In this document: one piece after another, positions 1 through 64,000 of the stretch
How the letters are laid out: each line of letters begins with the position of its first letter
Numbering within the stretch: position 1 is the first letter of the stretch
NCBI GenBank assembly: GCA_965243425.1
Contig: OZ251550.1
Coordinates: forward strand, 446,579-510,578
DNA from: Nitrospirales bacterium
GTDB taxonomy: Bacteria > Nitrospirota > Nitrospiria > Nitrospirales > UBA8639
Length of the DNA: 64,000 nt
Reading direction: 5' to 3'
Made by a program: the position numbers and the translations under genes
Notes under the pieces: model-generated
What the model was told of the DNA's origin: nothing
What the model saw: the letters and a program-made list of their open reading frames with translations, nothing else
Databases searched by the model: none

Positions 1-15
1 TTAAAACTTGCGGGA

Positions 16-250
16 ATGACAGGGCACGCACTTGCGGAAATGACTGGGCACGCGGTTCCCTGTTTGACAGGGCAGACGGTTCCCTGTTTGACGGGGCACA
101 CGGTTCACGGTTCGACAGGGCATACGGTTCAACGTTTGACAGGGCAGACGGTTCCCTGTTTGACGGGGCACACGGTTCACTGTTCGATGGGGCAGACGGT
201 TCAACGTTTGACAGGGCAGACGGTTCACTGTTTGACAGGTTACACTTTTT
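16..250. repeat. 24-bp tandem repeat, about 9.5 head-to-tail copies (e.g. TGACAGGGCAGACGGTTCCCTGTT)
   Basis: Read directly. Units TGACAGGGCAGACGGTTCCCTGTT, TGACGGGGCACACGGTTCACGGTT and CGACAGGGCATACGGTTCAACGTT follow each other without spacers. Many units carry the short inverted repeat ACAGGG..CCCTGT. ORFs 1..228(-) and 16..264(+) are only periodic 8-aa translations of it. Confidence 0.85.
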
Positions 251-377
251 CCCGGTTTTCATGATCGACACGGCATTCATCCTTTCCTCAACGCGTATGG
301 TCAGACTGGTTTACAAAGGACGGCATTATACAAACCTCTCAGGGAGATTCCAACAATCCTTCAGTGCCGGGACGCCG

Positions 378-1592
378 TTATGAAGAGGGAGCACGGCCGG
401 GCCGGATCTGCCCGGGAAGCGGAAACGGCTCCGGTTTGCCGAATGGCAGGGTTTCTACGTAGAGCGAGGTTGAGGGGAAGGCAAACGCGGCACCGTGGCG
501 TTCGACGACGGTCTTGACTGTATAGGCCAGTCGTTCCTTACACGCCAACCATTCCTCCCATTCCGTGGTCCTGGTAAAACAATACAGCATGATGTCGATG
601 CTTGAGGCGCCGAAGGCATCCACGAAGACGAAGGTCTCCGTTCTGGAAGGGTCGAGTTCAAAGTCCCCGCTGACGTTCACATATTCCCCAATATCGTGAA
701 TGATCCCGCGCAGTTGGTCGTGCGTCGTGCGATATTCCACGCCGATGGTCCAATAAATTCTCCGATTGGTCATCCGAGAAAAATTCACGAGGGCTTCCCC
801 GGCCAACTTTCCGTTTGGAATGGTCACCAGGGCTTTGTCGAAGCGTCGGATTTTCGTAGCGCGAAAGCCGATGTCCTCCACGATCCCTTCCACGTCCGGC
901 GTGCGAATCCAATTATTCTTTTCGAACATCCGATCCAGAAAGATGGTCAACCCCGCGAATAAGTTGGCAATGAAATCTTTGGCCCCCAAGGCCACGGCCA
1001 TCCCGACGAGGCCCAAACTCCCCAGCACGGCCGCCACGTTAAACCCCCACTCCTGAAAGACGGCCGCGATCGCCAGGCAGATCACGATGAACTTGGCGAG
1101 TTTCACGAAAAAGCTTTTCATGGTATCGCGCATGCTCGAACTTCCCATCATGGCAATCCCGCGGTCCATGAACGAAGAAAGCGGATCAACGGCTCGAAAC
1201 AGCACCCAGAACAACGTCAGCGCGATCAGGGATCGAATGAGCTTGTCGAACGCCTCCCCGACGGGCGCGGACGTGGGGATGAGCTGACCCGCCGCGTAAA
1301 TCCCCACAACCACAAATCCGAATTCCAAGGGTTTTTCCACGGCGGCGAGCAAGAGATCATCCACCTCCGTTCTGGTTTTCCTGGTCACGTTGTGAAGCGA
1401 GGCCACCACGAACCGGAAAAAGACGCGGCGCAGCCCGAGAAACGCCAACAGCACGAAGACGGCCGCCACCACCTGGCCCAGACTGATCCCGAAGGCCCCC
1501 GTCTGCCAGACCACGGCCACGTGTTCACCAAATTCCGTCATCGCCTCACGCTTCTGCTCTCCAGCCCGATTCTCCGCACGCCCCCGTTCCAA
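378..1592 (-). CDS. Small-conductance mechanosensitive channel (MscS family)
   Basis: 404-aa ORF with N-terminal hydrophobic helices followed by an MscS-like core (GAKDFIANLFAGLTIFLDRMF, WIRTPDVEGIVEDIGFRATKIRRFDKALVTIPNGKL). An alternative ATG at 1541 (MTEFGE...) with GAGG upstream may be the true start. Confidence 0.85.
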   Translation of the reverse strand: MERGRAENRAGEQKREAMTEFGEHVAVVWQTGAFGISLGQVVAAVFVLLAFLGLRRVFFRFVVASLHNVTRKTRTEVDDLLLAAVEKPLEFGFVVVGIYAAGQLIPTSAPVGEAFDKLIRSLIALTLFWVLFRAVDPLSSFMDRGIAMMGSSSMRDTMKSFFVKLAKFIVICLAIAAVFQEWGFNVAAVLGSLGLVGMAVALGAKDFIANLFAGLTIFLDRMFEKNNWIRTPDVEGIVEDIGFRATKIRRFDKALVTIPNGKLAGEALVNFSRMTNRRIYWTIGVEYRTTHDQLRGIIHDIGEYVNVSGDFELDPSRTETFVFVDAFGASSIDIMLYCFTRTTEWEEWLACKERLAYTVKTVVERHGAAFAFPSTSLYVETLPFGKPEPFPLPGQIRPGRAPSS

Positions 1593-1599
1593 ACGCGGG

Positions 1600-2590
1600 C
1601 CTCACCATAATGAAAATTCTTCAGGAATGGCAAGAGAGTGGAGAGTGACGAGTGGAGAGCCGCAACCCGCAGGCGCATGGAACCACCCCCTCGTCATTCC
1701 CGACGTTGGTAATCGGGAATCCATCCCCGCAATCCGCAGGCGCATGGGACGAACGAGTGGTGAGTGGAGAGTGAAGAGTGGTGAGCCAGCAATCCGCACG
1801 CGTATGGAACCACTATGGATTCCCGATTAAAGATGTCGGGAATGACGCAACGACCGGCACGCACATGGAACGAACGAGTGGAGAGTGGTGAGTGACGAGT
1901 GGTGAGCAGAACCTGCACGCGCATGGAACCACCCCCTCGTCATTCCCGACGTTGGTAATCGGGAATCCATTGCCGCAACCCGCAGGCGTATGGAACGAAC
2001 GAGTGGCGAGTGACGAGTGGTGAGTGGTGAGCCAGCAACCCGCAGGCGTATGGAACCACCCCCTCGTCATTCCCGACGTTGGTAATCGGGAATCCATTGC
2101 CGCAACCCGCAGGCGTATGGAACGAACGAGTGGTGAGTGACGAGTGGTGAGTGGTGAGCCAGCAATCCGCAGGCGCACGGAACCACTATGGATTCCCGAT
2201 TAAAGATGTCGGGAATGACACAACGACCGGCACGTGCATGGAACGAACGAGTGGAGAGTGAAGAGTGGTGAGCAGAACCTGCACGTGCATGGAACCACCC
2301 CCTCGTCATTCCCGACGTTGGTAATCGGGAATCCATTGCCGCAACCCGCAGGCGCATGGAACGAACGAGTGGAGAGTGACGAGTGGAGAGTGGTGAGTCA
2401 GCAATCCGCAGGCGCACGGAACCACTATGGATTCCCGATTAAAGATGTCGGGAATGACGCAACGACCGGCACGTGCATGGAACGAACGAGTGGCGAGTGG
2501 TGAGTGAAGAGCAGAACCTGCACGTGCATGGAACCACTTCTCCACTCGCCACTCGCCACTCTCCACTGGCCCCTCGTTGACATTCTTCAA
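1600..2590. repeat. Higher-order repeat array, period about 122 bp, 7-8 units, built from hairpin elements and (GAGTGG)n tracts
   Basis: The hairpin GTCATTCCCGACGTTGGTAATCGGGAATCC starts at 1693, 1939, 2066 and 2305. Its variant GGATTCCCGATTAAAGATGTCGGGAATGAC starts at 1817, 2190 and 2429. Between them lie GCAA(C/T)CCGCAGGCG(C/T)ATGGAAC and GAGTGG(T/A)GAGTGACGAGTGG tracts. There are no unique spacers. Confidence 0.9.
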
Positions 2591-2682
2591 GCCGAATGCT
2601 TCAAATTGTGGCGACGGACACGGGGCGACCAGCAGGCCACGTGACGACGTCGGGGCATTGCACGCTTTATTGAGGAGACCCC

Positions 2683-3402
2683 GTGCCCACGAATCGACAA
2701 CGGCTTCCGAATCTCCGCACTTTGGATTGGGCGTTCATTGAAGAGTCGATTGTGACGAGCGGGCACGTTCACGTGCCGCGGATGCTCCACGCTTCGACGT
2801 GTCGGTCCTTGCGAACGCTGTACGATGACGATCGTCGTTTTCGATCCAGAATCGTGATGGCCCGCTATCAATTCGGACAAGGCGAGTACTCGTATTTTGC
2901 CTATCCATTGCCGGCGCCGGTTTCTCATTTACGCACCCGGCTGTACGCCGCTCTGGCGCCCATTGCCAATCGAATGATGGAACGGATGAACCGCCCCCAT
3001 CGGTATCCTTCCACCCTTGCGGCCTTTCGACACGCGTGTCGCCGTCAGGGACAGACGCAACCGACGCCCTTACTGCTCCGATACCACCGTGGCGATTTTA
3101 ATTGTCTGCACCGGGATCTCTATGGTCCGACGTTCTTTCCTCTTCAAGCCATGGTCATGTTGAGTCGCAAGAGCCACGAGTTTGAGGGAGGAGAATTTGT
3201 CCTCGTCGAAAACCGGCCGCGCCAACAATCCCGCGTCACCGTGTTGAATCCCGACCTTGGTGATCTGATTATTTTTCCGGTCTTTGAACGACCCGCTGCC
3301 GGACGCCGTGGAGTCACGCGCACGAACGTGCGTCACGGCGTGAGCCGCATTACCGCGGGTCACCGGTGCGTGCTGGGCATCATCTTTCACGATGCACGGT
3401 GA
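2683..3402 (+). CDS. 2OG-Fe(II) oxygenase superfamily protein
   Basis: 239-aa ORF with a GTG start. Candidate HxD...H iron triad (CLHRDLYG ... RHGVSRI) and EGGEFVLVE in a beta-helix-like context. The stop overlaps the next start (TGATG). Confidence 0.65.
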   Translation: MPTNRQRLPNLRTLDWAFIEESIVTSGHVHVPRMLHASTCRSLRTLYDDDRRFRSRIVMARYQFGQGEYSYFAYPLPAPVSHLRTRLYAALAPIANRMMERMNRPHRYPSTLAAFRHACRRQGQTQPTPLLLRYHRGDFNCLHRDLYGPTFFPLQAMVMLSRKSHEFEGGEFVLVENRPRQQSRVTVLNPDLGDLIIFPVFERPAAGRRGVTRTNVRHGVSRITAGHRCVLGIIFHDAR

Positions 3403-4610
3403 TGAACGCCGTCATTGCTCAGGATCAAACCGTGGTGCTGGGAGCCATCCTGGTGGCGGCGGCGTTCGTGGGTCTCCGGAGCGAACGGTACGCGTGGGGA
3501 GCCGCGTTGTCGGGTGCCGTCGTCACCATGCTGACCACGGTCGTCCTGTCAAACGTCGGCGTCCTGCCTTCCGCGGCGCCCGTCTACGACCTCGTGTGGA
3601 CCTATCTCGTTCCCGTGGCGATCCCGCTGTTGTTGTTGAAGGCCAATCTCTTTCGAATCGTGCGCGAAGCCGGCCCCACCCTGGTGGCCTTTGCGTTCGG
3701 CACCATCGGGACGGTGGTCGGCGTCCTCATCGCGTTTCACCTGATTCCGACGGGAGAGGAAGGCTGGAAACTGGCCGCGATTTTTGCCGCGACGTACATC
3801 GGCGGGTCCGTGAACTACGTGTCCACGGCAGAAGTCGTAGACATGCGTTCCGGCGACCTCCTCGCCGCCGGGGCCGCGGCGGATAATTTAACGATGACGA
3901 TCTATTTCCTCGTCCTGTTTGCGTTGGCGTCGATGAGATTCTTGCAGCAGACGTTTGCCACCGTGCCAACCCCCGCGTCCCCCGCGCCCACACGGGCACG
4001 TCCAAGCCACGTAGGGCCGCATCTCATGCGGCCATCCCCGCCCGCCGGGTCACAAACACGGCGCTCCGGCTTTTTGGGAGAATGGAGGCAACTGACGTTC
4101 ACGTCAACAAGTGTGGCCCTCCTGTTCGCCGTCGCGTGTTGCGTGACCGGGTACCGAGCGGCAGCGTGGCTGGGAACGCCGAGCAGCGGCATTCTGTTCG
4201 TCACGGCCCTGGTCGTGCTGGCCGCGACGACGTGCGGGCCTCAGCTTGATCGCCTGAGCGGAGCCGAAACCATCGGGATAGTCTTCATGCAAATCTTTTT
4301 TGCCACGATCGGCGCAACGGCAAACGTTGGCGTCGTGCTGACGGTAGGGCCTTGGCTCTTCGTGTACGCCGTCGTCATTGTCAGCGTCCATCTGGTCATC
4401 ATTCTGACGCTGGGGAAGATCGCCGGACTCAGCCTGCCCGATATTCTCGTCGCCTCCAATGCCAACATGGGCGGCCCGACCACCGCGGCCGCCATGGCGG
4501 CAGCCCGCCGGTGGGATGCCTTAGTCGTCCCCGCGATCGTATGCGGGACGCTCGGGTACGCCGTGGCGACGTTTCTGGGCGTGCTGATCGGAAGCGCGTT
4601 ACAAACGTGA
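3402..4610 (+). CDS. DUF819 family integral membrane protein
   Basis: Polytopic membrane ORF. The N-terminal region (VYDLVWTYLVPVAIPLLLLKANLFRI) and C-terminal region (NANMGGPTTAAAMAAARRW) match what I recall of DUF819. The ATG at 3402 overlaps the preceding stop by 1 nt. Confidence 0.7.
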   Translation: MNAVIAQDQTVVLGAILVAAAFVGLRSERYAWGAALSGAVVTMLTTVVLSNVGVLPSAAPVYDLVWTYLVPVAIPLLLLKANLFRIVREAGPTLVAFAFGTIGTVVGVLIAFHLIPTGEEGWKLAAIFAATYIGGSVNYVSTAEVVDMRSGDLLAAGAAADNLTMTIYFLVLFALASMRFLQQTFATVPTPASPAPTRARPSHVGPHLMRPSPPAGSQTRRSGFLGEWRQLTFTSTSVALLFAVACCVTGYRAAAWLGTPSSGILFVTALVVLAATTCGPQLDRLSGAETIGIVFMQIFFATIGATANVGVVLTVGPWLFVYAVVIVSVHLVIILTLGKIAGLSLPDILVASNANMGGPTTAAAMAAARRWDALVVPAIVCGTLGYAVATFLGVLIGSALQT

Positions 4611-4744
4611 CGGCGGGAACGCCACGGGCACGATCAGAAATTTCCATTTTCACGCGCAGTGGTGTACGATGATTTTCACAATGACACGTTTTTCTACGAA
4701 CGGCACGTTCCCATTACTCATAATCCTATGACAGGAGGCACACA

Positions 4745-5827
4745 ATGACCGGCAACACGAACACGCAGGACCGCCCGGGCGTCATCAACGATCTTCACCC
4801 TCGACGGACGCTGATTCTGGGACTCCTGCTGATGAGTCTGACCGCTCAGACCGCAATGGCCCAAACCCAGACGGCATTTCCGCTTCATCTCCCATCAGGC
4901 CTGGAACACGAGAAACTCGTGATCCCCGAGGATAACCCGCTCACCAAAGAAAAAGTGGAACTGGGAAAACTCCTGTTTTTTGATACACGGTTATCGGCCA
5001 ATGATACGATTGCCTGCGCAAGCTGCCACCTACCGGCCCTGGCCTTTACCGACGGGCAACCCGTTTCCACCGGCATTCATCAACAACGGGGGGGACGAAA
5101 TGCGCCGACCGCCGTCAATCGCGTCTTCAGCACGGCCCAATTCTGGGACGGCCGGGCCGCCACGCTCGAAGACCAATCCGTGGGCCCTTTCGTCAACCCC
5201 GTGGAGCACGGGTTTGCCGACCACGACGCCCTGGTGGCGAAAGTCAAGACGATTGCCGGCTACCACCCCCTCTTTGAACGCGCGTTCGGACCCGTTCCCA
5301 TCACGCTCGACCTGATCGGCAAAGCCATTGCCAGCTTTCAACGCACCCTGCTGTCCGGGAACAGCGCGTACGATCGATTCGTCGTGGAAGACGACGCGCA
5401 GGCGTTATCCGAAACGGCCCAAAACGGATTCCGCGTGTTCGTCGGAAAAGGGCGGTGTTTACACTGCCACTCCGGGTTCAATTTTACGAACGAGCGGTTT
5501 CATAATCTTGGCGTGGGATGGGATGACGAGCAACGCGACGTCGGCCGCTACGCCGTGACGAACAACGCTGAAGACCTCGGCGCGTTCAAAACGCCGACGC
5601 TGCGGGAAATCGCCCGAACCGCCCCGTACATGCACGACGGCAGCTTGGCGACCTTACAGCAGGTCATTGAGTTCTACGATCAGGGGGGCATCCCGAATCC
5701 GCATCTGGATTCCGCGGTCCAACCGTTGAATCTCACGGACCAGGAGAAGAAGGATTTACTTGAATTTCTCCATGCCTTGAACGGAGAAGGCTGGGAGGTC
5801 ACGCCGCCGACCGATTTCCCGAAGTAA
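4745..5827 (+). CDS. Di-haem cytochrome c peroxidase (CCP/MauG family)
   Basis: Signal-like N-terminus, two CxxCH motifs (CASCH, CLHCH), and the family blocks GRNAPT, FWDGRA, FKTPTLREI and PYMHDGS. Confidence 0.9.
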   Translation: MTGNTNTQDRPGVINDLHPRRTLILGLLLMSLTAQTAMAQTQTAFPLHLPSGLEHEKLVIPEDNPLTKEKVELGKLLFFDTRLSANDTIACASCHLPALAFTDGQPVSTGIHQQRGGRNAPTAVNRVFSTAQFWDGRAATLEDQSVGPFVNPVEHGFADHDALVAKVKTIAGYHPLFERAFGPVPITLDLIGKAIASFQRTLLSGNSAYDRFVVEDDAQALSETAQNGFRVFVGKGRCLHCHSGFNFTNERFHNLGVGWDDEQRDVGRYAVTNNAEDLGAFKTPTLREIARTAPYMHDGSLATLQQVIEFYDQGGIPNPHLDSAVQPLNLTDQEKKDLLEFLHALNGEGWEVTPPTDFPK

Positions 5828-5869
5828 CGGCACGGCGAGGGTTCGGGGGAACAAGCCGGCGCGTCAAGG

Positions 5870-6745
5870 TTATTTTTCAAACGCGCCGCTGAACCGTCCC
5901 TGGTACACTTCGGCCACCGGACCCGTCATCGTCAGGTTGTAGTGCGCGTCGACCGTGACGTGCAGCGTTCCGCCTGGGGCCACGACCGTGACCGGGCTGG
6001 TGACCAATTTCAAGCGCACGCCCGCGCAGGCCACCGCGCAGGCCGACGAACCCGACGCCTGCGTCTCTCCCACGCCGCGTTCCCAGATGAACGTGGAAAT
6101 GGTCTGCGGGCCAATGGGCACGGCCAGTTGCACGTTGGTGCGTTTTGGAAAGGTCGGATGGACTTCTAATTCGGGCCCCATGCGGAGCAGATCCTCCCGC
6201 GTCCAGGTCCCGCCCGCGGGCTTCAACAACACGCAATGGGGGTTGCCCACGCTGACGCCCGTAAAGCGCAAGGACTGCCCCACGGCTTTGATGGGTTGGC
6301 GGAGCAACTCCGGCGCCTTAATGGTACAGGGCAAATCACTCGGCCGAAACGAGGCCCGGCCCATCTCCACGGTCGCACCGTTGACCCGCCCCTTGCGATC
6401 AAACGCCAACGTCACGTGAACGACCCCGCCTTTCGTTTCAACGGAAAACGAACGGCGCCGCGTCCGTTTCGTGGCATAGAGGAAACAGCCGAAAATCCGC
6501 AACCCGTTGCCTGATTTTTCGGCTTCACTCCCGTCCGGGTTGAAAATGCGTAATCCGAAGTCCGCTTTTCTTGAAGGAACCAGGGCAACGATGCCGTCGC
6601 TGCCCACGCCCCAATGTCGATCACAGATCGCACGAATGGCTTTGGGGGTCAGCCGAAACGTCAACTGCCTGGGTTCAAGAGCAATGTAATCATTGCCCAG
6701 CCCGTGGCCTTTGAAAAACGAATTGAGGGTGGGTGATTTTTTCAT
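5870..6745 (-). CDS. dapF: Diaminopimelate epimerase
   Basis: 291 aa with an N-terminal FFKGHGLGNDYIAL block, GNPHCV, and a second catalytic-Cys region (ASGSSACAVA). Confidence 0.88.
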   Translation of the reverse strand: MKKSPTLNSFFKGHGLGNDYIALEPRQLTFRLTPKAIRAICDRHWGVGSDGIVALVPSRKADFGLRIFNPDGSEAEKSGNGLRIFGCFLYATKRTRRRSFSVETKGGVVHVTLAFDRKGRVNGATVEMGRASFRPSDLPCTIKAPELLRQPIKAVGQSLRFTGVSVGNPHCVLLKPAGGTWTREDLLRMGPELEVHPTFPKRTNVQLAVPIGPQTISTFIWERGVGETQASGSSACAVACAGVRLKLVTSPVTVVAPGGTLHVTVDAHYNLTMTGPVAEVYQGRFSGAFEK

Positions 6746-6900
6746 AACGTTAGACGCAAATGTACACGGAACGCCGTGCCGCGGTCAAAGGTCCGGACGG
6801 CTCCGGTCGTCACACTTTCCCGGTCGGGCATGATTGTGCTACATCCTTTCCCCACGTGGGTCTCCGCGAAGAGCAGAAGCCCGGGAGACGGAACGCAACG

Positions 6901-9720
6901 ATGAACCCGCACGACCAGGATTCGACTCATCACCACCTCTGTCTGGTGGATGGGTCCGGCTTCATCTTTCGAGCGTTCCACGCGCTGCCGGTGCTGACCC
7001 GACCCGACCGGACTCCCGTCAACGCCGTGCTCGGGTTCAGCAACATGTTGCTGAAACTGCTGGACGATCTGCAAGCCACGCATCTGGCCGTCATTTTCGA
7101 TTCGGCGCGGGAGTCGTTTCGGAATGAACTGGCTCCCGACTATAAGGCCAATCGCCCCGACCCGCCCGACGAACTCATTCCCCAATTTCCCCTGATTCGA
7201 GAGGCCACGCGCGCGTTCAACGTGGAATGTCTCGAAACGCCGGGCTTTGAAGCCGATGACCTGATCGCCACCTACGCACGACAAGCCGAAGCCGCGGGGA
7301 TGGACGTCAGCATCGTGTCCTCGGATAAAGATCTGATGCAGTTGGTTTCTGATCGAATCAGCATGTTCGACGCCATTAAAAATCGGAAAATCGGTCGAGC
7401 GGAAGTCAAGGAAAAATTCGGGGTGGGTCCCGAAAAAGTGGTGGACGTCCAAGCCCTGGCCGGCGATTCGACGGACAACGTGCCGGGAGTTCCGGGGATT
7501 GGGGTCAAAACCGCGGCCCTCCTCATTCACGAATACGGGGACCTGGATGCACTCCTGTCCCGAGCCGGAACAATCAAGCAACCGAAGCGACGGCAAAGCC
7601 TCATTGATTTTGCCGATCAAGCCAGACTCTCGCGGACCCTCGTTCGTTTACGAGACGACGTCCCCACGGACCTGACCGTGAACCAGTTACGACGACGAGA
7701 CCCTGATCCCCAGCGACTGCTGACCTTCCTCAATGAACAAGGATTCAAATCCCTCATGGCCAAAATCCAAAGCCGGATGGCGGCGTCCGGTGGGGACGGT
7801 CCGCAGACCGAAGGCGTCCCGACGCCTGATGGGCCGACCGCCACGCATTACGAACTGGTGCAATCCCACGCGGTCTTGCAGGATTGGATCACGCAAGCCC
7901 GGTACGGAGGCGTGGTGGCGATCAAAACCGAAACCACGTTGACGGACGAAAACCGGGCCGAACCGGTGGGACTGGCTCTGTGCGTGAGGCCCGGCCGTGC
8001 GTGCTACGTTCCCTTCGCCCATCGCCTGCCGGCCCCGGCGTCCGAATCGGATGACGCCGCTGAACCGGAGCACGCCGCTCACCCATGCGCACCGCTCGTC
8101 CAGATTCCCCTCGAAGAGGCACTCGATCTCCTACGGCCGCTCTTCGCCGACCCCGCGGTGCTCAAAATCGGTCATCACCTCAAAGACGACGTGGTGGTAC
8201 TGCAACGGTACGGCGTCACCCTCTCACCGGCGGACGACACCATGCTGATGTCCTACGTCCTTGACGGCGGCAGCCACGGCCACGGCCTGGATGAATTAGC
8301 CGAACGCCATTTCGGCCACGCGACGGTCACGTTCAAAGACGTCACCGGCACGGGTAAATCACACCGCACCTTCGACCTGGTCCCCCCGGAGGAAGCCCTG
8401 GCCTACGCCGCCGAAAACGCCGACGTGATCGTCCGGTTGCATCAGTTCCTCAAACCGCGCTTGCTGGCGGAACGAATGGTCACGACGTATGAGACGCTCG
8501 AACGGCCCCTTCTTGCCGTCCTGGCCGACGTGGAGGCCGCGGGCATCCGCGTTGACCGGGAGAAACTGGAGTCGCTCAGCCGAGAATTTGCAGCACGCCA
8601 AGCCACCCTGGAGCACGACGTGTACGACCTGGCCGGTCACACGTTCAACGTGGGGTCGCCCAAGCAACTGGGCGAAGTCCTGTTCGACGAAATGCGCCTG
8701 GAAGGCGGACAGAAGGGAAAATCCGGGGCCTATTCAACCGGCGCCGACGTCCTGGAAACCCTGGCGGCCGAGGGGCACGCACTCCCGGCAAAAGTCCTGG
8801 ACTGGCGACAACTCGACAAATTAAAACGCACGTATGCCGATGCCCTGGTTGAGCAGATCGACGCGCAAACCGGGCGAGTCCACACGTCCTTCGCCATGGC
8901 GGCGACCTCAACGGGCCGCCTGTCTTCGATTGATCCCAATCTGCAAAATATTCCCATTCGAACCGAAGACGGTCGAAAAATCCGGCACGCCTTCGTGGCC
9001 GAACCCGGCCGGCGTCTGCTGTCGCTGGACTACTCGCAAATAGAACTCCGTCTGCTCGCCCACGTGGCCGACGTCGGGACGCTCAAACAAGCGTTTCACG
9101 AAGGCCAGGACGTTCACGCCCTGACCGCCGGTCAACTGTTCGGCGTGGCCCCGGACGAGGTGGACCCGACCATGCGCCGGAAAGCCAAGGCCATCAACTT
9201 CGGCATCATCTACGGCATCAGCGCCTTCGGACTCGGGCGTCAATTAGGGATGACCAACGACGAAGCCGCGGCGTACATGCAAGCCTATTTTGCACGATAC
9301 CCGGGCATTCCGGAATACATGGACCGCACCAAACGATTCTGCCGCGAACGCGGATACGTGGAGACGCTCTTCGGTCGCCGATGCCACGTGCCGGGCATCC
9401 ACGACAAAAACGCCGTCCTTCGCAATTTTTCCGAACGGGCGGCCATCAATGCCCCGATCCAAGGCACGGCCGCCGACGTGTTGAAACGCGCCATGATTCG
9501 CGTCCCGCCGGCCCTGGCACGCCACCACCTCAAAGCAAAAGCCACCATGCTGTTGACGGTTCACGACGAATTGCTCTTTGAAGCGGACGCAGACGCCGTA
9601 GATCAGACGGCCGAAGTTGTCAAGCACGTCATGGAATCAGCCACCCTCCCCGCCCTCCAACTCTCCGTCCCCCTCACCGTAGACGTAAGACAAGGAACCT
9701 CCTGGGGAGAAGCCCATTAA
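6901..9720 (+). CDS. polA: DNA polymerase I
   Basis: 5'-3' exonuclease N-terminus (LVDGSGFIFRAFHAL), a 3'-5' exonuclease region, and polymerase motifs DYSQIELRLLAH, RRKAKAINFGIIYG and LTVHDELLFE. Start chosen at the ATG at 6901; the ORF opens at 6760. Confidence 0.95.
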   Translation: MNPHDQDSTHHHLCLVDGSGFIFRAFHALPVLTRPDRTPVNAVLGFSNMLLKLLDDLQATHLAVIFDSARESFRNELAPDYKANRPDPPDELIPQFPLIREATRAFNVECLETPGFEADDLIATYARQAEAAGMDVSIVSSDKDLMQLVSDRISMFDAIKNRKIGRAEVKEKFGVGPEKVVDVQALAGDSTDNVPGVPGIGVKTAALLIHEYGDLDALLSRAGTIKQPKRRQSLIDFADQARLSRTLVRLRDDVPTDLTVNQLRRRDPDPQRLLTFLNEQGFKSLMAKIQSRMAASGGDGPQTEGVPTPDGPTATHYELVQSHAVLQDWITQARYGGVVAIKTETTLTDENRAEPVGLALCVRPGRACYVPFAHRLPAPASESDDAAEPEHAAHPCAPLVQIPLEEALDLLRPLFADPAVLKIGHHLKDDVVVLQRYGVTLSPADDTMLMSYVLDGGSHGHGLDELAERHFGHATVTFKDVTGTGKSHRTFDLVPPEEALAYAAENADVIVRLHQFLKPRLLAERMVTTYETLERPLLAVLADVEAAGIRVDREKLESLSREFAARQATLEHDVYDLAGHTFNVGSPKQLGEVLFDEMRLEGGQKGKSGAYSTGADVLETLAAEGHALPAKVLDWRQLDKLKRTYADALVEQIDAQTGRVHTSFAMAATSTGRLSSIDPNLQNIPIRTEDGRKIRHAFVAEPGRRLLSLDYSQIELRLLAHVADVGTLKQAFHEGQDVHALTAGQLFGVAPDEVDPTMRRKAKAINFGIIYGISAFGLGRQLGMTNDEAAAYMQAYFARYPGIPEYMDRTKRFCRERGYVETLFGRRCHVPGIHDKNAVLRNFSERAAINAPIQGTAADVLKRAMIRVPPALARHHLKAKATMLLTVHDELLFEADADAVDQTAEVVKHVMESATLPALQLSVPLTVDVRQGTSWGEAH

Positions 9721-10680
9721 CCCCTCGCATCCCCCCTTCCTCTCCCTCTCCCCTAGCAGGAGAGGGCCAGGGTAAGGCGGCTTGCTCTCACACGGTCATT
9801 CCCAACGTTTCTCACACTGTCATTCCAGACATTTCAAACACTGTCATTCCCGACGTTCTTCATCGAGAATCCAAAGCCAGGGTGAGGGGGCTCTGCTCCC
9901 GGCGGGTTCCACCACCGCCCTGCACCGCCCACTCAGAATGAGCATGAAAGAAAAAATGCTGGATTCCCGCTTAAACCTGCGGGAATGACGGAAGGGGGAC
10001 CTGCGGGAAGAACAGGGAGACGCGGGAAGGGCAGCGAGACTGTGCTCCCTTTCCCTCTTCTCTTCCTCCCTCTCCCCTCGCGGGAGAGGGCCGGGGTGAG
10101 GGGGCCTGTTCTCACGCCGTCATTCCCGACGTTTCAAACACGGTCATTCTCGACATTTCAAACGCGGTCATTCCCGACGTTTCTCACACTGTCATTCCCG
10201 ACGTTCTTAATCGGGAATCCAAGGCCAAGGTGAGGGGGCTTGCTCCCAGATCATCCAACGACCACCGCCTGCGCCGCCTGCTCAGAACGCTGCGGTCATT
10301 CTCCTGACAACGGAAAGCCAGATTCTTCGCTTCGCTCAGAATGACAGAGGGGGCTGGGCGAATGCCAGAGGAAGGATAAACATGCACGACATCCCTGGAT
10401 TCCCGCGAGCGCGGGAAGAACAGGGAGACGCGGCAAGGGCAGCGAGACCGTGCTCCCTTTCCCTCTTCTCTTCCTCCCTCTCCCCTTGCGGGAGAGGGAC
10501 GGGGTGAGGGGGCTTGCGCTCACGCGGTCATTCCCGATGTTTCTCACACTGTCATTCCCGACGTTAGTAATCGGGAATCCAAGGCCAAGGTGAGGGGGCT
10601 TGACTCCCGGAGGGCCCAACAACCACCGCCTACACCGCCCGCTCAGAACGCTGCGGTCATCCCCCTGACAACGGAAAGCC
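9721..10680. repeat. Composite repeat cluster: about 2.5-3 tandem copies of a 360-410-bp unit made of several palindromic repeat families
   Basis: GCGGGAAGAACAGGGAGACGCG... starts at 10003 and again at 10411. GTCATTCCCGACGTT..TAATCGGGAATCCAAGGCCAAGGTGAGGGGGCTTG starts at 10191 and 10551. AGATTCTTCGCTTCGCTCAGAATG starts at 10321 and 10681. A partial earlier copy lies at 9740-9990. Confidence 0.85.
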
Positions 10681-11692
10681 AGATTCTTCGCTTCGCTCAG
10701 AATGGGAATAAATGCCAAAAAGTGTTGGGTTTTATCGTGGACAGAGCTGGACATACCACTGCAAATAGGCAGTCCGATGGGGGCGCACGAGTCCGCGAGG
10801 TTGCCGATACTTGTGTGTCAGCCGAGCGAAAGACCCTTCTCACGCATTGGTCGATTGGGGGAGGCCCGGCTGGTCAAGAGACGGAACCATGTTCGGTAAC
10901 GCGGCGAGCAACAGACTCCGGGCGCGCTTGAGATCGCTGACGACCCACCCGGGTTCGGCGGCCTCCGCCAAGCGGTGCCCATACCGGCGTTCCCAGGCCT
11001 GGACTTGAGCGACGAAGAGCTCGCGGTCAGCCACCGGGTGGGTCGCCCTGACTGGGTGAAACAGGGTGCGCCGGTGGTGGGCATCTCGACGTTGGGGGGC
11101 CGGCGACACCAACTGAGCCCTTGGCGTTGGCTATGAACCAGCCAGCACTGAATGACAAGCGTCGGCCCCAGGCGGCACACGATCCGTATCAGGTGCGGAT
11201 TGCCGTCAAGCGGAGCCCGGATCGGGGCACAGCCGTGGGCCGCCACCGGGGTGCAGAACGGGGTCAGGTGAGCCGGGCCTTCCGTCATCTCGGGAGCCGC
11301 ATAGACCACGGCGGAGCGTGCCGCATCCAGGACCGCCGCCACGCCGTTCCGCCCCTCGATACGGGTGCCGTCAACGATCCGATGCCGCGCTGTGGCACAC
11401 TCGCCCGAGCGAGGTGGGGGCTGGGGCCGGTGGGGCCGGTTGGCCGCATTCTTCCCCACAAAGGTCCGCCGGCAGTTCGGACAAGACCAGCGCGGCTTGC
11501 CTTGGCGAGTCCGGCCATAGCTCTGCACCGGCCTGCGGCCACCCTGCGGGCACGACTTTTTTCCTCATCATCCACCCTCTTATTCAACGGGGTCAATCCA
11601 AAGGGGCCTAACCTCCTGGAAAGAAAGGCCTTTTTCTACTTTTCCCAACACTTTTTGGCATTTATGCCCATTCTGAGCGAAGCGAAGAATCT
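10681..11692 (-). mobile_element. Insertion sequence (about 1 kb) with 49-bp terminal inverted repeats, family uncertain
   Basis: 10681-10729 (AGATTCTTCGCTTCGCTCAGAATGGGAATAAATGCCAAAAAGTGTTGGG) matches the reverse complement of 11644-11692 at 48 of 49 positions. The repeats enclose a transposase-like ORF. I see no obvious target-site duplication. Confidence 0.75.
10818..11528 (-). pseudogene. Transposase, frameshifted (zinc-ribbon N-terminus; DDE type suspected)
   Basis: Frame a reads RWSCPNCRRTF ... DGTRIEGRNGVAAVLDA ... DGNPHL ... VIQCWLVHSQRQGLSW and then becomes low-complexity. The plausible C-terminus (ELFVAQVQAWERRYGHRLAE ... PQSTNA) continues in ORF 10840..11112. The frame switch is near a G6 run at 11094-11099. 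Confidence 0.6.
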
Positions 11693-11890
11693 CAGACTGC
11701 GACAGGACTACAGGGAGAGCGGATGACCGCAGGAGGGGAAAAACTGGATTCCCGCTTAAAACTAGAAGGGGAAAACTGCGGGCATGACAAGAGAGGATTA
11801 GAATGACTACGGGAGAGGGAGATGACCACAGGGGGGAGCGGGTGCCGGGGGGTGGTTTTTTTTGTGGGGATCGTCTATTAGTACGTGGTT

Positions 11891-13237
11891 ATGGCCGATG
11901 AGCATCTGCCTCACGGGGAGTTTCTCCCACAGCGCACCGCGACCCTGCACGTTGCCGATCGCGTCGTGGACCTTCCTCTTGCCACGGGGACCGCGGGCGA
12001 TCCGGCGATCGACGTCTCGACGCTCCGTGACCGGACGGGCTTCACCACGCTTGATCCCGGCTACGTGAATACGGCGTCCTGTTCCAGCGCCATCACGTTT
12101 GTTGACGGCAACCACGGGATTCTTCGCTACCGGGGCATTCCGATTGAGGCCCTGGCTGAACGGTCGAATTTTCTGGAGACGGCCTACCTGTTGATCTACG
12201 GCACCCTCCCGTCTCCCTCCGCGTATCGGGACTTCGTCACCACCGTCACCCGGCACACGCTGCTGCACGAAGACGTGAAACGTTTTTACGACGGGTTTCC
12301 GAAAGATGCCCATCCCATGGCGATTCTGTCCGCGGTGGTCGGCGCGCTTTCGACGTTTTATCAGGACAGTCACGACCCGACCGACCTGCACCAGGTGGAC
12401 CTTTCCACGCATCGGCTCCTGGCTAAACTCCCTTCCATTGCCGCGTATTCGTACAAAAAATCGATCGGGCACCCGTTTATCTATCCCGACAACGCGTTGG
12501 ACTATTGTTCCAATTTTCTCCGCATGATGTTTGCCGTGCCGTCGGAACCGTATGACGTGCATCCCGTCGCGGCCCGCGCGTTGAACTTGTTGTTTCTTCT
12601 GCACGCGGACCATGAGCAAAATTGTTCCACGTCCACGGTCCGACTCGTGGGCTCGTCCCATGCGAATCTGTTTGCCTCCGTGTCCGCGGGCATGTACGCG
12701 TTGTGGGGACCGCGCCACGGCGGGGCCAACCAACAGGTGATGACCATGTTGCACACGATTCAGGCCGACGGCGCCAACGTGGGGAAATACGTTGACCTGG
12801 CCAAGAATCGAACCCATCCGTTTCGTCTCTCCGGGTTCGGGCATCGCGTCTATCGCCACTATGACCCGCGGGCGACCATCTTGAAGCGCACCTGCGATGA
12901 CGTGCTCGCCGCCCTCGGCGTTCATGATCCCTTACTTGACGTGGCCAAGCGTCTGGAAGACGTCGCCCTGAAGGATGACTTTTTTCTTTCGCGCAAATTG
13001 TATCCGAACGTGGATTTTTACAGCGGCGTCATTTACAAAGCCATTGGGTTCCCCGTCAACATGTTCACGGTCCTGTTTGCGATCGGACGATTGCCCGGAT
13101 GGATTGCGCATTGGCGGGAAATGATGCAGGCGCCCGCGGTCAAAATCGGGCGGCCGCGACAGTTGTATACCGGCCGCCCCGCCCTCGACTACGTGCCCAT
13201 GGCGCAACGCCCGGACGACCCCGAGTCTGCCGAATGA
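11891..13237 (+). CDS. gltA: Citrate synthase
   Basis: Signature blocks HADHEQNCSTSTVRLVGSS, GPRHGGAN and GFGHRVY. The length is typical of type II enzymes. Confidence 0.93.
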   Translation: MADEHLPHGEFLPQRTATLHVADRVVDLPLATGTAGDPAIDVSTLRDRTGFTTLDPGYVNTASCSSAITFVDGNHGILRYRGIPIEALAERSNFLETAYLLIYGTLPSPSAYRDFVTTVTRHTLLHEDVKRFYDGFPKDAHPMAILSAVVGALSTFYQDSHDPTDLHQVDLSTHRLLAKLPSIAAYSYKKSIGHPFIYPDNALDYCSNFLRMMFAVPSEPYDVHPVAARALNLLFLLHADHEQNCSTSTVRLVGSSHANLFASVSAGMYALWGPRHGGANQQVMTMLHTIQADGANVGKYVDLAKNRTHPFRLSGFGHRVYRHYDPRATILKRTCDDVLAALGVHDPLLDVAKRLEDVALKDDFFLSRKLYPNVDFYSGVIYKAIGFPVNMFTVLFAIGRLPGWIAHWREMMQAPAVKIGRPRQLYTGRPALDYVPMAQRPDDPESAE

Positions 13238-13256
13238 CGACGGGCGACGCCGTCAA

Positions 13257-13358
13257 ACCCCGGGACGTGGGGCGGTCGGGTCACTACACGTGGCGAGTGG
13301 CGAGTGGAGAGTGGAGAGCAAAAACGTTAACCCCGGGACGTGGGGCGGTCGGATCACT
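13257..13358. repeat. 28-bp direct repeat pair flanking a (GAGTGG)n tract
   Basis: CCCCGGGACGTGGGGCGGTCGG(G/A)TCACT occurs at 13257 and 13331. The two copies are separated by GTGGCGAGTGGCGAGTGGAGAGTGGAGAG, the same hexamer tract as in the 1600-2590 array. Confidence 0.8.
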
Positions 13359-13423
13359 CAACACCACGCCGAGCTCAGGCACCTGACGGACGGCGTCATG
13401 ATCTTTGAACCCGGCGTGGGCAA

Positions 13424-13897
13424 TCATCTTTTCGCTCCGTTCACTTTTTCTTCTCTCCCGCGACTGTCAAGCACGACCGTCACCGGCCCATCATTTTCCA
13501 AGGTCACGACCATCGTGGCCCCGAAGCGGCCGGTTCGCACGGTCAGGCCCTGCTCGTGTATGCGACGCGCCACGGATTCATAGCATCGTTTCGCGTCGTC
13601 GGGGAGCGCGGCGTTTTCAAAGCCCGGACGCCGACCACGATGGGTGTCGCCCATCAACGTGAATTGCGACACGATCAGGAGTTCGCCCCTTCTCTCCGCG
13701 ATGGACCGATTCATTTTGCCGGCCTCGTCGGAAAAAATGCGGATCCGCGGGATCTTGTCGGCCATGTAGGAAACGTCCGCGTCGGTATCGCCTTTCGCCA
13801 CCCCCAGAAGCACCACGAGCCCTTGGGAAATGGCTGCGATGGTTTGGCCCTCAACCGTGACGGACGCTGAACGGACACGTTGGAGAACGGCTTTCAT
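13424..13897 (-). CDS. dtd: D-aminoacyl-tRNA deacylase
   Basis: 157 aa: MKAVLQRV...GLVVLLGV...SQFTLMGD...GRRP. ATG at 13897 preceded by GGAGGAAACCC. The upstream part of the 274-aa ORF is non-coding-looking. Confidence 0.9.
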   Translation of the reverse strand: MKAVLQRVRSASVTVEGQTIAAISQGLVVLLGVAKGDTDADVSYMADKIPRIRIFSDEAGKMNRSIAERRGELLIVSQFTLMGDTHRGRRPGFENAALPDDAKRCYESVARRIHEQGLTVRTGRFGATMVVTLENDGPVTVVLDSRGREEKVNGAKR

Positions 13898-14127
13898 TAT
13901 GGGTTTCCTCCCTGTACATTTTTTGGCGATTCGGCCATTGTAGCACGTGGTTGTTTGTCGTTGGGCTACGGGGAGGGTACGCGGTCGCGTGAGACGCGAC
14001 CCTACGGCCTCACTGTAGCGGCGCGTCTCACGCGCCGAGAAAGCTTTACGGTGATTGTGAAATTTTGCTATATCGTTTTCGTTTGATCGGGGGCGTCGTC
14101 GGACGAACGAAAAAGAAGGAGAGGCAG

Positions 14128-14943
14128 ATGGGAATTCTTTTGAATCGGATGAGGCGGTTTTTATGCGGTTGCGGAGTGGTCGCGGTCTTGATCGTTGCGG
14201 ATCCGGTGCTGGCTGAGGAGGGACGGTTTTATCTCGGCGGGGCGGCAACCGTGGAGTGGCTGGACGCTTCTTACGGGAAAATTGTTGAAAATGGGCCGCC
14301 GTCGCCTCGAAGCCCCGCGGTTTTTCAGGAGGAGGGTTCCGCTGACAAAACGGGGTATGGGTTCGGGTTCCTTGCGGGCTATCGGATGCCGCTCAACGAG
14401 CGTTTTTACGTGGGCGGTGAGGTTGATCTGACGCTCCACGACGGCACGGCTCGCGGACAACTTGACGGGGTGGGCACGACCGCCGGGCGCAATCAACCCG
14501 GGGAAAGCTGGCCTGATTCGTGGTCTTTTGGGAAGGACGTGAGCTACGGCCTGACGGTGCGACTGGGCGTCCGGCCGGACTTTCTTCAGTTGTGGGAGGA
14601 TGAGGCGAGCGTGTACGTGCTTGCCGGCGTGCGCCACGTCAAAGCACGGTTCAAGATTGGGTTTCACGGATGCCTTCTGTCTGACACTCAGACTACGGAC
14701 TGTTCTACCCCCGACCAGTTTACTTCAGGGACGCAGCATCATACGTTGTCTTTCAACGCGTGGACGAGCGGGCTCGGCCTGGAAAAGATGATCGGGCCAC
14801 ACGCCGCGATTCAGGGCGAAGTGCGTTATACCGGATATCCGAGTCAAAATTGGATCAGCTTTGATCTGGACGGCATCCGCGTGCCGGTGGACGTGGATAA
14901 TGACGAGGTGAATCTGTTGTTAAAGATGGTCTGGTATTTTTGA
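14128..14943 (+). CDS. Outer-membrane beta-barrel protein (porin/OmpA-like family)
   Basis: AAGGAGAGG then ATG at 14128. Signal peptide ending VLAEE, alternating beta-strand pattern, and C-terminal aromatic residue (KMVWYF). Confidence 0.7.
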   Translation: MGILLNRMRRFLCGCGVVAVLIVADPVLAEEGRFYLGGAATVEWLDASYGKIVENGPPSPRSPAVFQEEGSADKTGYGFGFLAGYRMPLNERFYVGGEVDLTLHDGTARGQLDGVGTTAGRNQPGESWPDSWSFGKDVSYGLTVRLGVRPDFLQLWEDEASVYVLAGVRHVKARFKIGFHGCLLSDTQTTDCSTPDQFTSGTQHHTLSFNAWTSGLGLEKMIGPHAAIQGEVRYTGYPSQNWISFDLDGIRVPVDVDNDEVNLLLKMVWYF

Positions 14944-15026
14944 GACGGGGGCATGAGATGTTTCGGGGGCATGAGATGCCCCCCTACGAGGCGAGTGGGG
15001 CAGGGGCGTCTTCGGAATCTCGTTGA

Positions 15027-15507
15027 TCCGGCGGAGATTCTTCGCTTCGCTCAGAATGACAATGGGGGTCAGAATGACAACGGGGAGCGGAATGACAGAG
15101 GGGAGCAAAATGACAACGGGGAGCAGAGTGACAGAGGGGAGCAGAGTGACAACGAGGAGCAGAGTGACAACGGGGAGCAGAGTGACAACGGGGAGCAGAG
15201 TGACAGAGGGAGAGGGAGATGTAGGGCCGCGTCTCACGCGGCCTCTTCACGAGAGGGCCCGGCCTCATGCCCGCACCCGCGTCATGCTGTCCTCCTCTGC
15301 CATGCAAGTAGAAGGCCCTGTCATTCTGAACGAAGTGAAGAATCTCGCTTGTCGTTTGCACGGGCAGCAACGGGCATGACGCCGCGGGTGTAGGAGACGG
15401 GTGAGAGCGGACGTTGCTTCCCCTCACCCCGGCCCTCTCCCGCAAGGGGAGAGGGAGGAGGAAGGGGAAAGGGAGATGTAGGGCCGCGTCTCACGCGGCC
15501 TCTTCAC
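15027..15507. repeat. Repeat cluster including an 18-bp tandem array (9 units, 15052-15213)
   Basis: GATTCTTCGCTTCGCTCAGAATGAC is followed by nine units of CAGA(A/G)TGACA(A/G)(C/A)GGGGAG. GGCCGCGTCTCACGCGGCC hairpins lie at 15225 and 15482. There is also a second GTCATTCTGAACGAAGTGAAGAATC and a CCCTCTCCCGCAAGGGGAGAGGG hairpin. Confidence 0.9.
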
Positions 15508-15509
15508 TT

Positions 15510-17111
15510 CTACGTTTTCGGACGGCCCGTGATTTTTTCTTGAACCAGCGTCCACACTACGTGCAGTTCTTGGGAGCGCAATAAGGCCTGGGTGCCGAGG
15601 TATCCGGTCAGACTGAGGCCGATGCCTGCTGCTAAGGTGATGCCTTTGGCCGTCCATTCCGCTTCTTGACGCCAGACGGTCAATCCGTCAATCCACAGAC
15701 AGACGAGGACGACCGGAATCGTTGCCAGCCCGGCTCGCCCCAGCGACCGACACAGGCCCCGCCAATCCATGCCGCCCACTCGACGGGTCAGCACGGTCAT
15801 TAACGCGCCGACGTTCACCATCGCCGAGAGCGCGGTGGCCAATGCCAACCCGGCGTGCGCGAACGGCTTCATCAGCATCACGGCCAACCCGACGTTGATG
15901 AGCATGGCGAGCACCGCGGTCACGGCCGGCGTTTTGGTATCCTGGAGGGCATAAAACACCGCGACAATGACGCGAGTGCCGGCAAAGGCCCACAACCCCA
16001 CCGCGTAGGCCAACAGCGCGGCGGCCGTGCCTTGGGTATCCGCGGCGGAAAAGGCCCCGTGTTCGAACACCACGTGGACAATGGGGCGGCGCAGCGCGAT
16101 TAACCCGACCATGGCCGGCAGGATAATAAATCCGATCATCCGAAGGCCGAATCCTACGGTTTCGCGCAGTTCGTTCACGTCCCGGCGCGACGCCTGCTCC
16201 GACAGCGCGGGCAGAATCGCCGTGGCCAAGGCCACGCCGAACATGCCCAATGGAAAGTGGATCAACCGCATCCCGTAAAACAGGTACGTGGGTCCCCCGG
16301 GAAAATACGACGCCAGGATGGTACTGACGGTGACGTTGATCTGGGTCACGGACAGCCCCAATAAGGACGGCACCATCAACCACCCGATCTTCCGCACGCC
16401 GGGATGCCCGGGGTTGAACAGCCATTGAAAGAGCAGCCCGCGTCGCTGCACGCCGGGCAGTTGGACGACAAATTGCGCCAGACCGCCGACGACCACCCCG
16501 ACGGCCACGCCCATGACCGGCTCTTCCAATGACGGGGACAGGACCAGCGCGAAGACAATAATGCAGACGTTAAACAGCACCGGGGCAAAGGCCGGCGCGG
16601 CAAAGGCCCGGAGGGAATTGAGGATCCCCATGGTGACGGCCGCCAGACTCACAAAGATCAGATACGGAAACATGATCCGGGTCAGGGTCGTGGTGAGGGT
16701 GATCCGATCCGCATCTTCGTGAAAGCCGGGCGCCAACACCCACACGATGATCGGGGCCGCCATCACCCCGACCACGGCGACCACGGTGACCAGCGTCAAC
16801 AGGGTGGTAAACACGGCGCTGGCCAGTTCCCAGGTTTCCCGTTTGCTGCGCCGGGCGTGGTATTCCGTGAAGACCGGGATAAAGGCGGAGGCCATGGAGC
16901 CTTCGGCCAGGAGTTCGCGGAACAGGTTGGGGACGCGATAGGCGATGAAAAACGCATCGGCGGCCATGGTCGCCCCTAAGAGTCGCGCAAGGATCACGTC
17001 ACGCACGAGTCCAAGGATTCGGCTGGACAGGGTCGCGGCACCGATGAGCCCCGCTGCCCCGGCAATGGACCGGTGCGCGTCGGCGTTCGGCGGGTGGGAA
17101 GCGGCGGACAT
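15510..17111 (-). CDS. murJ: Lipid II flippase MurJ/MviN
   Basis: 533-aa polytopic protein with the characteristic N-terminus SRILGLVRDVILARLLGATMAADAFFIAYRVPNLFRELLAEGSMASAFIPVF. Confidence 0.92.
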   Translation of the reverse strand: MSAASHPPNADAHRSIAGAAGLIGAATLSSRILGLVRDVILARLLGATMAADAFFIAYRVPNLFRELLAEGSMASAFIPVFTEYHARRSKRETWELASAVFTTLLTLVTVVAVVGVMAAPIIVWVLAPGFHEDADRITLTTTLTRIMFPYLIFVSLAAVTMGILNSLRAFAAPAFAPVLFNVCIIVFALVLSPSLEEPVMGVAVGVVVGGLAQFVVQLPGVQRRGLLFQWLFNPGHPGVRKIGWLMVPSLLGLSVTQINVTVSTILASYFPGGPTYLFYGMRLIHFPLGMFGVALATAILPALSEQASRRDVNELRETVGFGLRMIGFIILPAMVGLIALRRPIVHVVFEHGAFSAADTQGTAAALLAYAVGLWAFAGTRVIVAVFYALQDTKTPAVTAVLAMLINVGLAVMLMKPFAHAGLALATALSAMVNVGALMTVLTRRVGGMDWRGLCRSLGRAGLATIPVVLVCLWIDGLTVWRQEAEWTAKGITLAAGIGLSLTGYLGTQALLRSQELHVVWTLVQEKITGRPKT

Positions 17112-17135
17112 GAATGGAATCCTGGAAGCCGTGCG

Positions 17136-18062
17136 CTATAATCCGCCTCGGTCTTCACGAGACACGGTTAATTTCGCGTCAATAAATTCTCGATGAGGCA
17201 ATTCCAGGGCCTTGGCGATCCGCCGAATTTCTTCAATTTCCGCGTGAGACACGTTCTCCGCCGCGTTGGCAACGGCGAAGAGACACCGAAGAAAGGCCTT
17301 TCGCTCCTGAAGCGTCGTATAGTCGCAAAACCCCTTGGTGAGGCGAACAAGATCCAAGCCGTGCATGATGCGGGTGTGACTCATGTCGGCAATGAGTTCG
17401 GCTTCGTCCTTCGGGACGTTCCACAGTTGCCGGAGGCCCAGACTCATGGCGTCACGTTCACGATGACACACGTCGTTGTCCACCCACGCCACGTGCGCCA
17501 TGAGCCCCGCGGCCAGACACATTTTGCGGACTTCCGTCTCAGGGAAAGCCAGCGTCCGTCCCTGGTTGGAGAGTTCTGCACTCAACTGAAAGTAAATCGT
17601 GTTCTTGATGAAATCTTCAATGTGATCTTCACGGGACGATGCTCCCCGATACCGGCCGGCTTTGTTTTTCAAGGTCTGCCGAAGGGGGGCCGTCAAGTGG
17701 GCGATCCACCCCGTGCCGCGTCGTTCGATATCCTGACGAACGTGATTGACCCATTCCGCTTCCATTCCGCGCGGCCGTCCCTCACCCGCGACCAGCTTCT
17801 CCAGCGTGTCCAACACGAGCCGCGTATCCTTGGAGGACCGAATGCCGGCGAGTACGCGGGTGAGCAGCTCTTGCCGTTCTGCGTCCGTGACCGCGTGGGT
17901 CATGTAGAGTTCCAGTTGCATCCACTCTTCGCCGGAAATTTCCGGAAGGAGAAACAACAGTTCCTTCAGCGCGTTCAACTCTTCCTGCTGGAGCCGACCG
18001 TCGATCCAGGCAATGCCGATCATCAATTTGCCGAGATCCAGAATGAAATCCTTCGTCGCCAT
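17136..18062 (-). CDS. TerB-like (tellurite-resistance TerB / DjlA N-domain family) protein, two-domain
   Basis: ATG at 18062 preceded by GGAGGAAGC. TerB-like helices: LMIGIAWIDGRLQQEELNALKELL and a second copy VAWVDNDVCHRERDAM...EIEEIRRIAKAL. Confidence 0.6.
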   Translation of the reverse strand: MATKDFILDLGKLMIGIAWIDGRLQQEELNALKELLFLLPEISGEEWMQLELYMTHAVTDAERQELLTRVLAGIRSSKDTRLVLDTLEKLVAGEGRPRGMEAEWVNHVRQDIERRGTGWIAHLTAPLRQTLKNKAGRYRGASSREDHIEDFIKNTIYFQLSAELSNQGRTLAFPETEVRKMCLAAGLMAHVAWVDNDVCHRERDAMSLGLRQLWNVPKDEAELIADMSHTRIMHGLDLVRLTKGFCDYTTLQERKAFLRCLFAVANAAENVSHAEIEEIRRIAKALELPHREFIDAKLTVSREDRGGL

Positions 18063-18318
18063 GCTTCCTCCTTTGACCACGGGGGGTTGGCTGCATTGAC
18101 ACTAAAAATGCCCTTTCTATAGCATCTTTCCCTTGTCTTTGTCTTGGGGAAATACGACACGCGGGGCCGGCTGTCTCCTTTGCCGCGTGAGACGCGGCCC
18201 GACGTTTGGGGAAACAGGGCACGCGGGGCCGCTGTCTTGGGGACAACGCGGCCGTAGGGCCGGCTCTTCTCATTGACGTGATGCTCCGGGCTGAACATGC
18301 CGCGGTCTTCAAGCCGTC

Positions 18319-19866
18319 ATGACTGTACAACCGACGCCTTCATCTTCGCCCACCTGGACCCGGTTCTGGTTTTTTGTCACGGCCTTTACCACGGGCGCGG
18401 TGGTCATGGCCTTGGAAATTTTGGGAAGCCGTCTCCTCGCGCCGGTCTTCGGGAATTCTTTATTCGTCTGGGGTGCGCTGATCGGCGTGGTGCTTGCCGC
18501 CATGAGCAGCGGGTATGCCACGGGAGGATGGCTGGCGGACCGTCGGTCTCCCGGTGTGATTGTCACGTGGTTGCTGATCGGGTCAGGAGCCTGGACCCTG
18601 CTGCTGGCCGGGTTCTGCCAGCCCATCGTGTTTACGGTTTCCCGCTGGACGACGGATCCTCGATGGGGGCCTTGTCTGGCGGCCGGCGTCCTGCTGGCGG
18701 TGCCGGCCTTTGGTCTCAGCGGCGTGTTACCCACCCTGTTGCGATTGGCGATTGCCGACATGGGACATTTGGGCCGTCATACCGGTGCCATGATTGCGGT
18801 CTCGACCATCGGCAGCCTGGTCGGCACCTGGGGGACGTCGTTTTACCTCCTGACGTGGTTGGGAAGTTTGACCCTGGTCGCGGTGTTGGGCGTCACGTTG
18901 GTGGTCCTGGGATTGGGCTGGCTCTGGTGGTGTCGGCGGGTCAACGCGCCGACTCTGGCTCTGCTGCTCGGGGTGGTCGGCGGCCTGGTCTGGTTGGGAT
19001 TCCATCCTCTGCTGGTTCTCCCGCCGGCGCTTCATGAGGAAGACAGCCCCTATCAGCAAGTGCGCGTGACCGATGAGAAAACCCTCCGCTTTCTGGTGCT
19101 CGATAATACGTTTCACGCAATTATGTGGCACCCGGATCCGGTGAAACTGGCGCTTCCGTACAGCCAAATGATGATGGCCGCGCTGGCCTTGCCCCCGAAC
19201 CCGCAGCGTGGCTTGATCCTGGGACAGGGCGGCGGGTCTCTGGCGAAGTGGTTGGAGCACCATTGGCCGACCCTGGAACTGGACGTGGTGGAAATGGACC
19301 CGTCGGTGGTCGCGGCCGCCGAAGAATTTTTCGAGTACCGCGCCCCGCTCAATCATCACGTCTACGTCCAGGACGCTCGCGTGTTTCTGGCCAACACGGA
19401 CGCCCGATACGACGTTATCTGGGTGGACGTGTTTGCCCGTCATCAAATTCCGTTTCATTTGACCACCACGGAATTTTTTGCCGAGTTGCGGCGGCATCTG
19501 AATCACGCGGGCGTGATTGCCGTAAATCTCGCTTCATCGGATTCCGATTCAGACCGGATCAGAGCCGAAGCCGTGGTCTCCACGATGAAGACCTCGTTTC
19601 CTCACGTGGAGTCGTACAGTATTCCCGGCCCCCCGTGGCTCCGCACCACGCGGGGTTCGGTGAACGTGATCTTCTTTGCCGGTTCCCGTCCTTTACAGAT
19701 GCAGTCCGAGGACGTGACGCTGGCCACAACCGCCTTGCTGAATCAAGGCAAAATGCCCTATGAAGTGCTGGTTTTTCTGAATTCCGCCGAATCTCCGACG
19801 TGGAACCCGGGACTGATCCTGACCGATGATTTTTCTCCGTTCGATATTCTTCAAGGCAGTGGGTAG
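18319..19866 (+). CDS. Membrane-fused spermidine synthase-like (class I methyltransferase fold) protein
   Basis: N-terminal multi-TM domain (ALEILGSRLLAPVFGNSLFVWGALIGVVLAAMSSGY) followed by a spermidine-synthase-like domain (GLILGQGGGSLAKWL...LDVVEMDP...YDVIWVDVF). Confidence 0.75.
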   Translation: MTVQPTPSSSPTWTRFWFFVTAFTTGAVVMALEILGSRLLAPVFGNSLFVWGALIGVVLAAMSSGYATGGWLADRRSPGVIVTWLLIGSGAWTLLLAGFCQPIVFTVSRWTTDPRWGPCLAAGVLLAVPAFGLSGVLPTLLRLAIADMGHLGRHTGAMIAVSTIGSLVGTWGTSFYLLTWLGSLTLVAVLGVTLVVLGLGWLWWCRRVNAPTLALLLGVVGGLVWLGFHPLLVLPPALHEEDSPYQQVRVTDEKTLRFLVLDNTFHAIMWHPDPVKLALPYSQMMMAALALPPNPQRGLILGQGGGSLAKWLEHHWPTLELDVVEMDPSVVAAAEEFFEYRAPLNHHVYVQDARVFLANTDARYDVIWVDVFARHQIPFHLTTTEFFAELRRHLNHAGVIAVNLASSDSDSDRIRAEAVVSTMKTSFPHVESYSIPGPPWLRTTRGSVNVIFFAGSRPLQMQSEDVTLATTALLNQGKMPYEVLVFLNSAESPTWNPGLILTDDFSPFDILQGSG

Positions 19867-19961
19867 CTTCCACTCGGGGCCGGCTTATGTTGACTGGATA
19901 GTTGCCAACCATGCAATATGCCAACGCTTGATTCATCGTACCGTTTATCGTTACAATCTTT

Positions 19962-20243
19962 GTGATTAAGAGCTTTGCTGATAAGCGCAGTGCGGCCGTC
20001 TTCACGGGCTATGCCGTTCGCGGCGTTCCAGAGTATATCCAGCAACGGGCACGGGCGAAGCTTCTAGCCATTGATGCGGCCGGTCGGCTCGACGATCTAC
20101 GGGCACCGCTAGGCAACCGGATGGAAGCCTTGCAGGGCGACCGCCGAGGGCAGCACAGCATTCGCGTCAACAATCAATGGCGTATCTGTTTCGTCTGGCG
20201 CGACGGCGAAGCATGGGAAGTCGAGATCGTCGATTACCATTAA
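19962..20243 (+). CDS. higB: HigB-type toxin (RelE/ParE superfamily, plasmid maintenance killer protein)
   Basis: 93 aa: MIKSFADKRSAAVF...LLAIDAA..LDDLR.PLGNR.EALQGDRRGQHSIRVNNQWRICFVW...VEIVDYH. This is the typical HigB layout, directly upstream of higA. Confidence 0.85.
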   Translation: MIKSFADKRSAAVFTGYAVRGVPEYIQQRARAKLLAIDAAGRLDDLRAPLGNRMEALQGDRRGQHSIRVNNQWRICFVWRDGEAWEVEIVDYH

Positions 20244-20264
20244 ACAAGGAGAAACCGAAGAACC

Positions 20265-20618
20265 ATGATGATCAAACGTGAAGACGTGACTTGGCGGAGG
20301 GTTGACTTTTCGGACGTCGCTTCGGGGCGACGGCTGCCGCCGGTGCATCCCGGTAAAATCCTGCGCGATGAATTTCTGACGCCGATGAAGCTCAGCGTGT
20401 ACCGACTTGCCCAAGCGATCAAGGTGTCGCGACCGCGGGTGAACGACATCGTGCTCGGACGGCGCGCCGTGACGACGGATACCGCGCTACGCTTTGGGCG
20501 CTACTTTGGGACGACCCCGGAGTTCTGGATCAATCTTCAAACCCGTTACGAGCTTGAGGTCGCCGAGCGCACGGTGCGTCGGAAGATTGAGCGGGAGGTT
20601 GGGCCACGCGCCGCGTGA
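20265..20618 (+). CDS. higA: HigA-type antitoxin (XRE HTH)
   Basis: PVHPGKILRDEFLTPMKLSVYRLAQAIKVSRPRVNDIVLGRRAVTTDTALRFGRYFGTTPEFWINLQTRYELE. Lies 21 nt after higB. Confidence 0.88.
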   Translation: MMIKREDVTWRRVDFSDVASGRRLPPVHPGKILRDEFLTPMKLSVYRLAQAIKVSRPRVNDIVLGRRAVTTDTALRFGRYFGTTPEFWINLQTRYELEVAERTVRRKIEREVGPRAA

Positions 20619-20748
20619 CGTTCTTCTTGGCTCCCGCCCACCAGGCCGCAAGCTCTGGGATCAGAGGTTCAGATACGGCCGCGTGAGACGCGGCCCTACG
20701 GGGCGGTAGTCTGCCGGATAAGGCTATCCTTGCTGTAGGGTGTCGGCG

Positions 20749-22236
20749 TCAGGGCCGCTCTCGTTCCAGTTCGGCCACCAGCCTTCTGGCCTGTTCGGTC
20801 AAACGATACTTCTGCTTGCTGCTCGTGGGTTTGTCGGGCATGGTCCGTTCCAGCCAACCATCGTCAAGCAGCGGTTGAAGGTAGTTGGATCGGAAGGTCT
20901 TCCAGTGCTTCAACCCCAGAATATCCATAATTTCCTTCGCTGATCTCGGCTCTTCGCAATACAGGACAACTTGTGCGGTCACTTGTGCGGTCACTTGTGC
21001 GGTCACTTGTGCGGTGAAGTCTTTTATCTTTTCCCTCAATGCCCGTAACCTATTGCTATTATTCGATTTTTTGTCGAAAATTCTTGGTTCGTTGACTTGT
21101 GTGGCATCTTGGTCCCCATCTTGTGCGGTCGGTCGCAGAAAGGTCGTCGTCACCCAATGCTCCGAGACCTCAATCACCGGCTCGGCCACCCCGTGTTCAC
21201 GGCACAACTCGCGAATGCGCCGGATGCCGGACCCGATCTGCTCCACGGCTTCCATTCGGTGCAGAATGCCGAACAAGAGCGGATTACGCGGAATGCTCTT
21301 GAGGCCGAGAGCCGCCTCGGTCATGCCGGCCGGCAGCCCACCCGGGCTGACGACTTCGAGCCGATCCTTAAACAAGTAAACCTGTACGTTAGCGGTGGAG
21401 CGGTAATCGCGATGGGCCAGGGCATTGACGACTGCTTCCCGAATGGCCTCTTCCGGCAGTTCTGATCGCTCCTCTCGCTTTACGTGCTTGATGATGTATT
21501 CCACGTTGATCTTGGAGAGAATCCAGGCCACCACGTCATCAATCATTGAGTACACGTCACGATGAAAGTCTCGCCGGTCAAGGATACGCGCCTTGACTGT
21601 GCCCATGAACAGACCGCAAGACACGTGGGCGCTGATGTTGAATTTGCGAATGTCCCGTGCCAACAACCACGCGCCCGCGTGAGTCATCCGGCCATCTTCT
21701 CCGATCAGGTGCAGATTGCGCAGCGCGGTCGACGGCTCCATATCGGCGGGAATTTTCGCTCGGCGCTGAAACGGGGACCAGTTGTCCTTATTCAGGTCCC
21801 GCTCCAATGAGAATTTGTCGCAGACGGTTTCGTCGAAGCGAATCAGCCCTTCCTTGTAGAAGAATTCCCGAATCTCTTCCCGCGACATCTGCTGACTGTT
21901 CGCCCCCTCGCGGATAAAGAATTTTCCGCCGAACGAATAAGGCTTGCTGTATTGCACGGGCACGGTCACGCAAAGCACTTCGTCCACGCTTTCGATCTCT
22001 ACTGCGATGGCCGGTTCGGCACTACGAGCGATGGACTGGACTTCGGATTTTAATCGATTATGGTCGGGAACCCCGCAGACTTCTCCATCATCGCCCATAC
22101 CAATCACAATGACCCCGCCGGTGGCATTGGCAAAAGCGCAGATCTCCCGTCCGAGCCCTGATGCACCGGAACGCTTGAATTCGGTGGTAAACCCTTCGCC
22201 GAGGGCAATCAGATTGGAAAGGGCCTTTTTATTCAT
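20749..22236 (-). CDS. AlbA_2 (Schlafen-like) DNA-binding + HATPase_c_4-like + C-terminal wHTH protein (often mis-annotated as RecG-like)
   Basis: The N-terminus (LGEGFTTEFKRSGASGLGREICAFANATGGVIVIGMGDDGEV) is the AlbA_2 pattern. The central region has EAVVNALAHRDY. The protein contains an in-frame (TAQV)x4 tandem. Confidence 0.7.
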   Translation of the reverse strand: MNKKALSNLIALGEGFTTEFKRSGASGLGREICAFANATGGVIVIGMGDDGEVCGVPDHNRLKSEVQSIARSAEPAIAVEIESVDEVLCVTVPVQYSKPYSFGGKFFIREGANSQQMSREEIREFFYKEGLIRFDETVCDKFSLERDLNKDNWSPFQRRAKIPADMEPSTALRNLHLIGEDGRMTHAGAWLLARDIRKFNISAHVSCGLFMGTVKARILDRRDFHRDVYSMIDDVVAWILSKINVEYIIKHVKREERSELPEEAIREAVVNALAHRDYRSTANVQVYLFKDRLEVVSPGGLPAGMTEAALGLKSIPRNPLLFGILHRMEAVEQIGSGIRRIRELCREHGVAEPVIEVSEHWVTTTFLRPTAQDGDQDATQVNEPRIFDKKSNNSNRLRALREKIKDFTAQVTAQVTAQVTAQVVLYCEEPRSAKEIMDILGLKHWKTFRSNYLQPLLDDGWLERTMPDKPTSSKQKYRLTEQARRLVAELERERP

Positions 22237-22284
22237 CGCATTGCTCAGGGGGACGGACCTCTAACTGGGCAAGCCTGTACTCTG

Positions 22285-23130
22285 CTACAGGCTGAACTGG
22301 CGAATGATCGCCAAGCGCATGAGGCCGAGCTTGTTCTCGACGTTGTAGGAGACGGGCCTTCGGGGAGAGCCGGCCCCGCAGCAGCGGTCGTCGCCGGAGC
22401 GGTTCGCGTCATGGGTACTTGCTCCGAAGTCCAGGTACGAGCCTTCGAGCCGCAACGTCCACGCGTCGTTCAGGGACGTTTCGATCCCGACCCCGATCAC
22501 CCAACCGATTTCCGTTGAGCCGTCGTGAAAGGAATCGTCGGGGTCCTTCCGCTGGGCAGCCCTGCCGTTGGGCAGCAACACCCATTCGCCGTTCTGATCC
22601 CTGTAGGCGTCGAGGTCGGTCAGCGAATTGTCAATGCCGGCGGTCGCCAAGCCGCCGGAGACGAAAACCGTCGCGGGGCCGATGGCCTGCTCAACTCCGG
22701 CGCGCGCCGTCGCGATCCATCGAAACTCCGATTCCACGGTCTCGTCCGGCGGCTGGAACCTGGGATCGATCCGGGTCGTCTTCGCCGACAGGTCGCCGAA
22801 CGTGCCGTCAAGTTCGATCCTGAAGGGCACGCCGCCGAGTTCAAATTTCTTCCCGATCAATGCCCCGCCGATGACCCCGGAGTCGTGATAATCAACGGCC
22901 CAGCCTGAATGGCCCGAGTTCGAGAAGCCGTCGGTATCGACGACTCGGCCGTCCGGACGGCCGAAGCCGCTGAACACGCCCGCGTAGGTTTCCGCCCAAT
23001 GGAAGACGGCGTCATCGCTTCCGGCCCTCGCGGGACCGCCGTGTGCAAGCCCCACAAGAACCGCCAAGGTCACGGCCGTATGACGCCACGCGGAGCCACG
23101 CTCGGAAGCCGGTCGGGGGTCCTCTTGCAT
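22285..23130 (-). CDS. Outer-membrane beta-barrel protein
   Basis: ATG at 23130 preceded by GGAAAGGAG. Signal peptide (VTLAVLVGLAHGGPARA), then Gly/aromatic-rich alternating strands to the C-terminus. Confidence 0.6.
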   Translation of the reverse strand: MQEDPRPASERGSAWRHTAVTLAVLVGLAHGGPARAGSDDAVFHWAETYAGVFSGFGRPDGRVVDTDGFSNSGHSGWAVDYHDSGVIGGALIGKKFELGGVPFRIELDGTFGDLSAKTTRIDPRFQPPDETVESEFRWIATARAGVEQAIGPATVFVSGGLATAGIDNSLTDLDAYRDQNGEWVLLPNGRAAQRKDPDDSFHDGSTEIGWVIGVGIETSLNDAWTLRLEGSYLDFGASTHDANRSGDDRCCGAGSPRRPVSYNVENKLGLMRLAIIRQFSL

Positions 23131-23424
23131 GGTGATCTCCTTTCCGTCTCGTTTCCCCGACGAGAACCGTGGGACGCCCACTCTATCCCATCCTCCTCAG
23201 ACGATGACGACGGCGTGATGGGACGGCGTTCATGGGAGGCATTTCATCGCGTGAAGTCCGCGGCACATGATACACAAACGCCCCCGTTGCGACAAAACCG
23301 CGGGATAACCTTCGGAGGCCGGCCTACCCTGCCACGCGCCGCCCAGGCATGGCCGACGGGTCATCGTCTCTGGTCAACGTCGTTCTTCTTTTTGATCCTG
23401 CCCGTTTTCTGTTATCATTCACGG

Positions 23425-24033
23425 ATGGAACGCACCGACGCAGCCTCCCTCGCCCCCCGGGAGAGGGCCGGGGTGAGGGCCCCCAATGACGCCTTCCGGA
23501 TTCACCGGCTGACCCGCGTAGGGGAACGCCTCGCCCGCCGTGCAGGGAAGACATTCCGGGTTTGGGTCTGGACCGCCGTCGCAGTCGCGGCACTGACGGC
23601 CTGTACCCGGCCCCCAGGCACCTGCTGGACAGCCGAACGATACGAACGCGAGGCGGCCGAAAACCCGAAACTCGTCGGAGTCCGGCCGGGCCGCTACCCC
23701 GGGGAGATCGTCGTAGAAAACCCCGAGAACCTTTGGGTGGACGCCCGATTTACGGGTAAGCAGTGCGAAACGCACATCATAGAGGAGGGCACCGGCGTCT
23801 TCGCGAAAGTGAGTTTCCTCCAAGAGCGCGTGGAACTGAAGGTGCCGCTCAGCACCAGGGACTTCTATCTGGGACGAGTCGATCAAGATCACATGCTGGT
23901 GGTCCAGCAAATTCCGGGAGGCGCAGTCGCAAGCGTGGTTGGATTCGACAAACACGGCATCATGAACTACCAGGATTGCAGCCCGCGCGGAGCCCCGTAC
24001 CGGGAGTGCCACGGCTCCAGAAACCCGGAATGA
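23425..24033 (+). CDS. Hypothetical protein, possible lipoprotein
   Basis: ORF with a lipobox-like AVAALTAC after a basic N-terminus. The start is uncertain because the N-terminal codons run through a palindromic repeat copy (PRERAGVRAP). I recognise no family. Confidence 0.4.
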   Translation: MERTDAASLAPRERAGVRAPNDAFRIHRLTRVGERLARRAGKTFRVWVWTAVAVAALTACTRPPGTCWTAERYEREAAENPKLVGVRPGRYPGEIVVENPENLWVDARFTGKQCETHIIEEGTGVFAKVSFLQERVELKVPLSTRDFYLGRVDQDHMLVVQQIPGGAVASVVGFDKHGIMNYQDCSPRGAPYRECHGSRNPE

Positions 24034-24159
24034 GGGTAGACGGCATCCCGAAGCAGATTGACGGGAGCCAATGATGAGAGGCATCGTTCGAGATGCTCAA
24101 TCCATACCGACGTATCAATCAGAATCATCGGCGAAACGACGGCGGGAAATGGTGTCCGG

Positions 24160-24563
24160 TTAAGGATGGAACAAAATCAGTTGGTTACGGAGGGCAGGGG
24201 AGGGTGGAAGGGGGGTTGATTCTGCACCCAGTTGATTCAGGTGGATTTTCTCGAAAGCGGAGACGGACAGGATCTGGAAGAGGGTATGCAGGGAGAGGGG
24301 GAGACGTTTTTTGACGATGGCGATGAGCACGGCGATGGCGGTCAGGATCTGGGGTTTGACGGCGTTCTGGGAAGTGCCGAAGAAGCGTTGTTGACATCGT
24401 GCAACTTGCTATCGGAGATGTGGATAAAGCGGGGGATGGCTCCGCGCAGGTCAAGCAAGGTATGCAACTTGATGGCGGCCTTGGTGGAGTGAAACGTGGT
24501 CCAGGGCAACCCCGACAGGCCCAGGTCGATAGTCGTGGCATCAAGGGCATCACCGGTGTTCAA
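24160..24563 (-). pseudogene. IS4-family transposase remnant with internal deletion
   Basis: One piece reads DATTIDLGLSGLPWTTFHSTKAAIKLHTLLDLRGAIPRFIHISDSKLHDVN. It is joined out of frame to the C-terminal piece FFGTSQNAVKPQILTAIAVLIAIVKKRLPLSLHTLFQILSVSAFEKIHLNQL (my translation of 24384 downward). The N-terminus and catalytic middle are missing. Confidence 0.75.
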
Positions 24564-24593
24564 CCCCTCCAGGCCCAGGGAAACGTTTCACGT

Positions 24594-24839
24594 TCATTTT
24601 TCCCAACCGCGTTTCCACGAATCTCGAAGCCTTCTTTGCAAAGCGACTGGGTCATCCACGTCTCGAAATGTCCGAATCTTACCGGCGAAATCCGACAGGC
24701 GGTTTGCACCCTTCGCTTTCTCGTATTTTTCTTCTCGCAAATGGACCGAAACACGAGCCTTTCGGACAAATGCCTCTTGAAAATCAGGCGGCAGTTTGCC
24801 ATCGGCGGCAATGACGATTTCTTTTTCAATCAATTTCAT
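24594..24839 (-). CDS. Small hypothetical protein, antitoxin-like
   Basis: 81 aa starting at the ATG at 24839, preceded by GGAGGAGGAACGAAT. The C-terminal ...DVDDPVALQRRLRDSWKRGWEK resembles tails of AbrB/VapB-type antitoxins. There is no partner toxin next to it. Confidence 0.35.
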   Translation of the reverse strand: MKLIEKEIVIAADGKLPPDFQEAFVRKARVSVHLREEKYEKAKGANRLSDFAGKIRTFRDVDDPVALQRRLRDSWKRGWEK

Positions 24840-25437
24840 ATTCGTTCCTCCTCCCGCGAGACGGGTACGAAATTGCACGCCACCTCGCCACATTTGCATT
24901 GTCGCCAGTCGTATCCCGCTCGTGGCGAGACTCACGACGCCTTTGACAATAGCTGAAACTCAGGTGAGGACATTGGATGGTCGTCCCTCGGCCACTGACC
25001 GATCAATTCGATCAAGACGCGCTGATTGGAGGGCGCTGGGATCGGATTGACCCTCAGCACCTCCGCAACGGTAATGAGGAGCGCGAGCTCTCGCCTCAAC
25101 GAGATCGCCGACTAAGTAGCAGGGTGCCCAGCCAATCATGTCATCGTCCTCTGTGTGAATCCAGTATTGACCAAAATTCTCGCTCCTTCTCCTATCGTCT
25201 CTCATTCTTTCTTGAGACCTTTGCAACAATTTCTTCTTTGTTATCCTTCGGCAGGTCCTTCGAGGCTCAGGGAAACTTCGGCATGACGTTTTGCTGACAT
25301 TTGGCAAAGGTCTCTTTTGCAGGGGAAGCCGATACTTCTGATTCTTCGCCGTGGGTGATTCAGGGGAGCTTATCCACCATTTGTTCCGTAGCGGTCTTCG
25401 GATTTTTTCGCAAGAAGGCATTCGGCACGGACGGACG

Positions 25438-27177
25438 TTACCGGGTGCCTTCGACGCGGATCGTGACGACGTCGATGTCGTGATACTGCTGGTGGCGCAC
25501 GGACGACGCGAAGTGGCGGAGCAGGCGGAGCGAGAGTTCGCGTTCGCCCGGGGCCTCGGTTTGCCCGTCCAGCAACACCATCCGATCTTCCAGGTTCTGT
25601 TCGCCGATGGCCGCGATGAATTCCAATTCCGCGGCACCGTGGTCGCTGCGCGCGGTGACGTGCAGGCACCGCTTCCCACCCGTGGCTTCGTCTTCCCGTC
25701 GGAGGAGGCTCAACAGCGTTTCTTCTCCGGCCGAGCACAGTCGCTCCGTGGACTCGGCGTTCCAACCCAGACGTGCGGCAAGGGCGCGCAGGAAGGCCTC
25801 AAGTTTCGGCAGGACGGCCACGTTCAACTTCACGTCGATTCGCTGACGCCGCGGCCCGGTCAACTCCAGGAACGCGGTCAGCACAATCGCAACGAGACCG
25901 CCGGCCGTCATGCCGTTGCCGAGCAGCCCGCCCCATGTTTCGCCAAGTTGATCCGCGAAGATCATGTTGTTTTGAAAGCCCAGTCCGATCCAGAACGCCA
26001 ACCCCGCGATCAGAGCCTTGCGATAGTCAATGCCGTCCTGGACGACGAGTTTCATGCCCTGAATGAAGAGCAGGGCCAGCAGCACCATCACGTAGGCAGC
26101 GACCACGGGGCCCGGAACGGCGAGCAAGACCGCCGTGACTTTGGGCAGGAACGCCAGCACCAGAAAGACGACGCCGAGATAGATGCCAACGCGTCGTGCG
26201 CCAACCCCGGTCAGTTCGGCGAGCGGGATGCTTGATGAATACGTGGTATTGGGCACGGTGCCGGCGAGTCCGGAGAGCAGATTGCCCAAACCGTCGGCGT
26301 TGACCGCGCCCTGCACGGTGCGAAAATCGACCGCTCGGGGGGTACGCCAGGACACGCGCTGAATCGCGACGGCGTCGCCGATGGTCTCGATGGCACCCAC
26401 CAGGGTGACGAACACGAACGCCGGCAAGAGCACCCAGAAGCGCGCGTCGAACCGGACGTCGAACCCGGGCCAGGCGTTTGTCGGCAAGCCGACCCAGGCC
26501 GCGTCGGTCACGCGGTCGACGTCGTAGAGTCCGAACAGCGAGCCAACGACGCAACCCGCGCCGATTCCGATCATCGGCGCCCACAGCCGCCACGCACCCG
26601 AGGCACGCAACGCGAGGGCCGCAATGACGCCCACGGTCGCCGTCGCACACGCCGGGGCCGCGGACGCGGTCGTGCCGTCGGGCACATCCGTCAACATGCG
26701 GAAGACCACGGGCATGATGGTAACGGCAATCAGCGCGATGACCGTACCGGACACGACCGGCGTGATGATGCGCCGCAGCAGGGAGAGCCGCGCAGCCAGC
26801 CCGAATTGAAAGAGTGATGACGCAACAATCAGCGTGGCCAGCAACGCCGGTCCGCCCTCCGTGAGCGCGGTGACGCAGACCGCGATGAAGGCGCCGGACG
26901 TGCCCATGATGAGCACGTGTCCGGCGCCGACGCGCCCGATTCGCACGGCTTGCAGGATGCTGCTTACCCCGCTGATGACCACGGCTGTAAAAATCGCCCA
27001 CGACAAATAGGTCTCACTCTGATCCGCTGCCCGAATCACAATGGCCGGCGTCAACACCACGCCCGCCAGGACAAGCATCGCAGCTTGAAACCCAAGACCG
27101 AGGGAGAGGACATGCGGCGGACGTTCGTCGGGTTCGTAGCGAACGTCGTGCGCGTTGCGGATGGTGTCTGATTCCAT
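25438..27177 (-). CDS. NCS2 (xanthine/uracil/vitamin C) family permease with about 130-aa C-terminal soluble extension
   Basis: The N-terminal 440 aa are polytopic with NCS2-like blocks (LGLGFQAAMLVLAGVVLTPAIV, IMGTSGAFIAV, TTYSSSIPLAELTGV). The tail (RLCSAGEETLLSLL...LHVTARSDHGAAELEFIA...DIDVVTIRVEG) is non-membrane. Confidence 0.75.
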   Translation of the reverse strand: MESDTIRNAHDVRYEPDERPPHVLSLGLGFQAAMLVLAGVVLTPAIVIRAADQSETYLSWAIFTAVVISGVSSILQAVRIGRVGAGHVLIMGTSGAFIAVCVTALTEGGPALLATLIVASSLFQFGLAARLSLLRRIITPVVSGTVIALIAVTIMPVVFRMLTDVPDGTTASAAPACATATVGVIAALALRASGAWRLWAPMIGIGAGCVVGSLFGLYDVDRVTDAAWVGLPTNAWPGFDVRFDARFWVLLPAFVFVTLVGAIETIGDAVAIQRVSWRTPRAVDFRTVQGAVNADGLGNLLSGLAGTVPNTTYSSSIPLAELTGVGARRVGIYLGVVFLVLAFLPKVTAVLLAVPGPVVAAYVMVLLALLFIQGMKLVVQDGIDYRKALIAGLAFWIGLGFQNNMIFADQLGETWGGLLGNGMTAGGLVAIVLTAFLELTGPRRQRIDVKLNVAVLPKLEAFLRALAARLGWNAESTERLCSAGEETLLSLLRREDEATGGKRCLHVTARSDHGAAELEFIAAIGEQNLEDRMVLLDGQTEAPGERELSLRLLRHFASSVRHQQYHDIDVVTIRVEGTR

Positions 27178-27231
27178 GCTTTCAGGCTTTCTTAGCTTTT
27201 CCCTCTCCCATGGTGAACCCTTTGCAAAACG

Positions 27232-27591
27232 TCATCCTGAGGGGAGCATCAGGATGAGGACGCATTGTACGGCACTAAAAAGCGTTCGCCATCGAAGTGG
27301 ATGATAAACCGCTTTCAGGCTGTTGACTGGTCTGTCCGGCACGTCCGGGTTGTAAAGAGCCATTCCGGCATCCACGAACTGACGGAGAGTCTGCCGCCGA
27401 AACGTTTCTCGTGTGTTCGGCGCATACTCTTTGTGATCGTGTTTCCTTACCCAATCCATAATCGGTGTCATGCCCATGAGAGGGGTTTCCGCCTTGGCCC
27501 ATTTCTTACGAGGCGCCAAATTCAGCAACGCCAGCAGACGTAGCGCGGAACGCTCATTGAGTCGGTTCATGGCGGCGCATGGCCCACTCAC
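27232..27591 (-). pseudogene. Fragment resembling the N-terminal domain of a BsuBI/PstI-type restriction endonuclease
   Basis: NERSALRLLALLNLAPRKKWAKAE...IMDWVRKHDHKEYAPNTRETFRRQTLRQFVDAGMALYNPDVPDRPVNSLKAVY matches my recollection of that N-domain. It then stops after about 119 aa, with no catalytic domain. Confidence 0.4.
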
Positions 27592-27734
27592 CCAGAGTCA
27601 TGAGAGCTTCCCTGTTTGGGTACGTTATGAGCCTGAGGTCGGTCACATTGACCTGCGTATGGCCGTTGAAACTCGGCAGATCACGCACGGCATCGTGACC
27701 TGATTTCGGGAAAACCATGACAGCCCGACGGTGT

Positions 27735-28061
27735 TCAGTCGGCTTGGGCGGGCCAGAATTTATAGCGGATTTGCGGGAGTTGTTTGCCCTCGAAGTTTGG
27801 AATGTCGTACAGGCATCGGTCGATGGTGGCGACTTCTTCCTTGGTAAATTCAAACACCTTCGAGGTTTTCCAGAATTTATCGAAGGTGAAATAGTCCCCT
27901 TTTTCCGGTTTTTCCGCCAGGCAGGCTTGCATCTGTTTGAAGCCCGCGGTATCGACGCCGGAAATGCGGCCGTTATTTTTGTCCACGCACCATTTCAATA
28001 TTTCGGCGACGCCGTACATGGTGAGTTCAACTTTGACTTTCTCCGAACGTGGTTCTGACAT
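27735..28061 (-). CDS. Hypothetical protein (108 aa)
   Basis: ATG at 28061 preceded by GAGGAGGAACCA. Coding-looking, acidic/lysine-rich. I recognise no family. Confidence 0.45.
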   Translation of the reverse strand: MSEPRSEKVKVELTMYGVAEILKWCVDKNNGRISGVDTAGFKQMQACLAEKPEKGDYFTFDKFWKTSKVFEFTKEEVATIDRCLYDIPNFEGKQLPQIRYKFWPAQAD

Positions 28062-28287
28062 TGGTTCCTCCTCTGGTGAAACGTACTCTATAGCATATTT
28101 CTCAAAAACTCTTCTAGTCATTTGAGCCAGAAATTCACGAATCACGTCTCGGCGGAGCCGCAATCGGGTGGCCGTGCTCCGAGGCCGTGCAGCAGTTCAG
28201 GAGATTACCCGTTGTTTCGTCAGGCCAAAACCCTGTATGCTTTTCCTTTTTCATTTTGCCGGCGACGGCCAAGTGAGACGGGGAGTC

Positions 28288-29487
28288 ATGAGAGGGATGC
28301 AGGCGTCGGGTTCTCTTGGAGTGGTCAACGTGGTCTGGGCGCTCGGGTTCGGGGTGTTTCTGCTTCTGCCCGGGTGTTCTCCCAAAGATCCGTATGTTCC
28401 TCCTGATCTGCTCTATCTTTTTGCCACGTATGCCGTAGGGAAAAATCCAACGGCCGTGAAAGCCGGGGACTTTAATCAGGATGGGTTTTCCGACTTGGTG
28501 ACGAGTAACATCTCGGCGAATACGCTGTCCGTTTTAATCGGAAATGGGGACGGGAGCTTTCAACCGCACGTGTCCATTCCCGCGTGCAAGGAGCCCCGGA
28601 ATCTGGCGATCCAGGATTTCGACGGCGATACACGTCAGGATTTGGCTATTGCGTGTTCCGGAAGCGATGAAGTGGCCATTTTTTTGGGGCAGGGGGATGG
28701 AACCTTTGAAAAAGCCGCTCTCTATCACGTCAATCGGACGCCGGTGTCCATTGCCAGCGGGGACTTTAATAGTGACCGCCATTTGGACCTGGTGACGGCC
28801 CTGCGTAATGACAAGCTGCAACTGTTTTTCGGAAACGGCAACGGGAAATTTCGTCTGGGCCCCTTGTATGAATACGGCGACACGCCGACGTCCGTAGCCA
28901 GCGCGGACTTGAATCAGGACGGACATCTGGATTTGGCGGTGACGAACGGCGGGCCGATGAGCAGCGCCGTCTCGATCTGGTTGGGACAGGGAGACGGCAA
29001 CTTTCTCCGGCCGACCGATTATCGCACCGGCAAGCGCCCCTTATCCGTGTCCTTTGCCGATTTCAACAACGACGGGGCGATGGATTTATTGGTGGTGAAC
29101 GGTCAGATGAACACGATCACCGTGTTTTTGGGCAATGGAGACGGAACGTTTCAAGACGGCCTTGATTCAGGAGGAGACGCCGGTCCCAATCATGGGTTGG
29201 CTCAAGATTTCGACGGGGACGACGTTTTTGACGCGGCCGTGGTGAACATTCAATCGGGCAGCATCTCCGTCTTGTTCGGGAAAGGCGACGGATCGTTTTA
29301 TTATCCGCCCCGGCATTATGCCACGCCCCGCGGGCCCTTTGCGCTCACGTCTCTGCCCATTGCCTCCGGCCGCGATGAAGAACCCGGCCTGGCGATCGTC
29401 AATAACGCTGAAAACAGCGTGTCGATCTTTCTGCATTATGGGTTAAAATCCCGGGAACAGGTTGAGGCGTCAGCCTCCGCCTCATGA
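28288..29487 (+). CDS. FG-GAP/VCBS repeat lipoprotein
   Basis: Lipobox LLLPGCS, then repeated FG-GAP-like units (GDFNQDGFSDLV, QDFDGDTRQDLA, GDFNSDRHLDLV, ADLNQDGHLDLA, ADFNNDGAMDLL), each followed by (V/I)(F/L)LG(N/Q)GDG(S/T/N)F. Confidence 0.85.
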   Translation: MRGMQASGSLGVVNVVWALGFGVFLLLPGCSPKDPYVPPDLLYLFATYAVGKNPTAVKAGDFNQDGFSDLVTSNISANTLSVLIGNGDGSFQPHVSIPACKEPRNLAIQDFDGDTRQDLAIACSGSDEVAIFLGQGDGTFEKAALYHVNRTPVSIASGDFNSDRHLDLVTALRNDKLQLFFGNGNGKFRLGPLYEYGDTPTSVASADLNQDGHLDLAVTNGGPMSSAVSIWLGQGDGNFLRPTDYRTGKRPLSVSFADFNNDGAMDLLVVNGQMNTITVFLGNGDGTFQDGLDSGGDAGPNHGLAQDFDGDDVFDAAVVNIQSGSISVLFGKGDGSFYYPPRHYATPRGPFALTSLPIASGRDEEPGLAIVNNAENSVSIFLHYGLKSREQVEASASAS

Positions 29488-29518
29488 CCATGGCCGGCGC
29501 AACGCTCAACGGGAATTC

Positions 29519-29704
29519 ATGATGAAATGTCTCAAGTGCAACGGGCTGATGCTGGTGGAACGGCATTACACCGCCATGAATCGACGCCTCTATGCCAGAT
29601 GCGTGAATTGCGGGTTTTGGTTTGATCTGGTTGACGTGCTCAGATTTTTCTATCGGATCGTGGATAGTACGTACCGCCGCGTGAAAATCAACGAACTGCT
29701 GTAA
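29519..29704 (+). CDS. Small zinc-ribbon protein (hypothetical)
   Basis: 61 aa with CxxC...CxxC (MMKCLKCNG...ARCVNCGF). No recognisable family. Confidence 0.4.
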   Translation: MMKCLKCNGLMLVERHYTAMNRRLYARCVNCGFWFDLVDVLRFFYRIVDSTYRRVKINELL

Positions 29705-29719
29705 GGAAGGTTCGTGCCC

Positions 29720-30358
29720 TCACCCTGGCCCTCTCCCGGTGGGAGAGGGAAGGGAAGAGAGAATTTTCAGGCCTTCCCGAATCAGTTCATCGAGTGAGGT
29801 CGGCGGAGGACTCATCCGGCTCACGTGTGTGACGGCATCCTTGACCTCTCGCGGCCGATATCCCAGGTTGACCAACGCTGAAACGGCATCGTTCTGAACA
29901 TCGCGCAACGCCCCCGGCAGTGCCGGCGTGTCGTCTTCCTGCCCTCCCCCCTGCAAAAGGGCGATTTTATCTTTGAGTTCCAGGACAATGCGGCCCGCGG
30001 ATTTTTTCCCGATTCCCGGCACCGACGCCAGTTTCTCCAGGTCATTGTTTTGAATGGCACCGGTCAGGTCGGGAATCGCCAAGGTGGACAAGATGCTCAG
30101 GGCCAATTTGCCGCCCACCCCGGAAATTTTGGTCAGCAACAGAAAGGCGTCTTTTTCCGGCAACGTGAGGAACCCGAACAATTGAATGGCGTCTTCTTTC
30201 AGGGCAGTGAAAATCTGAAGCGTCAGCGGCGTTTCAGGTTCGGGTAACGCGAAATAGGTGCTGAGCGGGATCAACACCTCATAGCCGACTCCGTGGACGT
30301 TGAGAATGATCCGTGACGGGTCTTTGGCGGCTAAGGTTCCCGTCAAGGTGGCAATCAT
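29720..30358 (-). CDS. ruvA: Holliday junction branch migration complex subunit RuvA
   Basis: MIATLTGTLAAKDPSRIILNVHGVGYEVLIPLSTY, HhH motifs (ISGVGGKLALSIL, VPGIGKKSAGRIVLEL), and a domain III tail. The last roughly 12 aa (SSLPSPTGRGPG) are read from a palindromic repeat copy. Confidence 0.92.
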   Translation of the reverse strand: MIATLTGTLAAKDPSRIILNVHGVGYEVLIPLSTYFALPEPETPLTLQIFTALKEDAIQLFGFLTLPEKDAFLLLTKISGVGGKLALSILSTLAIPDLTGAIQNNDLEKLASVPGIGKKSAGRIVLELKDKIALLQGGGQEDDTPALPGALRDVQNDAVSALVNLGYRPREVKDAVTHVSRMSPPPTSLDELIREGLKILSSLPSPTGRGPG

Positions 30359-30385
30359 GGAAGGGCGCGCGCCAGGACGACGCGG

Positions 30386-31138
30386 TTACCCGGAGCCCGC
30401 GACTTTTTCCATCACGTCGTCCGGGATGTCAAAGTTGGCATGAACTTTCTGGACGTCGTCGTGATCGTCCAGGATTTCCATCAATTTCAACATTTGCTCG
30501 GCGGGTTTTTCGTCGAGACGGACGTGATTCTGGGGCAGATAGGTAATTTCAGCAAGCGAGGCGTCAACGTTGGCACGTTGCAGGGCCGTCTTGACCGCGT
30601 CAAACACGGACACCTCGGTGGTCAGTTCAAAGCCGGCCCCGGACTTTTTCACGTCGTCGGCTCCGGCTTCCAGGGCAATCCCCAGGAGTTGGTCTTCCTC
30701 GACCGCGTTCCCTTCCACCAGGAACAGTCCCTTTTTGTCAAACTGCCACGCCACCGCCCCGGCTTCGGCCATGGTCCCGTGATTTTTCCCGAGCATACTG
30801 CGAATTTCCGCGACCGTCCGATTTCGATTATCCGTCATGGTCTCGATCAGCAGGCCGGTTCCACCGGGTCCGTACCCTTCAAGCGTCAATTCCTCATAAT
30901 GGACGCCCGGCAATTCTCCGGTGCCTCGCTGAATGGCGCGTTTAATGGTCTCGGCCGGCATGTTGGCGTCTTTGGCTTTGACCACGGCAGTCCGCAGGCT
31001 CGGATTCGCATCGGGGTCTCCCCCCGCACGGGCGGCCACGGTAAGTTCGCGGAGAAGCTTGGTAAACAGCTTTCCCCGTTTGGCATCCACCCCGGCTTTA
31101 TGACGTTTGATCGTTGACCAATGACTATGACCGCCCAT
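30386..31138 (-). CDS. yebC: YebC/PmpR family DNA-binding transcriptional regulator
   Basis: MGGHSHWSTIKRHKAGVDAKRGKLFTKLLRELTVAAR...; 250 aa, the canonical family N-terminus. Confidence 0.93.
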   Translation of the reverse strand: MGGHSHWSTIKRHKAGVDAKRGKLFTKLLRELTVAARAGGDPDANPSLRTAVVKAKDANMPAETIKRAIQRGTGELPGVHYEELTLEGYGPGGTGLLIETMTDNRNRTVAEIRSMLGKNHGTMAEAGAVAWQFDKKGLFLVEGNAVEEDQLLGIALEAGADDVKKSGAGFELTTEVSVFDAVKTALQRANVDASLAEITYLPQNHVRLDEKPAEQMLKLMEILDDHDDVQKVHANFDIPDDVMEKVAGSG

Positions 31139-31324
31139 GCTCGCGTGTCCTTCTTCAAGAAAAAACCCGGTTGGCTTGTATCATAGCGAATCCCGTCGTT
31201 GCAACACGCTTGACGGACGCACGGCACGCCTTGCACGGCAGGGCTTGCCTCGGCACAATACGCGGGCCACACGTTCAGCATCAGGCAACAACACGTGGGC
31301 TCACGTGAACAACGGAGAGACAAA

Positions 31325-31942
31325 ATGGAAAAAGTTTTTATTTACTGGGACAATTCCAATATCTACATCAGTGCGAGAGAAATCGCCGCGGAGCGCGAAG
31401 GCGGAGATGCACGCTATCGGATGCGACTTCACTTCCGTAATCTTTTGCGCTTGGCGTGTGCCGACCGTCCCATTGAAAGTGCCATTGCCGTCGGTTCGGT
31501 GCCGCCGGAGTTGCGCCACGTCTGGACCCGTTTGGAAAATGAAGGCATCAAAGTCGAACTCTCGGAGCGCGGTGCGTTGCACGGAACCGAACAAGGCGTA
31601 GACCAGAAATTGCAGGCGAATATGTTGCGCAATGCGTTGGATTACAACGGCGACCCCGGCATTGCCGTGTTGCTGACCGGCGACGGGAGCGGATTTTATG
31701 ACGGCGTCGGGTTTCACGCTGATTTGGAGCGCATGCATCGAAAGGGATGGCGGATTGAAGTGCTGTCGTGGACCTACAGTTGTAACCGTCGGATGAAAGA
31801 ATGGGCGGAGCAAACCGGCAAATTTATCGCGTTGGACGATTTTTACAACGGCATTACGTTCCTGGAGCCACCACAACCCGGACGGGAGCCGGCGGAACCG
31901 AGGGATGCAGAGCCGATAGACCTTTCCCGCCGTCCTATCTGA
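31325..31942 (+). CDS. NYN/LabA-like domain protein
   Basis: MEKVFIYWDNSNIYISA...AVGSVPPEL...VDQKLQANMLRNAL...IAVLLTGDGSGF. This is the acidic-residue pattern of NYN (PIN-like) ribonuclease domains. Confidence 0.65.
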   Translation: MEKVFIYWDNSNIYISAREIAAEREGGDARYRMRLHFRNLLRLACADRPIESAIAVGSVPPELRHVWTRLENEGIKVELSERGALHGTEQGVDQKLQANMLRNALDYNGDPGIAVLLTGDGSGFYDGVGFHADLERMHRKGWRIEVLSWTYSCNRRMKEWAEQTGKFIALDDFYNGITFLEPPQPGREPAEPRDAEPIDLSRRPI

Positions 31943-32001
31943 AAGCAGACGGTCCAGGTGGATTGTCCCTGAAATTTCGACGCAGGTAGAGAGAAACGGC
32001 C

Positions 32002-33075
32002 ATGCGCATTGTCTTTATGGGAACACCTGCCTTTGCCGTGCCTTCGCTTGAAGCTCTCGTTGCGGCGCACGCTGAGGTGGTGGGGGTGGTCACGCAGCCG
32101 GACCGGCCGAAAGGAAGAGGACGGGTGACCATGCCGCCTCCCGTAAAAGTGTCGGCCTTGGCCCAGGGGTTGCCCGTGATTCAACCGACGCACGTGAAAA
32201 GCCCGGAATTTCTTCGTCAACTCTCCGAGTGGAAACCGGATCTCATCGCCGTCACGGCGTTCGGCCGGATTCTTCCTAAGGCCGTTCTGGATTTGCCGCC
32301 CCGGGGCTGCGTGAACGTTCATGGGTCCTTGTTACCCAAATATCGAGGAGCCGCGCCGATTCAATGGGCCCTCATTCATGGAGAATCGGAAACGGGTCTC
32401 ACCACCATGTTCATGGATGAAGGGATGGATACGGGTGATATGCTGCTCCGGCAATCGGTGACCATTGACCCCGACGAAACCGCCGCAGAATTGGGAGACC
32501 GGTTGGCGAAAGTCGGGGGGGCGCTGTTGGTGGAAACCCTCAACCGTTTAGAAACGCAATCGGTGACGGCTCACCCGCAAGATCATACCCGGGCCACGTA
32601 TGCCCCCGCGTTGAAAAAAGAAGACGGCCTGATTGATTGGAGCCGGTCAAGCACGGACGTGACCAACAGGATTCGAGGCCTGTCCCCTTGGCCCGGGTCC
32701 TACACCTTTTATCGGCAACAGCGGCTGATTATTTGGAAATGCCGGGTGGCGGGACGGGACGCCCGGGTCAGCAACGAGGGGCACCCGCCGGGGACGATCC
32801 TGGCGGTGGGACCGAAATCATTCTGGGTGGCAACGGGCGAAGGCAGCGTGGAAATTCTCGACGTTCAACCCGCGAATAAAACACGCACGTCGGTGGAACG
32901 TTTTCTGCAAGGACACGCGCTTCACGTGCATGAGACGTTCGCCTCGCAGCCCTCCGATTGTCCAGGCCCGTCATTCCCGCGAAACCCGTCCCCGACCTGC
33001 CTGGGCCCCGACAGACGGGCGTGTGTTACCGGGGAACGGGAATCCTCAAGGGTCAACGAGCAAGGATCGGCATGA
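32002..33075 (+). CDS. fmt: Methionyl-tRNA formyltransferase
   Basis: MRIVFMGTPAFAVPSLEAL...VVTQPDRPKGRG...NVHGSLLPKYRGAAPIQWALI. It carries an approximately 45-aa low-complexity C-terminal tail beyond the usual end. Confidence 0.92.
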   Translation: MRIVFMGTPAFAVPSLEALVAAHAEVVGVVTQPDRPKGRGRVTMPPPVKVSALAQGLPVIQPTHVKSPEFLRQLSEWKPDLIAVTAFGRILPKAVLDLPPRGCVNVHGSLLPKYRGAAPIQWALIHGESETGLTTMFMDEGMDTGDMLLRQSVTIDPDETAAELGDRLAKVGGALLVETLNRLETQSVTAHPQDHTRATYAPALKKEDGLIDWSRSSTDVTNRIRGLSPWPGSYTFYRQQRLIIWKCRVAGRDARVSNEGHPPGTILAVGPKSFWVATGEGSVEILDVQPANKTRTSVERFLQGHALHVHETFASQPSDCPGPSFPRNPSPTCLGPDRRACVTGERESSRVNEQGSA

Positions 33076-33452
33076 ACGACCAAACCAGACAAGCCTTGGC
33101 CTTTATTGCCAAACAGATTCAGGAACTCAAAATCATTCAACCGCATTTAGTGCAGGCGGTGAACGCGGTGTTGGCAAAAGAACAGTTTGCGAAATGGAAA
33201 AAGCAGGTGGTGCATCAGATCGGAGAACACGTGGCCCCCGCGTACCAACGACGATTCTCCAAAGATTGGTTGGAAACGACGTTTGCCGGAGCGGATATGT
33301 ACGATGAATTGAGTGACGACGTTGAAATGTGTCTCCGGCAGCTCTACGCCCTCTCGAAAGAAATCGAAACCCAGGGGCTTCCGGCCTCTGATTCGGCAGA
33401 TTCCCCCTCGGCCCGTCTGCCGACGCAGAGGCAGGCCCGACGCCAATCATGA
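33072..33452 (+). CDS. Hypothetical protein (126 aa)
   Basis: The ATG at 33072 overlaps the fmt stop (ATGA). Helical, coding-looking sequence with no family recognised. Confidence 0.5.
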   Translation: MNDQTRQALAFIAKQIQELKIIQPHLVQAVNAVLAKEQFAKWKKQVVHQIGEHVAPAYQRRFSKDWLETTFAGADMYDELSDDVEMCLRQLYALSKEIETQGLPASDSADSPSARLPTQRQARRQS

Positions 33453-33461
33453 GATGGCTGA

Positions 33462-34370
33462 GTGTCGATGGTCGATTCCGGATTGAAACAATCAGTCATC
33501 ACGCGTCCCACGTCCATGCTTCCTTCGCCCCCGCCGCACAAACGCCTTGGGCAACATTTTCTCGTTGATCGTCACGTCGTCCGAAACATTCTGAAGGTCG
33601 CCGAGGTCCGGCCACACGACACCATCTTTGAAATCGGACCCGGACGCGGGGCGCTGACGCAGGTGTTGTGTGAACACGCGGCTCACGTCATTGCCGTAGA
33701 ACTCGATCTCCGACTCGTCCGCTATCTTTCCGCCGTCTGCGTGAACGATCGTTTGGAATTGCACCACGGTGACGCCCTGACGTTTCCCTACGACGCGCTA
33801 CCCATGGGAACGGTGGTCATTGCGAATTTGCCGTACAACGTGTCCACGCCTCTGTTGTTTCGGTTGTTGCGGCACCGTGACCGCCTTCACCGACTGGTGT
33901 TGACGTTGCAAGATGAAGTGGTCACGCGCATCGTCGCGCAACCCGGTTCACGCGATTACGGCGTCTTGTCCGTCATGAGCCAATACCACGCCGAACCACG
34001 CAAGGCGTTTACCGTGCCGGGGAGCTGTTTTCGTCCCGTGCCGGCCGTGGACTCGGCCGTGGTCCATCTCACGAGTCGATCACGACGACGCCCGGATGAA
34101 CGGTTTGATCGGACGTTGATGAAGATCGTCCGAGGTGCGTTTGCGCATCGGCGGAAAACCGTGATGAACTCGTATCGGGACGCCGGCTGGGATCCGCCCG
34201 TGATTCAACAAGCCTTGGAACAGACCCACATTGACCCGCGGCGGCGGGCTGAAACGATCACGGTCCAGGAGTTTACGGCGTTGGCCAAGGCCGTGTCTTC
34301 CCATTTCGCGTCACGCGCAACGTCGTGCGGAATTCTTGATGATTCCGAAACGGAGACGCCTGTCCGTTGA
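33462..34370 (+). CDS. rsmA: 16S rRNA (adenine1518/1519-N6)-dimethyltransferase
   Basis: KRLGQHFLVDRHVVRNIL, SAM motif EIGPGRGALT, NLPYNVSTPLLF, HRRK. Confidence 0.92.
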   Translation: MSMVDSGLKQSVITRPTSMLPSPPPHKRLGQHFLVDRHVVRNILKVAEVRPHDTIFEIGPGRGALTQVLCEHAAHVIAVELDLRLVRYLSAVCVNDRLELHHGDALTFPYDALPMGTVVIANLPYNVSTPLLFRLLRHRDRLHRLVLTLQDEVVTRIVAQPGSRDYGVLSVMSQYHAEPRKAFTVPGSCFRPVPAVDSAVVHLTSRSRRRPDERFDRTLMKIVRGAFAHRRKTVMNSYRDAGWDPPVIQQALEQTHIDPRRRAETITVQEFTALAKAVSSHFASRATSCGILDDSETETPVR

Positions 34371-34405
34371 TTGATAAACCGAACCCTCTGTGCTAGATTG
34401 AGCGC

Positions 34406-36862
34406 ATGAGGATCTTTCAGAGGTCCGCAAAGAGCCCCAACAAGCGGGCCGTGCCCTCCCCTCCTTCCAGACTCCGCCGCGAAATTCTGGGTATTTTTCT
34501 GATTACCCTGGCCGTCATGGTGTTCCTCAGCCTGTGGTCGTTTTCGGTCTGGGACGGTGACTGGTTCACGCCGGACTATGGAATCCCATCGGCAGTCCCT
34601 CAAAATTGGGTGGGCATGGTCGGGGCGTTGATTGCCGCGGGGCTGATCGGGTTCCTGGGCACCGCGGCACTGGTGATTCCCTTTTTAATCCTGTTGCAGG
34701 GGATTCGCGTCTTTCAAGAAGAACGCTGGCCCGAGAAAATCCGAAGTCTCCTGGGTTCCGGGCTGCTGGTCCTGAGCGCGAGCACGCTTATCCACCTGCA
34801 TCATCCGTCCTCCATTCATGCGTTGTCTGAGGGCATCACCACCGACCTGTACGCCGGTCAGGCGGGAATCTGGATCGCAGAGGCCGTGGACCCCTTGTTT
34901 GCCCGACTGGGAAGCACGGTATTGTTGACGGCGATTCTGTTCATCTCCATCCGGCTCGTGGCCCCGTTCTCTATTGCCGCCACGTTCGGACGCATCCCTC
35001 GCGGCGTTGAGAAAATCGGGAAACTTGCCCTGAGCCTCAAAGAGATGGGAAGCGTCGTTCCGCGTCTCGCCTTTGGCTGGCTTTCCTGGTTTCGACACAA
35101 TCGGAAACCCAGGGCCAACAAACCGGTCAAAATCAATCGGATGTTCAACGTCCAAAATGGGGCTTTTTCGTGGTTGAGAAAGGGGAAATCAGGAAAGGGG
35201 AAGGGGGAAGACGTTCCCTCCCCCTCACCCTCTCCCCAAGGGAGAGGGCAAAGAGTGAATGAGCCGGATCCGGTTGACCCGGACGCGCCTGAGCCCGCCC
35301 TGAGCCGCAACGGAGAGAAGTCACCACCCCTTCGACGCGACGTCACGCGGAAGGTGGCGGAAGGCTATCATTTACCTGATCCGCAAGACCTGCTTGATGC
35401 CCCTCCTGCTTCCACGACGCAGCAGACGGATCAGGTTCTGGAGTCGGCGTCCAAGACCCTCACGAATACGTTGCACAACTTCGGTATCGTGGGAAAGATC
35501 ACGGAAGTGCATCCGGGGCCGGTCATCAGCATGTATGAATTTGAGCCCGGGCCAGGCATCAAAGTCGCACGGATCGTGAGTCTTGCTCATGAGTTGGCCA
35601 TGGCCTTGAAGGCCGGCAGTGTCCGCATTGTGGCGCCATTGCCAAGAAAATCCACGGTCGGCATTGAAGTTCCCAACCCCGTGAGAGAAACCGTGGCCTT
35701 GCAGGAAATTTTAACCAGCGACCCCTACGCCCGGTCTCAATCGCGATTAACGCTGGCCTTGGGAAAAGATATCGTCGGACGGCCCTACGTGGCCGACTTG
35801 AAAAAAATGCCTCATCTCCTGGTGGCCGGAGCCACGGGAGCCGGAAAAAGCGTCGGACTGAACAGCATGTTACTCAGCCTGCTCTTTGCCGCGCATCCCG
35901 ACGAAGTGAAACTCATGCTGATTGATCCCAAGGTCCTGGAACTCAAATTGTACGACGGGATTCCCCATCTGTTGCACCCGGTGTTGACGGATCCGAAAGC
36001 TGCGGCTCGCGGATTGACGTGGGTCGTGCAGGAAATGGAGCGCCGCTATCACCTGCTGGCCGAGCACGGCGTGCGCGACATTCGGGACTATAATCTCAAG
36101 GTGGGCAAGAAGCAGGCCGCTGGCCCCAGCCGGACGGGTCCACCGCTGGATCACGATCATGACGATGAGGACACCGGCGAACCTGAACCGCTCCCGTACA
36201 TCGTGGTCGTCGTCGATGAATTTGCCGATCTGATGATGATGTCGCCCAAAGAAGTCGAAGAAAAAATCGCACGACTGGCTCAAAAGGCACGAGCCTCGGG
36301 CATCCATCTGATTCTCGCGACGCAACGGCCGTCGGTCGACGTGGTGACCGGCCTCATCAAGGCCAACTTTCCAGCCCGCATTGCCTTTCAGGTGTCTTCC
36401 AAAATCGACTCTCGAACCATCCTGGACACCAACGGTGCCGAAGCGTTGCTCGGGCTCGGGGACATGCTGTATCTCGCGCCGGGCGGACGCCTGATTCGTC
36501 TCCACGGGTCCTACGTCTCCGATGACGAAGTCCTGCGCGTAGTGCAGCACGTCAAAGCGGAGGCCGGACCCGATTATTGCGAAGAAACCGTCCTGCATGA
36601 TTCCGTGAACGTCGAAGACGAACACGAGCGAGACGAGGTCTATGAGCAAGCCAGAGAAATCGTGCTTTCCTCGGGACAGGCCTCGGCCTCGCTGATCCAA
36701 CGTCGGTTGCGGGTGGGCTATCCCCGGGCCGCTCGAATGGTCGAACGGATGGAAGAAGAAGGCTTGGTGAGTACGCCCGGACGCGACGGCCGCCGTGAAG
36801 TGCTGGACAGGCAAATGGCCCTTGAATCCTCCTCTGAGCCTCAAAGGGAGGGAGTCGGATGA
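34406..36862 (+). CDS. ftsK: DNA translocase FtsK
   Basis: N-terminal TM domain, a long low-complexity linker, motor domain (PHLLVAGATGAGKSVGLN, VVVVDEFADLMM, ILATQRPSVDV), and a gamma domain (SASLIQRRLRVGYPRAARMVERME). Confidence 0.95.
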   Translation: MRIFQRSAKSPNKRAVPSPPSRLRREILGIFLITLAVMVFLSLWSFSVWDGDWFTPDYGIPSAVPQNWVGMVGALIAAGLIGFLGTAALVIPFLILLQGIRVFQEERWPEKIRSLLGSGLLVLSASTLIHLHHPSSIHALSEGITTDLYAGQAGIWIAEAVDPLFARLGSTVLLTAILFISIRLVAPFSIAATFGRIPRGVEKIGKLALSLKEMGSVVPRLAFGWLSWFRHNRKPRANKPVKINRMFNVQNGAFSWLRKGKSGKGKGEDVPSPSPSPQGRGQRVNEPDPVDPDAPEPALSRNGEKSPPLRRDVTRKVAEGYHLPDPQDLLDAPPASTTQQTDQVLESASKTLTNTLHNFGIVGKITEVHPGPVISMYEFEPGPGIKVARIVSLAHELAMALKAGSVRIVAPLPRKSTVGIEVPNPVRETVALQEILTSDPYARSQSRLTLALGKDIVGRPYVADLKKMPHLLVAGATGAGKSVGLNSMLLSLLFAAHPDEVKLMLIDPKVLELKLYDGIPHLLHPVLTDPKAAARGLTWVVQEMERRYHLLAEHGVRDIRDYNLKVGKKQAAGPSRTGPPLDHDHDDEDTGEPEPLPYIVVVVDEFADLMMMSPKEVEEKIARLAQKARASGIHLILATQRPSVDVVTGLIKANFPARIAFQVSSKIDSRTILDTNGAEALLGLGDMLYLAPGGRLIRLHGSYVSDDEVLRVVQHVKAEAGPDYCEETVLHDSVNVEDEHERDEVYEQAREIVLSSGQASASLIQRRLRVGYPRAARMVERMEEEGLVSTPGRDGRREVLDRQMALESSSEPQREGVG

Positions 36863-37632
36863 TGCCCCGCGTGATCGTGCTGGGATGCGTCTGTTGCTTG
36901 TTCGTGCCCGCGCTCGCATTGGGCCAGGGGCCTGCCCTGAGCCTCGAAGGAAATGAGACCATTCAGACGTTGATCGGCCACGTGGAGGCCCGATACGCAC
37001 AAACCGAAGATTTACAGGCGGACTTCACTCAGGAACTCCGCATTGAAGGCTTCGACACGCCGATTCGGTCGGCCGGGCGCGTGTATCTGAAAAAACCCGG
37101 TCGCCTCCGATGGGATTATCTGGAACCGACGGTTGAGCACATTTACGTCCATGACGATCGGTTGGCCGTGTACGTGCCTCATCATAATCAAGTGGTCAAA
37201 GGCCACCTGAGCATGATGGTGGCGACCAAAGCGCCCCTTCAACTATTGCAGGGGATTGGACGCATCACGGAACATTTTTCCGTGCATCCTGCCGGAGACG
37301 GGGAAGTCGGTGAAGCCGGATTGCCGTTGCTGACGCTCATCCCCAAAACCAACCGCGATTCGGCGCCGTCATCCATGACCAGGATTGTGGCTGACATCCA
37401 ATCCGAGACCTATTTCATTCGGTCTCTCGCCTTGCATGAGAGCAATGGAAACGTCTCCACGTTTCGGTTTTCCAATTTCAAGGCCAATACAGGATTGGAT
37501 GAAACCGTGTTGACGTTGAATCCGCCGGAAGGGGTCGTCATTGTCAAGCCCTTCGAGGCTCAGGGCGGGCCCTTCGGGGCTCAGGGCGGGAACGTTCTTC
37601 CTCAACAGAGGCCAGTGACCAGTGACCGGTGA
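36859..37632 (+). CDS. lolA: Outer-membrane lipoprotein carrier protein LolA
   Basis: Signal peptide, then DLQADFTQE...SAGRVYLKKPGRLRWDY. The start overlaps the ftsK stop. The C-terminal tail FEAQGGPFGAQGG is read from repeat copies. Confidence 0.85.
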   Translation: MMPRVIVLGCVCCLFVPALALGQGPALSLEGNETIQTLIGHVEARYAQTEDLQADFTQELRIEGFDTPIRSAGRVYLKKPGRLRWDYLEPTVEHIYVHDDRLAVYVPHHNQVVKGHLSMMVATKAPLQLLQGIGRITEHFSVHPAGDGEVGEAGLPLLTLIPKTNRDSAPSSMTRIVADIQSETYFIRSLALHESNGNVSTFRFSNFKANTGLDETVLTLNPPEGVVIVKPFEAQGGPFGAQGGNVLPQQRPVTSDR

Positions 37633-38227
37633 TCAGTCACTAACCACTGACCACCGGCCACTGACCACTGTGTTGTCACCGGCCACGATCTTCTTCCTCC
37701 TGTTCCTGACGGGAGGATGGCTCGTTCCCCCGCTCGCCGTGGGTCTGACGGGTGACCTGACCAATGACCCGGCCGACGTAATCAAAAAATATCTGTCGTT
37801 GGATCATCGCGGGGCGCGGCTCACGGCCTCGTCCTACGAATCCGTCAGACCCTACGTGGCGTGGGATGAAGAGCCAGTCTGGGAGCACTTCGTGGTGATT
37901 CAGGAATTCTCGGTCAACGACGACATCACGCAATGGGACATCGTCAGCAGCACGGAAGCCGTCATTCCCGTCACCTTTCAGGTTCTCGGAATCGTCGAGT
38001 GGAAAACCGCGACGTTTGTGTCGAAGCCCGGGGAGGAAGTCCACGCCGTTCGCATTCGAGCCGTTGACAATCGTTGGCGCATGATCGAGCCGATGTTTCC
38101 CCCTCACGTCGGACACAAGCGAGTCATGAACTTCGTGAAAGACGTCGCGTTGCACGAACGTGATGAAACGCGAATCCGGGTCTTGGACACACTCAGAGCA
38201 GACGTCGAAAAGGCCGGCCACCCGTGA
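37622..38227 (+). CDS. Hypothetical membrane-anchored protein
   Basis: 201-aa ORF with one N-terminal TM helix (IFFLLFLTGGWLVPPLAV) and translational coupling to both neighbours. The start is uncertain. No family recognised. Confidence 0.5.
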   Translation: MTGDQSLTTDHRPLTTVLSPATIFFLLFLTGGWLVPPLAVGLTGDLTNDPADVIKKYLSLDHRGARLTASSYESVRPYVAWDEEPVWEHFVVIQEFSVNDDITQWDIVSSTEAVIPVTFQVLGIVEWKTATFVSKPGEEVHAVRIRAVDNRWRMIEPMFPPHVGHKRVMNFVKDVALHERDETRIRVLDTLRADVEKAGHP

Positions 38228-38892
38228 CGCCCGGCATTCTCCCCGAAGCCGTGCGGTTGGTGATTTTTGATTTTGACGGCACCCTCATCGATTCCAAGCA
38301 TGACATTGCCACGTCCGTCAATCTCACGCTCAGCGACTTGGCGTTGCCCACGCGGGCACCCGAAGAAATTTTTACCTTCGTCGGCGACGGGGTCAAGCGG
38401 TTGTTGCGCTCAGCCGTCGGGGAAGAAAATGACGCACGCTATGAAGAGTCCCTGCGCATCTTCCGACGGCATTATTTGTCCCATTGTCTGGATACCACGC
38501 AACTCTACCCGGGACTTGAACGCCTCTTCGGCCGCCTGACGGAGACACAGCTCAAAGCCCTGGCCACCAATAAATCGTTGGAATACACCTTACGAATCGT
38601 CGAAGGCTTGAAGGTCCAAGAGCAGTTTGCCTCCATCGAAGGCCCGTTGGACCAGACGGACTTGAAACCCGACCCGGGCATGGTGTTACGCACGCTGAAC
38701 AAACTCGCCGTTCACCCGGAAGAAGCCCTGTTCGTCGGAGACAGTACCAACGACGTCCGCGCCGCCCAAGCCGCCGGCATCTCTTCCTGCGCCATCGGCT
38801 ACGGCTACGGCACCCGAGAAAAAGTCCTGGCCTTGCACCCTGATTATTACTGCGAAAGCCCGACCGATCTCGTTTCGTTTTTGGTGGGGTAG
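38224..38892 (+). CDS. HAD-superfamily hydrolase (phosphoglycolate phosphatase-like)
   Basis: HAD motif I (VIFDFDGTLIDS), motif II (ATNKS), and motifs III/IV (FVGDSTNDVRAAQAAG). Confidence 0.85.
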   Translation: MTPGILPEAVRLVIFDFDGTLIDSKHDIATSVNLTLSDLALPTRAPEEIFTFVGDGVKRLLRSAVGEENDARYEESLRIFRRHYLSHCLDTTQLYPGLERLFGRLTETQLKALATNKSLEYTLRIVEGLKVQEQFASIEGPLDQTDLKPDPGMVLRTLNKLAVHPEEALFVGDSTNDVRAAQAAGISSCAIGYGYGTREKVLALHPDYYCESPTDLVSFLVG

Positions 38893-39009
38893 GGTCCCTT
38901 TATCAAACATCGAACGATTCAACCACATTTCTTCTCTCTTTGGATCCCTAAGGATCGATCACTTTCTTAAAAGAGTCACGGTGTTTGAGCGGTTTGAGTG
39001 AGTACCACC

Positions 39010-40551
39010 TCATCCCTTCGACCGGAAGGTGCGACTCGACCGGACGGCAATATTGGAGGAACCAATCTCATGAGCGTGCGACAGGATGGCCTCAATCATT
39101 TCTTTTGCGGCGTGTGGTGATTGCGATACCTCCGCCAAGGTTTGAAAAATCTTTCTATAGGTCGATATCTCAGAATCCGTGATATTTCTGAACATCGGCC
39201 GGCTCGTCCTAGGTTTGAAATTGTCCAATTTCGTCCCCATCACCTCTAGTTGCTCAAGATCATCTTTCGTGTGGCCATTTTTTGGATCGAGGGTCTCATC
39301 GCGGATATCCCGAAGATGTTTCAACGCCTGTCTGACCATAGCTTTCGCATCTTGAGGGAATAGATATCCAGAAACCGCAAGATCATAGGTTTCCTCCATT
39401 TGGCGTAGTGTAGACAGAAACTTCCGCTTTTTGTTGCGCATCGCCGATGCCTTCCGGCATCGAGTCACTACTCTACGGATAACGGCGGCAAGCTGGTTTT
39501 CAAGATTTCGCGTGTGCGGCCCAGGTTCAAAGTAATCGCGTCGTCCGTTCGGGACGATACGTGGGTCCACAACGTGAATCTCACCGACGCACCAGCGGTT
39601 GAATCTTTCATCTTGAAAGAGGCGATCGAAAACGGCCTCACTGCCTATCTGGATGTTTCCTACACGTGCTCGAACACCCCGAATCCCAGCCTCTTTTGGT
39701 ATCGCGCCGAAGTATGATGAATGGGCAACCCAGCCAACGGCAGCACGTTCGCTCTTGTCTGCAGAAGGAATGCCGATTTCTTCGAATTCTCTGAAGCAGT
39801 CCTCTCGGTCCTGCGACAATCGAATCATCTCGCCATATCGTCGCGTGATGGGCAGGCGTTCGCCAGCAAAGATGATCTCTAGCGCCAATGGTGACTCATT
39901 CGCTCCGAAGAGGTTTTCGATGTCTGACGCGAATGGAAATATCGGAGACATCGGAACGGGACAAACTTCCCCGATGTACGTTCGGACGGCTTCCCGGTTA
40001 AGTATCAGCCCCGCAGCGTGCCGCCCGACACCACCGACTTCAACCTCGAAGAAATGGGCGGGATAGTCCAAGCCAGCCACGGTCTCAACTCTGACGCACT
40101 CACGAATCGCGCGTTCTATCTTTCCAGTCTCAGTAATGCACTTGCGGAGTTTGGAGCCATTCCAGACGATACGGGTGGCAGGACGTTCACTTTCGGCACG
40201 TGTTAAGAACGTCACGGATTCAGCGAAAGCGAGTCCCGACAAACGTCCAATTCCGCGAAACCCTCTATCGGTTTTTCGTCGCTTTCGGCTCCTGGCGATG
40301 GGTAGCAATTCCCTGACCGCTGCCTCGTATGACAACCCAGGCCCGTTATCTCGAATCTTCACGCGCAACCCGGACGGGTCAATGTCAACCTCGATCTTCC
40401 CGTTCACTGCGTCACCGGCGGAGACGATTGCGTCCGCCGCATTCTGGATATACTCACGATAGATGGCCAGTGGATTGTCGTACAGACCGACAGTGATGAG
40501 GTTGAATAAGTCGCCGCCTACCAACGATTCCGGTGCGTCTGCGTTCGGCAT
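39010..40551 (-). CDS. GHKL-superfamily ATPase (Hsp90/MORC-like, HATPase_c_3 type)
   Basis: Bergerat-fold boxes: N box EYIQNAADA, G1 box DNGPGL, G2 box GFRGIGRLSG. 513 aa with a large uncharacterised C-terminal half. Last gene of the six-gene operon. Confidence 0.8.
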   Translation of the reverse strand: MPNADAPESLVGGDLFNLITVGLYDNPLAIYREYIQNAADAIVSAGDAVNGKIEVDIDPSGLRVKIRDNGPGLSYEAAVRELLPIARSRKRRKTDRGFRGIGRLSGLAFAESVTFLTRAESERPATRIVWNGSKLRKCITETGKIERAIRECVRVETVAGLDYPAHFFEVEVGGVGRHAAGLILNREAVRTYIGEVCPVPMSPIFPFASDIENLFGANESPLALEIIFAGERLPITRRYGEMIRLSQDREDCFREFEEIGIPSADKSERAAVGWVAHSSYFGAIPKEAGIRGVRARVGNIQIGSEAVFDRLFQDERFNRWCVGEIHVVDPRIVPNGRRDYFEPGPHTRNLENQLAAVIRRVVTRCRKASAMRNKKRKFLSTLRQMEETYDLAVSGYLFPQDAKAMVRQALKHLRDIRDETLDPKNGHTKDDLEQLEVMGTKLDNFKPRTSRPMFRNITDSEISTYRKIFQTLAEVSQSPHAAKEMIEAILSHAHEIGSSNIAVRSSRTFRSKG

Positions 40552-40572
40552 TTCATTCCCCAGGAATACTGG

Positions 40573-42270
40573 TCAGTCCGCCGTCTTCACTCGGCGATGG
40601 TCATCCTGTTCCAGTACGTGTTCATGGTCGAACAGGCCGGCATCTTCAACGGTCTCAGACTGTTCAGGCATACTGAGGTCTGAATCGAACGTGAGCAACC
40701 GTGGCAAATCGGATATGCCGTCGGCTATCGGCCCGTCCTTGATATCCAGGGTGTGAAACCGCAGAACTCGTCTGATAAGCGGATCAATCCCGCGGTCTTT
40801 GGCCAACCGCTGGTAATAGTCACGCCGGAGCTCCGTCGCTTCCGTAGGTCCAGACAGAAGATGGATCAATTCCCGTTCTTGACGTTCCGAGAAACGGCGA
40901 CATAACGCCATGTATTCGTCACGGACCGGCTGTCCTGCATCCTTCTCGTAGTAATCACGGTGAAAAATGAAGGCATGAGGAAGACTCAATAATCGCTCGA
41001 ACGCTCGACGGTCCTCACCGTAGGCCCGCATGAAGAAGGACTGGTTGCCACTGACAATACCACGAGTGGCTTGTAGCATGATCTGAAACGAACGGAGGAA
41101 ATACCGGTTCCAGCGGTCCCCAACATGCGACCTGTCTTTGAGGGTGAGGGGTTGATACCGCATCGGGAACGACCAAATACGGATTCCCAATTCCTCATTC
41201 ATGCGAATATTGAGCCGCATCCGTTCATACAAATCAGCCGGAGTGTCCATAAAATTGTATAGCAAGTAGTTAGACAAGGCCGTAATACCATGATCACACG
41301 CCATACGGACAGAGGCTTCATAGACCGTCCTGAGACCGATATGGTCAAACGCGATCCTCAACGGGTTGATGCAGATGGTCGACATCTCGCGCAAAAACAT
41401 CGGGGTCTTGGCGAGAATACGGGCATCGACTCCCTGGTTGAAATCAACCCGACGCTTGATGGGCTGCCTGCCATTGCGGCCGAGTTTCGCCCCTGCGGTG
41501 AACCCAAGGTCACGGATTTCGGCCATCACTTCCTTGAACCGTGCGGAGGCGGTAATGTTGTTATCCATCAGCACGAGGTCCTTTTTCGTCCCATGTGCGA
41601 CATTGATTCCGTTGACGAGCCTCGCCAGGGGGGGCATTTCCCGCTGCGCCCCTTCCAGTTTCGGCACGCCACAGAACGCACATTGTCTGACGCAGCCCCG
41701 CGAGGCGTAGCCGAAATACGCATCATGCACGGGATAGCGGTAGTCAATCTGGTCAAGAATCCCGTAATCCGGCACCCGTTCTTCAATCGGCATGCCGCCC
41801 AGGTCTTCAGCGCCGAAATCCCCATCGGCCGCTGATAAGTCCAGTGCCAACGCTGGTGGGCGGTCCAGCAGGCCCTTGATAAAGCGAACGCCCGCCCATC
41901 GCGGCTCTTTCACGAACTCCTCATACATCAGTGAGGCAGCGATGCCACCAACAAAGACCCGTTCCGATTGGTTGCCCGCCGCCCGAATAGCGAAGTCGAT
42001 CGCTGTCGCCGTCCGTGCCCATTCGAAGCTGAACAGCGTCGTCACGTAGACACGGTCCCACGCTTGCTCCAATACCGCAGGCGTTGCACCCTTCACGAAC
42101 ATCACACGGTCACCCCGACCACAGGGGCCGTGATACGCAGCCAGTTTCATCAGGCCAAGCGGTGGGTACTTATTCGGATATCCTGGTTCGATCAGCAGGA
42201 TGTTTTTCGGATTCATGGGGTTGCTTGTTACTTTAGTAAGCGTAGAAATTTTATCCGTTGCAAATTTCAT
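40573..42270 (-). CDS. Radical SAM protein with B12-binding-like N-terminal domain and long C-terminal extension
   Basis: CX3CX2C cluster motif in YASRGCVRQCAFCGV. N-terminal NILLIEPGYPNKYPPLGLMKLAAY is typical of the Rossmann-like domain of class-B-type radical SAM enzymes. 565 aa; an alternative start is at 42216. Confidence 0.8.
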   Translation of the reverse strand: MKFATDKISTLTKVTSNPMNPKNILLIEPGYPNKYPPLGLMKLAAYHGPCGRGDRVMFVKGATPAVLEQAWDRVYVTTLFSFEWARTATAIDFAIRAAGNQSERVFVGGIAASLMYEEFVKEPRWAGVRFIKGLLDRPPALALDLSAADGDFGAEDLGGMPIEERVPDYGILDQIDYRYPVHDAYFGYASRGCVRQCAFCGVPKLEGAQREMPPLARLVNGINVAHGTKKDLVLMDNNITASARFKEVMAEIRDLGFTAGAKLGRNGRQPIKRRVDFNQGVDARILAKTPMFLREMSTICINPLRIAFDHIGLRTVYEASVRMACDHGITALSNYLLYNFMDTPADLYERMRLNIRMNEELGIRIWSFPMRYQPLTLKDRSHVGDRWNRYFLRSFQIMLQATRGIVSGNQSFFMRAYGEDRRAFERLLSLPHAFIFHRDYYEKDAGQPVRDEYMALCRRFSERQERELIHLLSGPTEATELRRDYYQRLAKDRGIDPLIRRVLRFHTLDIKDGPIADGISDLPRLLTFDSDLSMPEQSETVEDAGLFDHEHVLEQDDHRRVKTAD

Positions 42271-42305
42271 TTAGCCAAATGCTGTCGGTAGTATTTTGAA
42301 CTGAC

Positions 42306-43319
42306 TCATCCATCTTTGATCTTCTTAATCATGTCATTGATACGCTGAACGGTTCTGTTTAATTTGCGAACTTCCTGATCCAATGAATTCAATGCATTGT
42401 TATCTAGCTGTTTAAGCTCTTTTTCCGTAATATCACTTAAACGTTGATGTGCCTGTTTGACTCTCTCATGTGCGCCACTGATCTTCGCATCTTGATAGCC
42501 TTCGTCAAGAGTCACCGTACCGTTAATGTACTTTTTCAGCACTTTCGGTTTGGAAATAATCGTCGGCAACTTATCCCGAAGATTTGGTGCAGTAAATTCA
42601 ACTTCACTATCCTCATGACCAAGTTCCTTGATTTTCTTTAAAAGAAAATCTCGCAATTCGATATTGTCAGTTATCGACGCAGATATCTGCCGATTTCGCA
42701 CAAGCACATCGTAATAGGCGAAATGGGATATGTTGTCATTATCTCCGTTTTCGTGCATCTTGGAAATAATTTCGACCCTTTTTTTGATCTCGAGTTCCGT
42801 TTCGCCAAATGTCTTTGCAATATTTTCAATGCTAATTTTGCGGTGGAATCGTACAAAAGCAAAATTGGCCTTCTCGTAAGCAGACCACTGTGTTTTGCCT
42901 TTGACATGAATCTGATTTAGGAAAGCTCCTTGTTGCTCATCTGTCAGACTGCTTACTATGTCACAAGGAATAAGTTCCCATTCCCCCTCAGCCTTCTCCT
43001 GCTGCAGTTGTCGATAAACGGCTAATCGAGAATTACCTTCTATGACTTCTTTGGTGTCGTGGCGAACTAATATCGGCTCCATAAGACCGCCATGCCGTTT
43101 TATTTCTGGCTTCAAATTCTTAACACTCGCCTCTTCCAGGAGCTTTCTAAATATTTTGTCTTGTTGTTCTTCATCGGTTAGGTCATCGAAATCGGGTTCA
43201 CCATGCGTACAGGCATATACTCTCGGGTTATCTTTCAGGAACTTGAGATCATTTATTTCGAGGTAGTCATTAGTCAGCGGAATGGTTTCACCAAGAATTT
43301 TCATATCTTTCTCTTTCAT
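42306..43319 (-). CDS. ParB/Srx N-terminal-domain protein, paralogue 2
   Basis: ATG at 43319 preceded by GGAGGATCACAAAAC. Core EPILVRHDTKEVIEGNSRLAVYRQL, then WSAYEKANFAF and a long coiled-coil-like tail. Same architecture as 45226..46260. Confidence 0.75.
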   Translation of the reverse strand: MKEKDMKILGETIPLTNDYLEINDLKFLKDNPRVYACTHGEPDFDDLTDEEQQDKIFRKLLEEASVKNLKPEIKRHGGLMEPILVRHDTKEVIEGNSRLAVYRQLQQEKAEGEWELIPCDIVSSLTDEQQGAFLNQIHVKGKTQWSAYEKANFAFVRFHRKISIENIAKTFGETELEIKKRVEIISKMHENGDNDNISHFAYYDVLVRNRQISASITDNIELRDFLLKKIKELGHEDSEVEFTAPNLRDKLPTIISKPKVLKKYINGTVTLDEGYQDAKISGAHERVKQAHQRLSDITEKELKQLDNNALNSLDQEVRKLNRTVQRINDMIKKIKDG

Positions 43320-43344
43320 GTTTTGTGATCCTCCATAACAAATA

Positions 43345-44811
43345 TTAGGAATGTCCAGGAGGTGAGAGTATTTGTGCCAACGCCCCAGACAGATCACACG
43401 TAAACGTCACGTCAAACTCATCGCGCAACATATCGCCTTGCGTTAGCTGAGCGGCTTGATATTTGGCATTCAGTAACATGTCCACCCACTCATCAATGGT
43501 GTCTCTAGCGATTAGATTATGTACGAAACACTCTACGGTTTGTGAAATTCGATGGATGCGATCCTGTGCTTGAAGATAGTCATCAAGGCTGAATCCGCGG
43601 TCATAGAATATTGCGTGATTCGCAATAGTTAAGGTCAATCCTTCTTTTGCTGCGCCTGGAGTGGCTAACAAAATTCTGCAACCATTATCCGTCTTGAATT
43701 TTCTAATTGATTCGTTTCGATCAGAAACGGACATAGAGCCATGCACCATCTGCGGCATGAATTGATTTAGTTTTTTGTTCAACCATTCGACATTGTTGAC
43801 AAATCCGGTCCATATAATTGCTTTGTTCGACTGAAGATCAATATCACCAAATAACTCAACAAGCTTTGGATATTTTCCAGGAAGCTCATTATAGGTTTCA
43901 TCCACAAGAACAGGATTCGATGCGCATTGCACCAAGCGCAACAGACGTTTCAAAATGTCTTCTGCGTCATCAATGACAAAACCGTCGACGCCATCCAACT
44001 CGTAAGCCATTTCGTCTCTGTAAGCAGCATATATTGCAGATTGGTGAGGTGCCAGTTCGACAAAATGAGTTAGAATGGTTTTATCAGGAAGTTCGATACC
44101 TGCAGTGCGCTTCGTATCGCGTACCGAGAAATGCTTGATCCTGCCCATAACATCAGCTAACCGCATGCCATACTCAGACACCGAGACAGATTTAAGTGGC
44201 AAATCAAGTGCCGTTTTGAATTCGGCAAACGAATCACCAAGCGATTTACCATCATCGAGAAACTTGATCTGTGACCAGATGTCATAGGGGCGATTAGCCA
44301 CGGGAGTTCCGGTCATGATGATACGACGCACGAATCTATCAGCGAGAGAATGAAAGCAGACCGATAGCTTTGATTCTGGATTCTTAATCTTCTGACTTTC
44401 GTCCAGGATTGCTCCCACTTGGCAGGTACCAAGGAACTCACGTATGAGATCAAGGTTTGTCGATACAATTTCGTAGTTCATGATGTAAACCAGGACTGGC
44501 GAGTTCAAGGCAATGCTGTTTTCTCGACGGTTATCTGACAGAATTCTAGGCGTGACATGCGAGTGTGACACCAGTTCATCAAACCAATTTTGAACCAGCG
44601 TCTTTTTGGTGATAACGAACACGGTATCGACGACATCTTCACTTAGCCACAACAACATCAGATCAATCGCGATTTTTGTCTTGCCCAGTCCCTGTTCATG
44701 AAATATTGCAGCGTGAGGCAAAGATTTCACTGCCCTGACAGCATCAAGCTGATATGGGTAGGCATCATGTTTGGCGTTCAGCATAGGGGGTTTTCTTAGC
44801 TTAAATGCCAT
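43345..44811 (-). CDS. SNF2-family (SF2) helicase/translocase, minimal 488-aa form
   Basis: Motif I EQGLGKT, motif II ILDESQKIKN, motif III IMTGTPVAN, and motif VI QAQDRIHRISQ in a Helicase_C-like half. Confidence 0.88.
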   Translation of the reverse strand: MAFKLRKPPMLNAKHDAYPYQLDAVRAVKSLPHAAIFHEQGLGKTKIAIDLMLLWLSEDVVDTVFVITKKTLVQNWFDELVSHSHVTPRILSDNRRENSIALNSPVLVYIMNYEIVSTNLDLIREFLGTCQVGAILDESQKIKNPESKLSVCFHSLADRFVRRIIMTGTPVANRPYDIWSQIKFLDDGKSLGDSFAEFKTALDLPLKSVSVSEYGMRLADVMGRIKHFSVRDTKRTAGIELPDKTILTHFVELAPHQSAIYAAYRDEMAYELDGVDGFVIDDAEDILKRLLRLVQCASNPVLVDETYNELPGKYPKLVELFGDIDLQSNKAIIWTGFVNNVEWLNKKLNQFMPQMVHGSMSVSDRNESIRKFKTDNGCRILLATPGAAKEGLTLTIANHAIFYDRGFSLDDYLQAQDRIHRISQTVECFVHNLIARDTIDEWVDMLLNAKYQAAQLTQGDMLRDEFDVTFTCDLSGALAQILSPPGHS

Positions 44812-45245
44812 ATTCTACCGCCATTTGAGTCCAGCAACCAAAAGTCGCAGCCGTCGAAGACTGCAATGGTTGTACTTGTTACATTCGTAACTTGACGTGC
44901 AAAACGCAATAAGGTTTTGGCGCGATTCGCTCCATAGCCGGTTACTGAGAGAACGAAGAAACCATTCCTTCTTCGCTCAAGATAGTTGATAAAAGAGATT
45001 ACTTGTTTGTTGGTGTGTTTGTTGTCAAGGTCGCCATCAGTTTTGGCTTCAGCAATGACAATAGAACTCTCTGACTCTCCGGTGGCATACACATCCGGAC
45101 GGAATCCATCAACTACTGGAGGCACTGGGTCGCCGGGATTCTGTTGCACGTCAGTAATGAACGACATTAATGGACACCGTGCCTCAAGCACTTTCACTAC
45201 CTGAATTACCAAATTCCTATGCTGTTCACTCTGAGACATCTTCAA
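44796..45245 (-). CDS. PD-(D/E)xK-type nuclease-fold protein (149 aa)
   Basis: RPDVYA ... SSIVIAEAKT gives a D...ExK arrangement on predicted strands. It overlaps both neighbours (20 nt and 16 nt). Confidence 0.55.
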   Translation of the reverse strand: MKMSQSEQHRNLVIQVVKVLEARCPLMSFITDVQQNPGDPVPPVVDGFRPDVYATGESESSIVIAEAKTDGDLDNKHTNKQVISFINYLERRRNGFFVLSVTGYGANRAKTLLRFARQVTNVTSTTIAVFDGCDFWLLDSNGGRIWHLS

Positions 45246-46260
45246 GCAGCCCTTGCAGACGTGCTGACAAATCCTCCAGGGTGTTTATCTGCTCCGCAAC
45301 CTCGTTGCGTTCCTTGTTTTTTAGTGCCCGCACCTCAGAATAAGGCAAATCATTGATGCGCCGTGCAAGAACTTCTGCTAGCTGATATATAGATGCGGTT
45401 TCCAGCGTAATTTTGCGGCTTGTTTGACCGAGATCTTTTTGTGCTTGTTGGTCAAGTAGTCTGGTGGCCGCTTCTATGGAACGAGGGCCTCCGGTAAGGA
45501 ATGTTCTTTTAGCTTCTTCGTTACGAAGAACTTTGGGTAACTGGCGTACATCTTCCAACCGGTATATTTTTCCGTCACGAATCCATTCCCCAAAGTCTTT
45601 CAGGTCTAAATCAGCCTCGAATATGGCATCCTTGATCCTTGATTTCTGCAATTCAACAAAACCGCTAAACCTCTCGATTTTAAACGCCGGGTCATCAACC
45701 ACATCACGATAATATTCATTCATGTCATGATAAGCATCAATCTGACGCTCTATGTTAGTTTTGTTGCCACCACAGAGTGCTATCATTTCGTCGTAACTCA
45801 TGAACTTGCTGTTACGTAGATAATGAAGATATCTTGCCTTTTCGTAGGCAGGCCATTCTCTGGCACCAACTAGGTGAGCCGACACACGAATTGTCTCAAT
45901 GTCGCGTTGGTCAGCATCGGCTAAAACTACTGCTTTGATCTCAGACCAAGTTCCTTCTATGGCATCTCTAAGAAATTCTTTATAGATAGCAAGCCGGGTA
46001 TTTCCATCAATGCAAACATATCCGACGTCTTTATTTATAACGGTAATCGGGGACATCACCCCACCACTGGCGCGGATTGAATCTCTAAGAGAAAAATAAG
46101 AGGAAGTACCCGCTACCCCATCTTGAGCCGAACGCAAGGCGAAGTGAATATGCTTAGCATTTGGCTGATCTCCATACTTCTCCAACGCCTTTTTTATTCT
46201 AGGGTTATCAGTGTCGAAGGAAACCGAATTGACGTTCAGCATTGTGTGTTTTTCTACCAT
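45226..46260 (-). CDS. ParB/Srx N-terminal-domain protein, paralogue 1
   Basis: DTDNPRI ... SPITVINKDVGYVCIDGNTRLAIYKEF ... REWPAYEKARYLHYL. 344 aa; first gene of the operon. Confidence 0.75.
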   Translation of the reverse strand: MVEKHTMLNVNSVSFDTDNPRIKKALEKYGDQPNAKHIHFALRSAQDGVAGTSSYFSLRDSIRASGGVMSPITVINKDVGYVCIDGNTRLAIYKEFLRDAIEGTWSEIKAVVLADADQRDIETIRVSAHLVGAREWPAYEKARYLHYLRNSKFMSYDEMIALCGGNKTNIERQIDAYHDMNEYYRDVVDDPAFKIERFSGFVELQKSRIKDAIFEADLDLKDFGEWIRDGKIYRLEDVRQLPKVLRNEEAKRTFLTGGPRSIEAATRLLDQQAQKDLGQTSRKITLETASIYQLAEVLARRINDLPYSEVRALKNKERNEVAEQINTLEDLSARLQGLLEDVSE

Positions 46261-46266
46261 TTTCTT

Positions 46267-46271
46267 CTCCT
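46267..46271 (-). promoter_or_regulatory. Shine-Dalgarno (AGGAG) for the first gene of the six-gene operon
   Basis: The minus strand reads CAGGAGAAGAAAATG, with AGGAG 6 nt upstream of the ATG at 46260. Confidence 0.5.
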
Positions 46272-46708
46272 GAAATACGCATACTATAATTTATGGTCCT
46301 TGACTTCGCCCTTTTGACAGTACTCTTCCTGCTTCAGAAATTATCGAACGTGATCCGTGTGTTCTCTCAATACACAAATAGAAGCCGTCATCGAAAGTTT
46401 TTAGGCGATGGGTTAAATGCTTACGTCGCTTGACCGGATTCGCCTTCAACATCGGTCGTACTCTAACCTCCCTTACAGCAAGACACCACGGCACTTCACC
46501 TACTTGTCCTGCACGCACACCACCATACCGACTCGTATCCGTATGGTAACGGTCAACTTGGTATCCCGCAACATTTTGAGATAAGTTCCCCACAACTGAT
46601 CCGTTCCGTTCTGTTCAAATGGTTTGAGAAGGGAGTAGACTGGTTTTGGTGTAAAATTTGTGTCAGGATTGTTGGCCGTTGATCGTGCAAGTATAGGAGG
46701 GATAGACG

Positions 46709-47209
46709 ATGGAAATCGGAAGGCGAACCGTGTTGAAAATCGGAGTCGTGGCGGGAGTGGGCATGATGGTGAATCCCCTGGGCCTCCTGTCTGCCGGGGC
46801 CAGGGAAGAGACGGAATGGGGGAAGATCGTGAAAACGAATGAAGAGTGGAAAGCGATTTTGACGCCGGAACAATATCGCGTGCTTCGGGAAGAAGGGACC
46901 GAGCCGCCCTTCCACAATGCGTATCATCAACACAAGGCGGCGGGCACATATCATTGTGCGGGGTGTGATTTGGCGCTGTTTTCGTCCGAAGCCAAGTATG
47001 ACAGCAAGACGGGGTGGCCGAGTTTTTACGAGCCGCTCTCACCTACCGTGATCGGCCGGAAAACGGATTGGCATTTGTTTTATCCCCGAACCGAGGTTCA
47101 TTGTGTACGGTGCGGCGGACATCAGGGCCACGTGTTTAATGACGGGCCGCCACCGACCGGCCTGCGGTATTGTATCAATTCCGCGGCGCTTGAATTTCGG
47201 CCGGCGTAG
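46709..47209 (+). CDS. msrB: Peptide-methionine (R)-S-oxide reductase MsrB with Tat-like signal
   Basis: N-terminal RRTVLKIGVVAGVG, then a SelR domain (YHCAGCDLALF, KTGWPSF, VHCVRCGGHQGHVFNDGP, RYCINSAAL). Confidence 0.9.
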   Translation: MEIGRRTVLKIGVVAGVGMMVNPLGLLSAGAREETEWGKIVKTNEEWKAILTPEQYRVLREEGTEPPFHNAYHQHKAAGTYHCAGCDLALFSSEAKYDSKTGWPSFYEPLSPTVIGRKTDWHLFYPRTEVHCVRCGGHQGHVFNDGPPPTGLRYCINSAALEFRPA

Positions 47210-47261
47210 CCCGTGGCGGGAAGAACGTGGGGGTTGAAAAGAGCAATGCCCGTTGGCATGG

Positions 47262-47400
47262 TGGGACGCTGGGGGAGGAGAGGGGAGAATAGGGGAGAAG
47301 AGGGGAAAAGCAGATTCTTCGCTTCGCTCAGAATGACAGTGGGGGGGGGGCAGAATAACAATGGGAGTCAGGATGGCTAGGGGAGAAGCAGGATCGCTAT
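47262..47400. repeat. Purine-rich tract flanking a GATTCTTCGCTTCGCTCAGAATGAC element (47312-47337)
   Basis: Read directly: GGGGAGGAGAGGGGAGAATAGGGGAGAAGAGGGGAAAAGC + element + AGTGGGGGGGGGGCAGAATAACAATGGGAGTCAGGATGG. Confidence 0.8.
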
Positions 47401-47476
47401 CGAAAAAGCAGGATGAGGCTCCGGCGAAGGAGCGTGAAGCCCTGGCTGAAGGGAAGGTCTTGCGCTAAGGGAGGGC

Positions 47477-47665
47477 TTACGCTTTTTGAATGCGGCCCGA
47501 CCGGAGACAACGGGTACAGATCCGAAGGCGTTGAGCCACGCCGTTCACCAACGCCCGAATGGTTTGCAGGTTGGGGCGAAACACCCGCTTGGTTTTATTA
47601 TTCGCATGACTGACGTTATGGCCGGTCATGCGTTTTTTTCCACAAATCGAACACGCGAACGCCAT
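47477..47665 (-). CDS. rpmB: 50S ribosomal protein L28
   Basis: [34 protein letters not shown]...; 62 aa, the canonical L28 pattern. Confidence 0.92.
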
Positions 47666-47727
47666 GGTGAGTCCATCCTTTCACTCAAAAGCCGCTGATA
47701 GGACCTTTGCCGTCTACGACCGACCGC

Positions 47728-47815
47728 TGAGATTCTTCGCTTTGCTCAGAATGACAGCTTGGCTCAAAATGACAGCTTTGATCGGAATGACATTGTCGTT
47801 CAGAACGTGTTCTGA
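47728..47815. repeat. GAGATTCTTCGCTTTGCTCAGAATGAC element followed by an 18-nt-period array of its GAATGAC half-site
   Basis: CAGAATGACAGCTTGGCT, CAAAATGACAGCTTTGAT and CGGAATGACATTGTCGTT are followed by the palindrome CAGAACGTGTTCTG. Confidence 0.8.
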
Positions 47816-48554
47816 ACTTGCCGAAAAATGACGGTCTTGCAAAGGTCGCTGATATGGACGCCTTTGTTACCATACCCGTCATTCATCTGACAAGCCTTTC
47901 CGTGGATTTTCCCCGTTTCGGCAGAACATGCTGATCCTTCTGGAAATCCGTTGCCACACTTTGTAGTATTCCCCCGTGGCAAGCCCCTCTCCGACAGACG
48001 CGCACAACTCTGATGAATACGTCCCGGGCCATGACCCGGGATTACAGGAGTTGGTCAACCGATTGGGTGGTCCCGTTCAGGTTGCCTATCGGAACGAGGA
48101 CTATTCTGCCTCAACCATCAAACGGCTTCACTCGTTTCTTTCCACCCACGTCGTCAACGTCTTGGGGAAACACGTGTTCCCGCGGCAAGTCGAAGCGGAG
48201 TTACTCGTTCTGTGCTCCTTGTTTCAAGACCACGAGCAAGAAGGAGGCTCCCTGCGAGGCCCTGCGAGGCTCAGGGGAACCCTTCGAGGCTCAGGGCAGG
48301 CCTCAGGGCAAGCGCAGATCAGGAACCGATTAGCCACGGCGAAAGAAATCCTGGACCGTTTGTCGGCCATGACCCTTCGCCCTCACCCTGACCCTCTCCC
48401 GAGGGGACAGGGAAGGGTGGAAGGGGAGCCTGGACCATTCGAGTCCGCACCCGATTCAGAACCGGGTCATGCTCACCGTGAGACGATCAATCCGGAACGG
48501 GTCAAAGAGACAACCAGGCACGCCCCTCCGTCCCGCTCCCACCAAAGTGGAGGG

Positions 48555-50870
48555 ATGAAGGGGGAACTCCCCCACGAGATCGACATCCGGTTTGCGAAAG
48601 GGGTAGGCCCCAAGCGGGCCGCGTTATTGGAAAAACTGGGGATTCGCACGATTGAAGACGCGTTGTGGTTTTTACCTTGGCGGTATGAAGATCGGTCTCA
48701 CATCGTGCCCATCGGCAAACTGGTCCCCGACGAAAAAGCCACCATTGCCGGCACCATCCACCAAGCCCGGCTCCAGCGGACGCGGCGGCGGTCCATGACC
48801 CTGCTGACCATGTCGGTTCGTGATGACACGGGTGCCGTGGACGTGGTGTTTTTCAATCAACCGTACCTCGAAAGCGTACTCAAAAGCGGATTGCGCGTCG
48901 TGCTGAGCGGTCCGGTCGCGGCGCACCCTCGCCACGTAAACGGGGTCCAGATGAAAAGCCCTCATTATGAATTGGTCGGCGAGGATGAAGACTTGCTCCT
49001 CCACGTGGGCCGCATCGTGCCGATCTATCATGAAACGCGGGGGCTGAGTTCCCGCCAGCTTCGCTGGATCATGCAGGCTCTTCTGGAAGCGTATGACGCC
49101 CACTTACCGGATCCGCTCCCCGCGAGTCTCCTTGAGCGACATCATTGGCCCTCGTTCCACGCGGCGATTGCAGGGAGTCATTTTCCGAGCCATACCGAGG
49201 ACGTCACCCTGCTCAACAGCGGACAGACCGCGGCCCGCCGGCGTTTAGCCTTCGAAGAGTGTTTCCTGCTTCAACTTGCCTTGGCCGTCCGACAACGCAA
49301 TCATCAAGCGGTCCCGGGCATTGCCTTTCGTCTGACAAGAACGTTGACCGCCAAGCTGTACGATCATTTGCCGTTTCGGTTGACCGACGCGCAACAACGC
49401 GTGATTGCCGAGATCGAACGAGACATGAGCACGCCCGAACCCATGAATCGGCTCATTCAAGGAGACGTGGGATCGGGGAAAACCGTCGTCGCCCTTCATG
49501 CCACGTTGGTGGCGTGCGGGGACGGATACCAGGCCGTTTTAATGGCTCCGACGGAAATTCTGGCCGAGCAGCATTTTTTGACCATTCAGGAGTACCTCGA
49601 ACCGCTTGACGTTTCCGTGGCCCTGCTGACGGGAGGGACGTCACACAAGGAGCGGGCACGGGTCTTGGAATCCGTCGCGCACGGGGACATCCGGGTCGTC
49701 GTGGGAACGCACGCGCTGTTGGAGCAGAACGTCCAATTTCATCGGTTAGGCTTAGTCGTCGTGGATGAACAACACAAATTCGGCGTGTTGCAGCGCGGGA
49801 AACTGCGAAAAAAAGGGCAGCAGCCGGACGTCCTGGTCATGACGGCCACTCCGATCCCCCGTACCTTGGCCATGACGGTCTACGGAGACCTCAACGTGTC
49901 CGTCATTGATGGATTACCGCCGGGCCGGACTCCCATTCAGACTCGGGTCTTTCGCCATCAGGCGCGTCACCGGGCCTATGAGCTGGTGCGGAAAGAAGTC
50001 AACAAGGGGCGGCAGGCCTACATCGTCTATCCACTGGTGGAGGAATCGGAAAAACTCGATCTGGAAGCCGCGATCCTGGCCGCGGAACGCTTGCAGACGG
50101 AGGAATTTCCTACGTGGAAACTGGGGCTCCTCCACGGACGGATGAAGTCGAATGAGAAAGCCGCCATCATGCAAGCCTTCAAGGCGGGAGAGATTCACGT
50201 CCTTGTGGCGACCACGGTCATTGAAGTGGGGTTGGACGTCCCCAATGCCACGGTCATGGTGATTGAACACGCCGACCGGTTCGGGCTCGCCCAACTCCAC
50301 CAACTTCGCGGCAGAGTGGGCCGCGGCCGGCAACGGTCGTGTTGTCTCTTAATCAGTTCAGCGGGGAGAAAAACAAAGAACCACGACCTTCACGGCACGG
50401 AACCATCGGCATCCGGGAGAGAGACCCCCTCCCGTTTCGATCCTTCGCGGCCCTTCGCGGCCCTTCGCGGCTCAGGGCAACCCTTCGAGGCTCAGGGCAA
50501 GCCTCAGGACGGGATCAGGACGGGCTTGCGGTTCGAGAAGGGAACGGCGCCCCCGCCGGTGGCCAAGCCGACCCAAACCGGCGAGCAACGCCTGAAAGCC
50601 ATGGTGCAATGCTCTGATGGATTCGCGATTGCCGAACAGGATCTGAAAATCCGCGGGCCCGGCGACATGTTGGGGACTCGACAATGGGGAATACCCGAAT
50701 TTCGCGTGGCGGATCTGGTTCGGGACGCCGCGTTGCTGGAACGCGCTCGGGCAGACGCCCATGCCCTGGTGGAACAGGACCCCGAGTTGTCACACCCTGA
50801 CCATCAATTCCTCAAGGCCACCATGTTGCGGCGCTGGCAAACCAGATTGGAATTGAAATTCATCGGATAA
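48555..50870 (+). CDS. recG: ATP-dependent DNA helicase RecG (with in-frame repeat-derived insertion)
   Basis: GGAGGG then ATG at 48555 gives the usual N-terminus (GVGPKRAALLEKLGIRTIEDALWFLPWRYEDRS). Motifs GDVGSGKT, VDEQHKFG, MTATPIPRT and QLRGRVGRG are present. The ORF is open from 47976, but that part is repeat-derived. Confidence 0.9.
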   Translation: MKGELPHEIDIRFAKGVGPKRAALLEKLGIRTIEDALWFLPWRYEDRSHIVPIGKLVPDEKATIAGTIHQARLQRTRRRSMTLLTMSVRDDTGAVDVVFFNQPYLESVLKSGLRVVLSGPVAAHPRHVNGVQMKSPHYELVGEDEDLLLHVGRIVPIYHETRGLSSRQLRWIMQALLEAYDAHLPDPLPASLLERHHWPSFHAAIAGSHFPSHTEDVTLLNSGQTAARRRLAFEECFLLQLALAVRQRNHQAVPGIAFRLTRTLTAKLYDHLPFRLTDAQQRVIAEIERDMSTPEPMNRLIQGDVGSGKTVVALHATLVACGDGYQAVLMAPTEILAEQHFLTIQEYLEPLDVSVALLTGGTSHKERARVLESVAHGDIRVVVGTHALLEQNVQFHRLGLVVVDEQHKFGVLQRGKLRKKGQQPDVLVMTATPIPRTLAMTVYGDLNVSVIDGLPPGRTPIQTRVFRHQARHRAYELVRKEVNKGRQAYIVYPLVEESEKLDLEAAILAAERLQTEEFPTWKLGLLHGRMKSNEKAAIMQAFKAGEIHVLVATTVIEVGLDVPNATVMVIEHADRFGLAQLHQLRGRVGRGRQRSCCLLISSAGRKTKNHDLHGTEPSASGRETPSRFDPSRPFAALRGSGQPFEAQGKPQDGIRTGLRFEKGTAPPPVAKPTQTGEQRLKAMVQCSDGFAIAEQDLKIRGPGDMLGTRQWGIPEFRVADLVRDAALLERARADAHALVEQDPELSHPDHQFLKATMLRRWQTRLELKFIG

Positions 50871-50885
50871 ACCATGAGGCGCTTC

Positions 50886-51231
50886 GCCGTTCCCCCCGAT
50901 TAAAAATATCGGGAGCAAGCCCCCGATTAAACACTTCGAGCATTCGTAGCTGTGCGATCTTATCGCGCTTCCCGACATGAGGCGATGAGCCGGCCCCCGA
51001 TTAAAAATGTCGGGGACAAGCCCCGATTAAAAACTTCGAAGGCAAGCATTCCCGACAACCCCCTATCATTCCCGCCCCCCCTTGTCATTCCCGCCCCCCC
51101 TTGTCATTCCCGCCCCCCCTTGTCATTCCCGCCCCCCCTTGTCATTCCCGCCCCCCCTTGTCATTCCCGCCCCCCCTTGTCATTCCCGACACCCCCCTTG
51201 TCATTCCCGACGTTTTTAATCGGGAATCCAG
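50886..51231. repeat. Repeat cluster: CCCCGATTAAAAAT(N)TCGGGG hairpins plus a 20-bp tandem array of the GTCATTCCCG half-site capped by a full hairpin
   Basis: CTTGTCATTCCCGCCCCCCC occurs about 6 times in tandem (51063-51190). The array ends in GTCATTCCCGACGTTTTTAATCGGGAATCC. Confidence 0.9.
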
Positions 51232-51638
51232 CAATCGGGTCCCAGTGGCCGACGTTCCACCCGAAGGCCCGGTTCATCCTCTGTATTCGGGTCGCAAAAT
51301 TCTGCGCCTGGGAGAAGGCGTCGGTCACACCGGACGACTCAGACCGGAGACCACGTCGCGCGTGATTGAGACAAAAGCAGACCGAGTCGGGATACCCGGC
51401 TTGGAAGCGGGCCATGAAGAAGTCATTGCCGCGGGCACCCTCATTCTTCGCTGCACCATGGAAGAACTGAAGGTCCAACGCTGTCTCGTCAGTGAGTACG
51501 GATGACGAGAAGGCGTGCTGTGCATCTGAATCGTCTTTTGCACCACGGGACCTGAATTCTTTCATCTCTGAAGATTTGACAAGGTGGTCCTGCGCAACTA
51601 TCGTTCACGTGTGTCAACTCTACACGTGGAGGTTTCTG

Positions 51639-51851
51639 ATGGCGACGAATTTAGCCATTGATGACCGGTTGTTAAAGAAAGCCGTTCAGGTAGCCGGACT
51701 CCGCACGAAAAAAGAGACGGTGACGAAAGCCTTTGAGGAATTTATCCAACGGCGGCAGCAGCGTACCATCTTACGTGCGTTCGGGACGTTTGAGTTTCGC
51801 AAGGATTGGAATTACAAGGCTGATCGCCGCGGTCGTGAATCTCGTCGTTGA
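51639..51851 (+). CDS. vapB: VapB-type antitoxin
   Basis: MATNLAIDDRLLKKAVQVAGLRTKKETVTKAFEEFIQRRQQRTILRAFG; 70 aa, the typical ribbon-helix-helix-like VapB layout. Confidence 0.75.
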   Translation: MATNLAIDDRLLKKAVQVAGLRTKKETVTKAFEEFIQRRQQRTILRAFGTFEFRKDWNYKADRRGRESRR

Positions 51852-51921
51852 TACATCGGTGTGGTCGCTGATTCTCAGGCGGTCTCAGGTAGAAGAGGAA
51901 TCAAGGAAAGGGAAATCCTGA
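51835..51921 (+). pseudogene. Truncated vapC (PIN toxin) N-terminal stub
   Basis: A GTG overlapping the vapB end reads VNLVVDTSVWSLILRR, the PIN first-strand/Asp motif. It runs into unrelated residues and stops after 28 codons, 1 nt before the convergent methyltransferase gene ends. Confidence 0.6.
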
Positions 51922-51922
51922 C

Positions 51923-53407
51923 CTACCGCTGACTATACCAACGGAAGCCCTGGGATTCTTTATAGGCGGGGCGGGGCATGCCGCCGGGTTTTTCCAGGAT
52001 CAAGGCCTTGAAGTCCCACAAGCCGAACCACGCCGGGTCAAGGACGTGGTGATAATGCAGGCCGGTGAATCTAGCGAGCGTCTCCCCGAGCGTGCGTTGT
52101 AATTCCGATTCCGTATACGCCCGCACGGCAAACGTTTTTCCCGCTGCTTCCTGCAACCGTCGGATGGCGTACGCGGCACCGGTGCAAAGGACGTGCGTAT
52201 CCCGTCGAATCGAGAGCAGGTGGGGCAGCGCGCAATACTGTTCCCGAAATCCCAGCCATTGAGCCACGTGGCGCAGATGGGAAAACTGCACTTCATATTC
52301 AGTATGACCGGGAAGCCGGACGGGGTCCGGCCAGCCCGCGTCGATGCCGAACTCGATCAGTAACGCTCGCCCGCCGGGTCTGAGCACTCGCCACAGTTCC
52401 ATCAGAAAGTGCATTGCCCCGGAATTGACAATCGCGTCGTCCGGGTAGGGCGCGTCCAGATTCACACGAAGCCTGTGAATCAAATCCAGACAGTGCTGAT
52501 GCTCGGGCGTCTTGCCCACGCGCGCGTCCAATTCTTCCTTGGACAAGCGGGTGGGAGTCATATCCGCCAAGTTTTCATTGTCAATGACCAGGTCCACGGT
52601 GGCGTCGGCGAACGGGAGTCGCTCCGCGTTCGCGTGTACGGCACGCGCGTCCCAGCCGGCGCGAGCGGCTAACGTTAATTGTGAATGAAGAAAGGGACGG
52701 GTCAGATCCAGGAAGAAATACTCCACGCCGCGGCGTTCCAGCGGTGAGAATTCTTTGGCCATTTCCTGAGACAGATAGCCTAAGCCGGCGCCCACCTCAA
52801 CGAGACGCCGAGGTTTCGGGCTCCACCATCCCAACTGCCTGAAGGTTTTCGCCAACGCTTGACCATACGACGACCCGTTCAGCGCCTCACAGGGTTCTCG
52901 CAAGAGGTGGGAGACGGTCGTTTCGACGATCTCGAAATGGCCGTGATGGTGTTGAATCCCTTGATGATGAAACGCCGTGAGGTGGGTTTCACTTTCGACC
53001 GTCACGTTTTCATGCCAGTGTTCACGCACCTTTTGCAACAGCAGGTCCCATTTGGCGTTGACGTTGTGCCCGCTGGGCGGGTCCGTCCCGAAATAACACA
53101 ACGAATAGCGCGGCAAGGACCACCGTTCCAGAAACCACCGGCCGGTTTCCCGATTCGGACCGCAGATCCATTGACCGAATTGAGTGAGGAGCGCCTGGAT
53201 CGACAGCCGGCCGTCCATGGCCCCCAGGAGCGAGGCGCCCATTCGGTTCAGCCGGACCACGGGCAGATCTTCATCAAGAGGCGCCACCCACCATTCATCA
53301 GGCCCATGCTGGTAGACCACCAGGTCCGGCATCCGCCACGCGCGTTGTTGAAGAACGTCGCCCTCCAGGGCAAGCGGCTGAAGCGAGGCGACGCGGGAGG
53401 AGGTCAT
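51923..53407 (-). CDS. Class I SAM-dependent methyltransferase with about 190-aa N-terminal domain of unknown function
   Basis: Motif I LVEVGAGLGYL, an acidic motif II region (YFFLDL), and post-II ALLIEFG. 494 aa; the start abuts the stop of the upstream gene. Confidence 0.7.
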   Translation of the reverse strand: MTSSRVASLQPLALEGDVLQQRAWRMPDLVVYQHGPDEWWVAPLDEDLPVVRLNRMGASLLGAMDGRLSIQALLTQFGQWICGPNRETGRWFLERWSLPRYSLCYFGTDPPSGHNVNAKWDLLLQKVREHWHENVTVESETHLTAFHHQGIQHHHGHFEIVETTVSHLLREPCEALNGSSYGQALAKTFRQLGWWSPKPRRLVEVGAGLGYLSQEMAKEFSPLERRGVEYFFLDLTRPFLHSQLTLAARAGWDARAVHANAERLPFADATVDLVIDNENLADMTPTRLSKEELDARVGKTPEHQHCLDLIHRLRVNLDAPYPDDAIVNSGAMHFLMELWRVLRPGGRALLIEFGIDAGWPDPVRLPGHTEYEVQFSHLRHVAQWLGFREQYCALPHLLSIRRDTHVLCTGAAYAIRRLQEAAGKTFAVRAYTESELQRTLGETLARFTGLHYHHVLDPAWFGLWDFKALILEKPGGMPRPAYKESQGFRWYSQR

Positions 53408-54130
53408 TCAGTCAACGTCGGTGGGGTTGGCATCAAAGACCGCCCGATACAGACCGGCCCAGAACTCAAACCAGGCATCGGCGGTTTCGCGGGCACCGAG
53501 GACCACCTGATGAAAATCACGCTCTGATCGGATGGTCTTGCGAACGGCTTCGATCAACCAATCGCTATGATCTTGTTCTTCCGCCACGTGCGAGTCAAAA
53601 AACGCGACGTCCTGCCGATCAAACCGTTCATAGCGTTGCAGGCCCGCGGACAGACAGCGGAATTCTGAAACCGCGGTGGTTTCAACCGCCAACTCCGCTC
53701 CCAGAGCCGTCAAATATCCCGAGTGCAAAAAGAAGCGTCGCAACGTATCGAGGTAGGTCGTGACTTCCGGCAGAGGGATGGTCTCGTCCAAATCCCGACG
53801 GCTGAGTCCAACGGCGAAGGCAAACCGTTCAAGGTGCCGAATATGCACGCGGTCGGGCGAACCGCTGCCTAATTCAGAGTACAAGGTCTTGGCCAATTCG
53901 ACGCGCATGTCCACCTCGTGAATCGGCGTGTGATACAACAGCCCTTCAAGCACTTTGACGAAGTGGAAGCAGAAGTAATGGTATTGCCGGACAAAAACCC
54001 GAAGGCGTTGAGGAGAAAGCGTGCGAGCCTGAAACTTTCGGAAAAACTCGTTGGTATTCACCGCATGCCCTTGCAGTTCTTCCACAAGGGATTCGACGTT
54101 GGAGGGAGGCGCGTGAACAAGACCCATCAA
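53408..54130 (-). CDS. Haem-oxygenase-like (Haem_oxygenas_2 / TenA-PqqC-like) iron-containing redox enzyme
   Basis: 240-aa helical protein with candidate diiron ligand helices (YSELGSG..DRVHIRHL; GAELAVE; HVAEEQDH). The N-terminal FFRKF...L..FVRQYHYF is typical of the family. Confidence 0.6.
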   Translation of the reverse strand: MMGLVHAPPSNVESLVEELQGHAVNTNEFFRKFQARTLSPQRLRVFVRQYHYFCFHFVKVLEGLLYHTPIHEVDMRVELAKTLYSELGSGSPDRVHIRHLERFAFAVGLSRRDLDETIPLPEVTTYLDTLRRFFLHSGYLTALGAELAVETTAVSEFRCLSAGLQRYERFDRQDVAFFDSHVAEEQDHSDWLIEAVRKTIRSERDFHQVVLGARETADAWFEFWAGLYRAVFDANPTDVD

Positions 54131-54244
54131 ATCGCACCAGAATGGAAAGACGCCGTGGCCGAGACCAATAAAATCAGCCTACACGATGCGTCAAACGGGT
54201 CGCAAGCAAACTCCGGGGCCGCACCTCATGCGGCCCAAGTACGC

Positions 54245-54553
54245 CTACGTTCGTAATGGATCAATCACGGTGAGAAAAGGGAATCGGTGAAAATCGGGGT
54301 CGAAAACCAGCAATCAGGGCTCTTCCATCGCCAAATACAGCTCGGCACGATTCGACAAATCCACGAGTGCCCCGCCACCGCGCCAAGTAGAGAGCACGGG
54401 GCGGGCGGTCTCCCCGTTGGCTTCGGCAGAAGCATCGGCCAGAATGCGTCATAACCCCGCTTCCACGAGTTCGGACATAGTCGTTCGCCGTCGGGCCGCC
54501 TCTTCACGTAACCGTCGCATGACGTGGTCATCAATGTTGAAAGTCGTCTTAAT
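54245..54553 (-). pseudogene. Degraded vapBC module (antitoxin with in-frame TGA, PIN toxin reduced to C-terminal stub)
   Basis: My translation is KTTFNIDDHVMRRLREEAARRRTTMSELVEAGL*RILADASAE...VDLSNRAELYLAMEEP*. The in-frame TGA is at 54449-54451 and there is no canonical start. It is followed by LLVFDPDFHRFPFLTVIDPL, a PIN C-terminal motif. Confidence 0.55.
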
Positions 54554-54653
54554 ATGGAAAACCGTATTTCATATATGAAAAAGCGTCACACAGGACCTCT
54601 GTTCACCACCTTTGGCACAAGCGTGGCGAAACGACCATCGGCGTAACGCCTTA

Positions 54654-54902
54654 TCAGAGGAGGGGTTGACCATTGCTCCATAGCTCGTATTCACTAATAT
54701 CAATAGTATTGTTCCATACGACGGCATACCCGCCTTGCTCCACTTGAACGGATTTGAATAACGCGGGATTTCTCAAAGGCGCAAACATTTCCTTTCTCAG
54801 CAATGGCGTCACGTCATACTTTCTTTTCTGATCGTTATCAAACTCGACTAAAAGCGTATGATCGTCAATCGTTTCGACTGCCTGGATTTTGGGATACGGC
54901 AT
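54654..54902 (-). CDS. DUF2442 domain protein
   Basis: 82 aa: MPYPKIQAVETIDDHTLLVEFDNDQKRKYDV...GGYAVVWNNTIDISEYELW. It starts 2 nt after the DUF4160 gene stop. Confidence 0.7.
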   Translation of the reverse strand: MPYPKIQAVETIDDHTLLVEFDNDQKRKYDVTPLLRKEMFAPLRNPALFKSVQVEQGGYAVVWNNTIDISEYELWSNGQPLL

Positions 54903-54904
54903 GA

Positions 54905-55153
54905 TTACTCCAATGGCGGTAGTCTGCGGAATTCTTGAGAAACCCACATCTCGTTCAATTCGCTTTTATTCAGCGTTGCCCATTCAATAACAAGCTTCTT
55001 GGCTCTTTTCGGTAGATCACCTTCTATCATTTCCAAGGTATTGATATGAAACAACCCCACACATTCACCATAAACCGCATGGAAGTGTGGGGGTGGATGG
55101 TCTCCAAAGAATAGCTTGATAACAATTCCATAAAATCTTGCAATTTCAGGCAT
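54905..55153 (-). CDS. DUF4160 domain protein
   Basis: 82 aa: MPEIARFYGIVIKLFFGDHPPPHFHAVYGE. This is the hallmark DUF4160 N-terminus. Confidence 0.75.
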   Translation of the reverse strand: MPEIARFYGIVIKLFFGDHPPPHFHAVYGECVGLFHINTLEMIEGDLPKRAKKLVIEWATLNKSELNEMWVSQEFRRLPPLE

Positions 55154-55354
55154 ATCCTGTCCCAAGATATGTTTTATTTCGCATACAACGTAGCCCATAG
55201 AAATTCCTCCGTCAATCTTTGGACACTGGAGATGATGGGAGAGAACCCGCAATTCATGAAAAAGCCCAGGCATTCAGCCTCTACGGCTGCCGGATCGCAC
55301 TTGTTTTTCTGCTGCGGTTCAGATAAATCAAAACCACTGACGGAAGGAAACAAC

Positions 55355-55654
55355 GTGACGACGAAGACCAATCAATACCACCCAGATTACGCTGTTCCAC
55401 CAGGGTCAATCTTGAAGGAGTACCTTGAGGCACGCGGCCTTTCACGTGCCGAATTCGCCCGGCGGTGCGGCCGTTCCGCAAAACTCATCAGCGAGATCAT
55501 CGCGGGGAAGGCGCCGGTTACACCGGAAACCGCGCGGAAATTCGAGAAAGTCTCGGGAGTCGATGCAGACATCTGGCTCGGTATTGAAAAAGACTATCAG
55601 CTCTATCGCGCAAGAAAGAGCGAGGCGAAAAAGACAAAACAGGCGACGTCATGA
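55355..55654 (+). CDS. HigA-like XRE-family HTH protein (orphan)
   Basis: GTG at 55355 after GGAAGGA. PPGSILKEYLEARGLSRAEFARRCGRSAKLISEIIAGKAPVTPETARKFEKVSGVDADIWLGIEKDYQLY. No HigB-like ORF lies upstream. Confidence 0.75.
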   Translation: MTTKTNQYHPDYAVPPGSILKEYLEARGLSRAEFARRCGRSAKLISEIIAGKAPVTPETARKFEKVSGVDADIWLGIEKDYQLYRARKSEAKKTKQATS

Positions 55655-56091
55655 GCGACCGGACTCCCCAATCCATAGAAAAATTCAATCGGCTGAAGGC
55701 CATTCTGCGCGAGATGTTCCAGCTTGACAGAGGGGACCTCGATTTCGGGTTGTACCGGATCATGAACCTGAAAGCGGCGGAAATCGAAGCGTTCCTTGAC
55801 CACGACCTGTTGCCGCAGGTGAAGACGGCGCTGGCGGGGAATACGACCGACAGGCTGGCCGAATGGGAGAAGGAACTGGCTCAGGCCCATGAACGGGCCC
55901 ACGACGTTGAAGAACGAATCAGGGAAACCGAGCCGACCCTGCGTCTGCGCGCGTACATCCTGTCCGTCACCCCGCCTGACATGATCGACGACGGTAGCCG
56001 TTCATCAAACGATTGGCACGGTGACGGCGTGTATTTCCTGAATCGACCCGATTGCCTGAAACAGGTGATTGCGCACGCATTGGGTTCATAG
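55651..56091 (+). pseudogene. N-terminal fragment resembling large fused restriction-modification / DNA methyltransferase proteins
   Basis: An ATGA overlap couples it to the HTH gene. FNRLKAILREMFQLDRGDLDFGLYRIMNLKAAEIEAFLDHDLLPQV matches N-termini I recall from proteins over 1000 aa with a methylase domain. Here the ORF ends after 146 aa in a repeat cluster. Confidence 0.4.
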
Positions 56092-56124
56092 GCTGTGGAT
56101 TCATAAGCCGTGCATGTTCATGGC

Positions 56125-56230
56125 GTGTCCTCCGGCATTCCGCCCTCTTCCGGCATTCCCCTCTTCTCCGCCATGCTCCCCTCCTCTGTCATTCTCCCTT
56201 CCTCTGTCATTCTGAGCGAAGCGAAGAATC
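56125..56230. repeat. Pyrimidine-rich half-site array ending in GTCATTCTGAGCGAAGCGAAGAATC (56206-56230)
   Basis: CCGGCATTCC.., CCGGCATTCCCC.., CTCTGTCATTCTCCCTTC, CTCTGTCATTCTGAGCG. This is the mirror orientation of the 15052-15213 array. Confidence 0.75.
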
Positions 56231-56335
56231 TGAATTCCCGTTGTCACTGGAATGACGGAAGAGAAATGGCGAACGAATTATCTTCTGGGAGAAGTTTATG
56301 TTGCGATCTTGACGAAAAATAGTTACGATCTGGAA

Positions 56336-57544
56336 ATGATTCACACATTTTCTGTATCAAATTACCACTCAATACGCGAGGAAGTTGTTCTCGACCTGCG
56401 CATTCCCGGAACGGCTCCCGACTTGCCGCGCTTCCGGCGTAGCGAGGCCAAGCCGGATATTCGGCTCCCTTCCGTCGTAGTGCTCATCGGACCCAACGGG
56501 TCGGGCAAGACGACGCTGCTCCGTGCCTTGCTTGCTGCCGCCAACCTTGCCTCATCCGCGCCGCCCTTCGCAAACAATCCAATCAAAACCGTCCTACCAT
56601 TCTTTTCTACAAAGACCAGAGAAGAACCAACACGTTTTTGCTTGGAAATCGAGGAAGATTGGCCTGAACAGGGTGAAACCCGGCAACTGTTCCGCTATGA
56701 GTTGGTCGTGGGACGAAATGACTTCGACTTCCAGGGTCATTCCATGCATTATGAAGCACTGTCATACTTCCCGAAGGGCCGGCCCCGCCGTCTTTTCGAG
56801 CGCCGCGGTACACAAGAACCCATATACGGTTCCAGCGAGATCGGACTCAAACCCAAAGATGAACGCCTCAAGGCAGTTCGATCGGACACCTCCGTGCTCG
56901 GCACGCTCTCCCTACTCAACGTGCCTCTGGCCAGGCGAATCGCAGGATCAATGGGAACGCTATTTTACTGGAGTAGCATTGAGTATCCCGGAAAATGGTC
57001 TATTCCACCCGAAGCAGCAATCCATAATTTCGATAACTATCCCAAGATAAAAGCTTGGTTCAAGGATCACATCCAATCCATTGATCTGGGAATTCAAGAC
57101 GTAGAGATTCGAGGCAACTTCGAGGGAAAGGAAGTATTCTTCAACCATCATGGACTCAATGTACCAGTTCCTCTGGATTTTGAATCCAGCGGGACGAAAC
57201 GTCTGTTTCATCTACTACCTCAGCTCTATGTTGGGCTCGACCGCGGGATTCCTATCGTCCTTGACGAGATTGACGGCGACCTGCACGTGGATATCGCCGG
57301 CGAAGTGCTGAACTGGTTCCGCTCCCTAAAAACGAATCCCCACGGCGCACAGCTTCTCGTTACCTCTCACAACGTCGGCCTGCTTGACGATCTGGAGAAG
57401 GAAGAGGTGTTCATCACGGAGAAGGACGGCAACGGCGCGACCCGCGTACACGGCGCCCAGGACGTGCGCGGCCTTCGCCGTGACGCCCGCCTCTATCCCA
57501 AGTATCGAGCGGGGGTGCTCGGCGGTCTCCCGAAGATCGGCTGA
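56336..57544 (+). CDS. AAA_15/AAA_21-type ATPase (AbiLi/RloA-like)
   Basis: Walker A LIGPNGSGKTTLL, Walker B-like VLDEIDGDLH, signature-like SSGTKRLF, and LLVTSHN. 402 aa from the ATG at 56336. Confidence 0.8.
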   Translation: MIHTFSVSNYHSIREEVVLDLRIPGTAPDLPRFRRSEAKPDIRLPSVVVLIGPNGSGKTTLLRALLAAANLASSAPPFANNPIKTVLPFFSTKTREEPTRFCLEIEEDWPEQGETRQLFRYELVVGRNDFDFQGHSMHYEALSYFPKGRPRRLFERRGTQEPIYGSSEIGLKPKDERLKAVRSDTSVLGTLSLLNVPLARRIAGSMGTLFYWSSIEYPGKWSIPPEAAIHNFDNYPKIKAWFKDHIQSIDLGIQDVEIRGNFEGKEVFFNHHGLNVPVPLDFESSGTKRLFHLLPQLYVGLDRGIPIVLDEIDGDLHVDIAGEVLNWFRSLKTNPHGAQLLVTSHNVGLLDDLEKEEVFITEKDGNGATRVHGAQDVRGLRRDARLYPKYRAGVLGGLPKIG

Positions 57545-57550
57545 GAAGCG

Positions 57551-58102
57551 ATGCCCCACCGCAGACCGCCGGTTAAGCCCAGACGAGTCATCTTCATCGG
57601 CGTCGAGGGAAAGAGCGACCGGGCCTTCGCGCGATTTCTGCAACGCTGTTGCGACCAAGCTGGCCTGCACCTGCATTTGGCCATCAAGACAGGACACGGC
57701 GGCGACTCTGTAGACGTCGTCAAGGAAACGATTCGCCACTTGACGAGACATTCCGACAAACGGGATATTAGCGCCAAGCTGGTGTTGCTGGACTCGGACC
57801 GCATTGAACAAGACCGGCAAGCCGGACGCGATGCCCAGGCCGTGGCGTCCGAATCCGGGTTGGAAATCATTTTTCAGAATCCGAATCTGGAAGGGCTGTT
57901 GCTCAGGCTGCACCAAGGACACGAGAATCGGCAAATCGCGGCGGGTGACTCAACGGCGGAACTTTGCAAGGTTTGGCCGGAGTACAGCAAGTCATCGCTG
58001 ACCGCGGATCAATTGACCGGGCGCTTCGACGTCTCCGACGTGCAGCGGGCGGCCCGGCACGATGACGAGTTGAGAACGCTGCTTGACATGCTCGGTCTGT
58101 GA
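57551..58102 (+). CDS. RloB-like (Toprim-related) protein
   Basis: VIFIGVEGKSDRAF ... VLLDSD ... IFQNPNLEGLLLRLH resembles the RloB pattern (EG..E, D.D, SNP.FE.W). It lies 6 nt after the ATPase gene. Confidence 0.6.
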   Translation: MPHRRPPVKPRRVIFIGVEGKSDRAFARFLQRCCDQAGLHLHLAIKTGHGGDSVDVVKETIRHLTRHSDKRDISAKLVLLDSDRIEQDRQAGRDAQAVASESGLEIIFQNPNLEGLLLRLHQGHENRQIAAGDSTAELCKVWPEYSKSSLTADQLTGRFDVSDVQRAARHDDELRTLLDMLGL

Positions 58103-58119
58103 GCCACCGGATTTGAACC

Positions 58120-59835
58120 ATGGGGACTTCTTACGAATTTGACGTGCTCGTGATGGGGGCCGGCTTGGCCGGGATGCGGGCCGCGTTGGCGGCACGTGAA
58201 GCCGGGGTGACCGTCGCGATCATCACGAAGGTGCATCCGGTTCGCAGCCATTCCAATGCGGCGCAGGGCGGCATTAACGCGGCACTTACCGACCGTGGGG
58301 ATCAATGGGAAGAGCACGCCTTCGAGACGATCAAAGGCAGCGATTATCTGGGCGACCAGGACGCCGTGGAAATTCTGGCCCGGGAAGCGGGCGCGGACAT
58401 CCTCGCCTTGGAACACATGGGGGTCATTTTTAATCGAAACGAGGACGGGCGGTTGGGCACCCGCCGTTTCGGTGGCCAGAAACGGGCACGGACGTTTTTT
58501 GTGTCGGATTTTACCGGCCAAGCCATGTTGCACGTACTGTATGAGCAAATTCTGAAAGCCCGCCTGCCGGTGTTCGAGGAATGGTTCGTCACGGCGTTGG
58601 TCAAGGACGACGAAGGACGTTGTGCGGGAGTCACGGCGCTTGAATTGCGAACCGGACAATTCGTGTTCATCAAGGCGAAGGCCGTCATCATGGCCGCCGG
58701 CGGCGTGGGGCGCGTCTTCGAGCCGAGCACCAATGCCTTAATCTGCACCGGCGACGGGCTTGCCATGGCCTACCGGGCCGGGGCCCCTCTCATGGACATG
58801 GAAATGGTGCAGTATCATCCGACGACCCTGAAAGGCAAGGGGTTGCTCCTGAGTGAAGCGGCACGAGGCGAAGGCGCGTATTTGCTGAATAAGAACGGCG
58901 AACGCTTCATGGAGAGCTATGCGCCGAACATGATGGAGTTGGCCTCGCGGGACGTGGTATCCCGGGCGGAGCAAACGGAAATCAATGAAGGCCGCGACGT
59001 TGACGGGTGCGTGTTGCTGGATTGTCGCCATTTAGGGAAAGACGTGATTCACGATCGTTTGAGCCAGATTTTTGAGGAAGCAAAGTCGTTTGCCAACGTT
59101 GATTTAACCAAGGAACCGATTCCGATTTGCCCGGGCATGCACTACATGATGGGCGGGGTGAAGACGGACGTCGATGGACGGTGCTGGGCTCTCGACGGCT
59201 CATGGGGTGGAGTCCAGGGACTCTTTGCCGCCGGGGAGGCCGCGTGCGTGAGCTTGCACGGAGGCAATCGGCTGGGAGCCAATTCCTTGTTGGAGACGGT
59301 CGTGTTCGGTCGCCGGGCCGGACGTTGTGCCGGAGTCTACGTGAACACTCAACCGCACCCGCGAGTTTCTGAGACCATCGTCAAGCAGGAAGAAGACGCC
59401 GTCAAAGCCATCCTGGCCCGACCGCAGACCACTGATACCGCTGCCGCGATTCGTCACGAGATGGGCGTGACTATGAATGAGGGCTTCGGCGTGTTTCGTC
59501 ATCAAGAAGGGATGACCCTCGCGCAACGGACCGTGGCCGACCTCCGCGACCGATGGAACCGCGTGGCCGTTCAGGACAAGGGACGCATCTTTAACACCGG
59601 CCTCGTTCGTGCGATAGAACTGGGCTTTATGCTGGATTGTGCCGAAACCATTGCGCTGGGCGCCCTGACGCGCCAAGAAAGTCGGGGCGCTCATTTTCGA
59701 ACGGATTACCTCCAACGTGACGACGAACAGTGGTTGCAACACGTTCTGATTTATCATAATCCCGACGGCCCCCCGCGAATCGACTTTCTCCCCGTTCGGA
59801 TTACTCAATGGGAACCGCAAATTCGGGTGTACTGA
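58120..59835 (+). CDS. sdhA: Succinate dehydrogenase / fumarate reductase flavoprotein subunit
   Basis: FAD motif DVLVMGAGLAGMRAAL, histidyl-FAD region SHSNAAQGGINAA, and the blocks HPTT, GGNRLGANSLLE and RGAHFR. Confidence 0.93.
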   Translation: MGTSYEFDVLVMGAGLAGMRAALAAREAGVTVAIITKVHPVRSHSNAAQGGINAALTDRGDQWEEHAFETIKGSDYLGDQDAVEILAREAGADILALEHMGVIFNRNEDGRLGTRRFGGQKRARTFFVSDFTGQAMLHVLYEQILKARLPVFEEWFVTALVKDDEGRCAGVTALELRTGQFVFIKAKAVIMAAGGVGRVFEPSTNALICTGDGLAMAYRAGAPLMDMEMVQYHPTTLKGKGLLLSEAARGEGAYLLNKNGERFMESYAPNMMELASRDVVSRAEQTEINEGRDVDGCVLLDCRHLGKDVIHDRLSQIFEEAKSFANVDLTKEPIPICPGMHYMMGGVKTDVDGRCWALDGSWGGVQGLFAAGEAACVSLHGGNRLGANSLLETVVFGRRAGRCAGVYVNTQPHPRVSETIVKQEEDAVKAILARPQTTDTAAAIRHEMGVTMNEGFGVFRHQEGMTLAQRTVADLRDRWNRVAVQDKGRIFNTGLVRAIELGFMLDCAETIALGALTRQESRGAHFRTDYLQRDDEQWLQHVLIYHNPDGPPRIDFLPVRITQWEPQIRVY

Positions 59836-60794
59836 TGGGCACCACGTTTCGCATTCGCCGCTTTGATCCGGAATCGGCAGCCCCTGCGCCGTATTTCCAG
59901 GAGTACGTCATTGACACCGATCCGTCCGATACGATTCTCGACGGGCTTATCAAAATCCGGGAAACCGTTGATGAATCGCTGACCCTGCGATGTTCGTGTC
60001 GAGGAGCCATCTGCGGGTCCTGCGGCATGCGGATCAACGGCCACGCCGCCTTGGCGTGCAAAACCAAAGTGGCGGCATCGACCGCCTCAAGCCCCACGGT
60101 CCGCGTCGAGCCCATGACCAACATGCCCGTGATTAAAGACCTGGTGACGGACATGACCGGATTCTGGGAAAAAGTCCGTCAGGTGCAGCCTTGGCTCCAG
60201 CCGGCGGGCGTGGAACCCGAAGGCGAGTATCTGGCGTCTCCCGAATCCATGAGTCGCCTGACCGGCGTCATGGGGTGCATCATGTGCGGCGCGTGCGTGT
60301 CGGACTGTGCGGCGTTGGAAGTAGACTCCCGTTTCGTTGGGCCGGCGGCATTGGCCAAGGCCTATCGGTTTGTGGCTGATCCGCGGGACGGCGCACGTGC
60401 CTCGCGTCTTCTGTCCCTGAATGAACCGGGCGGGATGTGGGACTGCACGCGCTGCATGGAATGTCTTGAAGTGTGCCCGAAAGGCGTAGGGGCCATGGAC
60501 CGCATCATGACGCTTCGCGCCAACGGAATTGACCAGGGCGTGCCGTCCACCCGTGGCTCACGACACGCCGAAGTCTTTGCGGATCTTATTGAGCAAAAAG
60601 GACGATTGGATGAGCCGATGTTGGCCGTTCGCACGTTCGGGCTCAGGCACGTCGGGGGTCTGTTGTCCTTTCTTCCCATGACCCTTCGGGCCTTGGTCCG
60701 AAGAAAGGTGCCCAAGGCCGGGCCGTTTCATCGACCGATACCCGGCATTGCACGCATTCGCCGATTGTTTCAACGAAGCAAGGAGACGCCATGA
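59835..60794 (+). CDS. sdhB: Succinate dehydrogenase / fumarate reductase iron-sulfur subunit
   Basis: TGATG overlap with sdhA. Cys clusters CRGAICGSCGMRING, CIMCGACVSDC and CTRCMECLEVCP. Confidence 0.9.
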   Translation: MGTTFRIRRFDPESAAPAPYFQEYVIDTDPSDTILDGLIKIRETVDESLTLRCSCRGAICGSCGMRINGHAALACKTKVAASTASSPTVRVEPMTNMPVIKDLVTDMTGFWEKVRQVQPWLQPAGVEPEGEYLASPESMSRLTGVMGCIMCGACVSDCAALEVDSRFVGPAALAKAYRFVADPRDGARASRLLSLNEPGGMWDCTRCMECLEVCPKGVGAMDRIMTLRANGIDQGVPSTRGSRHAEVFADLIEQKGRLDEPMLAVRTFGLRHVGGLLSFLPMTLRALVRRKVPKAGPFHRPIPGIARIRRLFQRSKETP

Positions 60795-61672
60795 CCTACG
60801 CCTTTTTCCCGGGATGCGTCTCAAAAGGCGGCTGTCCCGAACTGTATCAATCCGTAATGCAGGTCTATCCGCAATTAGGGATTGATCTGGAAGAAATGAC
60901 CACGGCGGCGTGTACGGGGGCCGGCGTGTTGCAGGAGAAAGACCTGCGCCTGGGCGATCTCTTGAACGCCCATACGTTGGCCCTGGCCGAACGGCAGGGT
61001 CTGCCCATCATGACCATTTGCAGCACCTGCCAAGGCGTGATGAGTCAGGCCAATCATCGGCTGAGAACGAATTCGGACTATCTGGCCGAAATCAATCAGG
61101 CGTTAGGAGAAGAGGGACTCACCTATCACGGCACCACGACGGTGAAACATTTTGTGTGGATTCTTCTAGAAGACGTGGGGGAGGAAACGATTCGACAATC
61201 ACTCAAGCGCCCTCTCACCGGGTTGCGCGCGGCCCCGTTTTACGGATGCTACTTACAGCGGCCGAGCGAGGCACTTGGATTTGACGAGCAGCCGTCCCGC
61301 GCCGAATCATTGGAAACGGTGATGACCTTGCTCGGAGCGGAAGTCGTGGATTTTCCCGGCAAGAGCCGGTGTTGTGGGTTCCCCCTGTTGACCATCAATC
61401 AATCCAACTCCATGCAGATGGTGGCCAATCATACCACCGAGGCCAAAACCCATGGGGCCGACGTGATGGTGACTCCCTGCCCGTTGTGCCACCTGAACCT
61501 TGACGGGCTTCAATCCACCGCCGCCGGCCAGACGAACAGGGACATCCATCTGCCGATTTTCCATCTCCCGCAATTCCTCGGGCTCGCCATGGGAATGGCG
61601 CCGAAGGCCCTCGGCCTGGACCGCAATCTCGTGTCAACGAGGGCGGTGTTAGAAAAACTCAACGTGGCGTAA
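60791..61672 (+). CDS. CCG-domain (heterodisulfide reductase B-like) subunit, probable third subunit of a type-E succinate:quinone oxidoreductase
   Basis: Two Cys-rich CCG-type domains (FFPGC...C..STCQG; YGCY...CCGFP...PCPLCH). ATGA overlap with sdhB. Confidence 0.8.
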   Translation: MTYAFFPGCVSKGGCPELYQSVMQVYPQLGIDLEEMTTAACTGAGVLQEKDLRLGDLLNAHTLALAERQGLPIMTICSTCQGVMSQANHRLRTNSDYLAEINQALGEEGLTYHGTTTVKHFVWILLEDVGEETIRQSLKRPLTGLRAAPFYGCYLQRPSEALGFDEQPSRAESLETVMTLLGAEVVDFPGKSRCCGFPLLTINQSNSMQMVANHTTEAKTHGADVMVTPCPLCHLNLDGLQSTAAGQTNRDIHLPIFHLPQFLGLAMGMAPKALGLDRNLVSTRAVLEKLNVA

Positions 61673-61689
61673 CCACGCGCAGACGGCTC

Positions 61690-61950
61690 CCCTCCGTCCT
61701 TCCCGCGCACGCGGGAATCCAGCTCCCGGAGAGCACGCCGGGGCCGATCTCAAATTGATCCTTCTCCCGTGCATGCGTGAATTCAGCCCCTCTGTCATTC
61801 TGAGCGAAGCGAAGAATCCCTCATCCCCGCGCACACGGGAATACAGCTCCTACGAAATTTCTTTGGAGACCTGACCTGTAGGGGCCGCGTCTCACGCGGC
61901 CTGTCCCGCAGACGGCTCCCCTCTGTCATTCCCGCGAAGGCGGGAATCCA
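61690..61950. repeat. Cluster of palindromic repeat elements
   Basis: Hairpins of the ATTCCC-N8-GGGAAT type (CTTCCCGCGCACGCGGGAATCC, CATCCCCGCGCACACGGGAATAC, CATTCCCGCGAAGGCGGGAATCC). Also GTCATTCTGAGCGAAGCGAAGAATC at 61794-61818 and GGCCGCGTCTCACGCGGCC at 61883-61901. Confidence 0.85.
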
Positions 61951-61954
61951 GTTC

Positions 61955-62344
61955 CTACGAAATTTCTTTAGAGACGGTCTTAAAATAGGCCAAGAGGTCA
62001 CGCACGGAAATAATACCGACGATGTTCCCCTCCTCGGTCACGGCCAAGTGACGAATGCGTTTGGAGGCCATGAAATCTCTGGCATAGTGGGGCGACAGCT
62101 TCTTCTCCACGCTCAGAATGGGGCTGGACATCACCTGAGCGACGGAAATCCCACGCACGTCATCGTATTCAGCCACGGCCCGGACAACGTCCGTCTCCGT
62201 AATAATTCCGCAAAAGTCCTCCCCTCTTTTCACCAATAACGATCCGATGCGTTCGGCCTGCATGTGTCCGGCAGCCTGTTTCAGCGTGACATCCTCCGTA
62301 ATGACGCTCAGGTCGCGGTTCATCAATTGTCCGACGGTCGCCAT
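61955..62344 (-). CDS. CBS domain pair protein
   Basis: ATG at 62344 after AAAGGAGAGGAACGAT. Two CBS motifs (VGQLMNRDLSVITEDVTLKQAA...GIITETDVV; VAQVMSSPILSVE...IRHLAVTEEGNIVGIISVRDLL). Confidence 0.88.
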   Translation of the reverse strand: MATVGQLMNRDLSVITEDVTLKQAAGHMQAERIGSLLVKRGEDFCGIITETDVVRAVAEYDDVRGISVAQVMSSPILSVEKKLSPHYARDFMASKRIRHLAVTEEGNIVGIISVRDLLAYFKTVSKEIS

Positions 62345-62683
62345 ATCGTTCCTCTCCTTTTTCTGAGGCAAGAGGTGGTCGGGAATCAAGTGGACGTATT
62401 CTAGGAGGAACAGCACCGACATGCAAGAAAGCGAGATTCTACCCGCAACCTGAACCCACTCCCGAAATAGTGGTGAGTGGCTAGGCCGTGTTGATGAATT
62501 CGAGAGACAGGTTCTCCACCGATACTCTTTTTCAGAGCACGCTCAGGGCGTTCCGTCTCCTCATCTCGGATGCCGTCTGGGCCGAAGTCGAACCGGGTCT
62601 GCGTGCCCTCACCCACGCCGCCGGGAGCCCCCGGGCCTCAGCGGGGGGCGCTGGGGAGTGAGGCGGTCAGTCGTCACCCCGGG

Positions 62684-64000
62684 CTAGAACGACCAGGTGA
62701 GGCCGAGGTAGCCCAGGGCCCGCCAGGCGTCTTCCGTGGTCAGGGCCCCGTCGAAGCTGCCGACCAGGGTCATGGCCTCCGCCACCGGCACCGTCATCCC
62801 GAGCCCTGCGGTCCCGGTGATGACCCCGGCGTCGCCGCCGGCGTCATAGCTGACCATCTTGCCGCTGTCCACTACCCCGATCTCCGATCCCGCCAGCAGA
62901 TAGCGGCCTTCCACCCCCACGCGCGGAGTGATCCGTCCTCCGTCGGCCAACGCGAACGGGATGCCCACTTCGGCTCGCGCTTCCACCAGGTGCAGCGTTC
63001 GCTCTGCGAACTGCATGTCCCACCCCGTCATCTGCCCGCGCTCCTGGAAGCCCTCGGTGAACATCCCGGCATACCGCACCCGCACCCGGGGCCGTGCCTC
63101 CAGCGTGTCCGTCAAGGTCAGGGTGGCGGCCATCCCCACCTCCGGCGAGAAGAAGACCGACGAATAGTTCCCCTCTGGGGTATCGACGCCAGGGATGGTG
63201 CGGGTGGAATCGTGGGTCAGGCTCCCGACCAGCAGCCGGGCGTCATAGAGGACGTCGCCGAGCGCCCGCGACGCGGCAAGCCCGAAGAAGAGCGTCTGCA
63301 TGTCCACGTCCGTGGTCTGGTTCCCCTGGTACTTGCCCCCGGCAAGCTGCCCCACCGACCCCCCGATGAAGCCGCCCACGCGCACGTCCTTGGCCCCCCA
63401 ACTCATTCCGAGCATGCCCCCGCCGAAGTAGTGGGTGGCGTTCGCCACGTCGCCCCTGCCGTTCTGATCCCGCGCCCCCCCGAACGGCGCGGCCCAGACG
63501 ACCCGCCCGCCCGCCGGGTCCCCGCGTCTCAGGACGGTCTCCGTGTCCATGACCGCCCCGTGAATGCTTCCCGTCAGGTCGGACAGCATGTCGTCGGTCA
63601 GCGCAAAGGTTGTGGTATCCGGTTTCCCACACACTTTTCTCGTACAGATCATATCAGGCTCCTCGTCGTCCCGCTGCCGCTGCCGCCCTAGGATGTTGAG
63701 CGAATCCGGCTCTACCCCACCACCGCTCTCATTAGCGTACTCAAAGACGTTGGCCATGCGATCGGCGTCGTCCAAATTCCTCGGGTCTATGGGGTCCGCG
63801 CCGCTCAAGCCGGAGATTTTCCCGACCCATCTCGCGCCCCGCAGAAACGTCAGACTGTCTAGGGCGTCCTTTCCCCCCACGAATCTAAAGGCTTCGCCCG
63901 CCGGTCCGTCCGTGCTGCGAATCGTGCCGCCAGCGGTCACCGTGCTGCCCGGCCCGACGCGTATCCCTGTCTTGCCATGAATCGTGCCGCGGTTCACAAA
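62684..64000 (-). CDS. Autotransporter, C-terminal beta-barrel translocator domain (5' end outside window)
   Basis: Gly/aromatic alternating strands ending in ALGYLGLTWSF. The upstream part has passenger-like Gly-rich repeats. The ORF is open at the window edge. Confidence 0.8.
   Translation of the reverse strand, partial: FVNRGTIHGKTGIRVGPGSTVTAGGTIRSTDGPAGEAFRFVGGKDALDSLTFLRGARWVGKISGLSGADPIDPRNLDDADRMANVFEYANESGGGVEPDSLNILGRQRQRDDEEPDMICTRKVCGKPDTTTFALTDDMLSDLTGSIHGAVMDTETVLRRGDPAGGRVVWAAPFGGARDQNGRGDVANATHYFGGGMLGMSWGAKDVRVGGFIGGSVGQLAGGKYQGNQTTDVDMQTLFFGLAASRALGDVLYDARLLVGSLTHDSTRTIPGVDTPEGNYSSVFFSPEVGMAATLTLTDTLEARPRVRVRYAGMFTEGFQERGQMTGWDMQFAERTLHLVEARAEVGIPFALADGGRITPRVGVEGRYLLAGSEIGVVDSGKMVSYDAGGDAGVITGTAGLGMTVPVAEAMTLVGSFDGALTTEDAWRALGYLGLTWSF

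Follow-up and report, generated by a model that had tools for sequence, protein, structure and literature searches.

An unnamed, widely transferred radical SAM–GHKL gene cluster with interchangeable nuclease modules: a candidate modification-restriction system

Layout of the locus

The window, a 64,000-nucleotide stretch of contig OZ251550.1 from a Nitrospirales bacterium (assembly GCA_965243425.1), contains six co-directional ORFs, all on the minus strand, at 39010-46260. The genes, g1 to g6, and the associated features are as follows.

g1, 45226..46260, minus strand: ParB/Srx-fold protein 1, 344 aa; opens the accessory module
g2, 44796..45245, minus strand: predicted small PD-(D/E)xK nuclease, 147-149 aa
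g3, 43345..44811, minus strand: SNF2-family translocase, 488 aa; helicase core only
g4, 42306..43319, minus strand: ParB/Srx-fold protein 2, 337 aa; directly upstream of the radical SAM gene
g5, 40573..42216, minus strand: radical SAM enzyme, 547 aa; N-terminal domain B12-binding-like
VEDAGLF motif, 40630..40650, minus strand: putative docking peptide in the disordered C-terminal tail of g5
g6, 39010..40551, minus strand: Hsp90-like GHKL ATPase, 513 aa; second gene of the constant core, paired with g5
Upstream intergenic region, 46261..46708, minus strand: from g1 to the divergent msrB; presumed promoter site

All six ORFs of the original prediction were recovered, and so were the overlaps of 20 nt (g1/g2) and 16 nt (g2/g3), the 21-nt gap between g5 and g6 and the AGGAG preceding the first gene (46267-46271, 6 nt 5′ of the g1 ATG). 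The predicted 25-nt gap between g3 and g4 is correct provided that g4 begins at ATG 43319, with a GGAGG eight bases 5′ of it; this start, rather than that of the longest ORF (42306-43397), was used for the 337-aa protein. The 35-nt gap proposed between g4 and g5 assumed the longest g5 ORF (40573-42270) and has to be revised: homologues of g5 are 547 aa long and begin at the second ATG (42216), which makes the gap 89 nt, likewise in a 93%-identical relative (L001).

Upstream of g1, the interval 46261-46708 holds no conserved ORF, and a promoter is placed there by position only, since a promoter consensus scan of this interval found none. Within the cluster, a promoter/terminator scan found fewer sites than in shuffled sequence, a result that is compatible with, without proving, the single transcript that the gene spacing suggests. 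The flanking genes encode a HAD hydrolase and MsrB, in keeping with the predicted gph and msrB. A base composition unlike that of both flanks had also been predicted; this is strongly so for g1-g4 only (GC 43.6%, GC3 41-45%), and less so for g5-g6 (GC 54.4%, GC3 56-64%), the flanks having a GC of about 58% and a GC3 of 65-72%.

All six proteins have intact catalytic motifs and, judged by these, look catalytically competent. The motifs quoted in the original prediction are all present in the translations, the catalytic ones being invariant across relatives, and profile, fold and conservation evidence supports its domain calls (ParB-like, nuclease, SNF2, B12-type radical SAM and GHKL).

Proteins of the accessory module

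The two ParB-like proteins, g1 and g4, are paralogous (hhalign probability 99.9, E 6e-34) and share invariant NPR and (D/E)GN(T/S)R motifs across relatives; in g1 relatives, NPR and DGNTR are invariant. Their best sequence matches of solved structure, ParB for g1 (4umk, E 0.003) and Noc for g4 (7ol9, E 0.005), suggest a ParB-like assignment at E values of only about 0.003-0.005. Against Pfam, g1 has no match at E ≤ 0.01 and g4 matches ParB_N under the curated cutoff (E 0.0046); in PADLOC, g1 matches PDC-M38A weakly and in part (E 2.5e-7). Neither protein has a canonical GERR box. The g4 gene has the lowest identity in nearly all comparisons, making it the fastest-evolving gene of the set. In 29 of 43 loci its stop codon overlaps the start of the radical SAM gene.

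In g2, residues H7, P48-D49, E64-x-K66 and Q79 are invariant in an alignment of 21 sequences and 100% conserved in one of 54. Weak matches to Pfam REase_AHJR-like were obtained for five of the 21 (best E 0.003), and a sequence search for solved structures gave no match to g2. The g3 protein is an SNF2-family member (Pfam SNF2-rel_dom, E 1.6e-26; Helicase_C, E 2e-16) with GLGKT, DESQ and QAQDRIHRISQ motifs; of the ZorD, DpdE and DrmD profiles it matches no more than the helicase portion.

The radical SAM enzyme and its Hsp90-like partner

The domain order predicted for g5 is an N-terminal Rossmann B12-binding-like domain, a radical SAM barrel with CX3CX2C (C176/C180/C183, invariant across relatives) and a helical C-terminal region. 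Matches of g5 relatives to B12-binding (PF02310) and Radical_SAM are sub-threshold, and no sequence-level relative of solved structure was found. The top fold matches of the g5 model, which is of modest quality (pLDDT 61.7), are to TsrM (6wtf and 6wte, E 1.5e-6), with a TM score of only 0.23. The protein is best described as a predicted B12-type radical SAM enzyme with putative cobalamin use. The family is large and highly conserved: there are more than 6900 homologues, the top 120 all at least 69% identical, identity across many phyla is 54-93%, and close members fall into one cluster at 50% clustering. The C-terminal tail has a pLDDT below 50 and carries (V/I)EDAGL(F/Y) within variable surroundings in 79 of 83 loci, the remaining four having single-residue variants.

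The g6 ATPase matches the HATPase_c and HATPase_c_3 profiles, in NCBIfam it scores best against ‘HSP90 family protein’ (E 9e-12), and the residues of the N-box and G-boxes (E33, N37, D68, G70, G72 and the GFRGxG box) are invariant. The original prediction had called this protein GHKL-MORC-like. The GHKL part stands; the predicted fold is Hsp90-like and not MORC-like, all of the top 50 fold matches being to the N-terminal and middle domains of Hsp90, TRAP1, HtpG or GRP94 (E 3e-12), with no MORC-type match among them.

A constant core with exchangeable modules

It had been proposed to ask whether homologues of these genes stay neighbours across genomes; they are syntenic in hundreds. The radical SAM gene is present in 83/83 fetched genome loci and the GHKL gene adjoins it in 80/83; the pair spans at least ten higher taxa. 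Among 72,556 plasmids, full-length copies of the two genes occur in the same 12 records.

The ParB-nuclease-SNF2-ParB module is found, in several arrangements, in about two thirds of loci (~53/83 genome loci), and it is obligately linked to the core. Each of the seven plasmids with a g1 relative (a subset of the 12 core-bearing records) also holds the core. When metagenome loci were selected through g1 only, all 32 of those with at least 6.5 kb downstream had the radical SAM gene as well as the GHKL gene. The module was seen without the core in none of the plasmids, genome loci or metagenome loci with enough flank.

At other loci, different nuclease/NTPase modules take its place. These include a NurA-like protein with HerA (PDB 7f6d, E 2e-26) and a second GHKL protein; a 772-aa fusion with DndB/DpdB DGQHR and Swt1-HEPN domains and, read by eye, an N-terminal nuclease-like motif; PIN_8 with a GHKL protein; and a GHKL protein with a protein of unknown family. 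In 11 of the 83 genome loci the radical SAM family has HerA and a NurA-like nuclease next to it, and HerA/NurA-like neighbours recur in three IMG/VR viral contigs (L100, L101, L103), a contig from human gut whose deposit labels it unverified phage sequence (L087) and Marinitoga camini virus 1. In one sub-lineage, a DndB/DpdB-type DGQHR gene stands directly upstream of the radical SAM gene (15/137 loci). There are also radical SAM loci with no nuclease module, for example L027, L077 and L082.

The locus is therefore a conserved radical SAM–GHKL core combined with one of several interchangeable nuclease/NTPase modules. Treating all six genes as one system, as originally proposed, captures their linkage but not their divisibility into a core and swappable modules. 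Core and accessory parts have separate evolutionary histories, since their GC contents differ (54.4% and 43.6%) and since two deep variants of the accessory module (median g1 identity 67% vs 38%) pair with radical SAM proteins that are similar alike (67% vs 70%).

The system has been transferred across many phyla, and its contexts are mobile or defence-like: it is carried by plasmids, conjugative ones among them, and by genomic islands, with transposases, toxin-antitoxin genes, methyltransferases and a reverse transcriptase gene as neighbours at some loci. Cultured carriers include Rhizobium leguminosarum WSM1325 and Novosphingobium aromaticivorans (pNL1). Four Nitrospirales genomes have the system at the same chromosomal site, by ftsK, lolA, recG and msrB. 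Several loci lie amid ordinary metabolic genes, an observation that counts against defence or marking.

Marking and restriction, and alternative explanations

We tentatively favour, at a probability of roughly 0.4, a conflict (defence) system in two parts that moves horizontally and is of the modification-restriction type, with self-marking by the radical SAM enzyme. The core (g5 and g6) would put a chemical mark on the cell's own DNA. In this lineage the ParB-fold protein g4 probably works with g5 and g6, and may bring them to DNA in an NTP-dependent fashion; ParB folds bind CTP, ATP or GTP (doi 10.1101/2025.10.10.680097). The exchangeable module, g1-g3 and perhaps g4, would find, track along and cut unmarked DNA, with g1 as a ParB-fold NTP-switch or clamp, g2 as the PD-(D/E)xK nuclease and g3 as the SNF2 translocase. 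Marking is favoured because the loci follow a pattern described for Dnd, in which one conserved enzyme is paired with restriction partners that vary (PMC10853773), and nuclease-less radical SAM loci recall, by analogy, orphan Dnd modification modules. A role for g4 as partner of a modifying enzyme has a precedent, since DpdB drives DpdA (PMC12839542) and a DGQHR gene adjoins the radical SAM gene in the present system; how g4 and g1 would divide the labour is conjecture. DNA as the radical SAM substrate, the nature and readers of the mark, and an anti-phage or anti-plasmid effect are what we infer; no modified-base reader domain (SRA, EVE, YTH and the like) was detected in the system. To this extent the hedged proposal of an uncharacterised DNA-modification or anti-phage system is supported.

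Radical SAM enzymes known to act on polymeric DNA are rare, and a nucleotide or protein substrate therefore fits the very high conservation of g5 just as well. Were the enzyme to turn a (deoxy)nucleotide into a replication-blocking analogue, in a viperin- or OxsB-like fashion, the GHKL ATPase would have a sensing or regulatory role, and the nuclease/motor module would act independently as another effector arm. OxsB is a B12-dependent radical SAM enzyme that makes oxetanocin, and the B12-type architecture of g5, the existence of validated nucleotide-acting radical SAM defences (viperins and Ophion) and a conservation that would suit a universal small-molecule substrate (54-93% identity, one cluster at 50%) speak for such an antiviral synthesis. 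We nevertheless consider it unlikely: the PADLOC viperin models gave no match, OxsB is absent from the top 50 fold matches of g5, and there is no nucleotide kinase, phosphatase or PRTase partner, in contrast to viperin, Ophion and OxsA/B. The partners are instead all DNA-directed (ParB, DndB, SNF2, HerA, NurA, REase and PIN), and frequent translational coupling to a ParB-fold DNA-binding protein is hard to square with a free-nucleotide enzyme. More doubtful is an infection-triggered effector, in which invader DNA caught by the ParB, DndB or HerA modules would activate the radical SAM–GHKL pair to damage or modify that DNA, or a host or phage protein, resulting in abortive infection or direct inactivation. 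Every alternative module does have its own NTP-driven DNA-capturing proteins, comparable with the ‘capture’ HerA/FtsK defences (PMC10853773); GHKL paralogues beside the radical SAM gene and beside the PIN, HerA and unknown modules suggest GHKL-mediated coupling, and the putative C-terminal docking motif suggests regulated recruitment. However, a second destructive enzyme would be redundant with the dedicated nucleases already there, the nuclease-less loci are more easily explained by a harmless marking enzyme than by a toxic effector, and no STAND, CARF or TIR-type sensor domain was found.

Less probable again is a function outside immunity, in accessory DNA repair or in the maintenance of mobile elements: for example, radical-based repair of a DNA lesion (cf. 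spore photoproduct lyase) combined with HerA-NurA end resection or SNF2 remodelling, or a plasmid stability or partition-related role of the ParB-like proteins. The only well-studied DNA-acting radical SAM enzyme is a repair enzyme, HerA-NurA and SNF2 proteins belong to the classical machinery of repair and remodelling, large plasmids are numerous among the carriers, and the shared chromosomal site in four Nitrospirales genomes also fits. Such a role is difficult to reconcile with the patchy distribution across phyla with swapped modules, with HEPN, PIN and restriction-type nucleases, and with toxin-antitoxin, methyltransferase and transposase neighbours; neither a ParA nor a centromere-type partner was seen, and no canonical GERR box is present in the ParB-like proteins. 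Finally, g1-g4 and g5-g6 might be two unrelated systems that lie side by side by chance. The differing GC of the two halves speaks for this, as does the fact that about one third of loci have the radical SAM–GHKL pair but no g1-g4. Chance adjacency is very improbable and already contradicted, both by g1 relatives that were never found without the pair (7/7 plasmids, 32/32 metagenome loci with enough flank and ~53/83 genome loci) and by the overlap of the g4 stop with the radical SAM start (29/43 loci).

Comparison with known systems

The six genes are a real, widely transferred and unnamed system. As originally proposed, they fit no named one: no PADLOC, NCBIfam or Pfam model names the gene set, there is no NCBIfam equivalog, and a full-text literature search found no description of it. 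PADLOC returned only helicase-domain matches to ZorD, DpdE and DrmD and the weak partial PDC-M38A match. The best of these is to ZorD of Zorya (E 5e-47), which joins an SNF2 motor and a restriction-type nuclease that are here two proteins from the overlapping g2 and g3. Yet only the helicase half of the Zorya and DISARM profiles aligns to g3, its bit scores (64 for ZorD, 46 and 29 for two DrmD models) fall far below the NCBIfam equivalog cutoffs of 610-1500, and the window lacks ZorA/ZorB/ZorC and DrmA/B/C/M.

The predicted domain order of g5 is that of TsrM and other class B (cobalamin-dependent) radical SAM methyltransferases, although sequence identity is 16-18% at a TM of about 0.23, and the gene context here is DNA-directed rather than one of natural-product biosynthesis. 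With Hsp90 and the GHKL proteins of restriction contexts (MORC/paraMORC and BbrUII/HgiDII-type), g6 shares the Bergerat ATP-binding fold with intact N-box and G-boxes; the overall fold of its N-terminal and middle domains is that of Hsp90, and g6 weakly matches TmtA, MzaB and the N-terminal domain of BbrUII/HgiDII restriction enzymes. By score, g6 belongs to none of the MORC, BbrUII/HgiDII or Hsp90 families. Unlike the restriction-context GHKL proteins it has no fused nuclease, and its type always stands beside a radical SAM enzyme, a pairing for which no precedent was found. Genes of the HerA-NurA type, which form modules in defence systems and temperate phages, adjoin the radical SAM family in some loci; the window has a ParB/REase/SNF2 module in place of HerA or NurA.

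In organization there are parallels with Dnd/Ssp and Dpd. In Dnd, a conserved enzyme is accompanied by variable restriction partners (PMC10853773); like the present loci with their candidate modification core, Dnd/Ssp loci combine a conserved modification core, which often occurs alone, with varied restriction modules, which include HerA-type ATPases and REase domains (PMC10853773), and the ParB/DGQHR protein DndB is of a type found in both. The chemistry cannot be the same, because the cysteine desulfurase and PP-loop ATPase are missing, as are DndA/IscS, DndC, DndD, DndE and SspABCD. Dpd (7-deazaguanine DNA modification/restriction, DpdA-K) is, as here, a multi-gene island of modification plus restriction. 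Its SNF2 helicase DpdE matches g3 through the helicase domain (E 6e-33), g3 spanning just the helicase part of the profiles. The window lacks the TGT-like DpdA, DpdC, the preQ0 pathway and the other Dpd restriction genes; its candidate for the modifying step belongs instead to the B12-type radical SAM proteins and is accompanied by an Hsp90-like ATPase. In Dpd, the ParB-like ATPase DpdB drives base insertion by DpdA (PMC12839542), so that a ParB-superfamily (DGQHR) NTPase partners a DNA-modifying enzyme (PMC12839542), and the ParB-like genes of the present system are comparable. The likeness to Dnd and Dpd is stronger than originally claimed: one sub-lineage has a DndB/DpdB-type DGQHR gene immediately 5′ of its radical SAM gene.

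Architecture and composition of the gene cluster

The gene cluster at window positions 39010-46260 belongs to a family in which a conserved pair of enzymes is coupled to exchangeable sets of nucleases and of motors or clamps driven by NTP, all directed at DNA. Its six minus-strand genes, g1 to g6, encode two ParB/Srx-fold proteins (g1 and g4), a small putative PD-(D/E)xK nuclease (g2), a SNF2 translocase (g3), a radical SAM enzyme with a B12-binding-like N-terminal domain (g5) and an Hsp90-like GHKL ATPase (g6); g5 and g6 are referred to as the core, and g1-g4 as the four-gene module. All six open reading frames were found where the original prediction had placed them, with the overlaps of 20 and 16 nt, the gaps of 25 and 21 nt and the AGGAG ahead of the first ATG that it had described. 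The 35-nt gap that it gave between g4 and g5 becomes an 89-nt spacer if g5 starts at the second ATG (42216; 547 aa), which is its most likely start since thousands of homologues begin there, including the 93%-identical protein of locus L001. The quoted motifs are all present in the translations, and the catalytic ones are invariant across alignments of relatives.

A difference in base composition between cluster and flanks had also been claimed; this holds in a refined form, as g1-g4 and g5-g6 differ from each other too, and the differing GC content of the two parts and the flanks makes the cluster compositionally chimeric.

Base composition of the cluster and its surroundings
g1-g4: GC 43.6%, GC3 41-45%
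g5-g6: GC 54.4%, GC3 56-64%
Housekeeping genes in the flanks: GC about 58%, GC3 65-72%

The boundaries of an integrative element find no support, with no tRNA genes in the 64-kb window, no convincing direct or inverted repeats flanking the system and no integrase among the neighbouring ORFs. A scan of promoter and terminator consensus sequences returned fewer sites than in shuffles and was uninformative, and an Rfam scan of the window gave no match. Two further features of the window are worth recording. A 28-nt intergenic repeat, AGATTCTTCGCTTCGCTCAGAATGACAG, with a short inverted repeat inside, occurs in eight copies against zero expected by chance, two of them between msrB and recG, just beyond the system, and has the appearance of a genomic REP-type element.

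Copies of the repeat in the window
10320
10681
15035
15318, minus strand
47312
47730
56204, minus strand
61792, minus strand

A second low-GC patch (about 46%) lies at 54650-57544, where small genes, read by eye, resemble a DUF2442/DUF4160 pair and a HigA-type HTH antitoxin, followed by a 430-aa AAA-type ATPase; this may be a further small accessory or toxin-antitoxin islet.

The radical SAM and Hsp90-like core

The g5 protein belongs to the radical SAM superfamily: C176, C180 and C183 of its CX3CX2C motif are invariant in 20 sequences, and its [4Fe-4S] cluster loop aligns to RimO. This loop was all that aligned in a sequence search against solved structures (E 0.14). Matches of its relatives to the Pfam Radical_SAM profile (E 1e-5 to 1e-3) lie under the cutoff, and those to the B12-binding profile PF02310 are sub-threshold only. 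A structural model of moderate quality (pLDDT 61.7) contains the N-terminal beta-alpha domain, and its best fold match is TsrM, a radical SAM methyltransferase that depends on cobalamin (E 1.5e-6, with a low TM score), followed by MtaB. This makes g5 a candidate member of class B, the cobalamin-dependent radical SAM enzymes, whose hallmark is a Rossmann-type cobalamin-binding domain at the N-terminus. MiaB/RimO methylthiotransferases carry a TRAM domain and a conserved triad of N-terminal cysteines for an auxiliary cluster; an assignment of g5 to them is rejected because this triad is absent; no cysteine of the N-terminal domain is conserved in at least 90% of sequences, C283 is the sole invariant cysteine outside CX3CX2C, and the MiaB/RimO models of NCBIfam score 15-20 bits against cutoffs of 251-357. 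A search for Rosetta-stone fusions among radical SAM relatives of 680-820 aa found extra regions without any Pfam match.

At its C-terminus g5 has a disordered tail of largely variable sequence with one short conserved motif, present in 79 of the 83 genome loci with radical SAM relatives (L001-L083) and replaced by single-residue variants in the other four.

Tail motif of g5
40630-40650, minus strand, (V/I)EDAGL(F/Y)

The motif has the look of a docking peptide whose partner would be shared by all module types. It bears a loose resemblance to the motifs by which proteins bind the beta clamp (QADMF or QLGLF, for example), and might be a peptide of that kind.

The g6 protein is a GHKL ATPase with a Bergerat fold and intact N-box and G-boxes. 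The 50 best fold matches of its model (pLDDT 69) are all Hsp90-family proteins, covering the N-terminal and middle domains, with 'HSP90 family protein' as the top NCBIfam model. Membership of the MORC proteins, which join a GHKL domain to an S5-fold domain with MORC-type signatures, is not supported, and the label 'MORC-like' used by the original prediction is therefore replaced by 'Hsp90-like'.

The four-gene module

The SNF2 assignment of g3 is firm, with scores of 93.5 bits for the Pfam SNF2-related N-terminal domain and 60.6 for Helicase_C (cutoffs 24.9 and 23.5) and with motifs I, II and VI found in the sequence. Of the profiles for ZorD, DpdE and DrmD it aligns to the helicase part only, with scores far under the equivalog cutoffs. 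The g1 and g4 proteins are paralogous (hhalign probability 99.9, E 6e-34), and their placement in the ParB/Srx superfamily draws on weak but consistent signals: the top solved-structure profile matches are ParB (E 0.003) and Noc (E 0.005), g4 matches Pfam ParB_N under the cutoff (E 0.0046), and RefSeq labels the Rhizobium orthologue 'ParB N-terminal domain-containing protein'. Their counterpart of the GxxR nucleotide-binding box is invariant and reads (D/E)GN(T/S)R instead of GERR. In g2, the signature H...PD...ExK...Q is invariant in alignments of relatives, 5 of 21 family members show weak Pfam matches to AHJR-like proteins (a Holliday-junction-resolvase-like restriction fold), and a sequence search against solved structures found no match. 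The ParB and PD-(D/E)xK assignments thus both combine weak profile matches with conserved motifs, and that of g2 is best regarded as putative. The fastest-evolving gene in nearly every comparison is g4; in locus L012, for example, it is 61% identical and the neighbouring genes are 76-92% identical.

Interchangeable modules with separate histories

About 53-55 of the 83 loci hold the four-gene module. Its usual place is upstream of the core; it lies downstream in about 12 loci, mostly from Dehalococcoidia and other Chloroflexota, and is inverted in one. In total, the core pairs with at least five different nuclease or motor modules.

Alternative modules
NurA-like nuclease, HerA ATPase (PDB 7f6d, E 2e-26) and a second GHKL protein: 11 loci
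772-aa protein with DndB/DpdB DGQHR and Swt1-HEPN domains: 6-7 loci
PIN_8 protein and GHKL paralogue
Longer GHKL protein and a protein without an assigned family

The 772-aa protein also has an N-terminal nuclease-like motif, read by eye only. In the DGQHR sub-lineage, which includes plasmids of Rhizobium, Mesorhizobium, Agrobacterium and Novosphingobium, a small DGQHR gene lies directly upstream of the radical SAM gene. The link with HerA/NurA extends to radical SAM relatives of only about 30% identity, one of them on a human-gut contig and another in the temperate Marinitoga camini virus 1. Beside the core in six loci (L019, L029, L034, L075, L076 and L081) there is a two-gene module that encodes a GHKL protein (about 600 aa) and the protein of cluster c14 (about 336 aa). 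The c14 protein has no Pfam or PADLOC match and one weak match in NCBIfam, to 'PP_RS20740 family'; L019 holds this module twice.

The core and the accessory module have separate histories. The four-gene module comes in two deep variants, yet the radical SAM proteins found with the one are as similar to that of the window as those found with the other. The break in GC content that separates g4 from g5 in the window matches this.

The two variants of the four-gene module, as median identity with the proteins encoded in the window
Variant 1: g1 67%, g3 69%, g4 56%, radical SAM 67%
Variant 2: g1 38%, g3 50%, g4 28%, radical SAM 70%

In four Nitrospirales genomes the system occupies the same site between the HAD and MsrB genes. 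Between the window and the most distant of the four (L004, OZ244060.1), identity is 84-89% for the system proteins, save 64% for g4, and only 62-66% for FtsK, LolA and RecG in the flanks. This pattern points to exchange of the island or its parts between related genomes at a conserved site, or else to very strong constraint. In 29 of 43 loci, the stop codon of g4 and the start of the radical SAM gene overlap, which suggests that the products may be co-translated into a complex.

Distribution and genomic setting

More than 6900 radical SAM relatives were scored, the top 120 being all at least 69% identical, and clustering at 50% reduces the entire close family to a single representative. A scan of one genome per species yielded at least 512 carriers, the best 80 of which are without exception metagenome-assembled and cover at least ten higher taxa. 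Synteny recurs in the 83 genome loci, on plasmids and on metagenome contigs: all 83 loci hold the radical SAM gene, and in 80 the Hsp90-like ATPase adjoins it with a median spacer of 20 nt. Among 72,556 plasmids, full-length radical SAM and GHKL genes occur in the same 12 records, of which seven also hold a g1 relative, and metagenome contigs chosen by g1 alone carry both core genes in 32 of 32 cases with enough flank. These counts make the linkage of the four-gene module to the core one-directional. In one locus from Thermodesulfobacteriota (L083, OZ242294.1, 10001-13641), the radical SAM gene has the four-gene module upstream and no adjoining GHKL gene; it abuts lolA and ftsK, a housekeeping pair also found near the system in the window, which may be coincidence or a common insertion neighbourhood.

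In the neighbourhoods sampled, the system lies on plasmids and islands beside genes that include toxin-antitoxin genes, methyltransferases and transposases. Cultured carriers hold the system on plasmids, namely pR132505 of R. leguminosarum WSM1325 (RLEG_RS34150-34120; the Rhizobium version has seven genes) and pNL1 of N. aromaticivorans DSM 12444 (SARO_RS17510-17535), and g1 relatives occur in many JGI metagenomes. Many carrier genomes bear the names of marine-sponge symbionts, two of which (bin75 and bin125) are documented symbionts of Aplysina aerophoba, and such genomes are reported to be rich in defence genes (PMC5649159); an association with sponges is inferred from the record names and this study. 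A sponge-only system is rejected by the full-length copies on plasmids of cultured Alphaproteobacteria, to which the g1 relatives from JGI metagenomes are added.

Full systems are found on a few IMG/VR contigs (putative viruses). A phage-borne system is not what GenBank phage records indicate, as they hold distant radical SAM relatives only (at most 31% identical). Many IMG/VR contigs (L104-L170) and GenBank phages, for instance Bacteroides phage LoVEphage (MW660583.1), encode distant relatives that match about 150-340 residues of g5 (N-terminal and core domains) at 22-33% identity and are without GHKL or ParB partners; these form a separate phage radical SAM family.

Possible functions and their significance

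The most economical reading is a defence with modification-restriction logic of the Dnd/Dpd kind, to which we assign a probability of about 0.4. The radical SAM and GHKL core would mark self DNA with the help of an NTP-dependent DNA-loading partner, g4 or the DGQHR protein, and the variable module would destroy DNA without the mark. There are precedents: DpdB is a ParB-like ATPase needed for base insertion by DpdA (PMC12839542), the Dnd core associates with alternative restriction partners (PMC10853773), and ParB folds bind CTP, ATP or GTP (doi 10.1101/2025.10.10.680097). More tentatively, the radical SAM and Hsp90-like pair, recruited by ParB/DndB-fold NTPases, could use radical chemistry to put a hitherto unknown covalent mark on genomic DNA, by which a new family of modification-restriction systems would tell self. 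The mark might, for instance, be a C-methyl group at an unactivated position or the product of some other modification that depends on cobalamin.

That g5 is an antiviral nucleotide synthase, viperin- or OxsB-like, is rather doubtful. Prokaryotic viperins have about 300 aa and a nucleotide substrate, and at 547 aa, with an additional N-terminal domain and no viperin profile match, g5 is not one of them; the whole PADLOC library, presumed to include viperin models, gave no match to g5 at E <= 0.01. An effector triggered by infection is unlikely, and a repair or maintenance function slightly more so. The chance adjacency of two systems is hardly credible, being contradicted by the linkage of g1 relatives to the core in all seven plasmids and in all 32 metagenome contigs with enough flank.

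Should the modification-restriction reading be right and DNA be marked by the radical SAM enzyme, the chemistry itself would be new, a new epigenetic chemistry, and a radical-SAM route would join the short list of non-methyltransferase self-marking (phosphorothioate and 7-deazaguanine), while a bacterial Hsp90-like ATPase would gain a role outside protein folding. The enzyme is unusually conserved yet mobile between phyla, spread by horizontal transfer, and one core with many modules offers natural experiments on the coupling of modification to restriction. The question bears on sponge microbiomes, with many carriers being marine-sponge symbionts, and is open to test in WSM1325 (pR132505) and DSM 12444 (pNL1).

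Comparison with known systems

The original prediction held that the gene set fits none of Dnd, Ssp, Dpd and DISARM, and Pfam, PADLOC and NCBIfam scans of the six proteins return no system-level assignment. RefSeq names for the copies in cultured strains are generic only; annotations given to the radical SAM enzyme go no further than 'radical SAM protein', 'hypothetical protein' or 'ATP-binding protein'. Full-text searches of the library covered found no paper on the gene set. The closest systems differ in defined ways. Dpd requires the TGT-like DpdA with DpdB and DpdC, none of which is matched in PADLOC or NCBIfam; g3 alone matches, to the helicase part of DpdE profiles. For Dnd/Ssp phosphorothioation, the same libraries gave no match of the six proteins to DndA/IscS, DndC, DndD, DndE or SspABCD. 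DISARM comprises DrmA, DrmB (DUF1998), DrmC (PLD) and a methyltransferase; merely partial DrmD-type SNF2 matches were obtained here (29-46 bits against cutoffs of 610-950). Zorya type I has a ZorA/ZorB motor, ZorC and a full-length ZorD; here the ZorD helicase domain alone matches g3, with 64 bits against a cutoff of 1500, and ZorA, ZorB and ZorC are missing. Ophion consists of three genes, OpnA, OpnB and OpnC (radical SAM, PHP and PRTase) (doi 10.1101/2025.09.30.679545), and its PHP and PRTase genes are absent in and beside the locus. The PADLOC candidate PDC-M38 is likewise set aside, as residues 78-209 of g1 match only positions 86-226 of the 715-position PDC-M38A profile (E 2.5e-7). Set against these systems, the cluster is classed as a modular conflict system, hitherto without a name, of a putative modification-restriction type.

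Follow-up and report, generated by a model that had tools for sequence, protein, structure and literature searches.

The question raised by this locus is what a radical SAM enzyme and a GHKL ATPase, encoded side by side, could be doing together. A preliminary description of the 64,000-nt stretch of Nitrospirales DNA analyzed here (the window) singled out two such genes as an uncharacterized pair. The ORF positions and 21-nt gap that it gave stand, both ORFs being on the minus strand, and its guess at a DNA-directed function of the restriction or defence type is the direction in which the genomic context also points. The pair was presented without its operon; it is actually the 3′ end of six minus-strand genes encoding, in order, a ParB-like protein, a PD-(D/E)xK-like protein, an SNF2 helicase, a second ParB-like protein, the radical SAM protein and the GHKL ATPase. 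The operon is carried on a low-GC island of 7.8 kb (38893..46708), located between a 222-aa ORF ending at 38892 and an MsrB-like ORF starting at 46709. The GC content is 0.41–0.45 in the ParB/SNF2 half, 0.53–0.56 in the radical SAM/GHKL half, and 0.57–0.58 in the flanks. A search of the island revealed neither a tRNA nor an integrase, and no direct repeats were seen to flank it; the host genes on either side are shared only with three Nitrospirales genomes (L001, L009, and L011).

The radical SAM gene (40573..42216, minus strand) most likely starts at the ATG at 42216, since its homologues are all about 547 aa long and begin at the second methionine (MNPKNILL); the 565 aa first reported, which correspond to the ORF extending to 42270, are therefore probably 547. 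The protein comprises a B12-binding-like N-terminal domain, a radical SAM core, a clade-specific helical C-terminal region, a linker and an acidic tail. The canonical CX3CX2C motif of the [4Fe-4S]/SAM cluster can be read directly from the sequence (CVRQCAFC, 41671..41694, minus strand), within RGCVRQCAFC, its cysteines being residues 193, 197, and 200 of the 565-aa ORF. All of 36 relatives of 30–75% identity have C180 and C183 (alignment numbering), and C176 is nearly invariant as well (at least 90%); only these cysteines are conserved, so the enzyme lacks auxiliary-cluster cysteines. The protein of the window scores under the Pfam threshold for Radical_SAM (E=0.016, 15.8 bits vs a cut-off of 29.5), while 29 of the 36 relatives match PF04055 (best 4e-9). 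The B12-binding-like nature of the N-terminal domain, already proposed, is supported by matches to PF02310 in 5 of the same relatives (best 1.6e-8) and by a local match of the AF2 model to the B12-binding domain of 8jbt (probability 0.96). The "class B" label attached to this protein is to be taken as a statement about predicted domain layout only. The AF2 model is mediocre (pLDDT 69, with the cluster loop below 50) and has no significant whole-chain structural match, so the chemistry of the enzyme is not inferable from it.

Placement in a clade of known metabolic function, one outcome that had been envisaged, was not observed: the protein matches no curated NCBIfam family (best score 20 bits vs cut-offs of 250–775). 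The pair does appear to be uncharacterized. At least 6935 homologues of the radical SAM protein are found in databases. The succession of an N-terminal Rossmann/B12-like domain and CX3CX2C is shared with class B-type enzymes and with MiaB and RimO. However, the cluster loop is the only region that aligns to the RimO, MiaB, PhpK, BzaD, HpnJ, and Mmp10-type models, at 10–20 bits against those same curated cut-offs, and the enzyme differs from these families in the absence of auxiliary-cluster cysteines, in a distinctive invariant RVDFNQGVDAR motif and in its clade-specific C-terminus. The acidic tail noticed at the outset is real. Its motif, E-T-VEDAGLFDHE (40621..40656, minus strand), is conserved after a variable linker, with E522, V524, EDAGL, and H532 invariant (alignment A1). 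Of 157 full-length radical SAM proteins with 50% identity or more, 141 have VEDAG[LIM] and the others inspected carry [IV]ED[AVS][GD][LY] variants; the core [IV]-E-D-x-G-[LY] occurs in every inspected protein of this range. Below 50% identity the motif was found in none of 18 radical SAM proteins, and there the GHKL gene is upstream or missing. The tail may be a docking peptide.

The downstream gene (39010..40551, minus strand) encodes a 513-aa protein with a Bergerat ATPase domain, an Hsp90-type middle domain with an invariant arginine cluster, and a long helical C-terminus. The assignment to the GHKL ATPases is correct, and of the two likenesses proposed, MORC and Hsp90, the second describes the protein better: all of the top 50 Foldseek matches of the AF2 model (pLDDT 77) belong to the Hsp90 family (TRAP1, Hsp90, and HtpG; about 400 columns, E≈3e-12) and none is MORC. 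The C-terminal 300 aa, initially described as lacking any recognized motif, correspond in this model and its Foldseek matches to the middle domain followed by long helices. The motifs ExxxNxxD, DNGPG, and GFRGIGR are at least 95% conserved among 80 orthologues. The protein matches HATPase_c in Pfam (1e-4) and the HSP90-family model PRK14083 in NCBIfam (8.8e-12; 44 bits vs a cut-off of 455), and its homologues carry PF13589/PF02518. The ATPase is best described, from its model, as Hsp90-like in its N-terminal and middle domains, with a helical C-terminus. The fold and the intact Bergerat motifs are those of Hsp90, HtpG and TRAP1, whereas identity to them is 12–17%, the C-terminus is unlike theirs, and the gene belongs to a mobile, DNA-related operon. 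As the protein is closer to the chaperone Hsp90 than to DNA-acting GHKLs, it could also act on a protein client.

The pairing of the two genes, predicted from this single locus, holds almost without exception. In 79 of 80 species-representative genomes the gene that immediately follows the radical SAM gene is the GHKL gene, and the two are neighbors in 124 of 129 loci whose radical SAM protein is at least 50% identical. At 35–50% identity the GHKL gene adjoins in 8 of 12 loci, in 6 of them upstream, and at 30–43% identity the gene order is inverted and adjacency is kept. This adjacency is far beyond chance. In the window, a GGGGAA Shine-Dalgarno-like stretch precedes the GHKL ATG; in a soil clade, the stop and start of the two genes often overlap by 4 nt. 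The pairwise distances of the two proteins are strongly correlated (r=0.91), as are those of the SNF2 and ParB proteins (r=0.96), whereas radical SAM and SNF2 distances give only r=0.59 (Spearman 0.18). The operon therefore consists of two modules that have been re-assorted. Of all components, the radical SAM protein evolves most slowly (mean pairwise distance 0.31) and the second ParB-like protein fastest (0.61).

The other module comprises four genes on the minus strand. The first (45226..46260) encodes a 344-aa ParB/DndB-superfamily protein with a (D)GNTR motif (at least 95% conserved, 57 orthologues) and a weak PADLOC match (PDC-M38A, 2.5e-7); 56 of 80 genome loci contain both this gene and that for the radical SAM protein. 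The second (44796..45245) encodes a 149-aa putative nuclease of the restriction-endonuclease fold, whose sequence includes a PD...(E)xK-like motif (RPDVY ... IAEAKT), in which D51 and E66-A-K68 are at least 95% conserved among 56 orthologues. As this protein has no match in Pfam, NCBIfam or PADLOC, the nuclease assignment is a motif read by eye; tblastn detected the gene in 33 of 80 genome loci, and clustering recovered it in 70 of 181. The third gene (43345..44811) encodes a 488-aa SNF2-family helicase/translocase (Pfam SNF2-rel_dom 1.6e-26, Helicase_C 2e-16) that keeps the GLGKT and DESQ motifs, resembles ZorD (5e-47) and DpdE (6e-33) in PADLOC, and is present in 55 of 80 genome loci. The fourth (42306..43397) is a 363-aa ORF, whose true start is probably further in, for a second ParB/DndB-superfamily protein with an invariant EGNSRLA motif (at least 95% conserved, 57 orthologues). 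Its Pfam match is below the cut-off (ParB_N, E=0.0046), and its orthologue on pR132505 is labeled "ParB N-terminal domain-containing protein" in RefSeq.

All the recurrent partners of the pair are DNA-handling or nuclease proteins. Across 181 loci, the most frequent are ParB-like (97), SNF2 (90), and PD-ExK-like (70) proteins; elsewhere the pair is joined by DGQHR/DpdB-like, HerA–NurA, PIN-like (PIN_8) plus GHKL paralogue, or DndB–HEPN modules, which are also recurrent. The radical SAM gene is the fixed element, and the nuclease and motor modules change from locus to locus. In 36–50 loci, the gene just upstream of radical SAM encodes a DGQHR/DndB protein. On pNL1 and pR132505 the DGQHR, radical SAM and GHKL genes follow in order with overlapping stops and starts, and in one metagenomic protein (P0211), possibly a frameshift artefact, a DGQHR-like domain is fused to radical SAM (E=3e-33). 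A distant 452-aa radical SAM protein without GHKL (L245) abuts a ParB–SNF2 cassette. On pNL1, a gene for an SOS-response-associated peptidase lies a few kb from the pair. The pair is found on conjugative plasmids of cultured Rhizobium and Novosphingobium, with loci in R. leguminosarum WSM1325 (RLEG_RS34125) and N. aromaticivorans DSM 12444 (pNL1, SARO_RS17525), the system also occurs on IMG/VR contigs, and identities of 65–93% are seen across at least 10 phyla, with heterogeneous flanks that include transposases, integrases, RES, and ArdC. The pair is patchily distributed and horizontally transferred. No curated family, PADLOC model or paper describing it was found in the searchable literature and the PADLOC library, and it looks like the core of a horizontally mobile, DNA-directed defence system that has not been described.

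Within such a system, we tentatively favor a role of the pair as the DNA-modification module of a restriction-modification-like system, by analogy with dndBCD or dpdAB. In Dpd systems (DpdA/B/C plus DpdD–K), a ParB-like ATPase assists the DNA-modifying enzyme. The DGQHR partners of the pair match PADLOC DpdB (7e-11, 8e-18, and 1.7e-17) and the SNF2 protein matches DpdE, as given above; on the contrary, neither DpdA (TGT-like) nor DpdC was detected among the recurrent neighbors, the radical SAM protein is unrelated to QueE, and Dpd has no GHKL. The layout also parallels dndB-dndC-dndD: Dnd (dndB-dndC-dndD-dndE; DndFGH and others) joins a ParB/DGQHR protein, an Fe-S enzyme that catalyzes the reaction and a DNA-manipulating ATPase, which would correspond here to DGQHR, radical SAM and GHKL, in this order and with variable nuclease modules. 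The Dnd modification genes frequently occur apart from the nuclease modules or in new combinations with them, some of these modules containing HerA/FtsK (PMC10853773), and a constant radical SAM gene amid changing nuclease and motor modules recalls both Dnd and Ssp. Nonetheless, homologues of DndA, DndC, DndD and DndE are all absent, the enzyme is a radical SAM protein with a B12-like domain and not a PP-loop ATPase, and the ATPase is GHKL and not SMC-like. Finally, restriction-modification systems built on a GHKL ATPase together with an SF2 helicase, nucleases and methylases are already known, from a description in which radical SAM is not mentioned (Iyer, Abhiman & Aravind 2008, PMC2292703). 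These MORC/paraMORC operons combine GHKL with SF2 (including SWI2/SNF2) helicases and restriction-endonuclease-fold nucleases in laterally mobile loci. They differ in the Hsp90-type structure of the present ATPase and in their DNA methylases, whose place is taken here by radical SAM: of 125 random flank proteins, only one is a conventional DNA methylase. That the "M" position is otherwise empty counts for the modification reading.

Alternatively, the pair could be a sensor and effector arm. The Hsp90-like ATPase would recognize or clamp the DNA of an invader, or a phage protein, and switch on the radical SAM enzyme, which would either damage or modify invader nucleic acid through radical chemistry or make a viperin-like antiviral nucleotide analogue. 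This is unlikely, in spite of several points in its favor. GHKL paralogues in the pair loci adjoin plain nucleases (PIN_8, HerA–NurA, and a 312–347-aa protein), so GHKL might be a general effector adaptor and radical SAM one such effector. In some loci, such as L047 and L065, the pair occurs with no recognizable nuclease module nearby. In addition, nucleotide-acting radical SAM enzymes are proven defence effectors, as pVips and Ophion illustrate. The view that viperins are the only such enzymes with a known defence role no longer holds since Ophion, which combines radical SAM, PHP and PRTase, was reported in 2025, the radical SAM residues of its OpnA being essential for protection (bioRxiv 10.1101/2025.09.30.679545). 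The present enzyme shares with pVips and OpnA its place inside an anti-invader locus, whereas those either use free nucleotides as substrates or work together with PHP and PRTase proteins, lack the B12-like N-domain and the GHKL, ParB or SNF2 context, and have no sequence match with it; beyond the cluster loop, nothing relates it to viperin or any nucleotide-modifying radical SAM family in NCBIfam. Moreover, effector-type systems do not normally include two or three separate nuclease and motor modules as well, here the nucleases vary while the radical SAM gene stays constant, and a translationally coupled DpdB/DndB-like protein fits a DNA-modification module.

A function in DNA repair or maintenance is quite improbable. 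It would have an SPL-like radical SAM lyase reverse a lesion with a MutL- or Hsp90-like ATPase, while HerA–NurA, or SNF2 and a nuclease, do the resection. HerA–NurA complexes act in DNA end resection, SNF2 and GHKL (MutL) proteins act in repair, the HerA partner, accompanied by a NurA-like protein, is closest to that of PDB 7f6d (profile match, E=4e-60), and the peptidase gene on pNL1 would also fit. Against these stand the lack of similarity to the SPL models of NCBIfam, the shuffling of accessory modules, the HEPN, PIN, and DndB/DpdB-like partners typical of conflict systems, and the patchy horizontal spread with plasmids, viral contigs and aberrant GC. Least credible is a role of the radical SAM protein in metabolism or natural-product synthesis, in which the Hsp90-like ATPase would be a dedicated chaperone for the maturation of the enzyme or of a peptide or protein client, and the defence genes would be coincidental neighbors: many B12-domain radical SAM enzymes serve secondary metabolism, sponge symbionts are rich in natural products, the best structural matches of the ATPase are chaperones and the C-terminal peptide of the radical SAM protein recalls chaperone/co-chaperone docking motifs, but among 125 flank proteins there is no recurring biosynthetic, transporter or precursor-peptide gene and no family appears more than 3 times, the recurrent, DNA-related partners frequently show translational coupling with the radical SAM gene, and the ParB–SNF2 cassette never occurs in viral contigs without a radical SAM protein of the same superfamily (6/6).

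In the modification reading, the radical SAM protein and the GHKL ATPase may form one functional unit, the invariant core of the system. The enzyme would modify host DNA through a 5′-deoxyadenosyl radical by C–H functionalization, for example methylation of a base or sugar carbon, possibly with cobalamin as methyl carrier. The GHKL dimer could clamp DNA in an ATP-driven manner, holding or remodeling it so that the enzyme can act; the acidic tail would dock the enzyme to the ATPase, and the ParB/DndB (DGQHR, DpdB-like) proteins would load or target the complex on DNA. Since no component is more conserved than the radical SAM protein, in which no variable target-recognition region is recognizable, sequence specificity would have to come from the partners. 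DNA without the mark would be attacked by interchangeable modules: in the window, the SNF2 translocase, the PD-(D/E)xK-like nuclease and the two ParB-like proteins; elsewhere, HerA–NurA, PIN-like plus GHKL paralogue, or DndB–HEPN. If this is true, the radical SAM enzyme may produce a DNA mark of a new type.

The radical SAM gene and the GHKL ATPase gene, which the preliminary description had presented as a stand-alone pair, belong to a six-gene operon on the minus strand whose ORFs, between 46260 and 39010, are tightly packed or overlapping. In order of transcription these encode: a ParB-like protein of 344 aa (ParB1, 45226–46260), a small PD..ExK-like protein of 149 aa (44796–45245), an SNF2 helicase of 488 aa (43345–44811), a second ParB-like protein (ParB2, 42306–43397), the radical SAM protein (40573–42270, probable start 42216) and, 21 nt past the radical SAM stop, the GHKL ATPase (39010–40551). 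Both ORFs of the pair and the gap between them are as previously reported. The length of 565 aa given to the radical SAM protein, on the contrary, is probably too great: its homologues are uniformly about 547 aa long and begin at MNPKNILL, so that translation almost certainly starts from the ATG at 42216 rather than at 42270.

The base composition of this island is mosaic. The ParB–nuclease–SNF2–ParB half (42306–46260) has a GC content of 0.41–0.45 and a GC3 of 0.41–0.45, while the values in the radical SAM/GHKL half (39010–42216) are 0.53–0.56 and 0.56–0.64, and the host flanks stand at 0.57–0.58 GC. Because the two halves differ in GC and GC3, a different origin or residence time of the two modules is suggested. 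The flanking genes are common only to three Nitrospirales MAG genomes, all with the same island. Neither tRNA, Rfam RNA nor convincing flanking repeats were found at the borders, and no promoter or terminator sites above chance were detected for the island. The 448-nt spacer upstream of the operon (46261–46708) is AT-richer and holds only a 100-aa ORF (46291–46593), for which no conservation was found; the spacer itself is partly conserved at the nucleotide level, in the three closest Nitrospirales genomes only. The bordering gene on the plus strand (46709–47209) encodes a 166-aa protein, which by eye resembles methionine sulfoxide reductase B (CxxC ... RYCINS), presumably with a twin-arginine-like signal at its N-terminus (MEIGRRTVLKIG...).

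The association of the two genes is highly conserved. A GHKL gene lies directly downstream of the radical SAM gene in 79 of 80 species-representative genomes, which cover Nitrospirales, Binatia, Dehalococcoidia, Latescibacterota, Alpha- and Gammaproteobacteria, Gemmatimonadota, Acidobacteriota, Poribacteria and others. A census of adjacency in 239 loci from genomes, metagenomes and IMG/VR contigs, divided by identity to the radical SAM protein of the window, bears out the proposed pairing: at 50% identity or more, GHKL adjoins radical SAM in 124 of the 129 loci whose contig extends far enough (artefacts of ORF calling account for four of the five exceptions); between 35 and 50%, in 8 of 12 loci, upstream in six; and below 35%, a class that corresponds to a different family of short phage proteins, in 2 of 47. 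The unit is often translationally coupled. Chance adjacency is excluded by these co-occurrence statistics and by the heterogeneous flanks. Pairwise distances of radical SAM and GHKL proteins are strongly correlated (r=0.91), as are those of SNF2 and ParB1/ParB2 (r=0.96), while the correlation between radical SAM and SNF2 is lower (r=0.59, Spearman 0.18). Since distances correlate more closely within the modules than between radical SAM and SNF2, radical SAM–GHKL and ParB/SNF2 are two co-evolving modules that re-assort. The position of the ParB/SNF2 cassette relative to the pair varies accordingly among upstream, downstream and inverted arrangements. The radical SAM protein is the slowest to evolve (mean pairwise distance 0.31), followed by GHKL and ParB1 (both 0.52) and ParB2 (0.61).

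The cluster motif of the radical SAM protein is RGCVRQCAFC, the canonical CX3CX2C of the preliminary description, with an aromatic residue before the last cysteine. Two of its cysteines, C180 and C183, never vary among 36 relatives (30–75% identity), and the third, C176, is at least 90% conserved. No additional conserved cysteines occur in these 36 relatives, which argues against an auxiliary cluster of the methylthiotransferase type; a RimO/MiaB-like reading was therefore rejected. The match of the window protein to Pfam Radical_SAM (PF04055) is sub-threshold (E=0.016, 15.8 bits, cut-off 29.5), and 29 of the 36 relatives match this family at E≤0.01 (best 4.3e-9). The B12-binding family PF02310 is matched by five of the 36 (best 1.6e-8), and the N-domain of the AF2 model gives a local Foldseek match to the B12-binding domain 8jbt (probability 0.96, 103 columns). 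Because homologous relatives match PF04055 and PF02310, the predicted radical SAM membership and the B12-like N-domain, also anticipated in the preliminary description, hold by transitive homology. The PPLGLMKLAAYH motif is typical of the B12-binding (Rossmann-like) domain. To our knowledge, class B enzymes bind cobalamin without any fixed sequence motif.

As regards function, the protein falls outside the curated families. None of the curated radical SAM families in NCBIfam scores above its cut-off, the best being RimO TIGR01125 (20.5 bits vs 357), and viperin and QueE are absent from the NCBIfam matches at E≤1. In searches of Pfam, NCBIfam, PADLOC and PDB sequences only about 50 residues at the cluster loop align. 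The AF2 model rests on 24 close homologues; its pLDDT is 69, falling below 50 at the cluster loop, and it is poor at the active site. It gives no whole-chain Foldseek match at E<0.001, and its weak matches are to TIM-barrel proteins and GDGT-MAS (7tol, probability 0.69). A model of this quality around the active site does not allow the chemistry to be inferred. When 1.84 billion cluster representatives were searched exhaustively, 1565 clusters proved related, 250 with E<1e-30. The conserved core spans approximately residues 5–430, with the hallmark motif RVDFNQGVDAR, and the final 120 residues or so are peculiar to the clade of at least 50% identity. They comprise, in this order, helices, a variable linker and a conserved acidic motif, [IV]-E-D-A-G-L, which corresponds to the acidic tail reported earlier. 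Some longer relatives of about 800–825 aa (P0137, P0145, P0151, P0174 and P0194; some 35–45% identical) carry C-terminal extensions of 170–300 aa, helical and resembling duplicated copies of the helical C-region, in which no Pfam matches were found. Fusions of radical SAM and GHKL were not found among the 150 representatives listed. A single metagenomic representative of 791 aa (P0211) has a DGQHR/DndB-like domain N-terminal to radical SAM, which matches a 349-aa neighbour family at E=3e-33; it may be a Rosetta-stone fusion, or else an artefact of a frameshift where two genes overlap.

The assignment of the partner as a GHKL ATPase is well founded. The Bergerat motifs I–III (E33–N37–D40, D68-NGPG and G97-FRGIGR) show at least 95% conservation across 80 orthologues and do not vary in the GHKL alignment (A3), and homologues carry PF13589/PF02518. 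The AF2 model (pLDDT 77) is matched over the N-terminal and middle domains by TRAP1, Hsp90, GRP94 and HtpG (E≈3e-12). Since the 50 best Foldseek chains are all of the Hsp90 family, and none is MORC or MutL, the modelled ATPase is GHKL/Hsp90-like and not demonstrably MORC, a name that had formed part of its initial label. The C-terminal 300 aa, in which no motif had been recognised, contain a match to an Hsp90-type middle domain followed, at residues ~345–500 of the model, by long family-specific helices. By NCBIfam cut-offs the protein does not belong to the Hsp90/HtpG family (PRK14083, 44 bits vs 455; HtpG PRK05218, 22 bits vs 371).

Clustering of all neighbours in 181 loci revealed several recurrent families. 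The most frequent are: GHKL (164 of 181 loci, paralogues included), ParB-like proteins (97, ParB1 and ParB2 types together), SNF2 (90), and the small PD..ExK-like protein (70). A 349-aa DGQHR/DndB-family protein that matches PADLOC DpdB is encoded immediately upstream of radical SAM, with overlapping stop and start, in 36–50 loci. HerA (18–23 loci; profile vs PDB 7f6d, E=4e-60) is accompanied by a NurA-like protein (17–22 loci), a DndB+HEPN fusion occurs in 12–29 loci, and a PIN_8 protein is paired with a GHKL paralogue in eight. These partners (ParB/DndB/DpdB-like, SNF2, HerA, NurA, PIN, HEPN) agree with the leaning towards restriction-type, DNA-related functions expressed in the preliminary description. 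Among 125 randomly sampled flank proteins no recurrent family was found; the sample includes a few transposases, integrases, RES and ArdC proteins and one DNA methylase, a function that is absent from the recurrent clusters.

Alternative architectures are also found. In a four- or five-gene layout, the genes for a NurA-like protein, HerA, a GHKL paralogue and radical SAM, sometimes with a second GHKL, follow one another (L006, 5584–9996; L173, L177, L179–L188 and L206, ~3500–8000). This is the only architecture of the distant radical SAM relatives, and in it GHKL precedes radical SAM. The GHKL paralogue of the HerA–NurA loci is 29% identical to the window GHKL. A 565-aa protein upstream in L006-type loci was considered as a second radical SAM protein arising by tandem duplication, and this was rejected, as a profile search identified it as HerA. 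At locus L245 (6222–16570) a very distant 452-aa radical SAM protein (RGCIRQCAFC) is encoded directly before a ParB–nuclease–SNF2–ParB cassette without GHKL. Two proteins are encoded downstream, one of 388 aa that carries a Peptidase_S24 domain at its C-terminus and one of 514 aa without match, and a 523-aa protein, likewise without match, is encoded upstream. Viral contigs yielded six ParB-cassette loci, and each of these adjoins a radical SAM gene of the same superfamily. A further two-gene module, a 550–630-aa HATPase_c_3 GHKL and a 312–347-aa protein without family match, adjoins the pair in 21–26 loci (e.g., L020, 6745–9500 and 13201–16131; L038, 10374–13039).

The family comprises at least 6935 database proteins, with 394 matches among 185,579 species-representative genomes and at least 10 phyla, and it is conspicuous in MAGs of sponge symbionts. 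The 80 closest genomes (L001–L080) show 65–93% radical SAM identity despite spanning at least 10 phyla, and many belong by name to sponge-symbiont lineages such as Poribacteria, Ca. Spongiihabitans and Ca. Poriferihabitaceae; for relatives from soil, peat and freshwater metagenomes the identity drops to 51–63%. The pattern resembles a spread across phyla inside sponge microbiomes, the sponge origin being read from lineage names. Full-length homologues (~55–57% identity) are present on plasmids, several of them conjugative, of cultured Rhizobium, Mesorhizobium, Bradyrhizobium, Agrobacterium, Roseomonas and Novosphingobium, where RefSeq labels the genes merely 'radical SAM protein', 'DGQHR domain-containing protein' or 'ATP-binding protein'. 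A complete seven-gene version is found on pR132505 of R. leguminosarum WSM1325 (L241, NC_012854), and on pNL1 of N. aromaticivorans DSM 12444 (L240, NC_009426, 114946–125348) the order is PIN–GHKL, DGQHR–radical SAM–GHKL, DGQHR–HEPN. In both plasmids a PIN-like and GHKL-paralogue pair flanks the DGQHR–radical SAM–GHKL triad; in pNL1 the DGQHR+HEPN protein has 770 aa, and a gene with a reverse-transcriptase domain lies ~7 kb upstream. The short phage radical SAM proteins (L199–L239; records H22–H25, which include Bacteroides LoVEphage and Phocaeicola phage PV4-TP1) are ~290–320 aa long and 25–30% identical to query residues ~16–324, and a few of their genes adjoin SNF2-like helicases (L209, L219). 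As they lack GHKL and their contexts are unrelated, they are uninformative on the system.

The similarities to known systems are partial. In Dpd, the ParB-like ATPase DpdB assists a DNA-modifying enzyme. Only DpdB-like and DpdE-like similarities were found in radical SAM–GHKL loci; DpdA (the TGT-like transglycosylase) and DpdC were not found among recurrent neighbours. With Dnd only DndB-family domains (PF14072) are in common: DndA/IscS, DndC (PP-loop), DndD and DndE were not found, nor were PADLOC Dnd matches on the operon proteins. The Dnd modification module consists of dndB (ParB-like), dndC (Fe-S enzyme) and dndD (ATPase), and has been re-paired with different restriction modules (PMC10853773). 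The combination of GHKL ATPases with SF2 helicases, nucleases and methylases is well established in restriction-modification (PMC2292703). The GHKL, SF2 helicase and nuclease of the paraMORC-type systems are all present here, but the DNA methyltransferase that these require is represented only by the single methylase among the 125 flank proteins. Models in PADLOC-DB v2.0.0 do not match the radical SAM protein of either the window or pNL1, and give GHKL only weak generic matches (TmtA and REase_II, 1e-3). Viperins had been regarded as the only radical SAM enzymes in defence; however, Ophion has also been reported (bioRxiv 10.1101/2025.09.30.679545). Apart from viperins it was the only radical SAM defence system found, and its architecture differs from that of the present operon. 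The pair itself does appear uncharacterised, as first thought: no curated NCBIfam or Pfam family covers either protein, the names on the database clusters of their homologues are all empty, and a full-text literature search found no description of the pair or operon.

The radical SAM–GHKL unit is, in summary, conserved, co-evolving and linked to ParB/DndB/DpdB-like proteins, with variable nuclease and motor modules, horizontal mobility and no conventional methyltransferase. It probably forms part of a mobile system of DNA-directed conflict, and the locus is taken to be a defence island of the modification-restriction-like kind, in which both the candidate modification enzyme and its ATPase partner are new. 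A more specific model is plausible, with chances slightly short of even. The radical SAM enzyme would mark host DNA as self, a role proposed because the architecture parallels modification-dependent defence (Dnd, Dpd, GHKL restriction-modification); the Hsp90-like dimer would act as an ATP-driven clamp or remodeller, docked via the acidic tail of the enzyme; and the SNF2, PD-ExK and ParB genes would constitute the restriction arm. In its boldest form, put forward tentatively, a ParB/DndB-guided radical SAM enzyme and an Hsp90-like ATP clamp would use radical chemistry to place a novel covalent mark on double-stranded DNA, by which a widespread immunity of the restriction-modification-like type would tell self. 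An unactivated base or sugar carbon could, for instance, be methylated or alkylated, perhaps with the help of cobalamin, and the chemistry could be categorically new.

Among the main weaknesses of the self-marking model are the absence of a variable recognition region from the radical SAM protein and the chaperone-like nearest structures of the ATPase. It is unlikely, though worth considering first among the alternatives, that the pair is instead an effector or sensor, acting through radical damage to the nucleic acid of the invader or through a viperin-like product. A DNA repair system appears improbable. A metabolic enzyme with a private chaperone is very hard to credit; the co-occurrence statistics and the heterogeneous flanks exclude a metabolic operon.

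The self-marking model can be put to the test, as the system is carried by plasmids of the cultured and genetically tractable N. aromaticivorans DSM 12444 (pNL1) and R. leguminosarum WSM1325 (pR132505). Whether the modification idea is wrong or not, a co-evolving pair with plug-in nuclease modules constitutes an uncatalogued defence-type system. Should the radical SAM enzyme prove to modify DNA, prokaryotic immunity would gain a new enzyme class and, alongside methylation, phosphorothioation and 7-deazaguanine, a chemically new class of epigenetic or self mark, and the partner of the enzyme would provide the first DNA-related role for a bacterial Hsp90-like ATPase. On the boldest form of the model, cellular immunity would have its first DNA 'methylase-equivalent' of the radical SAM type, and in sponge-symbiont communities this would be the dominant system of its kind.
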